A DNA stretch of 35,709 nt, from the NCBI GenBank assembly GCA_046570105.1, contig JBKHVI010000027.1, forward strand, positions 1 to 35,709. Reading direction: 5' to 3'. Both the position numbers and the translations under genes were made by a program. Positions within the stretch are counted from its first letter, which is position 1. Each line of letters starts with the position of its first letter. This DNA is from Bacteriovoracia bacterium (GTDB taxonomy: Bacteria; Bdellovibrionota; Bacteriovoracia; Bacteriovoracales; Bacteriovoracaceae). This document shows, in pieces, positions 1 through 35,709 of this stretch. The notes beneath the pieces were generated by a model. That model did not search any database and had not been told where the DNA came from. It saw nothing but the letters and a program-made list of their open reading frames with translations.

Positions 1-906
1 TGTTAAGTCGGTGCTCACAGGACTTAAGGCCTCAGCGAGACGATTGAGATTCCACAAAGCGATGCCAGGTTGTTGTGAAAAACGATAACGACGATGCTGA
101 TTATCCGTTGTATTGGGTGTCCAGTTAGGATCATAAATGTCGAGCCAGCCATAAGGACCATAATCAATGGTGAGGCCCAAGATCGACATATTGTCTGTGT
201 TCATCACTCCATGAACAAAACCTACGCGCATCCACTCCACCATAAGCTTAGCAGTGCGCTCACACAATTCTTGAAAGAAGCTCTCAAGTGTGTGTCCTGG
301 ATAAAAACTTAAAGTGTAATCGATCAGCTTTTTGAGTTCATCAATTTCATTATGAGCGGTGTGAATTTGAAAATGACCAAAGCGAATAAAGCTCGGTGCC
401 ACACGCGTGACGATCGCTCCGGGCTCCATCGCTGAGTTGCCGTCATAGAACATGTCTCGCAAAACTTCTTCACCCGTTCCCACAAGACTTAAGGCCCGCG
501 TGGTAGGAATACCTAAAAAATGCATCGCCTCACTACAAAGATACTCTCTTACCGATGAGCGCAGTACGGCGCGACCATCACCACGACGTGAGTAGGGTGT
601 GACTCCTGCACCTTTTAATTGAATTTCCAGGCCATTTTTTTCGCCTAATAAAATAGCTCGGCCATCTCCGAGTTGACCCGCCCAGTGGCCGAATTGATGA
701 CCTCCATAGCGGGTGGCAATGGGTTTCATGCCAGGGAGCAATTGATTGCCCGCGAGCGTTCGAATAACGTCATCTGTTGGTACCATTTCAAGCTCGGCAG
801 CGACATCATTTGACCATGCTAAAAGCTTCGGAGCTCTGACGGGAGTAGGAGGAGTCAATGTATAGGCTTTTTCATTCAATTGATCAGCAAAGCTGTGTTG
901 AAACAT
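1..906 (-). CDS. selO: Protein adenylyltransferase SelO (YdiU family), 3' end runs off the window
   Basis: Not in the ORF track. Manual translation from ATG at 906 (GGAG SD upstream): [10 protein letters not shown]...[18 protein letters not shown]...[45 protein letters not shown], the diagnostic SelO motifs. Confidence 0.95.
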
Positions 907-932
907 GGTCGCTCCAGGCGTAAAATGCGCCT

Positions 933-1925
933 ATGAAAACACTATTTATTGTCCTCATAGGATGTATCAGTCTTTCTCTGTTTGCTCAAGAGAAGTGGAC
1001 TATCAATAAAGATCATTCGGAAGTTTTGTATCAAGTCAGCTATTTGAAAGTGTCAGAGGTGACAGGGCGCTTTAGAGATTATCAAGGTGAACTTCACTTT
1101 AATGAGAAAAATCTTCCAGAGCGTTTAAGCCTTGAACTCAGAGTCGAGTCACTTGACTCGGGTAATACTTTGCGTGATGGACATTTAAAGGCGCAAGATT
1201 TTTTGTACGCTAAAAAATATCCAGTTATTCGTTTTACGTCACAAAAGATTGAACAATTGCGTCCGACTCGCTTTAAGGCGATTGGAGAATTGGTCATTCG
1301 CGAAAAAATTGTCACCACCACTATTGAATTCGATTTAGTCGGTCCTTTGAAAGATACCTGGGGTCATCAAAGCCGTTTTGCTAAATTCTCTACGCTTATT
1401 AATCGAAAAGATTTCGGTATTCAGTGGAATAAGACTTTAGAGAAAGGTGAGTACTTGGTTGGCGACGTCATAAAAGTTTGGGGACAGTTTCAACTACAAG
1501 TATCTAACGATAAAACTCCCACAACGAAACATCTCATTCCTGACACACCTGCTATTCGTGAACGGGAAAAATTAGCTCGTGGTGAGAAAGCGCAAATAGC
1601 TTCCAACACAGCTTCGAGTGATTCGGCGATTCTCGCCTTTAAAGAAGAACACAAATTGGATGTGAGCACAGATAAAGTGATGCCTATCGAGACAGAGGTG
1701 CAAGGACGTCACTCAACTTTGTGGTGGGTTTCTTTGGCCACTTTAGGGATGATGGGATTTTTAGCCTCTATGGTCTTGGGACTTTATGCCAAGAAAGTGT
1801 TCTTAGATATGTTCCAAGAGAAATACCATGAGGCAGGCATGTGGGGGAATCTCTCGGACTTTGCCGTGATTTTCTTCGTGATGATTTATGCTGTGGTCTT
1901 CTACATCGTGGGATGGACGATTTAG
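933..1925 (+). CDS. YceI-family lipid/polyisoprenoid-binding protein with signal peptide and a C-terminal two-TM extension
   Basis: WTINKDHSEV, VTGRF, SGNTLRDGHLK..DF...KYP.I.F, INRKDFGI.WN are YceI motifs; hydrophobic N-terminus; two hydrophobic helices at the C-terminus. Confidence 0.88.
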   Translation: MKTLFIVLIGCISLSLFAQEKWTINKDHSEVLYQVSYLKVSEVTGRFRDYQGELHFNEKNLPERLSLELRVESLDSGNTLRDGHLKAQDFLYAKKYPVIRFTSQKIEQLRPTRFKAIGELVIREKIVTTTIEFDLVGPLKDTWGHQSRFAKFSTLINRKDFGIQWNKTLEKGEYLVGDVIKVWGQFQLQVSNDKTPTTKHLIPDTPAIREREKLARGEKAQIASNTASSDSAILAFKEEHKLDVSTDKVMPIETEVQGRHSTLWWVSLATLGMMGFLASMVLGLYAKKVFLDMFQEKYHEAGMWGNLSDFAVIFFVMIYAVVFYIVGWTI

Positions 1926-3178
1926 AGCGCCAAATAAAGCACTGACACTATTCCTAAGAGTCCCATCGCCCATGTGATGTCACGAATACGACCGACTAAT
2001 ACGTAAAGAGCGGCCTGGAGAAAGAGTCCGCTCATCAGCCCCTTAGTGATTGAGAAAGTCAGAGGGATGAGAATGATCGTTACTGCCGCTGGTACCCAAT
2101 CTTCAAATTTTTGTGTGTTAAGTTCAAAAATATTTTTAAACATTAAAAGTCCCACACAAATCAGAACCGGAGCTGTTGCTTGTGCCGGAACAATTCCAAT
2201 CAGCGGTGCTAAAAACAGGCAGGGGATAAAAAAGAGGGCGGTGAATATGGAAGTGAGTCCTGTACGTCCTCCGGCACTGACCCCTGCGGCACTTTCAATG
2301 TAGGCGGTACCTGCAGAAGTTCCCAAGGGGCCTGAGAGCATGGTCGCGATGGCATCAACGATCAGACCTTTGCGCAGATTAAGTGGATTGCCATCTTTAT
2401 CTTCAAGGCCTGCTGCCTTAGAGACGCCGACAAATGTTGAAACAGAATCAAACATATCGGTGAAAACCATCGAGAGAATCGCCGGAACTAAGGAGAGTTT
2501 TAGTGCACCCATAATATCGAGCTTCATAAAAACACTAGTAAAATCCGGAGTTGAGATCAGAGTATCAGGCATTTTCACCAAACCCATAAGGGAAGACAAA
2601 ATGGTGACAGTGAGAATCCCCGCTAGAAAAGCCAGGGGATGATTCTTTTTCATCAACGGAAGAATCACAAGTAAACCTACAACTGAAAGCAACACCGTCG
2701 GAGTCATCGCGCCCATGCGCACAAATGTTGCCGGATCCGAAATGATGAGGCCGGCATTTTTAAGCCCGATAAAAGTTAAAAACAAACCAATCCCCACTGC
2801 TGAGCCAATTTTCATATTATGCGGCAGTGATTCGGCGAGTTTTTCTCTAAGGGGAGTCGCGGAGATCAAAAGAAAAATCACTCCTGACCAAAAAACCATT
2901 CCAAGTGCCACGGGCCATGGGATCTGTTCGCCTAAAATAATTGTAAAAGTAAAAAAGGCATTAAGACCCATACCTGGAGCAATGGCAAAGGGGAGTTTCG
3001 CCCACGCACCCATCACAAATGTCATTAAGGCACTCAACAGTACAGTGGCGGTGAGCACACCAGTAAAACTCATACCGCTGCCAGGGGTAGCGAGAATCGC
3101 AGGATTCACAAATATGATGTAACTCATGGTAAGAAATGTGGTGAGCCCAGCAATAAATTCGGTGCGAATGTTTTTCAT
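1922..3178 (-). CDS. NCS2-family (AzgA/PbuG-like) purine nucleobase permease
   Basis: EFIAGLTTFLTMSYIIFVNP, APGMGLNAFF, YIESAAGVSAGGRTGLT motifs; many TM helices. Confidence 0.93.
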   Translation of the reverse strand: MKNIRTEFIAGLTTFLTMSYIIFVNPAILATPGSGMSFTGVLTATVLLSALMTFVMGAWAKLPFAIAPGMGLNAFFTFTIILGEQIPWPVALGMVFWSGVIFLLISATPLREKLAESLPHNMKIGSAVGIGLFLTFIGLKNAGLIISDPATFVRMGAMTPTVLLSVVGLLVILPLMKKNHPLAFLAGILTVTILSSLMGLVKMPDTLISTPDFTSVFMKLDIMGALKLSLVPAILSMVFTDMFDSVSTFVGVSKAAGLEDKDGNPLNLRKGLIVDAIATMLSGPLGTSAGTAYIESAAGVSAGGRTGLTSIFTALFFIPCLFLAPLIGIVPAQATAPVLICVGLLMFKNIFELNTQKFEDWVPAAVTIILIPLTFSITKGLMSGLFLQAALYVLVGRIRDITWAMGLLGIVSVLYLAL

Positions 3179-3248
3179 AGAATTATCATAGCGGTATCAT
3201 TGAAATTCGCGAAGCAGCATTTGGCAGAATTATGCTAGCCTTTGGCTC

Positions 3249-4106
3249 ATGAGTCACTGTCCCTATACACCATGGAACACTCGACGCTTCGTTGTTGGAG
3301 TGGGCCTTAAAAGTATTCCCGGCCAAAAGATTTTTTTACAGGACGAAGAGTGGGCCCATTATCGCGGCAACAAGGCCAATGTTCGTAACGAAAATCTTAC
3401 GAAGTATTATCCTGCCAATGTGGGGCTATCTGATGCTGAGTTAAGTGCCACCACGAATTATTTAAATGAGATCGCTCAGCTTGAAGGAATCATTGAGGCT
3501 ACACTTTTGCCTTCAGAGATACCGTTCAGAGATGAGTTTGATAAGTTCTGTTGTTCTGTGCAAGAAGATATTTCTATTTGGAAGAAAGAAGGTGAGCGTG
3601 AATGGCTCGCTGCCATTCATCTGGCCGCTCCCAATCACTGGGCACCGGAAGATAAGATAGGCAAAAGTTTTACTGACTCACATATTCCTGTTCCAAAAAT
3701 TGCTCCTATCTCACAGATCGCAGGAAAGCTTTTTCAACAAGGTCTCGAGCGTGGATTACAGGAGAGGCTGGCCTGGGGAGTGGCGACGGACAATCGACTG
3801 AATCACCATCCAACTCCACCGACAGGAATTAAGCTCGCCGATTGGCATGGCCGCAGTTTTGATCTCGATCATCCCAAACTTTACGCTCGAGTTGAGCGCC
3901 AAACGCTCTTCCCCGTGCCGGGTCATTCTTTGTTGGTATTTACCATTCGCACCTTCTTCGTTGATGTAGCGTCTTTACCTTCAGTCGATAAACAACAAAT
4001 CTCGCAGTGTATGGATAGTATGGATGAAGATATTCTGCGCTATAAGGGGCTCTTACTGGATAAGACTCCCATTCAAAATTGGCTGCAAAGTTTTTTTAAT
4101 TTATAG
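3249..4106 (+). CDS. DUF3445 / heme-dependent oxidative N-demethylase alpha-subunit-like protein
   Basis: VQEDI, P.HW.PEDKIG.S...H.PVP, RVERQTL...VFTIRT motifs recalled for this family. Confidence 0.78.
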   Translation: MSHCPYTPWNTRRFVVGVGLKSIPGQKIFLQDEEWAHYRGNKANVRNENLTKYYPANVGLSDAELSATTNYLNEIAQLEGIIEATLLPSEIPFRDEFDKFCCSVQEDISIWKKEGEREWLAAIHLAAPNHWAPEDKIGKSFTDSHIPVPKIAPISQIAGKLFQQGLERGLQERLAWGVATDNRLNHHPTPPTGIKLADWHGRSFDLDHPKLYARVERQTLFPVPGHSLLVFTIRTFFVDVASLPSVDKQQISQCMDSMDEDILRYKGLLLDKTPIQNWLQSFFNL

Positions 4107-4113
4107 GAAAGAA

Positions 4114-4455
4114 ATGATAACACCTATTCTGCTACTAATTGTTTCCAATGTGTTCATGACCATTGCTTGGTACGGCCACTTAAAAGGAGACATGACTCTC
4201 AAACCCTTATGGATTGTGGTTTTAGTCAGCTGGGGAATTGCTTTTTTTGAATATATCTTTCAAGTTCCGGCCAATCGTTTAGGTCATCAGTACTTCACTC
4301 TGCCGCAGCTCAAAGTAATGCAAGAAGTAATTACTATGACTGTGTTTGCGGTTTTTTGTGTCGCTTTTATGAAAGTGCCCCTCACAAAAAACTTTTTGTA
4401 CGCCTCAATTTGTCTGGTGGGTGCAGCGTTTTTTATCTTTCGTGATGTGAAATAA
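4114..4455 (+). CDS. Small DMT-superfamily membrane protein (DUF486-like)
   Basis: SNVFMTIAWYGHLK, SWGIAFFEY..QVPANR.G, QLKVMQEVIT; start moved to ATG 4114 (AGGA SD, 7 nt after the upstream stop). Confidence 0.88.
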   Translation: MITPILLLIVSNVFMTIAWYGHLKGDMTLKPLWIVVLVSWGIAFFEYIFQVPANRLGHQYFTLPQLKVMQEVITMTVFAVFCVAFMKVPLTKNFLYASICLVGAAFFIFRDVK

Positions 4456-6981
4456 CTAGGCCACAGGAAAGCTCACTACAAAACGCGTGTGGTGGTAGCG
4501 AGTATCAAACTCAAGATTCCCGCCATGAGCTTGTATAATCTTTAAAGAAATACTCAGACCAAGCCCTGAGCCTTGATTGAAATTTTTTGTGGTAAACCAA
4601 GGTAGCATAATTTTATGAGCAATTTCAGGAGCAATACCGACACCTGAATCAGTGACCGTTAAATAAATCTTCTCAGGCGTCTTTTTGGTCTCAATTTCAA
4701 TCCAAGCACCCTCACTACCCTTGATTGCGTCAAAGGCGTTATTGAGAAGATTAGCGACAACTTGTGAAATTTCAGTTTCACTTCCTAGAACATAGGCAGT
4801 GGGATCAAGCTTCAGTCGAAGATCAATATGAGAGTTTTTAAATTTCTCAATAACCAATTCAGTACAAACAGCTACCGGTGCTGAGAGACAAATTCTTTCG
4901 CGTTTAAGTTTAGAGCCATCACGCGCTAGCATTTGCATGCTATTCACAATTCTCCCAATACGCTCTGCTGTTAACGTGAGTCTTTCATGGAGAGGCAATA
5001 AGTCGTTCGCAGCCGTTTTCTTTTCTACAATTTCAATTCTTAAAATTTCAAGCAATCCTTTAATGATCCCCAAAGGATTATTGATTTCGTGGGCTATGCT
5101 CGAAGAAAGTTCACCAAGGGTGGCAAGTTTGGCTGTGCTCACTAAAGCTTCACTTTTTTGGTGAGCAATGGCATTCGCCTTCTGAGTGAGTTGTCCCATA
5201 TTGGCAGCGATAATCGCTAAGAGGACAGCGAGACTGGCCAGTAAGAAAGCGACCCAAACGGAGAGCCAATCTTTTGGATTGAGCATCAGTGGATCAGCGA
5301 ACCATTCTAGGCGAAATATTTTGTCGGCTATCTTTACTTCACCAGATTTAGTGAAAGGGCGATTAGAAATATGATCCTGACTTTGATAAAGGAGTTCATC
5401 TTTGCCTTCGTAATTAAAGAACAAACGATATCCAATGCCATTAGGCAGATCTTTCACTGCCTGGCTTAAAAAGTTCGACCATATGGCCGGTGCATACACC
5501 CAAGCGAGAAACTTTTTATTGGCGTAAACGGGAGCAAAATAGAGAAAGGCCGGAGTTAATTTTTCTTCTTGAACGAGTTGAACAGGAGGTGAAAGGACTA
5601 CGGCTCCCGTTGCTCGCGCTTTAAGTAACGATTCATACCGCCGCTTTTCAGTTGAGACGTCTAGGCCATAGGCAGTGAGGTTCGGTCCTCGAGGGGCAAT
5701 CTTGGTGATAATGAAGGCATCATCCGGAAAGATGTTTTCGACGTTTGGAACATTTTTTATCCGCGTAATGCTCGACTTACATTCTCTTTGATTTCGTGCC
5801 AGCCACTTATCGATATTTTTTCGTGGAGTGGGGTAAATAATTCCAACACCCAGGATGCCTGGATAATTTTCTATTAACTTAGAGTCGGCGACAAATCCTT
5901 GCCAATTATAAACGCAATTTTCCCCGATGCTGGTTAAGTGTGAAGCCATGGTTTGTATCGCAGAGGAATAAACATCAATCCTAGCAAGAAGGTTACTTTC
6001 AGCAATTCGGAATTGTTCTTTGATCGCCATGGTCTTTTGAGTACGAATAATTTCTAAAAGACCACCATAACAGAGACTTGCAATGACCCAAAAAAAGATC
6101 AGGAGTAGAACGGGCTGTCTATTTACTTTCTTACGATAAAAATCTTCAATAACAATGAGAGTTAGAGAAATCGAGGCAAAGACAACTTGTAGGTAAATCA
6201 AACTGATACTGGGAGAAGAGCTGAGATAGAGTCCACTGCCTTCGCGACCTGTTATGACCCCAATAACATAAAAGCCCAACGATGCTCCATAGGCCAAAAT
6301 GGGATGATAACTGTGGCCGAGCACCAACAATAAAATTAAAAAACAAAAGATGAAATAATCGCCGAGGCTACTGTAGGAGAAATACCAGACAGATATGGCA
6401 CAAACGACGGTGACAATAAAAAACAAAATAACATCGAGACTTTTATTGCGATGCTGGGCTTTCCACCATTCATAAATTGAATAGAAAAACGGTATGACGA
6501 CAAAAAATCCTAAGCAGTCCCCAATCGTCCAAACAAAGATCGAAAATAAGATATCAGTCGATTGAATAATGCCTGTAATGAAAAGTGCGCTGCTGCCAAT
6601 CGTGGCTGCGATAAGGGAAGGGATAATCGTGCAAGTGACCAGTCGAGCGATACGAAGATGAAAAGGTGAATCGGTTTTTAAATTTGAAAATGAGTTATAA
6701 ACTTGAACCGCAAAGAAGATTTCTAGGCCTGTACCTGCAGCAATGAGGGGTGCAGATATCCAAGATCCACCTTGAAGAAAATTAACCAAAAACGACCCAG
6801 TAATAACTCCCAAAAGTCCTGGGAGACCGCCATGACGAAAGATCAAAAAAGCAAAACCAGTCGCGGGCCAAACGGCGGAAACATGCAGATGAATATGGGC
6901 AATCTCAAGGCCAAGCTTAGCGAGGCTAAAATAGCCTAAAAGGCCAAGCAGGAAAGTTCCTATAATGCGCATAGAATCCAT
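4456..6981 (-). CDS. Membrane sensor histidine kinase, MASE1 + CHASE + HisKA + HATPase
   Basis: VWPATG and W.IGD..G (MASE1); YPGILGVG, N..AYGLDV..E..R..SL..AR.TG, P.QLVQE (CHASE); IAHEINNPL, NLLNNAFDA, DSGVGI, GSGLGLSIS. Confidence 0.9.
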   Translation of the reverse strand: MDSMRIIGTFLLGLLGYFSLAKLGLEIAHIHLHVSAVWPATGFAFLIFRHGGLPGLLGVITGSFLVNFLQGGSWISAPLIAAGTGLEIFFAVQVYNSFSNLKTDSPFHLRIARLVTCTIIPSLIAATIGSSALFITGIIQSTDILFSIFVWTIGDCLGFFVVIPFFYSIYEWWKAQHRNKSLDVILFFIVTVVCAISVWYFSYSSLGDYFIFCFLILLLVLGHSYHPILAYGASLGFYVIGVITGREGSGLYLSSSPSISLIYLQVVFASISLTLIVIEDFYRKKVNRQPVLLLIFFWVIASLCYGGLLEIIRTQKTMAIKEQFRIAESNLLARIDVYSSAIQTMASHLTSIGENCVYNWQGFVADSKLIENYPGILGVGIIYPTPRKNIDKWLARNQRECKSSITRIKNVPNVENIFPDDAFIITKIAPRGPNLTAYGLDVSTEKRRYESLLKARATGAVVLSPPVQLVQEEKLTPAFLYFAPVYANKKFLAWVYAPAIWSNFLSQAVKDLPNGIGYRLFFNYEGKDELLYQSQDHISNRPFTKSGEVKIADKIFRLEWFADPLMLNPKDWLSVWVAFLLASLAVLLAIIAANMGQLTQKANAIAHQKSEALVSTAKLATLGELSSSIAHEINNPLGIIKGLLEILRIEIVEKKTAANDLLPLHERLTLTAERIGRIVNSMQMLARDGSKLKRERICLSAPVAVCTELVIEKFKNSHIDLRLKLDPTAYVLGSETEISQVVANLLNNAFDAIKGSEGAWIEIETKKTPEKIYLTVTDSGVGIAPEIAHKIMLPWFTTKNFNQGSGLGLSISLKIIQAHGGNLEFDTRYHHTRFVVSFPVA

Positions 6982-7060
6982 GAGTTAATCTTAGGGAAAG
7001 AGTGCTGCTATGTAAAACTTACCGTCGCCAGAGTAAGCTGCAAAAAGGTAGTTTCCCTCC

Positions 7061-8902
7061 ATGCTTACACCTATCAATCCCGACTCGATTCCTCTGACCG
7101 CTTGGCTTCCCTTAACAGCTAAGGAAGCTAAGAAGCGTGGTTGGGACGAACTCGATGTGATTTTGGTATCAGGCGATGCCTATGTGGATCATCCCGCCTT
7201 CGGTACGGCCGTTATTGGTCGCATTTTGGAGTCGATGGGTATGAAGGTTGCCATTGTCGCCCAACCCAACTGGCAAGATGATCTAAGGGACTTCAAGAAA
7301 TTTGGAAAACCGAAATACTTTTTTGGTGTGACCAGCGGGAATATGGATTCGATGGTGAATAAGTACACCGCCGCCAAGCGCACTCGCTCAGAAGACGCCT
7401 ACACTCCCGGTGGTGCCACCAATCATCGGCCAGATTACGCCACCAGTGTTTATAGCAAAATATTAAAAGAACTTTATCCTGACACACCGGTTGTTTTGGG
7501 TGGTATCGAAGCCTCACTTCGTCGTGTGACTCACTATGATTACTGGTCCGATCGCTTAATGCCCAATATTCTCAGTTCATCAGGCGCAGACATGCTGATT
7601 TATGGCATGGGCGAGCAACCTTTGCGTGATATCGCTAAGCTCGTTTCAAAGGGAATTCCTTTCTCAGAGCTGCGCAATGTTCCACAAACAGCTTTTTTAG
7701 TTGATGAAAAAGAATCTCTCCCAAAAGTGAAATGGGAAGATCAAGAACTAACCAGTCATGAAGAGTGCTTGCAAGACAAGTTGGCCTACTCACGCAACTT
7801 TATGCATGTCGAAGTGGAAAGTAATAAGCAATACGCTAACCGCTTATTACAGAAGGTGAGTGGTAAGACGCTGGTGATTAATCCTCCTTATCAGACGATG
7901 ACCGAGTCGGAGATCGATGCTTCGTTTGATCTTCCTTACACTCGCTTGCCTCATCCAAAATACAAAGACCGCGGTCCGATCAGTGCTTTTGAGATGATTA
8001 AGTTTTCTCTTAACACTCATCGTGGCTGTTTTGGCGGTTGTTCATTCTGCACCATCTCAGCTCACCAAGGTAAGATGATCGCTTCACGCTCGAAAGAGTC
8101 CGTCATGAAAGAGCTCGATCAAGTGGTCAAAATGCCAGACTTCAAAGGCTATATCTCAGATATGGGTGGACCTTCCGCCAATATGTATCAGATGAAGGGG
8201 ATTGATCAGGCGCTGTGTGATAAGTGTGCCGCTCCTTCATGCGTCTTCCCACAAGTTTGTAAAAATTTAGAAACTGATCCTTCGAAAATGACTGATCTCT
8301 ACAAGTCAGTGGCTGCTCACCCTCAAGTGAAGAAAGCCTTTGTGAGTTCGGGCCTTCGCTATGATTTGATGTTTGATCCGCGCTCTAGTCACCCTGAGAA
8401 GGACGAGGAGTATGTTGAGCAGCTAGTGACTCATCATGTTTCTGGTCGCTTAAAAGTGGCCCCTGAGCATACTGAAGATCATGTATTAAAATTAATGCGC
8501 AAACCGAGTTTTGATTTCTTTAAGATCTTTAAAAAGCGTTTTGAAGAAATTTCTAAAAAGAAGGGACTCAAGCAAGAAATCATCCCCTATTTTATTTCCA
8601 GCCATCCAGGTTGTAAGCCAGAAGATATGGCCCACTTGGCGTCTAAAACCATGAAGCTTGGTTACAAGCTTGAACAGGTGCAGGACTTCACGCCCACGCC
8701 CATGACCGTTGCGACTGAAATCTACTATTCAGGACATCATCCTTACACTTTAAAGCCGGTCGAAACGGCGATTACCTTGGATGATAAGACCAAGCAGCGC
8801 ACTTTCTTCTTCTGGTATAAAACCGAGAATAAGAACTTTGTGCGTAACTTCCTAGCGAAGCACCAAATGAAAGAGCTCCAGAAGGAGCTCTTTGGGGCCT
8901 AG
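7061..8902 (+). CDS. ygiQ: YgiQ-family radical SAM protein
   Basis: VSGDAYVDHP, GNMDSMV, GGIEASLRR, RGCFGGCSFC (CxxxCxxC), LKVAPEH, PYFISSHPG, EQVQDFTPTP. Confidence 0.93.
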   Translation: MLTPINPDSIPLTAWLPLTAKEAKKRGWDELDVILVSGDAYVDHPAFGTAVIGRILESMGMKVAIVAQPNWQDDLRDFKKFGKPKYFFGVTSGNMDSMVNKYTAAKRTRSEDAYTPGGATNHRPDYATSVYSKILKELYPDTPVVLGGIEASLRRVTHYDYWSDRLMPNILSSSGADMLIYGMGEQPLRDIAKLVSKGIPFSELRNVPQTAFLVDEKESLPKVKWEDQELTSHEECLQDKLAYSRNFMHVEVESNKQYANRLLQKVSGKTLVINPPYQTMTESEIDASFDLPYTRLPHPKYKDRGPISAFEMIKFSLNTHRGCFGGCSFCTISAHQGKMIASRSKESVMKELDQVVKMPDFKGYISDMGGPSANMYQMKGIDQALCDKCAAPSCVFPQVCKNLETDPSKMTDLYKSVAAHPQVKKAFVSSGLRYDLMFDPRSSHPEKDEEYVEQLVTHHVSGRLKVAPEHTEDHVLKLMRKPSFDFFKIFKKRFEEISKKKGLKQEIIPYFISSHPGCKPEDMAHLASKTMKLGYKLEQVQDFTPTPMTVATEIYYSGHHPYTLKPVETAITLDDKTKQRTFFFWYKTENKNFVRNFLAKHQMKELQKELFGA

Positions 8903-8918
8903 TCTTTCTTTATTAGCA

Positions 8919-10784
8919 CTAAACTGTTGGATCAGTGTTGATGGCATCTGCAATACGTTCAGCGAGAGCTGATACGGTGATGAGTGGAGTTGCACCCAGT
9001 GAGCGTGGGATAATAGCAGCGTCAACTACATAAAAGTTTTTATGAAGTGAGCCGTCTTGATTAAACACGCGGCCTAAGTGATCCACCACACCGCTTTGAG
9101 CGTCTTCACCCATCGGACAGCCACCCAGTGGGTGAGTGGCCATCATACGATGACCAAATACTGTCATTCGTGGGTTGGCGATATAAACTCCACCTTGCGC
9201 TTTAGCCCACTTTTCCATTTCACGATTAATGTATTGGAAACCTTCTTCATTCACGACGTTCGGCCAGTTAACATGCACTCGATCTTGGTAATCATCGAGA
9301 ACGTAGCGTCCCTTGGCAGTATCATGGCCGCAAGCAAAGAAAATGAGTGAGCTGTTGAGGGCCCCATCTAGATCCGGCTCATGAGTGTCAAACAAATCAC
9401 GGCGGGCCTTACGTTTTTGTTCATCGGTAAATTTACTTGGATTAGCGAGCGCCCAAGCAGCTAGTCCTTTGGCCACTAATCCACCCATGGCTTTAGGGAC
9501 AGTTCCATCAAGCATGAGGTAGCGCTGGAGCATGTTGGTTTTAGCAGGGTCGCTATAAGGCTTGCGATAATCACCATAGACTGCCAAAGCTTGTCCGCAT
9601 GGGTTCTCGCGCATATCAAGACCAAAGCCCACCATATCTGTTTGTCCATCACCATTGTAACTGAGTCCCATTACATCGCCGTTGGCCGAAAAGCGTGAGC
9701 CGAGAGCTTTTGGAAGACGCAGACCTTTCATCTGAGAACGCATCATAATTTGTGTTGTACCCATTGAGCCTGCCGCCATGATCAAAAGATCTGTCGTGAT
9801 CACACCACGCTTAGGTCGTGTCAAAAGAGCGCTATGCCATTGGTAGTGCACAATATATTTATCATCGCGGTTCTTTTCGACATGCAGAACTTCAATCGAA
9901 GTATACATCTCGGCGCCATATGATTTGGCGAGTGGGAGATAGTTTACCGTTAGAACGTTCTTAGCTCCCACATTACAACCCGTGCAGCAGTCACCGCAGA
10001 GAGTACAGGCATTTTGAGGAATACCTTGAGCGTTGGATCGGCCATTTTGAAACTCTTGGTTGATGTTGAGAACAAACTCGCCATAAGGGAGACCGAGCTT
10101 TGTGGCGATTTCTTTATGTTTAAGCGCTTTAGGAGTTGAAGCAGTTCGCGAATTTCGGTTTGATCGCAAGAGGCCTTGGGCCTTATCCATATATTTACTG
10201 ATTGTGCCCTGAGCGTAAGCATCGCGAATTTCTTTGGGCCAATCTTTCTGTTGGAAAACCAAATCTTCAGGTCGAGAAGCGATAGCTGCATTGATGAGTG
10301 AAGTTCCGCCAAGGCCAGAAGCACAGATAATATCCACATCACTTTTTTTATGAAGATTAGTATCCATAAGACCCCATGGATTTATGGCATTACGAGTAGC
10401 CTTCGCAATTTGTGCACCACTTTGAGGAAACATACCTGGATGCCATTCTTTACCGCGCTCTAAAATACAAACTTTTTTTCCAGTCGCGGCCAAACGTGCG
10501 GCCATGACCGAGCCACCATAACCAGATCCAATAATGAGTACAGGATAATGGGCCTGAAGTTGATCATGCGGATTGGCAAGATTGCGCGGATCACGACGGC
10601 GTTCATTGGCCGGGTCACGCCCTAGATAAGCTTCAGCAGGGTTGGGGTCTTGCTGAGTGAGAGTTTCAGTTTTATCACTATCTAAACTTTGGGCCACCCC
10701 AAATAGTCCTGCACCCACCATGGCACCTGCGCCACTCGTGATAAAGTCTCTGCGATTTAGATTCTTTTTCTTCTCATCACTCAT
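8919..10784 (-). CDS. Tat-exported GMC-family FAD oxidoreductase (cholesterol oxidase-like)
   Basis: NRRDFI twin-arginine signal; IIGSGYGG FAD motif; GLGGTSLINA; CTLCGDCCTGC; HPLGGC. Confidence 0.87.
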   Translation of the reverse strand: MSDEKKKNLNRRDFITSGAGAMVGAGLFGVAQSLDSDKTETLTQQDPNPAEAYLGRDPANERRRDPRNLANPHDQLQAHYPVLIIGSGYGGSVMAARLAATGKKVCILERGKEWHPGMFPQSGAQIAKATRNAINPWGLMDTNLHKKSDVDIICASGLGGTSLINAAIASRPEDLVFQQKDWPKEIRDAYAQGTISKYMDKAQGLLRSNRNSRTASTPKALKHKEIATKLGLPYGEFVLNINQEFQNGRSNAQGIPQNACTLCGDCCTGCNVGAKNVLTVNYLPLAKSYGAEMYTSIEVLHVEKNRDDKYIVHYQWHSALLTRPKRGVITTDLLIMAAGSMGTTQIMMRSQMKGLRLPKALGSRFSANGDVMGLSYNGDGQTDMVGFGLDMRENPCGQALAVYGDYRKPYSDPAKTNMLQRYLMLDGTVPKAMGGLVAKGLAAWALANPSKFTDEQKRKARRDLFDTHEPDLDGALNSSLIFFACGHDTAKGRYVLDDYQDRVHVNWPNVVNEEGFQYINREMEKWAKAQGGVYIANPRMTVFGHRMMATHPLGGCPMGEDAQSGVVDHLGRVFNQDGSLHKNFYVVDAAIIPRSLGATPLITVSALAERIADAINTDPTV

Positions 10785-10943
10785 GGGGCCTCGTTTAGAA
10801 ATAGTTCACACAATTACTCTTGCTTAAGCGTAATTGAATACGAATCACTATAGGATATTAAGTGGAGAGAATTAGTGTCAACGAGAGCAAAAATTGACGA
10901 TAAATCAGAGGCGAGTAAAGCGTTTTGGGCAAGTATTGTGGGC

Positions 10944-11312
10944 TTAGAGTCGGATATTACAAAGCTCTTTTAGAATACGCTCGGGCCTGGCCCCCGTCAT
11001 GAGCACTTCGAAATTTTCGTCTTCCACAATCGGACGCTCCAACACGTGATAGTGTTTGCGTAACCAATTCATACGTTCGGCCGGTTCAAGACGCATAAAC
11101 ATGCGTTCGGATTTTTTCCATAAGGTACTGCGGCCGTTGACTGGATAATCTTGCTGAAGGTATTCCGCCCAACGCATCAGACGATCGTCTTCTGGTTGAT
11201 CATCGCGGTAATCATGAAAAGTGAAAGGGACTTCAAAATCAGAAAAGACCTGGATAAGTTTATCCATTTGGTCTTCGTGTTTAAGTGCCCAGATATGAAG
11301 ATGTTCGGCCAT
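10944..11312 (-). CDS. ArsC/Spx/YffB-family protein lacking the N-terminal catalytic Cys
   Basis: FTFHDYR, VNGRSTLWKK, LERPIV match the family pattern; start overlaps the menB stop (TAATG). Confidence 0.65.
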   Translation of the reverse strand: MAEHLHIWALKHEDQMDKLIQVFSDFEVPFTFHDYRDDQPEDDRLMRWAEYLQQDYPVNGRSTLWKKSERMFMRLEPAERMNWLRKHYHVLERPIVEDENFEVLMTGARPERILKELCNIRL

Positions 11313-12199
11313 TAGTACAACCAGGGATATTGATCAAAAGCAGGATCACGTTTTTCTAAGAAGGCAGTGCGACCTTCGGCTGCTTCTTCTGTACCATACG
11401 CCAAACGAGTCGCTTCACCAGCAAAAATTTGCTGACCGACCAGACCATCATCAATCAAATTGAAACCAAATTTGAGCATTTTGATAGCGGTAGGAGATTT
11501 GCCACAGATAGTGGTGGCCCATTCAAGAGCAACACCCTCTAGCTCTGCGTGTGGAACAACTTTATTCACCATTCCCATCTCAAAAGCTTCTTGCGCGGAA
11601 TAGTTATGGCCCAAGAAGAAAATTTCGCGCGCTCGTTTTTGACCGACTTGGCGAGCGAGATAAGCGGAGCCGTAACCTGAATCAAACGAAGCGACATCAG
11701 GATCAGTTTGCTTAAAGATCGCATGCTCTTTTGAAGCCAGAGTCATGTCACAGACAACATGCAGAGAATGACCACCACCTACTGCCCAACCTGGAACAAC
11801 GGCGATGACGACTTTAGGCATGAAACGGATCATGCGCTGAACTTCAAGAATGTGGAGACGGCCATGGCCGGCGCGTGCGTATTTCGAAGTCGAGTATTCA
11901 TAACCTTGCTTGCCGCGTACACGTTGATCACCGCCGGAGCAAAATGCCCAACCACCATCTTTTGCAGAGGGGCCGTTACCGGTGAGGAGAATGACACCCA
12001 CATCATTTTGTTGGTGTGACCATTCAAGGGCAGTCAGGAGTTCATCGACTGTTTGTGGGCGAAAAGCATTACGAACTTCTGGTCGATTGAAGGCAATCCG
12101 AACAGCGCCGGTGTTTTTTGCTTTATGAAAGGTGATGTCTTCGAATTCAAATTCTTTGATCTCGTGCCATTGAGAGGCATCAAAAATAGGTGAAATCAT
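11312..12199 (-). CDS. menB: 1,4-dihydroxy-2-naphthoyl-CoA synthase
   Basis: FNRPEVRNAF, FCSGGDQ, GWAVGGGHSLHVVCD, SFDSGYG, RQVGQKRAREI; start at 12199 has a GGAG SD. Confidence 0.96.
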   Translation of the reverse strand: MISPIFDASQWHEIKEFEFEDITFHKAKNTGAVRIAFNRPEVRNAFRPQTVDELLTALEWSHQQNDVGVILLTGNGPSAKDGGWAFCSGGDQRVRGKQGYEYSTSKYARAGHGRLHILEVQRMIRFMPKVVIAVVPGWAVGGGHSLHVVCDMTLASKEHAIFKQTDPDVASFDSGYGSAYLARQVGQKRAREIFFLGHNYSAQEAFEMGMVNKVVPHAELEGVALEWATTICGKSPTAIKMLKFGFNLIDDGLVGQQIFAGEATRLAYGTEEAAEGRTAFLEKRDPAFDQYPWLY

Positions 12200-12247
12200 T
12201 ATGGGTCTCCTGAATGGGCCCATTTAAACGCGAAAAGTACCAAGCGT

Positions 12248-13015
12248 CTAGTTCGAGCTTGGATTCAGGTAGGGATGCTGAAGGTATTTCTCAGTCTTAT
12301 CTCGTAACGGTTTGAGAAACCATTCTCCCTTCTTATACGGAGCGTTCCAGGTTTCCCAGGCCCAAGGAGGTTTGGCACGTCCCAGACCGAAAATGATCCA
12401 TTCCTGGCCATCGAACTGGGCGGGGTAGTGCTGACCCTCAAATTCAAAACGCCCCTGGAAAAGACCCTCATGGCGACGCTGCCAGATCTCATCTAAAGGG
12501 GTGAGTTGATAGTCTGTGGGAGCGTAAGTCTTTTGGTTAGCCTGAGGCGTTTTACTCAAGTGGGCATGGACACCGTGACCTCCAGCTTCAACGACAACCG
12601 TGGTGTTCATTGGATTTTCGTGAACAGTGAGAAAGTTATGCGCCAAGGTTTCCAGACGTATCAGCTTGTCAGGTTTTTGGATGGTCAGTCGGAAACCTTC
12701 AAAATCGTTTTCATGACAATGCACCCAGAAACAAGTGTCGGCGTAATCTCTGGGATAAAAAAGATGATAAGTCAGAAAATAGAATTGCTCACTTTCAATG
12801 ACACTGTAATAGGCGACGCGAGGTCGAGGAAACTTGTCTAGGTTGTCCCAATTATTATTGGGATTCCAATCTTGATCGTAGTTAAAAAGAGTAAATTCAT
12901 CGGCATCCGGATGGTTGCCTAATTCTTGAATGATGGTTGGGGCGAAACGTTGGGCCAATGGCCCGAAATCTTCGCCCCAAGCACTGAGACATAAAAATAA
13001 GAAAATTAATTGCAA
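12248..13015 (-). CDS. Secreted hypothetical protein with an NPP1/Vps62-like HENDFE motif
   Basis: Signal peptide; LAQRFAP, Y..FYPRD, HENDFEG, GGHG resemble the H-x-x-D-W-E motif region of NPP1/Vps62-like proteins (recall only). Confidence 0.55.
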   Translation of the reverse strand: MQLIFLFLCLSAWGEDFGPLAQRFAPTIIQELGNHPDADEFTLFNYDQDWNPNNNWDNLDKFPRPRVAYYSVIESEQFYFLTYHLFYPRDYADTCFWVHCHENDFEGFRLTIQKPDKLIRLETLAHNFLTVHENPMNTTVVVEAGGHGVHAHLSKTPQANQKTYAPTDYQLTPLDEIWQRRHEGLFQGRFEFEGQHYPAQFDGQEWIIFGLGRAKPPWAWETWNAPYKKGEWFLKPLRDKTEKYLQHPYLNPSSN

Positions 13016-13359
13016 CCCATCATACCTGTATGGAGGTTATGAACGATTTTACCCTCGCAAATGAGGTCATGAACACAGCTAAATAGATCGATATCAGCAG
13101 AACACTGAGTATCAACACCCTTGAGCATGCTGTTGAAGTGCCAAATCATGGCCTGTTCTTGGTAATCAGCAGTGGTGCCCAAAACGACCGCCTGCTCGTA
13201 ATGTCTGACGAAATCGGCGGCCAAGAGCGCCACATGCTCAATCTTGTCAGAATCGGCCGTGCGATTTGCAAGTACACTTTGCACATGAGCATCGAAGTCT
13301 GCGCCTGTCATTGATTTAGCTGCCAAAGTTAAAAATGTTACGAAGGCCGGGTTCATCAT
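13006..13359 (-). CDS. Hypothetical protein, middle gene of the Fic operon
   Basis: AGGAG SD; 9 nt after the fic stop and overlapping the next start by 10 nt. Confidence 0.65.
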   Translation of the reverse strand: MMNPAFVTFLTLAAKSMTGADFDAHVQSVLANRTADSDKIEHVALLAADFVRHYEQAVVLGTTADYQEQAMIWHFNSMLKGVDTQCSADIDLFSCVHDLICEGKIVHNLHTGMMGCN

Positions 13360-13368
13360 AAAAAGCTC

Positions 13369-13806
13369 CTAAGAGGAAAGTTGGACAGAGAAGAACTCTG
13401 TTAAATTTTTAAGATCTTGCTCTGTTTGCCCAGTAATCAGAATGGCGTCCAGGGCATTTTCATCAATTGTAAGAAATCCTTTCTCGGCCAGCTTAGATTT
13501 CACAAATGCTTTCCCGACCCGGCCATTCCCATCACTAAATGGATGAATGGCTATAAGGCCAAACCACAAATAGGCGATGGCCGGAGCGATTTCGACCTTG
13601 GTTTGAGAGTTTTGCCAAAGAGCGATGAATTTCTCCAATAACAGCATTAGGCTGCCCTCAATAGCGGCATGGGGAGCGAAGCGGATTTTCTGGCCAGTTT
13701 TGGCGACACAGAAGACATCATGGGTGCGAAATAACCCAGCATCTGGGGTGTTACCCATGATTTGCCGATGGAGGCGCATAAGCTGATGGAGTTCACGTTG
13801 CAACAT
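13369..13806 (-). CDS. Minimal Fic-domain protein
   Basis: LHRQIM..AGLFRT (flap) and IHPFSDGNGRVGK Fic motif. Confidence 0.9.
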   Translation of the reverse strand: MLQRELHQLMRLHRQIMGNTPDAGLFRTHDVFCVAKTGQKIRFAPHAAIEGSLMLLLEKFIALWQNSQTKVEIAPAIAYLWFGLIAIHPFSDGNGRVGKAFVKSKLAEKGFLTIDENALDAILITGQTEQDLKNLTEFFSVQLSS

Positions 13807-13867
13807 AGGCCTTATATAGCCTACAGAGGGAAAAAAGGCAGCTCAACAGCTCAAAAGAGGTCAATCT

Positions 13868-15172
13868 TTACAGGATTTTAACCAGGGGAAAGCTGACGGT
13901 CATGGTGGTGCCGGTATTTTTAATAGAGTTACAAGTGAGGTTGCCACCATGTTCTCGCATCACACTTCGAGACAGAGGAAGGCCAATGCCGGTTCCCTCA
14001 GTTTTAGTGGTATAGAATGGGGTGAATATCTTCTGGATCGAGTTTGAGTCGATGCCAATTCCGTTGTCGATTACTTGAAGTGTTAAAAGACCTTGGTCTG
14101 TGTAGGAAGCTTGAATGCGAATTTCGCCAGCGCTGCCTTTCATTTTGATGGCATCCCGGGCGTTGGTGAGCAAGTTCAGAAAGACTTGCTCCAGTGCGGT
14201 TTGATTGGCCTCAACTTCGATCTGTAAATCGAAGTCAATCGCGATGGAAACCTGATCGATTTTAAATGTTTCAATTTGTTCATTCACAACCCGATGAATA
14301 AGTTTGTCTAGGCGAATTAGACTCATTTTAAGTGGAAGTTTTTTATTACAGGCCCGAACATTTTCGATGATATCGACTAGTCGTAAAAGTTGTTTGCGCT
14401 GTGATTGAACGAACTTGAGTACGCTATCTTGTGCAAGTTCGCCTTGATTAAGTTGAACTTCAATAAGATCGGTGTGCATGACGGCGATACTAAGTGGATT
14501 AAGTAATTCATGCGCCATCTCTGAGCTGACTTTACCAATGCTAGCCATTTTCTGTGACGCTCGGATGACATCGGCCGAATGATTGATCATTTGATCACGT
14601 TGTGAGAGACGAATCTCATTAATGGAAGAGACTTTCACTGATGGGTCTATCAGCTCGCCATGGCAAAAGCAGAGAGAATCAAATGCCTTCAGATCTTCTG
14701 GTCGATTAAACAGGCCTAAATTATAACCACAGCGCAATTGAAAATCGAATTGTTCGCGCAGTTTATGCCACACCACCTCTAGTTGATGAGCGAGATGCCA
14801 TTGATCGCGTTCCACCAAGGTGTTTACGATTTCACCATAAACTCTCACCGCCTTATTCCTACTTAACATATTGCTAAGGATAGGTGGGATTAAGGCCTGG
14901 AAGGCCGCTTCATTGAGTGTGTCATTTTCGACTAATTGAAGAATCGCAACATTGACGTCGATATAAATAAGTTCGCCATTCATAAGCCAGTCTTCGACGG
15001 GGATATTTCTGCGGCGCAGTTCACGAGTGATCATTTCCCAGTTACTACTTTCTGCTGCCACGAGCAGGGATTGACCGCGCTCGGCTCCCTCAACGAGGTA
15101 GTCGCAGGTTTGCAGTAGGTAAGATTCAGTTGAATCGTAGAAACTTGCCTGATGATCTTGAAAGGCTTGCAA
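13868..15172 (-). CDS. Soluble histidine kinase with an N-terminal MEDS sensory domain
   Basis: H.ASFY, VRVYGEIV..L, LE..W..L, L.CGY, H (MEDS); MAHELLNPL, NLLTNARDA, DNGIGI, GTGIGL. Start placed at TTG 15172 behind an AAGGGGA SD. Confidence 0.85.
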   Translation of the reverse strand: MQAFQDHQASFYDSTESYLLQTCDYLVEGAERGQSLLVAAESSNWEMITRELRRRNIPVEDWLMNGELIYIDVNVAILQLVENDTLNEAAFQALIPPILSNMLSRNKAVRVYGEIVNTLVERDQWHLAHQLEVVWHKLREQFDFQLRCGYNLGLFNRPEDLKAFDSLCFCHGELIDPSVKVSSINEIRLSQRDQMINHSADVIRASQKMASIGKVSSEMAHELLNPLSIAVMHTDLIEVQLNQGELAQDSVLKFVQSQRKQLLRLVDIIENVRACNKKLPLKMSLIRLDKLIHRVVNEQIETFKIDQVSIAIDFDLQIEVEANQTALEQVFLNLLTNARDAIKMKGSAGEIRIQASYTDQGLLTLQVIDNGIGIDSNSIQKIFTPFYTTKTEGTGIGLPLSRSVMREHGGNLTCNSIKNTGTTMTVSFPLVKIL

Positions 15173-15311
15173 TATTGATCCCCTTCGTAAAAAACAATTG
15201 TAGAGGTAATTGAGAATAAATGTGCTGATTTTGATCACAATTTAGGTGGAGGACTCCTCAGAATGAGGTTAATCTCTTAAGCTTATGAGTTTATTAGTGG
15301 AGGTTTCTGTT

Positions 15312-15881
15312 ATGAAAAGCCTAGTTTGTTTTTTTAGTCTGATATTTTTCAGCGTAACTGCCTTTGCCGGGCCAGTTGTTGAGATGAAAACATCTCATGG
15401 AACAATTGAAATTGAGCTCAACGAAGAGAAAGCTCCAGCGACTGTGAAAAACTTTTTACAGTATGTGAGTGATAAATTTTACGACGGACTTATTTTTCAC
15501 CGAGTGATCAATGGATTTATGATCCAAGGTGGAGGCATGACTCCTGACATGAAAGAAAAGCCTAATCGTGCGCCCATTCAAAATGAAGCGGCCAATGGTT
15601 TGCTCAATGATATTGGAACGATTGCAATGGCAAGAACTTCTGATCCACACTCGGCTACTTCACAGTTTTTCATCAATGTCGAAAACAACACCAATCTTAA
15701 TCATACGGCGCCTAATCAACAAGGGTGGGGCTATGCTGTCTTTGGAAAAGTAGTAGGTGGTATGCACGTGGTGAATCGCATCAAGATGGTTAAGACGGGC
15801 AACCGTGCCGGCCATGCCAATGTACCCATGGATAATGTTATTATCCAAACTGTTCGTCTTAAAACTGCGAAGAAGAAATGA
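15312..15881 (+). CDS. ppiA: Exported cyclophilin-type peptidyl-prolyl cis-trans isomerase (PpiA-like)
   Basis: FHRVINGFMIQGGG, GTIAMART, SATSQFFIN, GYAVFGKV; signal peptide; GGAGG SD before ATG 15312. Confidence 0.9.
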   Translation: MKSLVCFFSLIFFSVTAFAGPVVEMKTSHGTIEIELNEEKAPATVKNFLQYVSDKFYDGLIFHRVINGFMIQGGGMTPDMKEKPNRAPIQNEAANGLLNDIGTIAMARTSDPHSATSQFFINVENNTNLNHTAPNQQGWGYAVFGKVVGGMHVVNRIKMVKTGNRAGHANVPMDNVIIQTVRLKTAKKK

Positions 15882-16096
15882 AAGAACAACAAGAACTCAC
15901 AGAATTCTCACCCAAGAAATTACGTACGCTGAGAAATAATCTTAATAACCGGATCGAGTCTTTTAAAACTCATGGAAAAAGTACTGCCGAGTTGCAGAAG
16001 AGTCATATGTTGGCCGGTAAGTCTGAGTTAGAATGTGTCGCTTTATTGAAGGCAGTCTTGGCAGAAATGAAACGTCGCTCTCGCGAAGTAGAATAA
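15878..16096 (+). CDS. Small basic hypothetical protein
   Basis: ATGA overlap with ppiA; followed at once by a terminator. Confidence 0.7.
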   Translation: MKEQQELTEFSPKKLRTLRNNLNNRIESFKTHGKSTAELQKSHMLAGKSELECVALLKAVLAEMKRRSREVE

Positions 16097-16121
16097 AAAA
16101 GGCCCGCTAAGCGGGCCTTTT
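16095..16121. terminator. Bidirectional intrinsic terminator
   Basis: AAAAAAGGCCCGC-TAA-GCGGGCCTTTT between convergent genes. Confidence 0.9.
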
Positions 16122-16124
16122 AAT

Positions 16125-16784
16125 TTATGATCTTGGGTCAGGTTCACCGTTACAATCGAGCACCGTTTTTGTACGACGATTGCGGCGATATTCTTCACAG
16201 CTCCATTCATCGTAGCTGCCTGTTCCGCGAATACAGTCTTCAGCTTCCCAGGTAAATTCAATACGATGAGGATTAATCAATTTACCTTCAACTCCTAGAG
16301 AGTCAGAGAGTGAGCGGAGAGCGGCTTTCTCATCTCCAATGAAACAAATAAGTTCATTGTCGATATAGCCCAAGCTCACATCGCGCTGGATGTGGCCTTC
16401 TGAAACAACTGGATTCAAAGTATAGAATTGGCCCCATGGCTTAAACTTAAGAACGAAAGGAAGTTCGAGTTCGGCCTTACAGTTAACTGCACCAGTATGG
16501 AAAGCGCTCTCAAAGCTTCCGTTCCACACGTCACCAGCAATTAAAAAATTAGGCTGACCATTAACTGCGCCACCCAAAGTAGCGCCAGCGTTAACTCTTA
16601 ACTCAACAACAGTTTGGCCAAAATCAACGCGGTTGGTGAAAGCAGGAGAAAGAAGGAGTTTCTTTGTCCAAGGTTCGCGCCATGCACCGAGTTTTGGTGT
16701 TGCTGTGACTTCACAATTATAAATAGGAAGAGCAAAAGCTGATGCAGAAACAACAAGTCCGACGAGGACCAAGATCATACGCAT
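16125..16784 (-). CDS. Secreted hypothetical protein with six Cys
   Basis: AAGGAG SD before ATG 16784; signal peptide MRMILVLVGLVVSASAFA. Confidence 0.75.
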   Translation of the reverse strand: MRMILVLVGLVVSASAFALPIYNCEVTATPKLGAWREPWTKKLLLSPAFTNRVDFGQTVVELRVNAGATLGGAVNGQPNFLIAGDVWNGSFESAFHTGAVNCKAELELPFVLKFKPWGQFYTLNPVVSEGHIQRDVSLGYIDNELICFIGDEKAALRSLSDSLGVEGKLINPHRIEFTWEAEDCIRGTGSYDEWSCEEYRRNRRTKTVLDCNGEPDPRS

Positions 16785-16880
16785 GAGTAACTCCTTGATG
16801 TATGGTGGGGAGATACCTTGTGAGGCCATTCATTGAAAAGGGCCAAGATTCAACGAAATGTTAAGTCTTGAATAAGACAT

Positions 16881-17504
16881 CTAGTGACGGAATAAAAGAT
16901 CTTGGAACGGCGTGTTATTGTCGTCGTAAAAGTGCTTACTCTCAAGAATTCTGGTTGAGATAAAGGTGAAGTGAGGTTTCAGTAGACGCTGATACTGGGC
17001 GCGAGAACGAGGCCGTGACCATGGATCTTCAAACGCCAGTTCCGACTTTTGCCGCTGGTACTCAATATCTGTCGGAACCGTTAGATAAAGGTAGCGCACT
17101 CGTTTGGCCAGAATCGGCAGAACGAGTTTCAATTCTTGATCACTCAAATACTGCAAAACAGAATTACAAATACCTAAATCATAGATCCAAGGTTTGCGCG
17201 TTTCATTTTGCGCCCAGGTCACTAGATCTTCTTGAAAGAGCTTGGCACCTTTCATGCGAACTTTGTTAAATGCCGGAGGCGAGGGTTCAATGCCTTCGAT
17301 GCGACGAGGCTTAAACACGCGCACCATCTCTTTTAAGAGATAACCATAACCGAAACCAAAATCGATAAGGGATTCAACTTCAAAGCCTTCTAGATTAAAA
17401 AAGGCGGCCAAATAGCGCGAGTGGTCTTTGACATTACCAATGCCATCAATCGTTTTTAGATCGGAATATTGTTGATCCCAATAGTGCTGGTCAAATGGCT
17501 TCAT
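16881..17504 (-). CDS. Class I SAM-dependent methyltransferase
   Basis: LIDFGFGYG (motif I), GIEPS, YDLGICNSVLQYL. Confidence 0.85.
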   Translation of the reverse strand: MKPFDQHYWDQQYSDLKTIDGIGNVKDHSRYLAAFFNLEGFEVESLIDFGFGYGYLLKEMVRVFKPRRIEGIEPSPPAFNKVRMKGAKLFQEDLVTWAQNETRKPWIYDLGICNSVLQYLSDQELKLVLPILAKRVRYLYLTVPTDIEYQRQKSELAFEDPWSRPRSRAQYQRLLKPHFTFISTRILESKHFYDDNNTPFQDLLFRH

Positions 17505-17537
17505 AGAGTGAAATCTATAAGAACATGGGAGGCCTCT

Positions 17538-17915
17538 ATGGTCAACGGCACACTAGAAAAACCTTTTAAAGTTAATTTCTCAGACAGCAGACACGTCTTT
17601 TGTGCGGATCTACTTCCAGCACTTGGCGGAGAAGATAAGGGGCCTAATCCCCATGAACTTTTAGAAGCCGCTCTGGTGGGTTGCACACTGCAAACGATGC
17701 AGATGTATGGGGCCCGCAAAGGCTGGGATCTTGGAGTAACAAAAGTCGGTGTTAAAGTTCTAGAAGAAGGTGCAAGCGTGCGCATCGGTCGTGTTTTGCA
17801 TTTTGATCCGCATCTCACTGAAGAACAAAAAACCAAACTTACAGAAATCGCCAACAAATGTCCGATTCATAAACTGCTTCATGCTCCTACCACTATCGAA
17901 ACGGAGCGCGCATGA
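17538..17915 (+). CDS. OsmC/Ohr-family protein
   Basis: GGEDKGPNPHELL.AAL.GCT...YG.RKG and ANKCPIH; GGGAGG SD. Confidence 0.9.
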   Translation: MVNGTLEKPFKVNFSDSRHVFCADLLPALGGEDKGPNPHELLEAALVGCTLQTMQMYGARKGWDLGVTKVGVKVLEEGASVRIGRVLHFDPHLTEEQKTKLTEIANKCPIHKLLHAPTTIETERA

Positions 17916-18781
17916 GTGTCAGTCTCATTATTCCACCACGACCTCGAGATCTAGGAGAAGGAATGGTGGTGCGACGTGCACTCCCATTCGCCAAAAAGCG
18001 CATGGTGGGGCCGTTTATTTTCTGGGATCACATGGGCCCAGTGGCGATTACCGAAAAATTTTCTATGACAGTGCGCTCGCATCCGCACATCGGCCTCTCG
18101 ACACTGACTTATCTTTTAAGTGGTGAAATTCTGCATCGTGATTCTCTCGGAAACGAATTGATGATTCGTCCAGGAGAAGTAAATTGGATGACGGCCGGAA
18201 ATGGCATCGTTCATAGCGAGCGTGCTCATCACAGTCATCATCCTCAAGAGAAACTCGAAGGCATTCAATTGTGGATTGCACTTCCGCAGGAATCTGAAGA
18301 AATCGCTCCGTCTTTTGAGCATTTTAAAGAAAAAGACCTCCCGCTCATCAAACTCGGTCAGCTTAACTGGCGGCTTATCGCTGGTGAATATGCTCAGACG
18401 CGTTCGCCGGTTCCGACTTTCTCACCTTTATTTTATCTTGCGACAAAAGCGCGAACTGGTGAATCTGCAGAGTTGTCAGTCCCAGTCGAGCAAGAAGGGG
18501 CGGTATATATTGCACATGGTGAAGTTGAAATCGAAAATCAGCTTCAAGGAGAGGGCCATCTGGTGGTATTTGCTCCTGGCACTCCCGTGAAATTTAAAGT
18601 GACGAAAGATGCGACGCTCTTCGTTTTTGGTGGAACTCCCTTTGCAGAGGGGCGCCAAATATGGTGGAATTTTGTAGCATCCACGCAAGACAAGATTGAT
18701 GCTGCCAAAGTACGCTGGTCTGAGCAGAGTATGGGGAAGGTGCCCCATGAAGTGGATTGGATTCCACTGCCGCCTCAATAG
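17912..18781 (+). CDS. Pirin-family bicupin
   Basis: GPFIFWDHMGP, HPHIGLSTLTY, HRDSLG, NWMTAG.GI.HSE, QLWIALP, WWNFV. Confidence 0.95.
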   Translation: MSVSLIIPPRPRDLGEGMVVRRALPFAKKRMVGPFIFWDHMGPVAITEKFSMTVRSHPHIGLSTLTYLLSGEILHRDSLGNELMIRPGEVNWMTAGNGIVHSERAHHSHHPQEKLEGIQLWIALPQESEEIAPSFEHFKEKDLPLIKLGQLNWRLIAGEYAQTRSPVPTFSPLFYLATKARTGESAELSVPVEQEGAVYIAHGEVEIENQLQGEGHLVVFAPGTPVKFKVTKDATLFVFGGTPFAEGRQIWWNFVASTQDKIDAAKVRWSEQSMGKVPHEVDWIPLPPQ

Positions 18782-18791
18782 GAGATTGGTT

Positions 18792-19787
18792 ATGAAGATT
18801 TTTATTTTGAGCTTTCTCTTCCTATCCCAAGCTCTCGCCGTGTCGGAGTCGGAATTTGAAGTCTTGTGGCCTTCGGCGATTGTTCCGCACATGGAAAGTG
18901 GCAAGCAAAGTAGCTTCACCAATGCTCAAGGCATGAATCTCAACTTTTACTCTTTCACCAAAACTGAAAATAAAAAAACGCTCATCATCCTTCCTGGTCG
19001 CAGTGAAGCCGCTATTAAGTACGCTGAATTGATTTATGACTTTAAAGATTTGGGGTTCAATATTTTTATTATCGATCATCAGGGCCAAGGCTTCTCTGAT
19101 CGCAAATTAAAAAATTCACAAAAAGGTTACGTACTTAACTTTAATGACTACGTCCGTGATCTCACTCAATGGATCGACGAAGAAGTTAAGCCCAACGCAA
19201 AAGGGCATGAGTTTTTTCTTATTGCTCACTCGATGGGTGGAACGGTCGCTTCACTTTACATGAGTCAGAATCCAAGTTTCTTTAAGCGTGCGGTCTTGAG
19301 TGCGCCGATGCTTGAAATTGAAACCAAGCCTTACTCCGAGCGAGTAGCGCGCTGGTACTCAAGCCTCTTAGTTAAAATCGGTAAGGCCACGAGCTACGCT
19401 CCCGGGCGTGGAGGTTATGACGCTGAAGAAGATACTTTCGAAGCCAATGAAGTCACTCATTCACCGGTGCGCTTTGAAGCCAGTAAAGCTCAGCTACTTG
19501 CTCAGCCAGAAATTATTGTTGCTGGAGCTACTTCACGTTGGGTCTATACTTCTCTAAAAGCGACTCAATATATTGATCAGAAGGCCTCTTTAATCCAGAC
19601 ACCGATTCTCATGTTCCAGGCCGGCATCGACACTTACGTGAAACCTGCTCGTCAGATCAAGTTTTGCGACAACCATCCTCAATGCACACGCCTCGAGTTT
19701 GGTAACGCTTTTCACGAAATTTTGCTGGAAACAGACACCGTGAGAACGGCTGCTCTCACGGCGATCAAAGAGTTTTTTAGAAGATAG
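18792..19787 (+). CDS. Secreted alpha/beta hydrolase, lysophospholipase L2 (PldB)-like
   Basis: PGRSE...KY.E, DHQGQGFS.R, AHSMGG nucleophile elbow, HEILLE; AGGAG SD before ATG 18792; signal peptide. Confidence 0.85.
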   Translation: MKIFILSFLFLSQALAVSESEFEVLWPSAIVPHMESGKQSSFTNAQGMNLNFYSFTKTENKKTLIILPGRSEAAIKYAELIYDFKDLGFNIFIIDHQGQGFSDRKLKNSQKGYVLNFNDYVRDLTQWIDEEVKPNAKGHEFFLIAHSMGGTVASLYMSQNPSFFKRAVLSAPMLEIETKPYSERVARWYSSLLVKIGKATSYAPGRGGYDAEEDTFEANEVTHSPVRFEASKAQLLAQPEIIVAGATSRWVYTSLKATQYIDQKASLIQTPILMFQAGIDTYVKPARQIKFCDNHPQCTRLEFGNAFHEILLETDTVRTAALTAIKEFFRR

Positions 19788-20096
19788 TCATCAAAAACGA
19801 TATTTTAAAGTATACTCCTCAATCGTTTGGCAGCTCTTTTGGAGTGAACAGTAACTTCTGCGCCAAATCTAATTGCCAATTCACTTGCTAGCTAAATAAG
19901 GAAGAACTTATTTGATTAAGATAAGTTTAAATAACTGAGCGCTTTCAGACAATTTTTCTAATCCAGACTATTCCAGCTTATTGAAAATATTCAATTCAAT
20001 AATTTCTTTTAGAATATCTTTGGTCAGGCCATTTAAACATTCTGGCGAGAATACTCAACAACCAATTTTACTGTTGAACGTTTGCTGGAGTGGTTT

Positions 20097-20339
20097 ATGA
20101 AACAATCTTTCATTTTTTCCTTATTCCTTTTATGTGCATGCTCAGGTGGTGGAGGCCCATCCAGTGGGAAAATCTCCAGTGGTAGTATTGTCTCTGATGC
20201 GGCCACCAAGGAATTTATTCATCAAAGTGTGCAGACAATTCCTACCGATCTGCAACTTAGTGATGGTGATAAATCCTACATTAAAGATGAGCTAAGTCTT
20301 ACCCAGGACGAGTCGGCAACTCTCGAACAAATTAAATAA
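20097..20339 (+). CDS. Small lipoprotein, first gene of the RHS locus
   Basis: GGAG SD; MKQSFIFSLFLLCAC-SGGGG lipobox with Gly/Ser linker; 13 nt before the RHS gene. Confidence 0.75.
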   Translation: MKQSFIFSLFLLCACSGGGGPSSGKISSGSIVSDAATKEFIHQSVQTIPTDLQLSDGDKSYIKDELSLTQDESATLEQIK

Positions 20340-20352
20340 CAGGATTGCTTAT

Positions 20353-23300
20353 ATGTTTAATCAATATGTCTATATTTTGATGCTGGCCTCTTTTGTCTCA
20401 AGTGCTTGGGGAAGGCCAGATTTCTTACGAGAAAAATATCTCGAAGTTGAAATCATTGAGTCGCCACAAGAGGTCATTGAACTTGATACGACTCATATCA
20501 TTAAAGGTTATCTGTGTTTAAAGCACAACATTGGTCACAGTAATAATTGCCGCATGCTCGCACCAGAGGATTTATCAAAATATGAGATTAAGTTTACTTA
20601 TCCTCACGCCACTTCGGACATAACTCAAAATGTTCAAATTATCGAAGAAGAAAATCGCTTTCGTTTTGAAGCAAGTCTGCCAGCACTTACGCCGGGCATT
20701 CAGTCTCCGCGCTTTGGTGCCTATTTATTTCAAAAAGGACATACTGGTCACGGTCTTCACGTGGCCTATCAGAAAATTCTGGCCCACATCGAAAGATTTG
20801 AGCAGCTAAAAGACAAACTTCACTGGAAAGGAAAAAATAGCTACGAGAAGCATCTAAAACATTTACGAAGTATTGCTCAAAAGCTTCAAAAGAAAATTCA
20901 TGCGCAAGATGCCAGATGGGCCGAGAGAAGCATACCGTTGCAACTTAAAAACTTTGTTGCCGCCCCATCGTCATGGATGGTTTCGACAGCTTCTTGGAGT
21001 ATTGAAGCCGAAGCGCAACTGGGTACAGGTTTTAAGGGGGAGAAGAGTTGGCTTGATTTGGCATTCAACCCTTACGATGACGTGGATGATGAATGGAAAG
21101 TCGAGGTTAAGCAAAATGATCAACTTATATTTGAGCAGACTGGGTTCAAATCCGATTTACATCAAAGAATTTTGCTGTCCGGAGATTTTGTTGGCGAATC
21201 AGAAGCTGAGATTAAAATTTGGGGAAAGAATGCCAAAAAAGGGAAATGGCATTGGGAATCCGTTTTTAAAAGAGATTTAAAGATTTTTCGCATCGAAGAT
21301 TTGGTCGCTCCAACATATAAATCTTTTCTGCCTCTACCTGGCCGATACGTCGGAAGAGACGTGCCAACCTTCTCACTTGTCCTTGAAGATTTAAAAGGGC
21401 GCATGGATCGCCTGACGGTAGACGGTGATTTAGTAGAAGATGGTGGCAATCGAGTATCACTTAAAAATACTTTTAGTTTTGAAACATCGCAAAATACTCT
21501 GGTCGCCGATATTCATGGCTCTCAAAATGGGAGTGATCTGTTTAGCATCACTGGTATGCCTCAAGGCGTTCCTGAAGGGTTTTATAATTTACAAATGCTC
21601 GTGAAGGACTTTGCTGGAAACCAGGCCCCAGAAGCGAGCTGGCGCTTTATCGTTGACCGCACGCCTCCAATCATTGCTTATCCAAATGTTCCAAGCATTA
21701 AGTCGAATGATGAATCTTATGAGCTTGAGATCAATGTGACGGACGCCACAGATGTTCTGATCCAAGTTTTTCATAATGGAGTTTTTGTTGGAGAAACGAC
21801 TCAAAAGATAGATGGCATGGCGATTGATCTGGTGGATGGTGCAAACTTTGTCCGCCTCACGGCCATTGATGAGGCCGGAAATATGTCTGAACTCAATTAT
21901 CCACCGATCTTTTTGGATAATCTTCCTCCTGAAATTGAAGATATTAATATTGAAGATGGTCTACTCATTCGGACGGCTTCTTTTAATATTCAAGGTTCGG
22001 CCATTGAAGAGCTAGGTTCAATCCTAGTTAACGGACAAGAAGTTGATTTTGAATCGACCGGAACAACCTTTTCATTTGATATCAGTCTTTATGCAGAAGG
22101 TGAGCAGACGCTGACGCTTGAGCTCTTCGATCTAGCGGGTAACTCAATCACCTATGAATATCAGATTGATTTTTTACTTCGTCTAGTTGATGGTGCACTT
22201 ATTCGTGTTGAAAAAATTAATGAAGATCAAATGAAGATCATGGGGTTTCCCGGAGCAACCGGGCCAAACTTTCCTTTGGAAATCGATGCTGGCTGGTTTA
22301 ATTCAACAGAGCTTACGGCAAATGATGATGGTTCTTTTGAGGTAATTCTTGATGCATTTGATGAAGCGATCGTAACAGCGACTTATCCTTTGAACGGGCG
22401 ACAAGAGTCTGCTCTGGCAAAGTTTAAATTTGATACAACGCTTGCCGGTGTTGTGAAAGATAAAGACGACAACCCGCTCCCAGGAGTAACGGTAACGATT
22501 CAGTCTTCCGAGCAAGAGACAGTCACTGACGAAGCAGGAAGGTTCTATATTTCTGATCCAGCACTGGGTGATCAGACACTGATAATTGACGGGACAACTA
22601 TTCCTGTCGAGGTCACGCAAGGTACAAGGGAGTTTTCACAGATTGCCTATAACGTCTCGCTCGGAAGTCGCCAGCAGAACATTTTAGAGCGCCCCATTTA
22701 TTTATCTCCTAAAATGCTTGATGGCACTGAAACCATTATTACCAACGGTGCATCAGTTAGCGTATCTAGCTCTCATGCGCCAGGCGTGAGTCTTGAGGTT
22801 CCTGCAGGAGCGGCCGTATTTCCTGGAGGAGGCAATTCTGGAAGCATTAATATTATTGAGATTCCAGGTAGTAGAACTTCGATCGAAGTCCCGGATGAAG
22901 CCATTCCTGATACTGTGTTTGCGCTTGAGCCTTCTGGTCTAGAATTTAAAGAACGTGTGCACCTGACACTTCCAAACCCCAATGAATTCCCAGAGGGAAC
23001 CGAGCTCGTTATCCTGTCACGAAATTCGGAGTCAGGGTATTGGGAGATTGATGGCTCTGCTACCGTAACAGGCCCTGACATGATCGAAACCAAACCGGGG
23101 CAGGGAATTTCCCACTTCTCAGAAGTCTTTGCAGCTCCACTTGGGATGGAAATTAAAAAGTTTGCCGACGGAGATAAACCTCGTATTGACACTCTTGATG
23201 GGGCCGTGAGCACACAGATAAGTCTGCCGTCGTTTAAAGTTTTGGGACAAGATATCACTCCGTCTCTGACTTATAACTCTAATTGGGCCTATCCCAACGT

Positions 23301-26300
23301 TTTAGTAACAAACGTCTTTGATCTTCCACGTAAGTATTTTGATGTCCGTGAAAAAGATATGGTGGCCTCACCTGGAGTGGTCAGGTCAGACATTCGTATT
23401 CGGACTTGGATCACACCAGAGTGGATTGATGCCAGGTTTGTGGCCGGCAATATTAATTCAGGTAACATGCGCTATAAGGGCCTTCCTGATCAAGCAGTCG
23501 TTAGCTCACAACATGATCTTTCAACCCTCTCATCAGGGATTATTCCGACGAATTCGAGTTATGAAATCCGATTCAAGCACCTCACGCTTGTCACAGGAAA
23601 AGTTAAAGTTCGAAACTCCTACTCAACTTCAACTCAGAAAATTAAGCCGATTCGCCAAGTCACGTGGGAGTCAGTCTTTCCGCCAGATTTGCAGGCCCCA
23701 GTCTATCTTCAAAATAAAAAAGAATCGCCTTATGGTGAGGGCTGGCAGTTAAACTTCACTAAAACCATTCTTAATCCTGGAAGCGATCGGGTTTTGGTTG
23801 AAAATGAAAATGGTGGAGTGGCCGTTTATGCGATTAAGAACGTCGTGCAAAACCTTGCGTATGACGAAAAGGGTATTGAAGCCTTTGGTTCAGATGGAGG
23901 GAATGTTTATTTTGTTAACTCAGAGAATAACCTCTTTCAATATTCTGATGGTGCGACAAATCTCATCAATCCACTTCCTCGTTACTCTGGACAAGTGGGT
24001 ATCAATGCGTCTTGGTATCATGGCTATAGTCGAAACTGTGTTAAGTCTGGCTGGAGTGGGTGCCGTAAATATGAATACACTTACCGCTATACCTGTGAAA
24101 AATATAATGCTCCATTTGATACAGGGCGAACCACGCAGAGCTTAAGTGTCAAAAACGGTTCAGTCCATTTACTGGATGGGCTAGGTGCTGTGTTTGAGTC
24201 ATCGTCTGAACTTCCAATTGCAGGACAGATGGGGCTTCCTGCTAACCTTAAAACGGCAACCAAAGCAAGTTCTGGCCCATCAATTGTCTCTCACTGTACC
24301 AATGTGACAGGTGAAGCTTGTTCGACTGTGAAAGAGAATCGCTCATTTTATGTCGTGAGAATAAAGAGTCGTCCAAAAAATCAAGTGGGCTACTGTAATA
24401 CAGCGACCTGCTATTCTGGAACTTGCTCACCACGCACATGGCTCACTGGTTCTGGGGCAGTCCCTCAAATAGGCTTTTCAGATGGCCCGCTGTCATCAGC
24501 AAAATTTAATAAGCCCTATGATTTTGTCAGCGGTAATCGTGAAGGCACTTTCTACGTAACAGATTATGGTAATAACATTGTCCGCTTTGTTGATACAGTC
24601 TTAGGGCAAGTAAGCACTGTAGCCGGAAATCGCTCTACTACAGACAGCGGTGACGGTGGCTTTGCCACAAGTGCTTCAATGTATCACCCTCGCGGCGTCG
24701 CCGTTGATTTAGATGGTAGCTTCTATGTGTCTACTGAGAAAGGTTATATCCGCAAAGTAGGCGTCGATGGTCGCATAACTACTTTTGCTGGTAAACCAAC
24801 CACGGCTGGCGGTGTCCTCGCTGATACGACTGATTTTGAGTCGATGGCGCTCAAAAATCCAAGTGGGCTAGTGCTAGATAAAGTGAATCAATTCCTTTAT
24901 GTCGCCGATACAGGCCATAACAGAATTATGCGCTTGAACCTTAATACCAAGCTTGCGCAAGTCGTCGCCGGAAATGGCACTTGTGTTGTAGGTGATACTC
25001 AAGAAGGAAAAGTCGGGCTTGAGATTTCACTTTGTGGCCCGGAGCGAATTGCTTTGGATGGTAATAACAATCTTTTGATTCTAGATAAAGTGAACAAGAG
25101 AATCCGTCGTGTTAATTTCACATCACCTGAAGATGGTCTTTTGAATTTTCAGCCTTTTGCTAAAGACAATACCATGCTTTACAAAAATCAGGCGGGAGAG
25201 TTCGTTCTTTCATATCGTGATGGCAGTCAAACACTCTTTAACAAAGATGGACAGCAGATTGAAACATCAGACCGCACGGGCAGAGTTCATCGCTTTAGCT
25301 ACAACGAAGACAAACAACTGACTAAAGTTCGCTTCCCCACTAATCAAGAGCTAGAGCTTGAGTATGCCGGTGGTCGTTTATCACAAATCATTGATCCAGC
25401 AGGCCGCATCACTCAATTCGTAAATGAAGACGGAAGAATTGGCCAAGTCATTTATCCTGACAACTCAGTTCGTGAGTTCAATTACCAAGAGGATGGGATT
25501 CTCACCGAAGAAAAAGACCAACTTGGTTATGCCACAAGCTACGAGTTAAACAATTTCAAACGCCTCAAGGTCATTCATCGTCCAGACAATACCACGATTC
25601 AGATTAGCGATGCACTTTCTCAGAGTTTGCACCAAGGGGAAGATGCAGGTGAACAAGAGCTGAAGAGCTTTAAGGGCGAGCTGAATAAGTTGCAAGATAT
25701 TATTCGCGATGCCAAAGGTTACGAGACAAGTTTCAGTCGAGACACCAATGGCTATGTTGACACGATTACGGACTCGCAAGGAAGAGTGACAAAGGTTGAG
25801 CGTGACACTGAGGGGCGTCCAACGAAGATCATTAACTTCGATGAAACTTTTAGTACAATGGCGTATAATTCATTTGGCGATCTAGTCCAACACTATAATT
25901 CTTCTTCAAATAGCTCTGAGTCTTTTGAGTATAACAGTAGTGGTAGTTTAATAAAGTACACAAATTCAATGGGCCAAGTTAGGACTGCAATCTATGATTC
26001 AGAAACGGGACTGCTTATTGAGGAGCGTGATTATTTAGGACAAATAAGTCGCAAAACTTATAATACTTTTGGTCTGGTAGCTTCTCAAACCAACCCTAAT
26101 AACGAAACCTCTCAATTTAATTATAATGAGTATGGGAACCTCGTGCAGGTGACTTCACCTAAAAATGAATCGGTACAATTTTCAAGAGATGCAAGTGGCA
26201 ATATCATTTCAAAAACGGATTCAAATAATCATTCAGTAAATTACTCATTCGATCTACTCAATAGGATTTTGTCTGTTCAGACCGCTAAAAATTTAACAAC

Positions 26301-28461
26301 AAGCTATAAATACTCTCTACGAGGTGATCTCGTTGAAATTATCGATCCTGCCAATAACAAGACCCAATTTTTTTATGACAGTATGGGGCGAACTAGCAAA
26401 AAGATATCTCCCTTAGGACAAGTCTATCAACTCTCATATGATGAAAATGGAAATGTTGCACAGGAGATTGATCCTATTGGTAGCTTAAAGAGCTTCAGCT
26501 ACGATGCGAGTAATCGATTGATAAAGAAGATACTGCCAGATGATATTTATGAATACACTTTTAATGAAAAAGGACAAATGATCTTTAGTAAAAATAATTC
26601 ATCAACCATTGCACTTAGTTTCACAGAGATTCTTGGAAGTGAAAAGGTTGCTAGCATCCTGATTGGAGGGCCTCAAGCGGTAGCCTTGGAAAGTGTACAT
26701 GTCTATGATGTTCTAGGAAGAAGAACCGAACTTCAGACTTCTGTCGGAACTTGGACGACATATTATGACGCTAATGGAAGGGTATCGACAATTAACGGGG
26801 CATTTGGTGATAATTATTTAATGGGATTTGATTCTGTAAATCGATTGAAAAATATCTCTAGGCCAGGAGGAGTTCAAAGCTTGATTAGTTTTGATGCCGC
26901 TTCGGCTGTGACTCAGATTTTGCACAAGAGAAGTGATGCCTTATTGAATGGTTTTAATTATCAACAAGATGGGTCAGGCAATAGGACGCAGATAGACTCC
27001 ATGCTTGGGACCACTGTTCTCACATATGATCAAGACGATCAGTTAACTGGCGTGAATGCCCCTTATGGCGAAGAAAGCTTCCAATATGATGAACTTGGGA
27101 ATCGAGTTATTGATAGTGATGGAGTCTTCAGTTTTGAGCAGAAAAAGTATCGAATGATTGAGGATATGGGATTCATCTACGGTTATGATGCAAACGGGAA
27201 TTTGATAACGAAACAGAGCAAAGGCTTAAACGGTGCAGTTTATAACTTTAAATACACATCTGAAAATCAACTCAAATCAATACAAATTTTTGAAGCGGCA
27301 GAACTGAAGAAAGAACTTCATTTTTATTACGATGTGCTAGGGCGAAGAATTAAAAAGCAAGTTATCGATCATAATGAAGCTCAAAAATCATTTACTCATA
27401 AATTTGCTTATGACGGTCAGGATGTCATCGCAGTCTTTAATGAAAATGACGAGTTGATGGCAAGATACACGCATTCAGGAATGCGCATGGATGATGTACT
27501 TGGCGTAGAAGTGACAAATGCTGGAGTGGACGGTGGAATGGCAAATAGCTCGGGTAAGTTCTACTTTCTGAAAGATGTCATGGGGACTATTACGGATATC
27601 ATCGATGCTGCTGGAGTAGTTGTACAGCGATACTCCTATAGTGCCTTTGGTAGATTACTCAAGACGATGGGTGCGGATGGGATGGAGCTTGCGAGTCCAA
27701 TTATCAAAACTCACTACGCGTTCACAGGAAGAGAGCTTGATGAAGAAAGTGGACTATACTACTACAGAGCACGTTATTATGATGCCCACAGTGGAAGGTT
27801 TATGCAGGAGGATCCGCACTCTGGTGATATAAGAAATCCAATTACAGTAACGAATAGATATGTTTACGGGGGAAACAACCCTGTGATGAATGTCGATCCG
27901 AATGGACGCTTCTTCTTTGCCGCAATCATTATTGGAGCAGTTTTAGGTGGTGTCATTGCTGATGCAAATGGAGGGAACTTTCTTGAAGGTGCCTTGATTG
28001 GTGCAGCTGCTGGAGGGGTTGGAGCTTTTGTTGGTGGAGCTGTTGGACTTGGAGTAGGTAACGCTGTTTCGGGTGCTATCGGTGGTACGGCTGGCTCATT
28101 TTTTGGTGGCGTTGCGGCTTTTGGAGCAGGAGCCTTTGTAGGTGGTTCGGTGGGAGGACTTGCGGGAGGTGTTGTTGGGGCCGGTATTGGTGCTGTAAAT
28201 GGACGAGGAGCCGAGGAAGGTCTTTTCTATGGACTTGGTCTAGGCTTCTCTGTCGGGGCAATTACAGGCGGATTAGCTGGGCTTGGCTCCTATGCATACG
28301 GGGACTTCTTATTTAATGATGTTGACTTCGGTATAGATGCCTTTGGGATTAAAACGAATTCAATTCAAAGATACATTTATAATGAAGCTTATGGCACAGC
28401 TTCAGGACTATCAAAAATTTTAAAAGGTCCAAATGGGACTGAATACTTGCCGGTATTTTAG
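20353..28461 (+). CDS. Giant secreted teneurin-like RHS/YD-repeat protein (Ig-like repeats, carboxypeptidase-regulatory-like, ZU5-like, NHL propeller, YD shell, RHS core, Gly-rich tip)
   Basis: Sec signal; D.AGN...D..PP Ig repeats; GVVKDKDDNPLPGVTV; LEVPAGA...LEPSG..F...SHFS; GDGG.A..A...PRGVAVD and LYVADTGHNRI (NHL); many YD..G repeats; YYYRARYYD..GRF..EDP...NNP..NVDPNG. Confidence 0.93.
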   Translation: MFNQYVYILMLASFVSSAWGRPDFLREKYLEVEIIESPQEVIELDTTHIIKGYLCLKHNIGHSNNCRMLAPEDLSKYEIKFTYPHATSDITQNVQIIEEENRFRFEASLPALTPGIQSPRFGAYLFQKGHTGHGLHVAYQKILAHIERFEQLKDKLHWKGKNSYEKHLKHLRSIAQKLQKKIHAQDARWAERSIPLQLKNFVAAPSSWMVSTASWSIEAEAQLGTGFKGEKSWLDLAFNPYDDVDDEWKVEVKQNDQLIFEQTGFKSDLHQRILLSGDFVGESEAEIKIWGKNAKKGKWHWESVFKRDLKIFRIEDLVAPTYKSFLPLPGRYVGRDVPTFSLVLEDLKGRMDRLTVDGDLVEDGGNRVSLKNTFSFETSQNTLVADIHGSQNGSDLFSITGMPQGVPEGFYNLQMLVKDFAGNQAPEASWRFIVDRTPPIIAYPNVPSIKSNDESYELEINVTDATDVLIQVFHNGVFVGETTQKIDGMAIDLVDGANFVRLTAIDEAGNMSELNYPPIFLDNLPPEIEDINIEDGLLIRTASFNIQGSAIEELGSILVNGQEVDFESTGTTFSFDISLYAEGEQTLTLELFDLAGNSITYEYQIDFLLRLVDGALIRVEKINEDQMKIMGFPGATGPNFPLEIDAGWFNSTELTANDDGSFEVILDAFDEAIVTATYPLNGRQESALAKFKFDTTLAGVVKDKDDNPLPGVTVTIQSSEQETVTDEAGRFYISDPALGDQTLIIDGTTIPVEVTQGTREFSQIAYNVSLGSRQQNILERPIYLSPKMLDGTETIITNGASVSVSSSHAPGVSLEVPAGAAVFPGGGNSGSINIIEIPGSRTSIEVPDEAIPDTVFALEPSGLEFKERVHLTLPNPNEFPEGTELVILSRNSESGYWEIDGSATVTGPDMIETKPGQGISHFSEVFAAPLGMEIKKFADGDKPRIDTLDGAVSTQISLPSFKVLGQDITPSLTYNSNWAYPNVLVTNVFDLPRKYFDVREKDMVASPGVVRSDIRIRTWITPEWIDARFVAGNINSGNMRYKGLPDQAVVSSQHDLSTLSSGIIPTNSSYEIRFKHLTLVTGKVKVRNSYSTSTQKIKPIRQVTWESVFPPDLQAPVYLQNKKESPYGEGWQLNFTKTILNPGSDRVLVENENGGVAVYAIKNVVQNLAYDEKGIEAFGSDGGNVYFVNSENNLFQYSDGATNLINPLPRYSGQVGINASWYHGYSRNCVKSGWSGCRKYEYTYRYTCEKYNAPFDTGRTTQSLSVKNGSVHLLDGLGAVFESSSELPIAGQMGLPANLKTATKASSGPSIVSHCTNVTGEACSTVKENRSFYVVRIKSRPKNQVGYCNTATCYSGTCSPRTWLTGSGAVPQIGFSDGPLSSAKFNKPYDFVSGNREGTFYVTDYGNNIVRFVDTVLGQVSTVAGNRSTTDSGDGGFATSASMYHPRGVAVDLDGSFYVSTEKGYIRKVGVDGRITTFAGKPTTAGGVLADTTDFESMALKNPSGLVLDKVNQFLYVADTGHNRIMRLNLNTKLAQVVAGNGTCVVGDTQEGKVGLEISLCGPERIALDGNNNLLILDKVNKRIRRVNFTSPEDGLLNFQPFAKDNTMLYKNQAGEFVLSYRDGSQTLFNKDGQQIETSDRTGRVHRFSYNEDKQLTKVRFPTNQELELEYAGGRLSQIIDPAGRITQFVNEDGRIGQVIYPDNSVREFNYQEDGILTEEKDQLGYATSYELNNFKRLKVIHRPDNTTIQISDALSQSLHQGEDAGEQELKSFKGELNKLQDIIRDAKGYETSFSRDTNGYVDTITDSQGRVTKVERDTEGRPTKIINFDETFSTMAYNSFGDLVQHYNSSSNSSESFEYNSSGSLIKYTNSMGQVRTAIYDSETGLLIEERDYLGQISRKTYNTFGLVASQTNPNNETSQFNYNEYGNLVQVTSPKNESVQFSRDASGNIISKTDSNNHSVNYSFDLLNRILSVQTAKNLTTSYKYSLRGDLVEIIDPANNKTQFFYDSMGRTSKKISPLGQVYQLSYDENGNVAQEIDPIGSLKSFSYDASNRLIKKILPDDIYEYTFNEKGQMIFSKNNSSTIALSFTEILGSEKVASILIGGPQAVALESVHVYDVLGRRTELQTSVGTWTTYYDANGRVSTINGAFGDNYLMGFDSVNRLKNISRPGGVQSLISFDAASAVTQILHKRSDALLNGFNYQQDGSGNRTQIDSMLGTTVLTYDQDDQLTGVNAPYGEESFQYDELGNRVIDSDGVFSFEQKKYRMIEDMGFIYGYDANGNLITKQSKGLNGAVYNFKYTSENQLKSIQIFEAAELKKELHFYYDVLGRRIKKQVIDHNEAQKSFTHKFAYDGQDVIAVFNENDELMARYTHSGMRMDDVLGVEVTNAGVDGGMANSSGKFYFLKDVMGTITDIIDAAGVVVQRYSYSAFGRLLKTMGADGMELASPIIKTHYAFTGRELDEESGLYYYRARYYDAHSGRFMQEDPHSGDIRNPITVTNRYVYGGNNPVMNVDPNGRFFFAAIIIGAVLGGVIADANGGNFLEGALIGAAAGGVGAFVGGAVGLGVGNAVSGAIGGTAGSFFGGVAAFGAGAFVGGSVGGLAGGVVGAGIGAVNGRGAEEGLFYGLGLGFSVGAITGGLAGLGSYAYGDFLFNDVDFGIDAFGIKTNSIQRYIYNEAYGTASGLSKILKGPNGTEYLPVF

Positions 28462-28468
28462 GAAGTTT

Positions 28469-29116
28469 ATGCACAATATTTTGCTAGTACTTTGTTTGAT
28501 TGTTTTGAGTTCATGTGCGACCTCTACAGAAAAAGCGTCTATTTATAGACCAATGGGTATAGCCCAGAAGAAGACTTTTTCAGTCTTTTTCAAAGCTCGA
28601 TTTAACTCTCAGATCAATACAAAGTATGCTTCACTCCTACCGTCAGATGTAACGAGTGATCTTGAGAATTGTTCAGAGGTTCGACCGGGGGATTCTAGGG
28701 ATGGTTATCTTAAATCTGTGTTGTGTTTGACGTACTTCAATTTACTTAAGTCATACGACTTAAGATTAGTTCAATCAGAGGAAGAGTTTAGGAGTAAAAA
28801 AACGTTTAGTATCGAGTATGTAATTTCTGAAGATCAAGAGATAGCAAATAAAATCTGGTCTTGGTCTAATTTATTGACTTTAACTATAATACCTTATTGG
28901 GGACAACGAGAATTCAAACTGGCTATTTTGGAACAACAAGGAGATCAAGTCATTTCTGAGAGAGTGTTTAATGCTCATTTCACGGAGTATAGGAGTATTA
29001 TTCTACTTCCAGCAATGCCATTTACTGACGGCTACAAGATAGGAACTAGAAAAGCTGTGTCAAATTTACTTTCACAGGTGGATGAGCACTTCCAGAATTT
29101 TGATAAGAAGAAATAG
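28469..29116 (+). CDS. Lipoprotein, candidate cognate immunity/partner protein
   Basis: AGGA SD; LSSC lipobox; 7 nt after the RHS stop; hydrophobic LLTLTIIPYW and IILLPAMPF segments. Confidence 0.7.
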   Translation: MHNILLVLCLIVLSSCATSTEKASIYRPMGIAQKKTFSVFFKARFNSQINTKYASLLPSDVTSDLENCSEVRPGDSRDGYLKSVLCLTYFNLLKSYDLRLVQSEEEFRSKKTFSIEYVISEDQEIANKIWSWSNLLTLTIIPYWGQREFKLAILEQQGDQVISERVFNAHFTEYRSIILLPAMPFTDGYKIGTRKAVSNLLSQVDEHFQNFDKKK

Positions 29117-29230
29117 TTGGCCAAAAAATGGCCAACAGTTTTCAAAAATTTCCAAAATTTCGCCAAAAAGTGCCTGTGGGTCTAACTCGACAACTAACCC
29201 TTCATTCGTAAGATTGTCGTAATGAGACCC
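29116..29230. repeat. Cluster of short inverted/direct repeats, candidate recombinase binding (att) region
   Basis: GTTGGCCA-AAAAA-TGGCCAAC (29116-29136); CAAAA(A)TTT repeats; TCGTAA twice 11 bp apart; GGGTCT..CGACAA / TTGTCG..AGACCC imperfect inverted repeat. Confidence 0.45.
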
Positions 29231-29240
29231 ATTTTGAGAG

Positions 29241-29271
29241 AGAAAATAAAGGGGAAGACTAAGCCTTCCCC
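29241..29271 (-). terminator. Intrinsic terminator of the recombinase operon
   Basis: Minus strand GGGGAAGGC-TTA-GTCTTCCCC followed by TTTATTTTCT, 10 nt after the stop codon. Confidence 0.85.
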
Positions 29272-29281
29272 GATGTGTTTC

Positions 29282-30301
29282 TTATTCAAAAGGATTTGTG
29301 ATCGCTTTCGTAATCATTTCTTTGGCACTTTCTCCATAAAGTCTTCTGGTATCCGAGAGAACCCCATGCCCTAAGATATATTGAAGTTCCTTCATATCTC
29401 CACCACGAGATAGAAAATTCACCGCAAAAGAATGTCTGAGATCAAGTGGTGTCCAGTCTCCTTTATAGAGATTGGCGAGCTTAAATTCAGTGACAAGGCG
29501 ATGAAATTTATTCGTGGTAAAGGGTTCATTGTAGTATGTCCAAAAAAGTACACCTGTTTTCTTAGGCTTGTTTTTAAGTAGGGTAACAAGTTCTTCAGAG
29601 ATGGGAAGAGTTCTTTCTTTACCAGCTTTATTCTCGACAAAGTGAATAGTGCCTTTTTCCAAGTTTACATCATTCCATTTTAAATCGACCACCTCCTTGT
29701 TTTTAGAGGCGGTTTCAGAGATGAGTTTAATCATTGGATAGAGATAGCCGGGGGAATAAGACTTGATGGAGGTTAAAAGATCTTCAATATGAGAAGAAGT
29801 GAGGATGTTTCTTGACTTCACCGAAGGGACATACTTTTGGTAATAAATCTTACTCAAGGGTGATTCTGAAATAATATCCTTATCCACAAGAAAGCTAAAA
29901 AGCGTGTCAACTTGACACTTAAGTCCTCTCATTGTGATGTCCCTAAGTTTGTATTCCTTTTGCACCTGATCGAGCCATACTTTGAAGGAGTCAGAGGTGA
30001 GTTCACTCACTTGATATTCTCCAAAGGTACTGACAAAATCCATGATGTGAATTTTGCTTTTTGCAAAAGCGTTGCGAGGCTTTTCATCAATAAAAATCAT
30101 GATGAGTTCTTCAAGAGTTAATTCTTGATAATGACTTCGATGTTTACGACGGTACTTGATTTCCATTTCTTCTTTATAACCTTTGGCCAGCTCTCGACTG
30201 GTAAAGGCCTTACGCACTTTCCTTTTTGAGAGTGGATGGGTAAAGCTGGTTAAAAATGTTCCATCCTGGATAGGATAGATGTTTACTTGAAATTCATTCA
30301 T
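29282..30301 (-). CDS. Tyrosine recombinase paralog with a partly degenerate active site
   Basis: ETASKNKEV (catalytic R replaced by K), PLDLRHSFA (H replaced by L), LGH and RLY retained; GAGG SD before ATG 30301. Confidence 0.88.
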   Translation of the reverse strand: MNEFQVNIYPIQDGTFLTSFTHPLSKRKVRKAFTSRELAKGYKEEMEIKYRRKHRSHYQELTLEELIMIFIDEKPRNAFAKSKIHIMDFVSTFGEYQVSELTSDSFKVWLDQVQKEYKLRDITMRGLKCQVDTLFSFLVDKDIISESPLSKIYYQKYVPSVKSRNILTSSHIEDLLTSIKSYSPGYLYPMIKLISETASKNKEVVDLKWNDVNLEKGTIHFVENKAGKERTLPISEELVTLLKNKPKKTGVLFWTYYNEPFTTNKFHRLVTEFKLANLYKGDWTPLDLRHSFAVNFLSRGGDMKELQYILGHGVLSDTRRLYGESAKEMITKAITNPFE

Positions 30302-31352
30302 GGTTTTCCTCTTTTGTGTTTTGGGTGTTGTCGTAAGGTGATGGACACTCAATATCTTGTGCTTGAAGCTGCCCATAAAGGTTGACTGTCACATCAATTG
30401 ATCTGTGCCCTAAAATGGCCTGCAGTTGATACATCTTTCCACTTTTCTTTAAGAAGTTATAAGCGAAGGAGTGACGCAGACAATGACTGGCCCAATCTTT
30501 TCCATTGGGAAAGAAGGCCTTGAATTTGGTGATATGCCTTGTGAGGGCCGAGCGCCCAATTCTTTCACCTTCTTCATTCAGAATGAGTGGGATTTTCTCA
30601 TGCTTTGCAAGTTGTTTTTCCAGAATTGTCTTTAAAACTGGAGAAATTTTTACGAATCTTTCGTGGGAGTTTTTCGTTTCCCGAAAGTGAATCAAATCCG
30701 TTTCAAAATCAATATCATCTCGATTAAGTTTGACGATCTCTCCACGTCTTGCCCCTGTGTGGGCGGCAATCGCAAGGAAGGGATATAAAAGGTCGGGTGA
30801 AAAAGTCTTGGCACTTTCTAGGACATGTAAGACTTCGTTAACAGACATGACGATACGCTTGCGGCGAGGGTTGTCATACCGCTTAAACTTGATTCGGTCT
30901 AACGGATTTTGTTGTAAATAATCTTCATGATGGAGATACTCAAAAAAGCGGTAAAATTGCGTCTTTATTCCGTTCATTGTTCGTTCACTAAGGTTTCCCT
31001 CCGTCTTTCTACTTTGAAACCACTCTTTCAAGTCGTTAACAGTGAGTTCGCCAATTCGGTAAAGGCCAAAAGCATCAATGAACGATTTGAAGTGATTTTT
31101 TCTTGATCTTACCAGTGATGCTGGAAAAATTTCGAGATACAGTTTCATGGCCTCTGATACTCGAACATCGCTAAAAACATTGACTCCCTTGGAGTTCACT
31201 TTAGTCTCTATACTTTTTTTGAAGTCTTTGGCGTCTTTGAGTGTGGCAAATCGCTTACGCTTTCTTTTCCCTGTCTTGGGGTCAAAGAACTTGACCTGAA
31301 TGTGTCCTGAACTCATTTTGTGAATTTTGACATTAAATTGATTTAAATTCAT
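30294..31352 (-). CDS. Tyrosine recombinase/integrase with canonical active site
   Basis: HTGARRGEI, ETKN, HCLRHSFA, LGH, NLY; N-terminal arm-binding-like segment; start 31352 (GGAG SD, ATGA overlap with the upstream stop). Confidence 0.93.
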   Translation of the reverse strand: MNLNQFNVKIHKMSSGHIQVKFFDPKTGKRKRKRFATLKDAKDFKKSIETKVNSKGVNVFSDVRVSEAMKLYLEIFPASLVRSRKNHFKSFIDAFGLYRIGELTVNDLKEWFQSRKTEGNLSERTMNGIKTQFYRFFEYLHHEDYLQQNPLDRIKFKRYDNPRRKRIVMSVNEVLHVLESAKTFSPDLLYPFLAIAAHTGARRGEIVKLNRDDIDFETDLIHFRETKNSHERFVKISPVLKTILEKQLAKHEKIPLILNEEGERIGRSALTRHITKFKAFFPNGKDWASHCLRHSFAYNFLKKSGKMYQLQAILGHRSIDVTVNLYGQLQAQDIECPSPYDNTQNTKEENHE

Positions 31353-32560
31353 GCGCTCATCTCCAAAAGTTCGTGGGATGATGGAAGATGATGCTCTTTC
31401 ATCATGTGTTTTTGGGTACGATCTCGAAGCCACTGATCTAATTTTTCTGGTCCTATGAGATACTTCTTTTTGACTCCGACATTTACATAGGGAAACGTCG
31501 GGTCTGATTTAATGTGGTGATAAATTAACCACTGACTGATGCCATACATACGGGCCACCTCCTTGATGGAATAGAGTCGTTTTGTGGGAGTTTGCTCCAC
31601 ACTTGTTGGCCAACATAATGTCGGCCGTTCAGTCAATGGCCGCTCTGATGGCCCTGAATTTTTTGGGGCACGATCTTTAGGATAAGGGAGTCTAAGCTTG
31701 TCGGGATTCCGGATGACAAAGAGTCCTCTAAGCTTTTTGGTTTCCGTTTTGTTCAGGCCCAGAATATAAACGTACTTGTGCTTTCTAGGTAAGCTGCGCT
31801 TAGGGATGCTATTCTGATACTCCCTAGCTTTTTTTTTCAGTTGTTGGGCAATGTCAGAAGGTACTTTGTCCCAAAAAATCTTATCCCGATGACTCCATCC
31901 ATTTTGCCAACTAATGCCAAGCTCCTGAGCATAAAGCTTAAAGCTAGTGGTCTTTCTGAATACACGGTCACTAAATCCCTTGTCTGAAAACTTCTTATCA
32001 AAGTATTCAAACCGTGCCCCAGAATCTTGTCCCAGATAGATAAAGTTACAGGCCTGATAAATGGTGCCGAGTTCCCGTGCTTCCGTGTCCGAATAGGCCG
32101 TAAAGAATCTATAAGGGGTATTCTTCACCATCCAACGGATAGAAAACATCACAAGGGCCGAAGCCAGATTCTTGGGACTCCATGAAATACACGCCCCACG
32201 GCTGATGAGCTTTTCTTTGTCCCGATATTCTTTACCCAGAAGATTAGAAAAGGCGTTAGGTGTGGCCATGACAATGACTCCAGCAAGCTTGCCTTGATAG
32301 GTGGCAATAAATCTGTGAGTCGGGCGGTGTGGCATCTTGCCAAGCCACTCATGCCTTAGAATGAAATCTTTAACTTTCTGGCACGTTTCTTTATCTTCCT
32401 TGGAAACAAACTGAAATTCAAAATCAGAAACTCGAAGCGTGTCGATCTCAGCGTGAGTCAGTTCTGCCTCTTCCAAGTCTTGAGCGAGATTTTTCTGCCT
32501 GATCTCGTATTGCCAGCAATGAGAGGCCGTGAACTCGCGAGAGTTGAGTTGGTGTTTCAT
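31349..32560 (-). CDS. Mom-like (GNAT-fold) DNA modification protein fused to a C-terminal excisionase-like HTH
   Basis: FILRHEW, GKLAGVIV, ISRGAC...PKNLASAL...SIRW, AYSD...LGTIYQACNFIYLG resemble phage Mu Mom family motifs; C-terminal LYSIKEVARMYGIS..LIY..I...P..VG...I....LDQWL is HTH_17/Xis-like. Confidence 0.75.
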   Translation of the reverse strand: MKHQLNSREFTASHCWQYEIRQKNLAQDLEEAELTHAEIDTLRVSDFEFQFVSKEDKETCQKVKDFILRHEWLGKMPHRPTHRFIATYQGKLAGVIVMATPNAFSNLLGKEYRDKEKLISRGACISWSPKNLASALVMFSIRWMVKNTPYRFFTAYSDTEARELGTIYQACNFIYLGQDSGARFEYFDKKFSDKGFSDRVFRKTTSFKLYAQELGISWQNGWSHRDKIFWDKVPSDIAQQLKKKAREYQNSIPKRSLPRKHKYVYILGLNKTETKKLRGLFVIRNPDKLRLPYPKDRAPKNSGPSERPLTERPTLCWPTSVEQTPTKRLYSIKEVARMYGISQWLIYHHIKSDPTFPYVNVGVKKKYLIGPEKLDQWLRDRTQKHMMKEHHLPSSHELLEMSA

Positions 32561-32594
32561 ATAAATGTCCTTAGATTTTTATTTAATAGAGAGA

Positions 32595-32747
32595 AACTGT
32601 GAGAATCGCAGTTAGTCCCTCTTTATGAGTCTTGAATGAAAAGAGAATTTTCTCTTTGATTTTAAAATCTTAGTGAATGTCTTGGTTTTTATTCCCTGCT
32701 GACTCATGTATCCCGCTCGCAACGGTGACGGGTCAACATACTCATGA
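32595..32747. other. Intergenic cluster of four hairpins/palindromes, candidate oriT or single-strand origin
   Basis: AACTGTGA-GAA-TCGCAGTT; AAAGAGAA-TT-TTCTCTTT; GATTTTAAAATC; TCATGTATCCCGCTCGC-AACG-GTGACGGG...ATACTCATGA. Confidence 0.4.
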
Positions 32748-32748
32748 A

Positions 32749-33495
32749 TTAGTTAATCGCTAGCACCTCCTTTTGATGATTGATAAAGGAAGTCTTTGTT
32801 TTCAAAGTGAGAAGGTCATCCAGTAAACAGTAAAAGAACTTTGGAGTTAAGTTTCCTTTGAACTTCTTTTCTGCCTGCATGACCTTATTTTGAATACCGG
32901 AAGTCTTGCTGATAAATAGCACTGCCTTAACTTCATCAGTCCCATAGTATTTGTGCATCAGTTGATCGTAGCGTTTAGCGAACTTTGCTGAAGCTTCATA
33001 TTCGAGAGGGAAATAAAAAGTGTCATCTCCGAGATTCGTCTTGATGATGCCATCAGAATTGAGTTTTCTAATTTCTTTGATTATGTGTTCATCATCAAAG
33101 AGTCCAGATTGAAGCACATTTTCGCTTAAGGCTGATTCAACTGACTTGAAGTTTGATAAAATTCGCTTGATCTCCAAGACTCCCAGATCATGGGGAATTG
33201 ATGAACTTTTCCTTTGTATGCGTTTCATTTGGGTTTTATCCCCGATGAACTTTACAAGGGACTTCTTGCTTAGAGAGTAAATCAGTTTGTTACAGGATTC
33301 TCTCAGGTAAGTGACTTCAAGAAACCCATATTTGATAAGTTTATCCAATCGTCTATGCACAGCTTGCTTACTGGCTTGATTAAAGATGTCCTCCCGTAAG
33401 TGGCGAATACTCGCCACTTTGTTAATAAACAGATAACGGAAAAGCTTTTCATCTCGCTCAGTAATGATGAGAGTGTTTTTCTGGGCCTTAAGCAT
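32749..33495 (-). CDS. Replication-relaxation (Replic_Relax) family protein
   Basis: N-terminal wHTH ITERDEKLFRYL...RRLDKL...Y.L; IPHDL; SDG and PLEYE PD-(D/E)xK-like core; coupled to the FtsK gene. Confidence 0.8.
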   Translation of the reverse strand: MLKAQKNTLIITERDEKLFRYLFINKVASIRHLREDIFNQASKQAVHRRLDKLIKYGFLEVTYLRESCNKLIYSLSKKSLVKFIGDKTQMKRIQRKSSSIPHDLGVLEIKRILSNFKSVESALSENVLQSGLFDDEHIIKEIRKLNSDGIIKTNLGDDTFYFPLEYEASAKFAKRYDQLMHKYYGTDEVKAVLFISKTSGIQNKVMQAEKKFKGNLTPKFFYCLLDDLLTLKTKTSFINHQKEVLAIN

Positions 33496-35014
33496 TTAAT
33501 ACATCCTGTTTAGTTAAAGATGGTTTCTTGACTGGAACCGAGGACGATTCAGAAGGTGTTGCAAATCCCATAGGTTGATTTAGAGTCTTTTTTTCTTCTG
33601 CATAATCTTGGGCGATCAATTGAAGCTCTGGCTTCATGGAATTTGATGAAAGAAAGGGAGTCTGGACTTCAATTTCATCATGTCCGAATTGCCAGATGCC
33701 TCGCCCAGGTGTGGCAGGAAGATGAGAAGCCTTAGCGTTTCCGAGAACGCGGACTGAACCTTCAGGAGTGTTGAGCTTGAAGCACATTCTTCCAGATATG
33801 TTTTCCTGCATTCTTGTGTCGATAGTTTCCTTAGAGACCTTTTGGGTAGCTAGGATGAGATGAATAGCAGCAGCTCGTCCAAGCTTAGCGATACTTTCGG
33901 TTAAGTCCCTTGCTTCGCTAACCAGCTCATAATCAACACTATCTTTACGGGCCTGACCATAGAGGACAGAGGCCTCATCAATACCGATAACGATGCGATC
34001 AAAAGGATGTTTGTCTGGATTGATTTGCTCTAGGCCTTTCTTTTCAAGATAGGTGAAGCGGTTATCCATTTCCTTTTTAACGAGTTTTAAAGTTATGAGA
34101 GCATCCTCAATGCTTTTTGAAACCCTGACGTTTGAAAGTTGAGAAAATTCTCTAAACTCAAGCCCACCTTTTAAGTCCACGAGATACATTTGTAGATGGT
34201 TGGTGGATTTAAGAAGGCCTAAGAGCATTTGTTTAAAGAACTGTGACTTTCCTCCACCTGTGGCACCAGCAATGAGCATATGAGGGAGCTTGGAGATTTT
34301 GCCAATGACTGTTTCTTTTTTTGATTCACCAATGAGAAAGGATTCACTTTGATCTAAGCTCCCTTGAAGTTGTTCAAAGGTCACATATTCAGGTAGAAAC
34401 TTAGTGGAGAGAATGATCTCCACATACTTAGGATTTTTAAGGCGGTTGATTTCTTCAATGTCTTTACCGAAGGCAGATTGAAGCTCGTCTTGTTTTGCTT
34501 TGAGCTTTTCGGCTCCAATGCCTGATACATAAACGATAAGTCTTGTTCGGTGCTCATCTAATCGAGTGATGCTATCAATCTCGGCGGTTACGTCTTTAGC
34601 ATTTTTAAGTCCAATGGAGTCGAGAGCGTGTTGGTAATCCTTGAAGCGGAAATACGGAATAATGCCAATGATCCAGAGAAGAACCGTTGAGATAGGAACC
34701 GCAACCAGAGAAAAGTTTTTCTGAAATCCTAGATCATGGATTGCTTGCAGTCTTTTAAGAGGAAAGAGCCATGATGAGAGATCATGGAGAAGTTGCAAGT
34801 GCCACTGATAGTGGATGATTGTCATTGTGATGAGAGAAACAAGGCTGATTCCCATCAGTAATACTTTAAAGCTTCTGAGTTGCTTCAAACCGAACCAAAA
34901 AGAATGGGTGAAGAAAACGAAGATAGGTCCTAGCTGGATGAACGCTTCATTAAGAATTTCTCCGATCATCTTGTCGGTGCTGGATGGCGTATTGGTCTTT
35001 TTTGTTTCGTTCAT
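33488..35014 (-). CDS. FtsK/SpoIIIE-family membrane ATPase (TcpA-like coupling protein/translocase)
   Basis: N-terminal TM helices; PHMLIAGATGGGKS (Walker A), VDLKGG, IDEA (Walker B), GRAAAIHLILATQK; AGGAG SD. Confidence 0.92.
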   Translation of the reverse strand: MNETKKTNTPSSTDKMIGEILNEAFIQLGPIFVFFTHSFWFGLKQLRSFKVLLMGISLVSLITMTIIHYQWHLQLLHDLSSWLFPLKRLQAIHDLGFQKNFSLVAVPISTVLLWIIGIIPYFRFKDYQHALDSIGLKNAKDVTAEIDSITRLDEHRTRLIVYVSGIGAEKLKAKQDELQSAFGKDIEEINRLKNPKYVEIILSTKFLPEYVTFEQLQGSLDQSESFLIGESKKETVIGKISKLPHMLIAGATGGGKSQFFKQMLLGLLKSTNHLQMYLVDLKGGLEFREFSQLSNVRVSKSIEDALITLKLVKKEMDNRFTYLEKKGLEQINPDKHPFDRIVIGIDEASVLYGQARKDSVDYELVSEARDLTESIAKLGRAAAIHLILATQKVSKETIDTRMQENISGRMCFKLNTPEGSVRVLGNAKASHLPATPGRGIWQFGHDEIEVQTPFLSSNSMKPELQLIAQDYAEEKKTLNQPMGFATPSESSSVPVKKPSLTKQDVLNA

Positions 35015-35062
35015 GGTTTTACTCCTGTGTTGAACGGTTTTGTTTTTGGTTAAGACCCTAAG

Positions 35063-35078
35063 GCAAAGACCGTGCCAA
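35063..35078 (-). promoter_or_regulatory. Sigma54 (RpoN) -24/-12 promoter for the ftsK-relaxase operon
   Basis: Minus strand TTGGCACGGTCTTTGC is an exact match to TGGCACG-N4-TTGC, 48 nt upstream of the ftsK ATG and correctly oriented. Confidence 0.82.
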
Positions 35079-35094
35079 TTTTGAAAGTGATAAA

Positions 35095-35107
35095 AATAAA
35101 TGAGTTA
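35095..35107 (+). promoter_or_regulatory. IHF-like binding site between promoter and palindromes
   Basis: AATAAATGAGTTA versus WATCAANNNNTTR (one mismatch) in an A-tract context. Confidence 0.4.
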
Positions 35108-35147
35108 CAAGTGCTCAAAATAATTTTAGAAAATTTGAAGCAAAAAA

Positions 35148-35233
35148 TGTGACGAGGTCTCGTCACAAAAACTCAAAAAATAAATAAAATCAGAATCATT
35201 TTAGCGATTTAGAAATCTGACGAAGTTTCGTCA
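35148..35233. promoter_or_regulatory. Two related 16-bp palindromes, candidate enhancer (UAS) or operator sites
   Basis: TGACGAGGTCTCGTCA (35150-35165, symmetry extends to 35148-35167) and TGACGAAGTTTCGTCA (35218-35233). Confidence 0.7.
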
Positions 35234-35469
35234 TAAACTTTGGAAAAGGCCTACTGGTGCGACTAATTTCTGAAAGTTTTAAAAGACTTAAAGTACCTTT
35301 TGAGGTGGCGAGAGTCCGTCACTTTGAGGTCCTAACTGCGCAATCAAGTAACAGTAAGTGTGCATTTGGGTAACAGTAGAGGGATTGCTCCGTGCTTTTC
35401 CTTGGCCTGTAACCAGTTGAAAGCAGGTACTCCGTTGTGAGTTCAAGTTATTGAAAAGAAATGCCGATA

Positions 35470-35498
35470 TTGACAATGGTGCTATATGTGATACCATT
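35470..35498 (+). promoter_or_regulatory. Sigma70 promoter of hicA with overlapping inverted repeat (candidate HicB operator)
   Basis: TTGACA (35470-35475), TG-n-TACCAT (35489-35497), AATGGT-N12-ACCATT (35475-35498). Confidence 0.7.
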
Positions 35499-35503
35499 AT
35501 TTA

Positions 35504-35709
35504 ATGAGTATAGATGAAGCTTTGGAAGCTCTCGCGAGTGATACAAATATCAAGTTTAAAGACCTTCTCAAAATTTGCGAGAATTTTTTTGAAGGCCCGA
35601 AGATAAAAGGAAGTCATCATATCTTCAAAACTCCATGGCAAGGCCAGCCATGGGTGAACATTCAGAAGGATGGAAACAAGGCCAAGAGCTATCAGGTGAA
35701 ACAAGTTCG
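35504..35709 (+). CDS. hicA: HicA-family toxin, truncated by the window end
   Basis: Not in the ORF track. MSIDEALEALASDTNIKFKDLLKICENFFEGPKIKGSHHIFKTPWQGQPWVNIQKDGNKAKSYQVKQV; GSH motif and NIQ..G.AK.YQVKQ. Confidence 0.88.
   Translation, partial: MSIDEALEALASDTNIKFKDLLKICENFFEGPKIKGSHHIFKTPWQGQPWVNIQKDGNKAKSYQVKQV

Follow-up and report, generated by a model that had tools for sequence, protein, structure and literature searches.

Gene content and boundaries of the element

The window, by which we mean the whole stretch of DNA analysed here, is an entire contig (C27) of 35,709 nt and carries the following genes and features:

20353..28461, plus strand: main rhs gene (2702 aa), with an RHS_repeat match (3.4e-26) in its last 702 residues, running towards the integrase end of the element
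27787..27815, plus strand: Rhs core-end segment of 29 nt coding for HSGRFMQEDP, repeated (28/29) at the start of an orphan Rhs tip
28433..29116, plus strand: open reading frame for a lipoprotein-like protein of 227 aa after the rhs tip, putative immunity gene
29108..29169, no strand: att-like repeat at the integrase end, from local alignment to a copy beyond hicB
29251..29271, minus strand: intrinsic terminator after Int2, with a 9-bp stem, six GC pairs and a T-run
29282..30301, minus strand: Int2, degenerate tyrosine-recombinase paralogue (PF00589, 1.4e-22; alignment to XerD)
30294..31352, minus strand: Int1, tyrosine integrase with the full R-K-H-R-H-Y set (PF00589, 2.6e-20; PHROG 1 integrase, 4e-50)
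31349..32560, minus strand: 403-aa protein in which a Mom-like domain (about residues 60-300) is fused to an HTH_17 excisionase-type domain (329-381)
32749..33495, minus strand: 248-aa winged-helix plus PD-(D/E)xK nuclease, a distant Replic_Relax/MOB_C-like putative relaxase (homologs, structure models)
33488..35014, minus strand: TcpA/FtsK-like membrane ATPase of 508 aa, putative coupling protein (PF01580 FtsK_SpoIIIE, E 5e-21)
35063..35077, minus strand: sigma-54-type promoter motif TGGCAC-N5-TTGC, 63 nt before the ATPase start codon
35148..35234, no strand: two palindromes, GTGACGAGACCTCGTCAC and ATGACGAAACTTCGTCAG, 152 and 220 nt upstream of the ATPase gene
35504..35709, plus strand: hicA-like gene cut by the contig end; its end and hicB are supplied by a sibling contig

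As ORF calls and translations confirmed, the five genes from the ATPase to Int2 are co-oriented on the minus strand, and hicA is divergent from them. A preliminary description had regarded these five genes as mostly translationally coupled, in agreement with the overlaps read from the coordinates: the ATPase stop overlaps the start of the 248-aa gene by 8 nt (33488-33495), the Mom-Xis stop and the Int1 ATG at 31352 share an ATGA, the Int1 stop overlaps the Int2 ATG at 30301 by 8 nt, and one gap of 188 nt separates the nuclease gene from the Mom-Xis gene. The clean terminator reported there was likewise recovered, reading from 29271 to 29251. The sibling contig (L022), which is 99.97% identical to the window over 3821 nt, extends it by 1713 nt, in which lie the end of hicA, hicB, a lipoprotein gene and an orphan Rhs tip that passes the TIGR03696 cut-off of 32.5 bits with 43.6; hence the sequence beyond 35709, where hicB and the other att site were to be looked for, yielded hicB, a second att-like repeat beyond it and the Rhs tip. 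The element is about 7 kb long, from position 29108 to roughly 430 nt beyond the window end, and comprises in order the genes for Int2, Int1, Mom-Xis, the nuclease, the TcpA-like ATPase, HicA and HicB.

The repeat-rich segment noted earlier next to the terminator is real and proved to be an att-like site. The direct repeat 29108-29169 aligns to 36080-36136 with a score of 31, against 17 +/- 2.4 for shuffled sequences, and none of 500 shuffles reached 31. Its core motif TGGCCRR-N4-TGGCCRR (29118-29135) is the sole such site in the window, where 0.13 would be expected, and a contig of run X11 matches the window only at 29118-29150, with flanks that differ on both sides. An integrase with a full catalytic set is thus accompanied by direct repeats at both element ends, although these copies are only about 75% alike, which suggests that integration was not recent or that the crossover core is short. 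Family searches found no T4SS genes between the repeats, and a scan of 18 flank proteins (the last 702 aa of the Rhs protein plus the products of the 17 larger ORFs between 1 and 20 kb) revealed ordinary chromosomal genes and Rhs, as expected from the earlier statement that no T4SS genes are visible in the window.

Upstream of the ATPase gene, the sigma-54-type motif is the only match in the window (0.09 expected). The motif appears 60-68 nt upstream in two relatives (L031 and L042) and is present in three of the four upstream regions examined. The same palindrome occurs in three copies upstream in L031, and GTGACGAGACCTCGTCAC and ATGACGAAACTTCGTCAG may represent an enhancer, an operator or part of oriT. 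The identification of HicA was partly sustained: its own match stays below the cut-off (E 0.0065 truncated, 0.0024 for the full-length protein from the sibling contig; 18.4 bits against 27), but the HicB gene directly after it on that contig is well above (PF05534, 47 bits against 21). A toxin-antitoxin pair lies opposite the integrase end in all three elements with both ends defined, namely HicAB, a RelE-like pair and BrnT/CopG.

A TcpA-like ATPase adjacent to a winged-helix nuclease

The PF01580 match confirmed the FtsK-like gene of the preliminary description. The closest solved structure to the ATPase is the pCW3 coupling protein (6o1w; E 1.9e-23, residues 126-455), with FtsK at 6e-11 and no TrwB/VirD4 chain among the solved-structure matches listed. 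Two hydrophobic segments at about 48-69 and 100-124 precede the Walker A motif at 250. With membrane segments at its N-terminus and an FtsK/SpoIIIE domain that is nearer to TcpA than to either FtsK or VirD4, the protein would be of the TcpA type, as judged from its sequence. The usual association of TcpA with MPF_FA systems of Firmicutes and MOB_T or MOB_M relaxases was not found here, since the host belongs to the Bdellovibrionota and the neighbouring gene is MOB_C-like. The host assignment, proposed earlier, agrees with homologs named Bacteriovoracaceae or Halobacteriovoraceae. A TraB-family translocase of the AICE type was also considered for the ATPase and rejected (NF041214 plasmid_TraB, 30.6 bits against a cut-off of 800).

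The neighbouring nuclease had been described as a Replic_Relax protein. This assignment stands at the level of the family, but not for the window's own protein, which gives no match to PF13814 even at E 10; among its close homologs 9/21 match (best 3e-6), and the orthologs in L010, L012 and L016 pass the cut-off of 25.3 bits with 25.4, 34.6 and 26.7 bits. Structure models reached a pLDDT of 88.9 for the whole protein and 91.2 for the C-domain. The modelled N-domain resembles MarR-like proteins (Z up to 11.2), and the C-domain model resembles the restriction nucleases BsaWI (Z 8.2; 139 residues aligned, rmsd 3.8), N.BspD6I (7.7) and FokI (6.8), most of the top matches being restriction-type nucleases with moderate Z values. 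Residues H102, D103, E125, N126, D148 and E165 are invariant in 15 diverse sequences. The protein would therefore combine, according to the models, the HTH and the PD-(D/E)xK fold with conserved acidic residues by which MOB_C-type relaxases are recognised.

Two unequal recombinases and a putative Mom-Xis fusion

Both genes described as twin recombinases match PF00589, and their products are 31% identical. All six catalytic residues are present in Int1 and in 10/10 of its A-type orthologs. Int2 has Lys in place of Arg I and Leu in place of His II but retains Lys, Arg II, His III and Tyr; at the Arg I position its eight B-type orthologs carry K (six), T (one) or S (one), and Tyr is kept in four of them. 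Neither Int2 nor any of these eight has the full R-K-H-R-H-Y set. Of the two-subunit recombination proposed earlier, the two recombinase genes remain, but the second is a degenerate paralogue, and for this reason recombination by two subunits is unproven. A second recombinase that is conserved but catalytically degenerate, together with a sigma-54 promoter, points to an unusual control of excision and transfer.

The Mom-Xis fusion is supported within a single ORF by a clear match of the Mom domain (PF25680, 48.3 bits against 27.1, 1.3e-12; PHROG 1384, 1.7e-19) and a weaker one of HTH_17 (PF12728, 4.9e-5, 24 bits against 27), located directly before Int1. Mom and HTH_17 are separate genes in L027, L031 and L044, where HTH_17 scores 28, 45.5 and 39.6 bits. 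Unfused Mom relatives with 44-57% identity occur in 43 IMG/VR contigs, and the three checked all resemble large phages.

Recurrence of the element and its link to conjugative elements

Mom-Xis was found in 0/10 genomes of the same genus and in 12/400 other Bdellovibrionota genomes, so that the objection that these might be syntenic core genes fails. The check on co-occurrence and order called for in the preliminary description showed the same gene order at 40-65% protein identity in metagenome contigs and other genomes. ATPase, nuclease, Mom(/Xis) and Int genes follow each other in L027, L029, L031, L042, L043 and L052, with shorter stretches of this order in L028 and L030. A second Int is present in L027 and L031, and twin Int genes in six of the nine genome loci L041-L049. 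In L042 and L045 both element ends carry the att motif; in L041 it is found at the integrase end, and in L052 at the end with the toxin-antitoxin genes. L041 is the only locus with a multi-site array, four att-like sites following one another next to Int2. A stricter form of the motif appeared in 2/101 family genomes, both times on element-bearing contigs. The ATPase and nuclease genes are decayed in L041 and L045 and replaced by Prim-Pol and AAA_25 genes in L048, indicating that the mobilization module is not fixed.

The same ATPase-nuclease pair is also found in larger elements. A TraC/VirB4-type ATPase and TrbI are encoded upstream of the pair in L009, L010, L012, L016 and L018, that is, in 5/7 loci with scanned ORFs (112/155 ORFs covered), and T4SS genes likewise precede it in L044. 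No PF02534 VirD4 above the cut-off was detected anywhere in G019 or G021, which carry clusters of T4SS genes with the pair. The host genome itself harbours a second element at the start of contig C30, with genes for TrbI, an ATPase of 491 aa that resembles VirD4, a 248-aa Replic_Relax-like protein, Xis and Int. Searches of the host assembly for VirB4/TraC were negative; this assembly is 87.8% complete, and its contig C30 begins inside a T4SS cluster.

A putative integrative mobilizable element at Rhs loci

Taken together, these data suggest that the window probably carries a member of a new family of integrative mobilizable elements (IMEs), about 7 kb long, which targets Rhs arrays. That the locus holds a distinct IME family had already been proposed, and this is supported by its non-core status, recurrent gene order, att-like ends and lack of internal T4SS genes; our literature search found no account of this module set, as the preliminary description had supposed. 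Points against the IME reading are the diverged att copies, the negative search for an empty site, circular junction or excision joint among assembled contigs of four runs, the negative VirB4/TraC search in the host assembly, the missing PF13814 match of the window's nuclease and the variable mobilization module, besides the opposite orientation relative to Rhs genes in L043 and the lack of a nearby Rhs gene in L045. Under our proposal, the operon would be read from a sigma-54 promoter needing a host activator. Int1, whose catalytic set is complete, would excise and integrate the element; the HTH_17 domain would serve as its directionality factor, and the degenerate Int2 would be a partner that is non-catalytic or half-active. 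An oriT, sited either within the 490 nt upstream of the ATPase gene or in the gap that follows the nuclease gene, would be cut by the winged-helix nuclease, and the membrane ATPase would dock the DNA to a helper's type IV secretion system; this helper is probably a related conjugative element of the phylum, where the same ATPase-nuclease pair follows T4SS genes. Going by their family names, the Mom-like enzyme would modify DNA against restriction, and HicAB would stabilise the element through addiction.

The element lies between the main rhs/immunity pair and the orphan Rhs module. The putative immunity role of the 227-aa lipoprotein-like product is suggested by its position; no Pfam family was found for it, and the gene is missing from 10/10 same-genus genomes. 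Rhs genes adjoin the element or its relatives in eight loci, and in three species, represented by the window with L022, by L042 and by L052, roughly 90 nt separate the att motif from the start of an orphan. Both observations would also suit a larger mobile unit of about 8.5 kb, reaching from 27787 to the orphan core-end and carrying a promoterless Rhs cassette (core-end fragment, tip CT1 and immunity gene), which would recombine with the conserved core-end of a resident rhs, fuse the incoming tip to the host rhs body and push the old tip downstream as an orphan. The 29-nt core-end repeat, found by blastn of the L022 extension against the window, brackets CT1, the immunity gene and the element; contigs of run X17 match CT1 (99.3%, with 5 differences in 712 letters) as well as the immunity gene and the Int2 junction, and carry a different Rhs-repeat-like sequence upstream of 27750; and contigs of other samples diverge from the window just upstream of the core-end, at 27730-27776. 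However, such loose ends may stem from paralogous rhs genes, and any pair of Rhs modules within an array should share a core-end stretch of 29 nt. If the 7-kb core is what moves, the conserved att motif should border it directly, and this is where it is found, inside the larger unit; L043, where the element has the opposite orientation relative to the Rhs genes, requires an extra assumption. We consider this larger shuttle unlikely.

It is less likely still that the locus is an immobile remnant, namely the end of a conjugative element whose T4SS genes were lost and which became fixed at the Rhs site. The order ATPase-nuclease-(Mom-Xis-Int) does equal the end of T4SS-bearing elements such as that of L044, the att copies have diverged, decayed versions exist in L041 and L045, and no empty site, circular junction or excision joint was seen when the assembled contigs of four runs were aligned. 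Nevertheless, the T4SS-less layout recurs with intact frames in several species and contigs at the identities given above, which argues for selection on the compact form; a conserved sigma-54 promoter stands immediately before the ATPase gene, in the place that T4SS genes would otherwise take, and the att motifs enclose exactly the compact gene set. Self-transfer by the FtsK-like ATPase alone, pumping double-stranded DNA as does TraB of actinomycete ICEs, with the 248-aa protein as a replication initiator or regulator, might draw on the proximity of the ATPase to the FtsK/TcpA branch rather than to VirD4, on the annotation of Replic_Relax for plasmid replication besides relaxation in the cited part of PMC3424549 and on a proposal, mentioned in a section of a review, that TcpA may move double-stranded DNA (PMC12857230), but is highly improbable given a diderm host, the poor plasmid_TraB score and relatives in which the pair is embedded at the end of T4SS operons.

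Returning to the mobilizable element, its family is found again and again inside Rhs toxin arrays, beside a conserved site, and a recombinase-bearing element at such loci may bear on how these arrays gain new parts. As a speculation to which we give little weight, such elements might be the missing vehicle of Rhs 'C-terminal displacement': a mobilizable, recombinase-bearing episome would land in Rhs arrays via the att site or core-end, bring or collect att-flanked cassettes (toxin tips, immunity genes, defence genes) and build orphan arrays in an integron-like manner, with the catalytically dead second recombinase as a site-choosing partner. If the element is transfer-competent, this question about the arrays is opened to test.

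Comparison with known systems

Like the MOB_C relaxases (TraX of pAD1, MobC of CloDF13) and PF13814 proteins, the window nuclease appears to join a winged helix to a PD-(D/E)xK domain; as with MOB_C genes, its gene adjoins that of a putative coupling protein, and its family has PF13814 matches. Unlike them, it misses the Pfam model, its partner is TcpA-like instead of VirD4, and it is a putative relaxase by sequence and fold. The ATPase shares with TcpA of pCW3 and the Tn916/ICEBs1 group the N-terminal hydrophobic segments followed by an FtsK/SpoIIIE domain; pCW3 TcpA is its best solved relative, over 330 residues, and in both cases the gene adjoins a relaxase gene, here a putative one. In the cited sections of a survey and a 2025 review, TcpA homologs are confined to Firmicutes and MPF_FA systems (PMC3548315; PMC12857230), whereas relatives of the window ATPase, TcpA-like by similarity, sit behind diderm TraC/VirB4, TrbI and TraV-type genes. 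TcpA-like ATPases that have a MOB_C-like nuclease as partner are found here both after T4SS genes of the diderm type and in mobilizable derivatives of such clusters.

The nearest layout is that of compact streptococcal IMEs, which, in the passages cited, run from coupling protein through relaxase and excisionase to tyrosine integrase (Coluzzi et al. 2017, PMC5357655; Guedon et al. 2017, PMC5704250). Both share gene order, compactness, the lack of T4SS genes and a coupling-protein gene of the FtsK-related TcpA type that immediately precedes the relaxase gene, a putative one in the present element; a toxin-antitoxin pair as stabiliser is described for IMEs in the same sources. According to the relevant section of PMC5357655, the partners of TcpA in streptococcal IMEs are always relaxases akin to rolling-circle initiators, never MobC, and MobC IMEs have VirD4 and serine integrases. 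The element described here thus differs in pairing a TcpA-like ATPase with a MobC-like nuclease, in its diderm Bdellovibrionota host and in the addition of a Mom-like domain fused to Xis, a degenerate second recombinase, a sigma-54 promoter and a Rhs-array target. The Mom-like protein shares its PF25680 and PHROG 1384 matches with Mom of phage Mu and phage Mom-like proteins, but it is Mom-like by sequence, resides in an integrative element and is fused to, or encoded directly before, an excisionase-type HTH. Finally, rAID-1 of Bacteroidales and integrons, as presented in the cited part of Ross et al. (bioRxiv 10.1101/471110), likewise have a Xer-like tyrosine recombinase beside an array of toxin-immunity cassettes with repeated intergenic sites; in contrast to these systems, the recombinases of the present element belong to a mobilizable element with a putative coupling protein and nuclease, and the arrays consist of Rhs tips.

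Gene organization and continuation beyond the contig end

The gene content and ends of the ~7-kb element, in which a minus-strand operon encodes an ATPase, a predicted 248-aa nuclease, a 403-aa Mom::Xis protein and two tyrosine recombinases (Int1 and Int2) and is accompanied by hicA-like and hicB genes, support its reading as a putative integrative mobilizable element (IME). The preliminary description had proposed a distinct family of such elements, a view that gains support from the recurrence of the gene set, its patchy distribution and the presence of an att motif (TGGCCRR-N4-TGGCCRR) at the ends. The genes preceding the element in the window are the following:

Window genes outside the element
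1-20 kb: chromosomal genes for SelO, YceI, a permease, histidine kinases, a radical-SAM protein, an enoyl-CoA hydratase, a cyclophilin, a pirin and a hydrolase
20353-28461: Rhs protein, 2702 aa, with an RHS_repeat match (3.4e-26) in the last 702 aa
Directly after the Rhs gene: lipoprotein-like gene (putative immunity gene), 227 aa, without a family match

The five co-oriented genes claimed previously were borne out, all of them being located on the minus strand with overlaps of 8 nt, ATGA and 8 nt and with a 188-nt gap separating the second and third genes, and the terminator described after the last gene was confirmed as a 9-bp stem. The host assembly consists of 131 contigs and is 87.8% complete, and since the window is the whole of contig C27, the element is cut by the contig end. 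A contig of another assembly titled uncultured Bacteriovorax sp. (L022, 5534 nt), which is 99.97% identical to window positions 31889-35709, extends 1713 nt beyond the window end. Inspection of the sequence past 35709 for hicB, cargo and the other att site, as had been suggested, revealed the remainder of hicA, hicB (PF05534, 47 bits), a 242-aa orphan Rhs tip whose first part is a short core-end (TIGR03696, 43.6 bits), a lipoprotein gene and a second att-like repeat. The metagenome contig L026 shows the same arrangement, and both contigs together place the element between the main rhs/immunity pair and the orphan module, which runs in the same direction as the main rhs gene.

Putative transfer module: ATPase and nuclease

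The 508-aa ATPase matches FtsK_SpoIIIE (5e-21) and has a Walker A motif as well as a pair of strongly hydrophobic segments near the N terminus. Among the solved structures listed, it comes closest to TcpA, the coupling protein of pCW3 (6o1w; E 1.9e-23, residues 126-455); FtsK reaches 6e-11, and no TrwB/VirD4 chain appears.

The 248-aa protein has no Pfam match even at E 10, and its family comprises 501 cluster representatives at E <= 0.001. Replic_Relax (PF13814) was reached by 9 of 21 close homologs, and the orthologs in three loci of other Bdellovibrionota genomes (L010, L012 and L016) score above the PF13814 cut-off. A confident predicted model (pLDDT 88.9) has a MarR-like winged helix at its N terminus (Z up to 11.2). 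Foldseek with the whole model gave nothing at E <= 0.001, the top match being FokI (2.2e-3), and the family sequence profile retrieved nothing below E 0.1 among solved structures. As winged-helix matches filled the whole-model search, the C-domain was folded alone (pLDDT 91.2), which returned mainly restriction-type PD-(D/E)xK nucleases with moderate Z scores in a consistent list, including BsaWI (8.2), AF1548 (8.1), the nickase N.BspD6I (7.7) and FokI (6.8). Residues H102, D103, E125, N126, D148 and E165 are invariant in 15 diverse orthologs. PF13814 is the Pfam counterpart of the MOB_C relaxases (PMC5357655), and Steczkiewicz et al. placed it in the PD-(D/E)xK superfamily (PMC3424549).

Mom::Xis fusion and the two recombinases

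The 403-aa protein combines a Mom-like domain (PF25680, 48.3 bits; PHROG 1384, 1.7e-19) with an HTH_17 domain scoring 24 bits, just below the cut-off of 27. Mom and HTH_17 are encoded by separate adjacent genes in L027, L031 (both metagenome contigs) and the genome locus L044, where the HTH_17 match is clear (28, 45.5 and 39.6 bits, respectively), so that the C-terminal part probably represents an excisionase-type gene that some lineages have fused to the Mom-like one. About 79 of the best 120 Mom::Xis homologs listed align over 89% or more of the query, which indicates that Bacteriovoracaceae-type metagenome bins commonly carry the fused form. Unfused Mom-like proteins of ~300 aa, 44-57% identical to the Mom domain, are present in 43 IMG/VR viral contigs; no other element gene was detected in these contigs at E <= 1e-5, nor any circular form of the element, and the three contigs checked resemble large phages encoding GroEL, endolysin, head protease or SbcD-like proteins. 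A prophage or satellite reading of the element itself was rejected, as it yielded no capsid, terminase or other structural matches.

Int1 has the full set of six tyrosine-recombinase catalytic residues, kept in 10 A-type orthologs. Int2 is 31% identical to Int1 and carries Lys in place of Arg I and Leu in place of His II. None of the eight B-type (Int2) orthologs has Arg at the Arg I position (Lys in six, Thr in one, Ser in one) or His at His II, and the hairpin Lys occurs in two and the Tyr in four. The position of the Int2 gene is conserved and its frame is open, and we read the protein as a probable partner of Int1 with no or reduced catalytic activity. The start regions of the Int2 (30293-30317) and ATPase (35006-35030) genes are 84% alike over 25 nt, a likeness that supports the downstream ATG as the true Int2 start.

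Element ends and the Rhs neighbourhood

Imperfect direct repeats immediately follow the stop codons of the lipoprotein gene (29108-29169) and of hicB, with an alignment score of 31 versus 17 +/- 2.4 for shuffled sequences, none of 500 shuffles reaching 31. In the repeat core, two TGGCCRR boxes 11 nt apart precede the sequence AGTTTTYAAAA. The att motif occurs once in the window versus 0.13 copies expected, and is present at both ends of two relatives, L042, whose proteins are 37-65% identical to those of the window, and L045 (11.3 kb), in which the repeat exceeds 80 nt; it also adjoins the second recombinase in L041 and an orphan Rhs start in L052. A stricter form of the motif was found in 2 of 101 family genomes, each time on an element-bearing contig, and was absent from every element-free genome among the 101. 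In sequencing run X11, one contig shares with the window only positions 29118-29150 (33 nt, the att core) and has other sequence on both sides, which is what a recombination site in another context would look like. A second bracketing repeat, a 29-nt core-end segment (28/29), has one copy within the main rhs gene (27787-27815) and the other at the orphan start. The lipoprotein gene and Mom-Xis are both absent from 10/10 same-genus genomes, and hence no empty site could be aligned. Contigs from runs X11, X14, X17 and X19, all four with zero cover of window 26000-27619, contained no circle or excision joints, a result to which we give no weight because contigs drop rare forms. A tRNA target was rejected, since neither tRNA nor tmRNA lies within the window.

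The element has Rhs genes or fragments as neighbours in the window (taken together with L022) as well as in L031, L041, L042, L043, L047, L048 and L052, and no Rhs gene was seen at L045. In the window, L042 and L048, a giant rhs gene is directed at the second recombinase, from which a single small gene separates it. The orphan start, preceded by a conserved leader, lies ~90 nt from the far-end att motif in the window, L042 and L052, and L043 shows the opposite orientation. In L041 (2000-7200), four att-like sites follow one another beside Int2 and divide the genes there into an Rhs tip plus a small gene, an AIPR-type (abortive infection) gene together with one for DUF1002, and a set of four small genes; this row could represent either an integron-like array or decayed elements accreted in tandem. 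Contigs of runs X11, X17 and X19 match the Rhs tip at >=99% and are unlike the window upstream of 27730-27776, so that the same toxin tip appears to be joined to other rhs bodies or paralogues elsewhere.

Distribution and conjugative relatives

Mom-Xis was detected in 0/10 same-genus genomes and 12/400 other genomes of the phylum (10/100 in the same family), a distribution at odds with the alternative of syntenic core genes raised in the preliminary description. A search for co-occurrence of the genes, as suggested there, showed that the compact form devoid of T4SS genes, with Mom(/Xis) and two recombinases, recurs in the metagenome contigs L027-L031 and in the genome loci L041, L042, L043, L045, L047, L048, L049 and L052. 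The mobilization part varies: L042, L043 and L052 have kept it whole, L041 and L045 have it in decayed form, and in L048 Prim-Pol and AAA_25/PriCT genes stand in its place. Defence-type genes were seen next to or inside relatives, namely an AAA_13 (PrrC/RloC-like) ATPase (L031:6481-8739) and an AbiGi-like gene (L045:11473-12279). Near-identical DNA was found in runs of 13 studies of hydrocarbon, aquatic, freshwater, soil and aquifer samples, an occurrence that shows the habitat of the organism and says nothing on mobility.

The ATPase and nuclease genes are adjacent in 7 of 11 loci from eight other genomes of the phylum. In an ORF scan covering 112 of the 155 ORFs of seven loci (L013, L015 and L019 being left out), 5/7 loci carry the pair immediately behind genes for a TraC/VirB4-type ATPase and TrbI, with TraV in one. 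Genes for a glycine-zipper lipoprotein, an excisionase and a recombinase of the tyrosine or serine type come after the pair. L044 has the complete series, T4SS - ATPase - nuclease - lipoprotein - Mom - Xis - Int. No VirD4 (PF02534) was detected above the cut-off genome-wide in G019 and G021, two genomes carrying T4SS clusters, in agreement with the FtsK/TcpA-like ATPase being the predicted coupling protein of these clusters. An FtsK/TcpA-like ATPase, not VirD4, stands behind TraC/VirB4, TrbI and TraV-type genes in L009, L010, L012, L016, L018 and L044.

Regulation and a possible helper

The sequence TGGCAC-N5-TTGC precedes the ATPase start codon by 60-68 nt in three of four elements (the window, L031 and L042, not L043), and it is the sole copy in the window versus 0.09 expected. 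Upstream of it, palindromes GTGACGA-N4-TCGTCAC appear twice in the window and three times in L031, L042 having TGCAAT repeats in their place. We infer a candidate sigma-54 promoter with enhancer sites, and the same region might harbour oriT. A toxin-antitoxin pair is located opposite the recombinases in 3/3 elements with both ends defined.

The start of another host contig (C30:1-7000) holds the tail of a second integrative element, encoding TrbI-like, glycine-zipper lipoprotein, VirD4/TrwB-like ATPase (491 aa), Replic_Relax-like 248-aa, SSB-like, Xis and Int proteins. By hhalign, its 248-aa protein is a relative of the nuclease family (probability 80%), and Int is followed by chromosomal genes, among them an fpg/mutM-like gene. 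C30 begins inside a T4SS cluster, and further VirD4-like genes are present in host contigs C64 and C13; this cluster tail and the VirD4-like genes make a putative same-cell helper plausible. VirB4/TraC was not found in the 87.8% complete host assembly with one protein query and three families. The C30 element could possibly act as helper or competitor of the window element.

Comparison with known systems

The preliminary description took this gene combination to be apparently undescribed, and our literature search, with subscription journals largely outside its scope, likewise found no description of the element family nor of Bdellovibrionota conjugative or mobilizable elements with these proteins. 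As far as searched, four features are apparently unreported: the pairing of TcpA-like and MOB_C-like proteins in a diderm, the Mom::Xis fusion, the degenerate second recombinase and the conserved att site inside Rhs arrays. Two reports (PMC5357655, PMC5704250) describe a compact layout of streptococcal IMEs, coupling protein - relaxase - excisionase - integrase, an order common to the present element, and state that in those IMEs TcpA never accompanies MobC. According to PMC3548315 and PMC12857230, TcpA homologs are reported from Firmicutes only, a statement with which the TcpA-like ATPases in Bdellovibrionota conjugative elements are at odds. The nearest analogue of recombinases beside toxin-immunity arrays is rAID-1 of Bacteroidales (bioRxiv 10.1101/471110).

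Follow-up and report, generated by a model that had tools for sequence, protein, structure and literature searches.

Two paired tyrosine recombinase genes, one with a remodelled active site, in an rhs-tip-carrying element of a Bacteriovoracia bacterium

The locus and its genes

We analyzed a stretch of 35,709 nt from a Bacteriovoracia bacterium (contig JBKHVI010000027.1, assembly GCA_046570105.1), which is called the window below. Its 3' part, from the end of an rhs gene onward, forms a discrete block, here called the element, and the features of both parts are listed in Table 1.

Table 1. Position and character of the features discussed in the text
Feature	Coordinates	Strand	Description
Core of resident rhs/YD-repeat gene	20353..27774	plus	Proposed insertion target
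Junction (att) zone	27775..27818	plus	Inside rhs codons Y-Y-D-A-H-S-G-R-F-M-Q-E-D-P; left end of the element
Element-borne rhs 3' end	27775..28461	plus	Encodes the glycine-rich toxin tip; in frame with the resident core
Lipoprotein-like gene	28433..29116	plus	227 aa; overlaps the rhs stop
Intrinsic-terminator-like hairpin	29271..29251	minus	9 pairs, 6 of them G-C, then a T run; directly 3' of the IntB stop
IntB	30301..29282	minus	339 aa; paralogous recombinase-like protein with remodelled pocket
IntA	31352..30294	minus	352 aa; canonical tyrosine recombinase with arm-type N-terminal, core-binding and catalytic domains
Mom-like–excisionase fusion	32560..31349	minus	403 aa; C-terminal HTH_17; translationally coupled to IntA
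248-aa protein	33495..32749	minus	Conserved partner of the FtsK-like gene
FtsK/SpoIIIE-type ATPase	35014..33488	minus	508 aa, hydrophobic N-terminal part; PF01580, E 5.1e-21
Three spaced inverted repeats, TGACGA-N4-TCGTCA	35150..35321	.	Upstream of the FtsK-like gene
Open frame truncated at the contig end	35504..35709	plus	Weakly HicA-toxin-like (PF07927, E 0.0065, under cut-off)

The two recombinase genes were tightly packed. The ATG of IntB lay within the final codons of IntA (overlap of 8 nt, ATGAATGA) with a Shine-Dalgarno-like GAGGA word 5' of it, and the start ATG of IntA overlapped the stop of the gene upstream (ATGA). The two proteins aligned by BLASTP with 31% identity across 326 residues (E 8e-55), and both passed the Pfam cut-off of 27.1 bits for PF00589 (73.6 bits, E 2.2e-20, for IntA; 80.8 bits for IntB); a weak Arm-DNA-bind_4 match was also found in IntA. 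IntA carried a complete R-K-HxxR-H-Y set in the motifs HTGAR, ETK, HCLRH, LGH and LYG. The corresponding motifs of IntB were ETASK, ENK, LDLRH, LGH and LYG, which place Lys200 at the Arg I position and Leu286 at His II, next to an invariant Asp287, and retain Arg289, His312 and Tyr322. This equivalence of columns (Arg I to Lys, His II to Leu) was upheld by profile alignment to the solved XerA chain 5hxy. The complete catalytic set (Arg I, beta-hairpin Lys, His II, Arg II, His/Trp III and Tyr) was thus present in IntA and absent in IntB. The first-pass annotation had described two tandem paralogues, the first with an intact active site and the second with TASK for TGAR and LDLR for HCLR, with LGH and the Tyr kept, an intact reading frame, a Shine-Dalgarno word and a terminator, and C-terminal words SPY (IntA) and NPF (IntB); each of these observations was borne out.

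A three-domain AlphaFold2 model was obtained for IntB (mean pLDDT 86.5), in which the arm-type N-terminal and core-binding domains were confidently modelled. The best Foldseek matches of this model were XerA (E 2e-12), Tn1549 Int (1e-11; entries 6emz and 6en2 of the PDB were among the top matches) and full-length lambda Int (2e-11), and XerA, XerC and XerD were the best NCBIfam and PDB matches for both proteins. By predicted fold and by descent, and not by its active site, IntB is a member of the tyrosine recombinase superfamily. Two other identities were considered in profile searches and dropped: integron integrase (weak matches, under cut-off) and DNA invertase (E about 1e-4 only).

The gene upstream of IntA encoded a fusion whose Mom-like domain extended over residues ~60–190 according to Pfam (PF25680, E 1.3e-12) and ~59–299 according to PHROGs (phrog_1384, E 1.7e-19). 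Its HTH_17 match (PF12728, E 4.9e-5, 24 bits) fell under the 27-bit cut-off, and an excisionase match was found in PHROGs (phrog_66, E 4.8e-5). A Mom–HTH fusion was also present upstream of IntA-type genes in related loci, and the protein is likely to be a directionality or regulatory factor. Profile searches of Pfam, NCBIfam and PHROGs returned no significant family for the 248-aa protein, homologues of which occupied the same position in eight related loci (L008, L009, L011, L022, L065, L066, L069 and L143). The FtsK-like ATPase also matched EccC, FtsK and plasmid TraB weakly, all under cut-offs, and is a possible DNA-transfer translocase. For the truncated frame at the contig end the HicA assignment is weak; it fits the addiction modules found at the equivalent place in relatives, where we observed a RelE-like gene (L008), a PIN_3 gene with an HTH_17 gene, or an XRE HTH gene with DUF6932 (L066). 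The 227-aa gene had no family match in the same three profile collections and was 100% identical in L006, L063 and L077, along with the tip and IntB; judging from its position, it is presumed to be an immunity gene that travels with the tip. Of the inverted repeats upstream of the FtsK-like gene, two were perfect copies and one had two mismatches, all within 172 nt, and the window held six matches to the pattern against 1.25 expected. No tRNA gene was found within the window, and no convincing arm-type or core-type repeats were seen inside the element. A search of RNA runs found none that contained the stretch.

Conservation of the pair and of its active sites

The catalytic residues of IntA-type proteins (R202, K227, H290, R293, H316 and Y326) were invariant in all 24 sequences. 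In the close family of IntB (n=37), Lys200, Asp287, Arg289 and His290 were each present in every member, His312 in 36 and Tyr322 in 35, and none had His at the His II column. The Tyr was replaced in two close homologues, by Cys in P0021 and by Phe in P0036. The beta-hairpin Lys column was variable among IntB homologues (Met, Ala, Glu, Gln or Thr), and the N-terminal residues His22, Pro23, Leu24, Arg30 and Phe33 were among the best conserved of IntB. Further changes were found in two deeper relatives. The second gene of L031 had Phe for the Tyr in a full-length frame. In that of L143, five catalytic columns, the Tyr column among them, were occupied by Lys, Pro, Asn, Ile and Met; this frame was also full-length and followed FtsK-like, orf248-like, Mom–HTH and IntA frames that were themselves full-length. 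Because these two genes lack the Tyr and are still full-length, catalysis by the second gene appears to be dispensable. The near-universal Tyr322, Arg289 and His312 in close homologues could nevertheless reflect residual or altered catalysis.

This retention raises the question whether IntB might be a working recombinase, with Lys200 and Asp287 taking the places of Arg I and His II, that shares the strands with IntA in the manner of XerC and XerD. Active recombinases without Arg I do exist (IntDOT, NBU1 IntN1), and Cre and Flp mutated at His II remain partially active. The invariance of the Lys and the Asp looks like fixed alternatives rather than random loss, and selection on IntB was as strong as that on IntA (see below). 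However, the beta-hairpin Lys is not conserved among IntB homologues, and the Tyr is missing from both the two close homologues and the second genes of L031 and L143. Moreover, in the accessible part of a study on Tn1549 Int, the change of a phosphate-contacting Arg to Lys (R225K) is the authors' inactive catalytic mutant, with an unchanged protein–DNA architecture (PMC5871717). Full catalytic partnership of IntB is, in our view, unlikely.

We then considered the pairing of the two genes. Among 25 distinct B-type genes, all with an intact frame, the upstream neighbour was evaluable in 23, and in every one of these it was an integrase gene. It was IntA-type in 22; the exception, L075, was a second B behind an A–B pair. 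In the phylogenetic tree, the sub-groupings of the paired-A clade matched those of the B clade (support 96 and 100, respectively), and the divergence of A was correlated with that of B (Mantel r 0.81; none of 2000 permutations was as high). A and B shared 25–32% identity in every pair, and judging from these values the duplication is old. The dN/dS figures, which were drawn from one unsaturated lineage pair, were similar for both genes: between L065 and L068/L069, ω was 0.092 for IntA (dN 0.017, dS 0.18) and 0.11 for IntB (dN 0.040, dS 0.36), and between L065 and L066 it was 0.10 for IntB. IntB is under purifying selection, about as strong as that on IntA.

These results leave hardly any room for the view that IntB is a decaying duplicate. 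The two replaced catalytic residues would agree with decay, as would L013, in which both genes are broken. On the other hand, 25 distinct loci have an intact frame, ω is about 0.1, the replacement residues are invariant, the pairing is constant and the model is confidently folded, and we regard this reading as refuted. The first-pass annotation had proposed that the Arg-to-Lys and His-to-Leu changes be checked for conservation under purifying selection. The check came out positively: the Lys was present and the His II absent in 37/37, dN/dS was 0.10–0.11 compared with 0.09 for IntA, and homologues with neither canonical residues nor decay were found, in a pair that was kept in 23/23 loci and co-inherited. 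Its suggestion of a weak or structural subunit fits the loss of the Tyr in L031 and L143. Its idea of a duplication-derived pair stood as far as paralogy is concerned and needs to be qualified in two respects, namely that the duplication is old and that IntB is not required for the basic reaction. The latter follows from single-integrase relatives, which lack IntB and are nevertheless located at rhs junctions of this kind; IntB would be an addition that the basic reaction does not need. A part for IntB in asymmetric sites or in reaction direction, which the annotation also raised, would be hypothetical.

The success of such single-integrase elements is also what one would expect if IntB stood outside the synapse, as an independent DNA-binding regulator that sets direction by occupying arm or core sites, represses the operon or helps DNA transfer. 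The confidently modelled N-terminal and core-binding domains and the strong conservation of N-terminal residues are in line with such a role, and a recombinase homologue serving as a conjugative relaxase is mentioned in the available text of one report (PMC9345347). However, the overlapping frames and the A-to-B order in 22/23 loci suggest co-production at equal dose, as for subunits, and the fold of the catalytic domain is kept at full length, which mere DNA binding would not need. A place for IntB outside the synapse thus seems rather improbable.

The rhs junction and the ends of the element

The TIGR03696 Rhs-associated core domain ended in the element-borne 3' part of the rhs gene, and the tip itself had no Pfam family match. 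The rhs toxin gene had been missed in the first-pass annotation as the putative target of IntA and IntB.

The element measured ~8.5 kb, from 27775 to ~540 nt past the window end. Its limits were deduced from other samples, that is, from assembled contigs, which may be chimeric at repeats. Contigs from three other studies (X2, X6 and X7) matched the window up to 35709 with 99.9–100% identity (0–5 differing letters). The identity started at 27775 in X6, 27763 in X2 and 27750 in X7, and the sequences differed leftward of these points; two of the left contexts were rhs cores and the flank in X6 was non-rhs. The rhs core varied between samples that carry the same element. A direct repeat of 27778–27818 was located 525–540 nt past position 35709 in X2 and X7. 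It was followed by old tips, with a continuation that differed between X2 and X7 and a third one in X11 (short pieces only). In L006, L063 and L077 the break was at the same place, and the same 7.9 kb was bounded at the same point in four contexts. Similar ends were observed in other related loci: 9.7 kb of L066 lay between the attL and attR copies of a perfect 50-nt repeat, and L030 had a 33-nt repeat at the element ends. Given its varied flanks, sharp ends and direct repeats at both ends, the block is an integrative mobile element. No circular junction was seen in the assembled contigs of other samples, no clear core site emerged when attL and attR were examined for inverted half-sites, and the right end of the window had no overlap of 20 nt or more with contig ends.

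To survey the junction in related loci, the rhs core-end motif was located by a loose pattern and then by a profile. Of 30 integrase modules that could be evaluated, 26 had the motif no more than 3.5 kb from their 3' end, in convergent orientation in 25, and in most related loci the distance was 0.7–1.9 kb, which corresponds to one tip and one immunity gene; no rhs motif was found in the 2.5 kb downstream of the pair in L007. Forty distinct orphan tips started at, or within a few codons of, the core-end motif and had non-rhs sequence upstream. Their 5' flanks recurred in related loci and fell into classes with ATGAGTGT, GCCTTCAA or GAAGCATTTYGCTTC; no cassette array with recurrent flanks was visible within the window. 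Orphan tips with core-end remnants were present downstream of full rhs genes in L006, in contig C106 of the same genome and in many related loci. Contig C106 contained rhs orphans, an IS3-type fragment and masked bases, and no link between it and the window was found. According to the matching contigs, the displaced tip for the present window lies beyond the contig end. A further 31 distinct junctions were of a long-core kind, as in L006, where an orphan held 233 aa of core.

Long-core junctions of this sort would fit homologous recombination, and the integrases could then be bystanders, with tip exchange and orphan arrays arising in the core-end sequence by classical C-terminal displacement. 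The 40–50 nt held in common might be enough for RecA, and because the junctions lie in a stretch of this length that is conserved for coding reasons, RecA-type recombination could yield the same products. Tip exchange is also attributed to homologous recombination in the accessible text of a recent study (10.64898/2026.07.13.738213). However, the 40 orphans begin within a few codons of one position with upstream flanks that are unrelated and still recurrent, the distance from junction to integrase is mostly that of one tip and one immunity gene, and the same 7.9 kb is bounded identically in four contexts. We therefore consider a bystander role of the integrases very improbable.

Taken together, we think it probable, though by no means certain, that IntA and IntB form the recombination module of an rhs-tip-carrying element of ~8.5 kb, with IntA as the catalytic recombinase and IntB as a conserved partner that cleaves barely or not at all. 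The element would comprise the rhs 3' end with its toxin tip and an immunity-like gene, followed on the opposite strand by IntB, IntA, the Mom-like–excisionase fusion, the 248-aa gene, the FtsK-like ATPase and an addiction-type gene. Insertion would occur by site-specific recombination at the conserved codons of the rhs core end (YYD..GRF..DP), so that the host Rhs protein would gain the tip of the element in frame and the old tip would be displaced behind the element as a silent orphan. IntB would be an old paralogue kept by selection, whose pocket is without Arg I and His II, with the Tyr lost as well in deeper lineages; most likely it would bind both DNA and IntA, either as a subunit that cleaves little or not at all or as a regulator of the synapse. 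We infer from the sequences that IntB contacts IntA and does not cleave, and that the rhs junctions were made by the two proteins; the overlapping frames, the adjacency in 23/23 loci and the co-divergence speak indirectly for such contact. More tentatively, and with somewhat less than even confidence, we suggest that these mini-elements of Bdellovibrionota are a family of site-specific exchangers of Rhs tips, whose recombinase would recognize the conserved codons at the core end of any rhs gene and place the tip and immunity gene of the element there in frame, and that one sub-lineage uses the pseudo-recombinase IntB to hold half of the synapse uncut and thereby to limit or direct strand exchange. 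In that case IntB would be nature's equivalent of the Arg-to-Lys trapping mutants made in the laboratory.

Paired tyrosine recombinases are already known, and a conserved partner with a fixed non-canonical pocket, held by purifying selection in at least 25 distinct loci, would provide a natural model for the control of half-site activity and direction. Rhs tip exchange is usually credited to homologous recombination; here, the tip comes with an integrase module of its own and one landing place. If this is true, the arming and re-arming of a contact-dependent toxin would be an infectious, site-specific event, carried out by a recombinase with a target site in every rhs gene of the group. Our literature search found no description of a conserved non-canonical partner or of integrase-borne Rhs tip exchange.

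Comparison with known systems

The system shares with XerC/XerD two paralogous Xer-like recombinases that are made together, and an FtsK-family ATPase is encoded alongside. However, XerC and XerD both keep the full catalytic set, whereas IntB by its residues lacks Arg I and His II; both IntA (90.4/82.2 bits) and IntB (67.7/77.6 bits) scored far below the NCBIfam cut-offs of 335/330 bits for XerC/XerD; both have an arm-type N-terminal domain; and their site appears to be an rhs gene on a mobile element and not dif. More than one tyrosine recombinase is also needed or carried by Tn554 and the recombinase-in-trio elements. The concept of rhs C-terminal displacement, which reportedly goes back to Jackson et al. 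in 2009, resembles the present case in that new tip–immunity pairs push old ones downstream as orphans. Here, in contrast, the starts of many orphans cluster to within a few codons, their flanks are non-rhs sequence, and the tip is accompanied by the integrase module, which points to site-specific rather than homologous recombination.

Compared with Tn1549 Int R225K, IntB likewise has Lys for an Arg that contacts the scissile phosphate, R225 being presumably equivalent to Lys200. According to the accessible part of the report, the mutant assembles on DNA and is inactive (PMC5871717); it is an engineered mutant of a homomeric enzyme, whereas IntB occurs naturally, is conserved and has an intact paralogue next to it. 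The strand-biased circularizing elements (SEs) also have more than one tyrosine recombinase per element, in the order intA–CDS2–intB–CDS4, and as far as their description was available both recombinases keep R-H-R-Y (PMC9345347), the full set of which IntB lacks. The AICEs of actinomycetes, such as pSAM2, are similar in size (~8–10 kb) and in carrying an integrase, an excisionase-type HTH and an FtsK/TraB-like ATPase; in the part of the source consulted, they integrate into tRNA genes with one integrase (PMC2440964), whereas the present element would target rhs, in MAGs of Bdellovibrionota.

Finally, in the available portions of the literature on rAID-1 clusters of Bacteroidales and on polyimmunity loci adjacent to XerC/D-like recombinases, a Xer-like recombinase lies beside arrays of orphan cassettes, of toxin or immunity genes, whose intergenic regions share recurrent motifs in an integron-like arrangement (10.1101/471110; PMC12247911; PMC3482391), and membership in rAID-1 is defined by >44% identity to the B. 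fragilis rAID-1 recombinase (10.1101/471110). Compared by these descriptions, the present element similarly has a Xer-like tyrosine recombinase near putative toxin/immunity cassettes. It differs from these loci in several respects: the latter, as portrayed in those portions, have one recombinase without a degenerate partner and cassettes made up of immunity genes only, no junction inside a toxin gene and no FtsK-like or Mom-like genes are described there, and they belong to a different phylum.

Element boundaries and the rhs junction

By comparing the window with related loci, and its positions 25500–35709 with Logan contigs of three further studies, we found a discrete element whose left end and right-end direct repeat both lie in the core-end codons of rhs, a YD-repeat toxin gene. 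First, metagenome and genome contigs from another population (L006, L063 and L077) shared 99.5–99.7% identity with the window over a segment that starts in IntA or IntB, its two paralogous tyrosine recombinases, and takes in the immunity gene and the tip (the element-borne 3' end of rhs); the identity ended within the rhs codons YYYRARYYD, upstream of which the core was different. Second, contigs of three sequencing runs matched the window: X2 over 27763–35709 (18.4 kb contig, four differing letters), X6 over 27775–35709 (19.2 kb contig, none), and X7, in two contigs, over 27750–32147 and 32120–35709 (five and none, respectively). To the left each continued into different sequence, which was another rhs core in X7 and non-rhs sequence, ending exactly at 27775, in X6; the left contexts of the element thus included one non-rhs flank and no fewer than three distinct rhs cores. 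Third, a direct repeat of 27778–27818 appeared past the window end, at 525 nt in X7 and 540 nt in X2, and was followed by the displaced old tip; the sequence after it differed between X2 and X7, and run X11 had a third continuation. Because different left contexts met the same joining codons, the ~8.5 kb that begin at 27775 and end about 540 nt outside the window are one mobile unit. The junction is in frame in the window, so the element's tip is carried by the 2702-aa Rhs protein. Finally, both ends were found on a single contig at locus L066, where 9.7 kb are enclosed by a perfect repeat of 50 nt. This interval contains addiction genes, an FtsK-like gene and the gene that partners it, the Mom fusion, the IntA–IntB pair, an immunity-sized gene and a tip. 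A tip and an immunity-sized gene thus arrive with the element, behind which the old tip remains. That homologous recombination does this work, with the integrases as bystanders, seems very improbable for a unit bounded in this way; a 2026 preprint names homologous recombination as the cause of tip exchange (10.64898/2026.07.13.738213).

An rhs core-end profile, run on six-frame translations of the related loci, recovered 31 junctions with a long core and 40 distinct orphan (displaced) tips, in which similarity begins at or within a few codons of Arg–Tyr–Tyr–Asp and the upstream sequence is unrelated. The upstream flanks of these orphans recur across unrelated loci, in classes with ATGAGTGT, GCCTTCAA or palindromic GAAGCATTTYGCTTC; recurrent non-coding examples are L008:1940-1991, L065:2490-2539, L067:4450-4492 and L043:1510-1555. 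They have the look of recombination sites of cassettes or of the ends of elements, for which such recurrence is expected. A search for core-site half-sites at the junctions resolved none. In addition, a 3786-base contig of the window's own genome (C106) consists of orphan modules of rhs together with part of an IS3-type transposase and some masked sequence, and may be the array past the window's right end; an overlap between the two was sought and not found.

The integrase module and its neighbourhood

Features of the integrase module and its surroundings in the window
Feature	Position	Strand	Remarks
Repeated element end	27778–27818		direct repeat past window end
Tip	27895-28461		very glycine-rich, long hydrophobic Gly/Ala runs; no Pfam family matched
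Lipoprotein-like gene	28433-29116		227 aa; convergent with IntB; no family found
Strong hairpin and T run	29271..29251		directly after IntB stop
IntB	30301..29282	minus	open frame, 339 aa
IntB start region	30293-30317
IntA	31352..30294	minus	open frame, 352 aa
Mom-like domain and excisionase-type HTH fusion	31349-32560	minus	403 aa; upstream of IntA
orf248		minus	248 aa; upstream of IntA; no family match
FtsK/SpoIIIE-type ATPase gene		minus	upstream of IntA
Start region of the FtsK-like gene	35006-35030
Three spaced inverted repeats	35150-35321		TGACGA-N4-TCGTCA, two perfect; upstream of FtsK-like gene

The ATG of IntB lies inside the final codons of IntA (8-nt overlap) and is preceded by a GAGGA word, and the start of IntA overlaps the stop of the 403-aa gene as ATGA; because of these overlaps, the three genes are read as a single unit. 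Over 25 nt, the sequence around the IntB start has 84% identity to that around the start of the FtsK-like gene; the GGA word is equally spaced in the two, and both proteins begin with M-N-E. The Mom-like–HTH fusion is translationally coupled to IntA, and single-integrase relatives carry a short HTH only. The Mom-like domain is of the same family as the DNA-modification protein of phage Mu and has an acyltransferase fold. The three genes upstream of IntA accompany the pair in many related loci; L008, L009, L011, L022, L066 and L143, at a minimum, have the full set. Past the ATPase are toxin–antitoxin-type genes in L008 (RelE-like) and L066 (PIN_3 next to an HTH gene, plus XRE HTH next to DUF6932), and a weak HicA-like frame, cut by the contig end, in the window. 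The inverted repeats may serve as an operator or, like clt, as a site for transfer.

Downstream of IntB, the lipoprotein-like gene and then the end of the 2702-aa rhs gene are convergent with the integrases; it is possible, from their sequences, that the tip and this gene are a membrane-acting toxin and its immunity partner. Of 30 modules that could be evaluated (those with 1.9 kb or more of downstream sequence, or with a motif hit), 26 had an rhs core-end motif within 3.5 kb of their 3' end, 25 of them in convergent orientation; for pair-bearing modules, the broken pair of L013 included, the count was 18 of 19 (exception, L007). The distance to the junction was mostly 0.7–1.9 kb, corresponding to one tip and one immunity gene. 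The orientation of L012 (1000-10231) differs from the usual convergent one, since its rhs fragments lie upstream of the integrase genes on their strand, and a 176-nt repeat (89%) flanks the module. L013 (668-2737), with both integrases frameshift-split beside an rhs remnant, is a decayed copy of the element. Single canonical integrases of the same family are also located beside rhs ends, each after a short HTH gene; because they use the same kind of site, IntB appears to be an added layer and not the core chemistry.

B-type genes were gathered from one-genome-per-species scans, metagenome contigs and four fetched genome regions, which gave 25 distinct genes after grouping at 97% identity. All 23 with enough upstream DNA (contig edges place those of L067 and L073 outside the count) were immediately preceded by an integrase gene of the same orientation, which was IntA-type in 22. 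The exception, L075 (3009-6139), is a trio because its extra B-type gene (42% identical to IntB) follows an A–B pair; in each of the two B copies, Arg I is replaced by Lys and His II is missing. In a quick-search maximum-likelihood tree of 47 rows, from which L143 and L144 were left out, paired IntA genes formed one clade (support 96) and IntB genes a separate one (support 100), with matching groups in both: the window and L007; L010, L022 and L023; L014 and L016. Pairwise identities of A and B across 19 loci were strongly correlated (Mantel r 0.81; 0 of 2000 permutations as high). Together with a within-locus A-to-B identity of 25–32% throughout, this indicates that the duplication is old and that the two genes have stayed together since. 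B was more diverged than A in 150 of 171 comparisons and hence evolves somewhat faster. L014 and L016 are different pairs about 12.5 kb apart on one 58-kb contig, 58% identical in both genes, with one shared rhs region and each with a short HTH in place of the Mom fusion.

The active site and the role of IntB

Catalytic columns of IntA, IntB and the IntB alignment (IntB and 36 relatives)
Column (IntB residue)	IntA	IntB	IntB alignment
Arg I (200)	Arg (HTGAR)	Lys (ETASK)	Lys, 37/37
beta-hairpin Lys	Lys	Lys	variable among homologues
His II (286)	His (H-C-L-R)	Leu (L-D-L-R)	His absent (Leu, Met, Ala, Gly or Ser instead), 37/37
287	Cys	Asp	Asp, 37/37
Arg II (289)	Arg	Arg	Arg, 37/37
His III (312)	His (LGH)	His (LGH)	His, 36/37 (P0010, Gln)
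Tyr (322)	Tyr	Tyr	Tyr, 35/37 (P0021, Cys; P0036, Phe)

The element's integrase module combines a canonical enzyme with a conserved paralogue whose pocket is non-canonical. IntA and IntB share 31% identity over 326 residues (E 8e-55), both pass Pfam PF00589, and when IntB is aligned by profile with XerA (solved chain 5hxy), its Lys falls opposite the XerA Arg and its Leu opposite the XerA His. The first-pass description of the pair was right in all details. Searching 5.8 billion clustered proteins (E ≤ 1e-5) found 49 relatives of IntB, whose source names, where given, were Bacteriovoracaceae, Halobacteriovoraceae, Bacteriovorax or Bdellovibrionales MAGs; the full-length ones aligned (46–74% identity, fragments excluded) all had Lys at Arg I and none had His at His II, and the catalytic residues were complete in 24 of 24 IntA-type sequences. 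In the sole unsaturated lineage pair (L065 vs L068/L069; Nei–Gojobori), ω was 0.092 for IntA (dN 0.017, dS 0.18) and 0.11 for IntB (dN 0.040, dS 0.36); for IntB in L065 vs L066 it was 0.10. The twofold dS of IntB may reflect recombination between elements within the module. An AlphaFold2 model of IntB was confident (mean pLDDT 86.5), with a small N-terminal domain (residues 7–49; three strands plus a helix), a helical core-binding domain and a catalytic domain, and its top fold matches were XerA, Tn1549 Int and full-length lambda Int. The first-pass check, whether the R-to-K and H-to-L changes are conserved under purifying selection, thus came out in favour of the idea, with Lys fixed and His always lost, and a dying duplicate is practically ruled out by the fixed replacement residues, the low ω and the folded model.

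Among deeper relatives, the full-length second genes of L054 and L144 have Lys at Arg I and Arg at His II and keep the Tyr, that of L031 has Arg at both columns and Phe at Tyr, and that of L143 has Lys, Pro and Met, with Asn and Ile at other positions. The L143 gene (7340-9396, genome G162 in three contigs) lacks five catalytic residues including the Tyr; it follows full-length FtsK-like, orf248-like, Mom–HTH and IntA frames, with an rhs motif on the integrases' own strand. These genes may belong to the IntB lineage or be separate duplications, since the tree fork fits either. Their pattern says that the nucleophile would not be needed for the second protein's job, and the persistence of full-length genes with lost active-site residues agrees with Tn1549 Int R225K, in which Lys replaces the scissile-phosphate Arg and which was inactive yet formed the same complex with DNA (PMC5871717).

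We consider it fairly likely that IntB acts as a partner that cleaves weakly or not at all. The first-pass interpretation is partly supported: the idea of a weak or structural subunit gains from the conserved substitutions, the selection and the Tyr loss in L031 and L143, but Tyr, Arg II and His III are mostly kept. Their near-universal presence in the window's clade leaves room for weak or altered catalysis, and IntDOT is active without Arg I; a working second recombinase is nonetheless the less likely reading. A separate regulator appears improbable. In the most likely mechanism, IntA would cut and rejoin within 27775–27818, in a direction set by the Mom–HTH protein; the FtsK-like protein would move DNA between cells, and IntB would occupy part of the synapse or arm sites without, or nearly without, cutting.

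Distribution and relation to known systems

In 401 evenly drawn genomes of the phylum, the window's own included, matches at E ≤ 1e-30 occurred in 22. Three (the window's genome, G101 and G372) have a full-length gene from the clade of IntB itself, and fragments were present in four more (G346, G119, G271 and G379). This patchy spread fits a mobile element. The rhs target makes the IntA–IntB finding more interesting than first stated. In the main texts of the open literature searched, we found no description of a conserved integrase partner with IntB's substitutions or of an integrase-bearing element joining rhs at the core end.

The known kinds behind this pair are paired tyrosine recombinases and rhs tip displacement. 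Both proteins are Xer-like by sequence and fold, with scores far below the XerC and XerD cut-offs. The nearest published ideas are polyimmunity loci adjoining XerC/D-type recombinases (PMC3482391) and the rAID-1 clusters of Bacteroidales, which combine a single XerD-like recombinase with arrays of orphan immunity genes and with repeats that resemble those of integrons (10.1101/471110; PMC12247911); the 2026 preprint also mentions Xer-dependent systems beside polyimmunity genes (10.64898/2026.07.13.738213). SE elements likewise have two integrases, but both of these retain R-H-R-Y (PMC9345347), whereas IntB does not.

Follow-up and report, generated by a model that had tools for sequence, protein, structure and literature searches.

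A Mom-family module joined to an excisionase-type helix-turn-helix module in a predicted integrative mobilizable element of Bdellovibrionota

The window analyzed here, i.e. the whole stretch of 35,709 nt to whose positions all coordinates refer, contains a gene for a protein of 403 residues (Table 1), which the initial annotation had reported as a single uninterrupted ORF encoding a Mom-like enzyme fused to an excisionase-like helix-turn-helix (HTH). This observation is confirmed: the protein, termed Mom-HTH below, comprises a Mom module (residues 1-298), a linker and an HTH module of the MerR/excisionase type (residues 326-403), and its full-length structure was predicted with a mean pLDDT of 91.8. 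The genes around it follow the order putative FtsK-like coupling protein, MobC-like relaxase candidate, Mom-HTH, two tyrosine recombinases (Int1 and Int2) and an attachment site candidate, and on sequence grounds the Mom-HTH gene belongs to a compact integrative mobilizable element (IME) of Bdellovibrionota. The far end of this element lies outside the window, the contig end having cut it, and related elements measure about 7-9 kb (7.0 kb in locus L022, 8.8 kb in L013). The whole protein retrieved no NCBIfam family up to E 0.1, and PADLOC gave nothing for it beyond a faint match to the mad1 HTH. Among the papers that we consulted, none reports a Mom-excisionase fusion or a Mom protein in an integrative mobilizable element; two earlier studies, Iyer et al. 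2009 and 2013, may bear on this point, being credited with momylation systems of bacterial genomes in the available text of PMC7824862.

Table 1. Coordinates of the Mom-HTH gene, its modules and the neighboring features of the element
Feature	Position	Strand	Basis or remark
FtsK/SpoIIIE-type ATPase, 508 aa, putative TcpA-like coupling protein	33488..35014	-	PF01580, 75.6 bits
248-aa protein, Replic_Relax-related (PF13814, MobC-type relaxase superfamily)	32749..33495	-	relatives pass PF13814
Mom-HTH fusion gene	31349..32560	-	403 aa + stop; ORF list, Pfam, PHROG, model
Mom-type GNAT module, residues 1-298	31667..32560	-	PF25680, hhalign, fold match, natural split point
Codon of R121 (Mu Mom R111)	32198..32200	-	CGT; hhalign columns; invariant in 63 sequences
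Codon of S134 (Mu Mom S124)	32159..32161	-	TCG; hhalign; invariant in 63 sequences
Pro/Thr-rich linker, residues 299-325	31586..31666	-	variable length, low pLDDT
Winged HTH, MerR/excisionase type, residues 326-389	31394..31585	-	HTH_17, PHROG 66, models
C-terminal tail, residues 390-403	31352..31393	-	conserved motif [IL]-P-[ST]-x-x-[EQ]-L-[LM]
Int1, tyrosine recombinase, 352 aa	30294..31352	-	Phage_integrase, 73.3 bits; ATG overlaps Mom-HTH stop
Int2, paralogous tyrosine recombinase, 339 aa	29282..30301	-	Phage_integrase, 80.7 bits
Terminator-like hairpin after Int2	29251..29271	-	9-pair stem then T run (consensus scan)
Candidate attachment/crossover segment	29118..29150	.	holds TGGCCAAAAAATGGCCA (29118-29134)

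The Mom module and its active site

Structure prediction and profile comparison of both halves gave a Mom fold at the N-terminus and a winged helix at the C-terminus. The N-terminal half, claimed beforehand to be a Mom-like domain of the GNAT type, is recovered by the Pfam family PF25680 (Mom; 48.3 bits against a cut-off of 27.1, residues 60-190) and by PHROG 1384 'Mom-like DNA modification protein' (E 1.7e-19, residues 59-299), and hhalign pairs it with the Mom protein of phage Mu at a probability of 92%; the motif by which it had been recognized, AYSD...GTIYQACNFIYLG, is present at residues 155-177. The top PDB match of the module's model is Mu Mom itself (8bv8; Foldseek E 3.3e-8), and VIA-align superposes residues 44-295 of the model on residues 37-241 of 8bv8_A (Z 16.9, rmsd 3.9 A, 186 aligned residues), with the next GNATs following at Z 12.8 and about 146 aligned residues. 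The match to 8bv8 spans the whole chain, and the model has a GNAT core with the Mom-specific insertion. In searches of PDB sequences phmmer found no match for the Mom-HTH protein and a profile search reached Mom at E 0.21 only; hence the link to 8bv8 comes from hhalign and the fold. In the ESM Atlas, Mom clusters appear at 0.83-0.84, which is under the level that counts, and no structure is available there.

Comparison with Mu Mom showed that the shared fold extends to the PYPK end of the domain and to the insertion that follows the NF.(Y/F).G strand, the YPK motif of Mu Mom forming the C-terminal end of the module here too. Yet the two proteins are only about 14-22% identical, and the module described here has an extra conserved helical segment at its N-terminus (residues ~9-45), which is clade-specific, and an insertion longer than that of Mu Mom, with invariant Trp residues. 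The best 80 of the 179 viral-contig relatives that we found are 50-58% identical to the module over residues 1-298/312, and all 80 lack the HTH. Among the relatives of the module, 57 of 149 have N-terminal extensions of more than 100 aa; in near relatives (35-54% identity) Pfam identifies DUF7487, HNH or LAGLIDADG domains N-terminal to Mom, and in one relative (P0135) an integrase catalytic domain is directly joined to the Mom domain. Jumbo phages have fusions of a restriction-endonuclease fold to Mom (Iyer et al. 2021, PMC7824862), which likewise combine a Mom-family domain with a DNA-acting partner in one polypeptide; however, that partner is a nuclease, read there as the restriction half of an RM-like pair, whereas the partner in Mom-HTH is C-terminal, non-catalytic and part of the recombination module.

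Mu Mom glycylates N6 of adenine using Gly-tRNA(Gly) rather than acyl-CoA, giving 6-NcmdA in dsDNA, a chemistry that was settled only in 2026 (PMC13219725); the same work found R111 and S124 to be essential and the R151A mutant to have no detectable activity, ascribed DNA binding to an essential HTH-like insertion, and placed more than 8000 homologs in a similarity network. Four key residues of Mu Mom, namely R111, S124, D149 and Y159, have counterparts in the Mom module by hhalign pairing. In a set of 63 sequences reaching down to 31% identity, the first two (R121 and S134) and Y168, the equivalent of Y159, are invariant, and D158, the equivalent of D149, is conserved in at least 90%. In contrast, Mu Mom R151 is not kept: within an ungapped hhalign block it faces E160, which is a variable column. 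Two positions further lies R162, an Arg here but H, K or W in homologs, and E163 is invariant where Mu Mom has R154. The Mu Mom residues H58/Y59 correspond to E71/W72 by Pfam coordinates, or to H70/E71 with a one-residue shift, in a region that hhalign left unaligned; in this same region outside the alignment, H58 and the dimer-interface residue W48 probably lack a counterpart. Given the absence of R151 and probably of H58 and W48, the chemistry or the donor may differ from that of Mu Mom.

The HTH module and its pairing with the integrase

The Pro/Thr-rich linker, already recognized in the initial annotation, has a pLDDT of about 49-57 in the model, and its length differs by tens of residues among 32 fused homologs while the frame is kept. 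The HTH_17/Xis-like tail that had been placed from about position 31579 onwards fits a start at residue 328. It scores 24.0 bits with HTH_17 (PF12728; residues 329-381), under the cut-off of 27.0, and 16.2 with TIGR01764, far under the cut-off of 28.8, but matches PHROG 66 'excisionase and transcriptional regulator' at E 4.8e-5; orthologs in four loci exceed the PF12728 cut-off, at 27.1 (L013), 28.4 (L015), 28.0 (L017) and 45.5 bits (L021). Two models agree on a fold of two helices, a beta hairpin and a long helix, whose structural neighbors include the excisionases RdfS (8dgl, Z 7.1), GIsul2 (8c3t, Z 6.7) and Pukovnik Xis (4j2n, Z 6.3), although this fold is common to MerR regulators, BldC and the DNA-binding domains of small terminases, all at Z <=8.0. 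In relation to the MerR-type excisionases 8DGL, 8C3T, 4J2N and Tn916 Xis (1Y6U), the module has a similar predicted fold (Z 5.6-7.1), the same size of DNA-binding core and the same position just upstream of an integrase. It differs from them in a sequence similarity at or below family cut-offs, in the extra long helix and conserved tail, and in the enzyme at its N-terminus, and its role in directionality is putative. The tail motif is kept in fused, split and stand-alone homologs, and may work with the HTH as part of a recombination directionality factor (RDF). Used by itself as the query of a word-based search, the HTH module retrieved no more than 9 short proteins, most of them fragments.

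As to a separate translation of the HTH, the internal GTG in the linker (V321), which had been raised as a start, is not preceded by a Shine-Dalgarno sequence. A second internal start, at M338, is likewise improbable: the AAGGAGG before it lies inside helix 1 and codes for a conserved KEV.

Coupling to the downstream integrase, as initially proposed, is evident from an ATGA overlap of the Mom-HTH stop codon TGA (31349-31351) with the Int1 start codon (31350-31352), and in 12 of 16 related loci the two genes likewise overlap at stop and start or are separated by at most 5 nt. The mechanical ORF list had begun Int1 at a GTG at 31433; an alignment of 14 orthologs places the start at the ATG at 31352. 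In these 14 orthologs R202, K227, H290, R293, H316 and Y326, the full R-K-H-R-H-Y set, are invariant. Int2 is 31% identical to Int1 in a pairwise alignment, and its first catalytic Arg is replaced by Lys in all 12 Int2 orthologs. The pairing of the HTH with Int1 is strict: an Int1 ortholog lies downstream of the HTH in each of the 16 loci with downstream sequence, and stand-alone HTH homologs (36-43% identity) from four other genomes are situated directly upstream of an Int1-type recombinase in six cases out of six. A predicted complex of Int1 and the HTH module scored 0.51, the best of three controls reaching 0.00, with contact agreement of at least 97% between runs and a partner pLDDT of at least 67. 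This lends weak support to an interaction, given a benchmark in which 116 of 157 solved complexes and 2 of 215 mismatched pairs attained this mark, but in which passing scores of up to 0.60 comprised only 18 of the 157 solved complexes and both passing mismatches; these counts apply only roughly to Int1/HTH, for which our own alignments were used.

The element and the conservation of the fusion

The position of the HTH was said to be that usual for an excisionase or RDF, and this agrees with the gene order of compact streptococcal IMEs, which carry a TcpA coupling protein, a relaxase, an excisionase and an integrase (Coluzzi et al. 2017, PMC5357655). The likeness includes compactness, a coupling protein that is FtsK-like and not VirD4-like, and small elements without mating-pore genes, there being no T4SS genes in the L022 and L013 elements. 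In contrast to these IMEs, however, the hosts here are diderm Bdellovibrionota, two tyrosine recombinases stand in tandem, the putative excisionase bears a 298-aa enzyme at its N-terminus, and the relaxase candidate is of the PF13814/MobC type, which in the available text of PMC5357655 occurs with VirD4 and never with TcpA. The 248-aa putative relaxase has no Pfam match of its own; PF13814 is passed by its relatives in L009 and L011 (tblastn E 2.8e-19 and 1.7e-17) and, in L018 and L020, by genes that precede Mom-HTH. An oriT was not identified. Relatives of the FtsK-like protein in L009-L012 come after TrbI/CagX-like conjugation genes, and of the 13 loci whose upstream sequence extends for 4 kb or more, 4 lack the FtsK-like gene. 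The cut ORF at 35504-35707 was considered as HicA and has no Pfam match; in L003, the next ORF is HicB-like.

The att candidate contains the motif TGGCCA-N5-TGGCCA, of which the 3.0-Mb assembly has a single copy; in L022 this motif borders the element at either end. Run X11 has one contig that diverges from the window to the left of 29118 and one that does so to the right of 29150. No second copy was found in the window (up to 1 mismatch) or the assembly (exact pattern). L003 extends the sequence by 2.4 kb on the upstream side of the FtsK-like gene, and this part has no copy either when up to 3 mismatches are allowed; a search for an adjoining contig gave only matches of 29-62 nt. Two further runs, X18 and X19, are labeled as RNA and are probably DNA; they cover the region in scattered pieces only.

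Most homologs keep the fusion in a single gene, a point that the initial annotation had regarded as decisive: both modules are joined in 99 of the 120 best homologs. In at least three loci (L015, L017 and L021) two coupled genes occur instead, the break falling exactly after YPKxRGx, i.e. at the C-terminus of Mom, with junctions of the form TAATG or TAA/ATG, and the L016 copy is frameshifted. The fused or unfused state switches at least five times on the tree. Mom-only relatives are found in the T4SS elements L009-L012, at the recombinase-proximal end, besides the viral contigs noted above. The split loci, the switches on the tree and the Mom-only relatives all speak against a strict need for the fusion. 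All members of the element family found here, very small elements included, contain the Mom module, and no other protein of the cassette is as well conserved as Mom-HTH (51-71% identity, the others having 26-65%). The distribution is patchy: among 301 genomes of the phylum 18 carry Mom-HTH, and a search of a single congeneric genome gave no match.

A putative bifunctional protein and competing explanations

The occurrence of Mom and an excisionase-type protein in one gene suggests that the two activities, excision and protective marking of DNA, arise together. Mom-HTH is most likely bifunctional, and to the explanation that it combines an RDF module with an active, DNA-adenine hypermodifying enzyme of the Mom family, made together with the integrase in a small IME, we assign a probability of roughly 55%. 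The C-terminal module, a winged helix of the MerR type that ends in a conserved tail, would serve as the excisionase-like RDF of the element and would partner Int1, translated right after it, along with Int2 at a TGGCCA-N5-TGGCCA att site. The N-terminal module would be an active enzyme which, by analogy with Mu Mom, transfers an aminoacyl group from a charged tRNA to N6 of adenines in dsDNA, such that DNA made during excision and before transfer would bear bulky adducts on its adenines and withstand restriction after entering the next host. With one polypeptide or two coupled ones being followed by the integrase, enzyme output would track the excision machinery; hence a potentially harmful enzyme would be made only with that machinery and in proportion to it. 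The expression of mom in Mu is confined tightly to the late phase, and in both systems expression appears to be tied to one phase of the life cycle of the element, albeit that the carrier here is an IME and not a lytic transposable phage, and that no com-like gene was seen. Since conjugative transfer by a T4SS moves single-stranded DNA, the protection is assumed to rest on hemi-modified DNA. The earlier proposal, that the fusion links excision to protective modification or targets the latter to the element's own DNA or att sites, is partly supported, namely in the Mom family, the conserved fusion and the HTH in the excisionase slot; we infer catalytic activity, substrate, an excision-promoting role and an anti-restriction benefit from homology and context.

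To our knowledge, work on Mom-type adenine hypermodification has hitherto treated it as a weapon that phage Mu uses in its lytic phase. Here a Mom-family gene is a core gene of tiny IMEs, joined to an excisionase-like protein and co-translated with an integrase, in hosts that belong to a group of harmless environmental bacteria preying on other bacteria. If active, it would allow a conjugation-type element to pass restriction by DNA hypermodification rather than by Ard-type proteins or orphan methylases, with the timing of the modification built in by gene fusion.

A fairly unlikely alternative is that neighboring mom and xis genes were joined by the loss of a stop codon, so that the fusion means co-expression only and Mom is anti-restriction cargo. 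Repeated fission and fusion, the recombinase-proximal Mom-only genes of the T4SS elements and the HTH + Int1 units without Mom in four other genomes speak for such a scenario; the dominance of the fused form (99/120) and the retention of Mom even in very small elements speak against it. It differs from the bifunctional explanation solely in denying a selective value of the coupling.

Somewhat harder to sustain is local modification by tethering, in which the HTH would above all be a sequence-specific anchor of Mom on the element's own DNA (att arms, excised circle or oriT). Modification would then be confined to this DNA, or to a few adenines where recombination takes place, which could render excision irreversible, prevent re-cutting or label the element as self. 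The covalent joining of the modules in 99 of 120 close homologs, the frequent association of Mom relatives with other DNA-binding or nuclease domains (including the 57 of 149 with long N-terminal extensions), the integrase-Mom fusion of P0135 and the superior conservation of Mom-HTH in the cassette are in line with it. Against this, split forms exist and the state has switched repeatedly, the linker is long, disordered and variable in length, Mom-only relatives function in phage and ICE contexts, and Mu Mom has its own essential DNA-binding insertion, which is longer here. It is likewise doubtful that the excisionase domain holds a tRNA-dependent enzyme at the excision complex and that the element paints its own excised DNA, or att/oriT, in cis before transfer; if true, this would be a self-marking against restriction in the recipient that neither modifies nor harms the donor chromosome. 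The fused and split forms of the family represent a natural experiment on whether tethering matters.

It is quite improbable that the HTH regulates transcription in the manner of AlpA/MerR proteins instead of controlling directionality, or that the Mom-like module acts on tRNA, protein or a small molecule or senses charged tRNA. Homologs bear the name 'predicted DNA-binding transcriptional regulator AlpA' in the source databases and MerR regulators are among the structural neighbors of the HTH, but the module has neither a MerR-type effector domain nor a dimerization coiled coil of the usual length, and its strict pairing and translational coupling with Int1 fit a recombination partner. A target other than DNA would be compatible with the missing R151 and probably H58 positions and with the view of the authors of PMC13219725 that substrate and co-substrate are not predictable from structure alone; yet the Mom-specific insertion and C-terminal end are kept, and the nearest relatives are viral Mom-like proteins. 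The altered active-site positions, with no counterpart of R151 and probably none of H58, could also mean another aminoacyl donor and an undescribed DNA adduct. The module represents a distinct Mom subfamily, which it shares with numerous uncultured phages and in which active-site positions of importance in Mu are altered, and its product may differ as well.

Finally, the frameshifted L016 and the three split loci might bring to mind an artefact in which faulty assembly or sequencing ran two genes together; this is refuted by an identical sequence in the independent assembly L003, by matching contigs from runs of several studies with no differences listed, and by the many sources from which the 99 fused homologs come.

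The Mom-HTH protein and its Mom module

The gene directly ahead of the tyrosine recombinase Int1, here termed Mom-HTH, encodes two distinct modules in one uninterrupted frame. Residues 60-190 match the Mom family of Pfam (PF25680) with 48.3 bits against a cut-off of 27.1, and residues 59-299 correspond to PHROG 1384, 'Mom-like DNA modification protein' (E 1.7e-19). Towards the C-terminus, residues 329-381 match HTH_17 with 24.0 bits, slightly below the Pfam cut-off of 27.0, as well as PHROG 66, 'excisionase and transcriptional regulator'; the whole protein hit no named family in NCBIfam. The stop codon overlaps the ATG of Int1 in the tetranucleotide ATGA at 31349-31352. Given this frame, these domain matches and this overlap, the initial annotation was accurate in describing a single ORF with a Mom-like N-terminus and an HTH tail that is coupled to the integrase. 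A longer Int1 start, a GTG at 31433 taken from a mechanical ORF list, finds no support in the alignment of 14 orthologues. The arrangement recurs in other assemblies: an Int1 orthologue lies downstream of the HTH in all 16 related loci that have both the HTH and downstream sequence. In 12 of these the HTH stop and the Int1 start overlap or are at most 5 nt apart, in two they overlap by 7 or 14 nt according to our own start calls, and in one (L008) they are separated by 569 nt; the remaining locus, L018, gave no spacing value.

Features of the element in the window and of related loci (L003-L023, from other assemblies)
Feature	Location	Strand	Remarks
Mom-HTH gene	31349-32560	-	single open frame, 403 codons
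FtsK/SpoIIIE ATPase	upstream of Mom-HTH, same strand	-	PF01580, 75.6 bits
248-aa protein	upstream of Mom-HTH, same strand	-	no Pfam match
Int1	30294-31352	-	tyrosine recombinase
Int2	29282-30301	-	paralogue of Int1
att candidate TGGCCAAAAAATGGCCA	29118-29134		motif single-copy in the 3.0-Mb assembly
RHS-repeat/NHL protein	20353-28461	+	2702 aa
Small ORF	28433-29116	+	downstream of the RHS-repeat gene
RHS-repeat gene	L013:190-2976		beside related element
RHS-repeat gene	L005:3142-5471		beside related element; Tlde1 toxin domain
BrnT/CopG, AbiGi	L018:3042-6451		cargo
Shedu SduA	L023:5312-6409		cargo
RelE	L022:6733-7086		cargo
HicA/HicB	L013:13486-14078		cargo
HicB	L003:1342-1788		cargo; L003 extends the window's element

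When the AlphaFold model of Mom-HTH (mean pLDDT 91.8) was used as a query, the closest fold in the PDB was that of Mom itself from phage Mu (8bv8; Foldseek E 3.3e-8). VIA-align superimposed 186 residues (model 44-295 on chain 37-241) with a Z-score of 16.9 and an rmsd of 3.9 Å, as against Z-scores of at most 12.8 over about 146 residues for ordinary GNATs. A profile-sequence alignment (probability 92%) pairs R121, S134, D158 and Y168 with R111, S124, D149 and Y159 of Mu Mom, and the first, second and fourth of these are invariant in 63 sequences reaching down to 31% identity, with D158 at least 90% conserved. According to a 2026 account of the Mu enzyme (PMC13219725), it moves glycine from Gly-tRNA(Gly) onto N6 of adenine in double-stranded DNA, after which the adduct rearranges; the same account describes R111 and S124 as essential, an R151A variant as devoid of detectable activity, and an HTH-like insertion at about residues 175-209 as indispensable. 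In Mom-HTH, however, R151 corresponds to a variable position (E160), and the counterparts of H58/Y59 and W48 are uncertain or absent, which points to an active site conserved in its core but not in every detail. Unlike Mu Mom, the module of this clade has a conserved helical segment at its N-terminus, and its insertion is longer and contains nearly invariant tryptophans (W218 and W222). Contigs from the sequencing run X7 break at a 30-nt segment within this module (32118-32147), and one of them, 1670 nt long, has only these 30 nt in common with the window before diverging; this is probably due to a second Mom-like gene in the sample with the same conserved stretch.

Conservation and separability of the fusion

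A search of 5.8 billion clustered proteins returned 3804 candidates, among which 1952 relatives had E-values of 0.001 or less; their source names include Bacteriovoracaceae and Bacteriovoracales proteins, 'helix-turn-helix domain-containing', 'AlpA' and 'excisionase family'. HMMs of both modules, built from one alignment of homologues, were run on the best 120 of these 1952. Both modules are present in 99; the other 21 lack the HTH but contain the whole Mom module, the protein ending within 25 residues of it in 17 cases and carrying 29-35 extra residues in four. When 32 fused proteins (52-72% identity) are aligned, the segment between the modules varies in length by tens of residues while keeping the frame intact, as would be expected of a true inter-domain linker. 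At three loci two genes stand in place of one, encoding proteins of 305 and 114 aa (L015, where an in-frame stop is directly followed by an ATG), 305 and 110 aa (L017) and 299 and 113 aa (L021), the latter two pairs with a TAATG overlap. All three breaks fall immediately after the motif YPKxRGx, and PYPK is the C-terminal end of Mu Mom itself; the second proteins score above the HTH_17 cut-off, with 28.4, 28.0 and 45.5 bits respectively. A further locus (L016) has a frameshifted Mom-HTH gene. A FastTree phylogeny built from 174 Mom modules shows 12 switches between the fused and the unfused state, a count possibly inflated by proteins cut at contig ends; well-supported branches force at least five of them. 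The best 80 of 179 viral relatives in IMG/VR match only residues 1 to 298-312 (50-58% identity), and phage versions of this clade therefore lack the HTH. The fusion is thus real and conserved, yet separable.

The HTH module and the mobile element

Modelled alone, residues 320-403 (pLDDT 86.1) form a helix-turn-helix followed by a β-hairpin, a long helix and a short terminal helix. Foldseek found no match to this model among solved structures at E ≤0.001, and the wider VIA-align comparison gave middling scores overall, topped by a chain of 6hn7 (Z 8.0). Below that chain come excisionases: RdfS (8dgl, Z 7.1), a putative one from Klebsiella (2kvv, 6.7), that of GIsul2 (8c3t, 6.7), Pukovnik Xis (4j2n, 6.3) and Tn916 Xis (1y6u, 5.6), interleaved with BldC, DNA-binding domains of small terminases and MerR regulators. 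This mixture points to a predicted winged helix of the MerR/excisionase type, a fold that by itself does not settle the function; context says more. When 301 genomes of the phylum were searched with the alignment behind the two module HMMs, 18 gave matches, including 11 of the 67 other genomes of the same family; the single genome searched from the same genus gave none. Five genomes contain full-length fused copies, and there are also HTH-only matches. Five stretches examined for these matches contain six stand-alone HTH genes (36-43% identical). All six immediately precede a recombinase that shares 37-42% identity with Int1, and they retain [IL]P[ST]xx[EQ]L[LM], the motif of the tail. When Int1 was modelled together with residues 300-403, the predicted complex scored 0.51, the best of three controls reaching 0.00, with at least 97% of contacts agreeing between runs and a partner pLDDT of at least 67. 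Among 157 solved complexes 116 attain the mark for such scores, as do 2 of 215 mismatches. Only 18 of the 157, together with both passing mismatches, did so with scores of 0.60 or less; as the prediction used our own alignments, these counts hold only roughly. The model thus lends weak support to an interaction between Int1 and the HTH module.

The surrounding genes resemble the 'compact structure' described for streptococcal IMEs, in which coupling protein, relaxase, excisionase and integrase follow one another in the same order (PMC5357655). Relatives of the 248-aa protein pass the Replic_Relax threshold (PF13814) in L009, L011, L018 and L020, a family placed in the MobC relaxase superfamily by Coluzzi et al. 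(PMC5357655). In one Bdellovibrionales genome (L009-L012) the ATPase and Replic_Relax pair is preceded by TrbI- and CagX-like conjugation genes, and the ATPase is therefore best read as a TcpA-like coupling protein. Of the 13 loci whose sequence extends 4 kb or more upstream, nine have a coupling-protein gene and L005, L018, L020 and L023 lack it; in L018 and L020 the Replic_Relax gene still adjoins Mom-HTH, and in L005 an att motif lies immediately ahead of Mom-HTH. Downstream, Int1 is followed by Int2 (31% identity) and a terminator-like hairpin. The motif of the att candidate occurs on both sides of a 7.0-kb element in L022 and recurs near other loci, whereas an 8.8-kb element in L013 is bounded by a different repeat of 35 nt. 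In the sequencing run X11 two contigs depart from the window, one at 29118 towards the left and one at 29150 towards the right (a single contig each), the pattern expected of alternative junctions around a shared core. The window is the whole contig and the element runs off its end; no second att was found in the window, the 3.0-Mb assembly or the L003 extension.

Several further observations concern these elements. The first catalytic arginine of Int1 (TGARRGE) is replaced by lysine in Int2 (ETASKNKE), and in all 12 aligned Int2 orthologues among L005-L023. The two recombinases may form a heteromer with one catalytically altered subunit. The element adjoins the RHS-repeat gene and its small downstream ORF, and RHS-repeat genes likewise lie beside related elements. 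Past the window's end, L003 contains a second copy of 29 nt from the RHS 3' region (27787-27815). The elements may insert preferentially at RHS loci, or RHS tips may be carried along with them. In L013 (2981-5379 and 14087-14535) a 2.1-kb unit and the 8.8-kb element are enclosed by three copies of the 35-nt repeat (at 3188, 5287 and 14087) together with two repeats of 300 nt, with paralogous genes for 453-aa and 484-aa proteins after the first and third 35-nt copies, which looks like tandem accretion at one att site. The cargo of related small elements consists chiefly of toxin-antitoxin and defence genes.

Possible role of the fusion and Mom proteins in other contexts

On the most economical reading, the C-terminal module would serve the element as an excisionase-like protein that partners Int1, and the N-terminal one would be an active Mom-type DNA-modifying enzyme. 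Fusion or tight coupling would tie production of the enzyme to the phase of excision and transfer, and the modification might then protect the transferred DNA from restriction, the known role of Mom in Mu (PMC13219725). No other protein of the cassette is as well conserved as Mom-HTH (51-71% identity, with 26-65% for the rest), and even the smallest elements retain it; judged by this it appears to be under strong constraint. The stronger proposal of the initial annotation, that the fusion directs modification to the element or to its att sites, may hold, its one support being the covalent link between the modules; a strict need for such targeting is, however, disfavored by the split forms, the disordered linker and the Mom module's own DNA-binding insertion. 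Mom, excisionases and compact IMEs are each already known, and momylation genes in bacterial genomes have been reported earlier (PMC7824862). Our literature searches turned up no account of a Mom-excisionase fusion, nor of an IME with Mom among its core genes. The arrangement is readily testable.

Mom modules also occur in other mobile contexts. The Bdellovibrionales genome with L009-L012 has four Mom-only genes (333-361 aa). Each is preceded, at a distance of about 5 kb, by TrbI/CagX-like, FtsK-like and Replic_Relax genes and sits at a recombinase or IS end, next to a serine recombinase (L011), a tyrosine recombinase (L009) or a DDE transposase (L010); the surroundings look like T4SS conjugative elements. 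Among 149 representative relatives, 57 have more than 100 residues ahead of the Mom module. The 51 long relatives scanned include DUF7487, which overlaps models of the Vsr/TnsA/REase type, in 10, LAGLIDADG in three, HNH in two, and NUMOD3 and a ParB HTH in one each; Iyer et al. interpret nuclease-Mom pairings in jumbo phages as restriction combined with protective momylation (PMC7824862). In one relative, P0135 (532 aa), a tyrosine-recombinase catalytic domain (14-194) immediately precedes a complete Mom module (201-497) in a single polypeptide. This may be a genuine integrase-Mom fusion, or else the gene call may span two genes on a metagenome contig.
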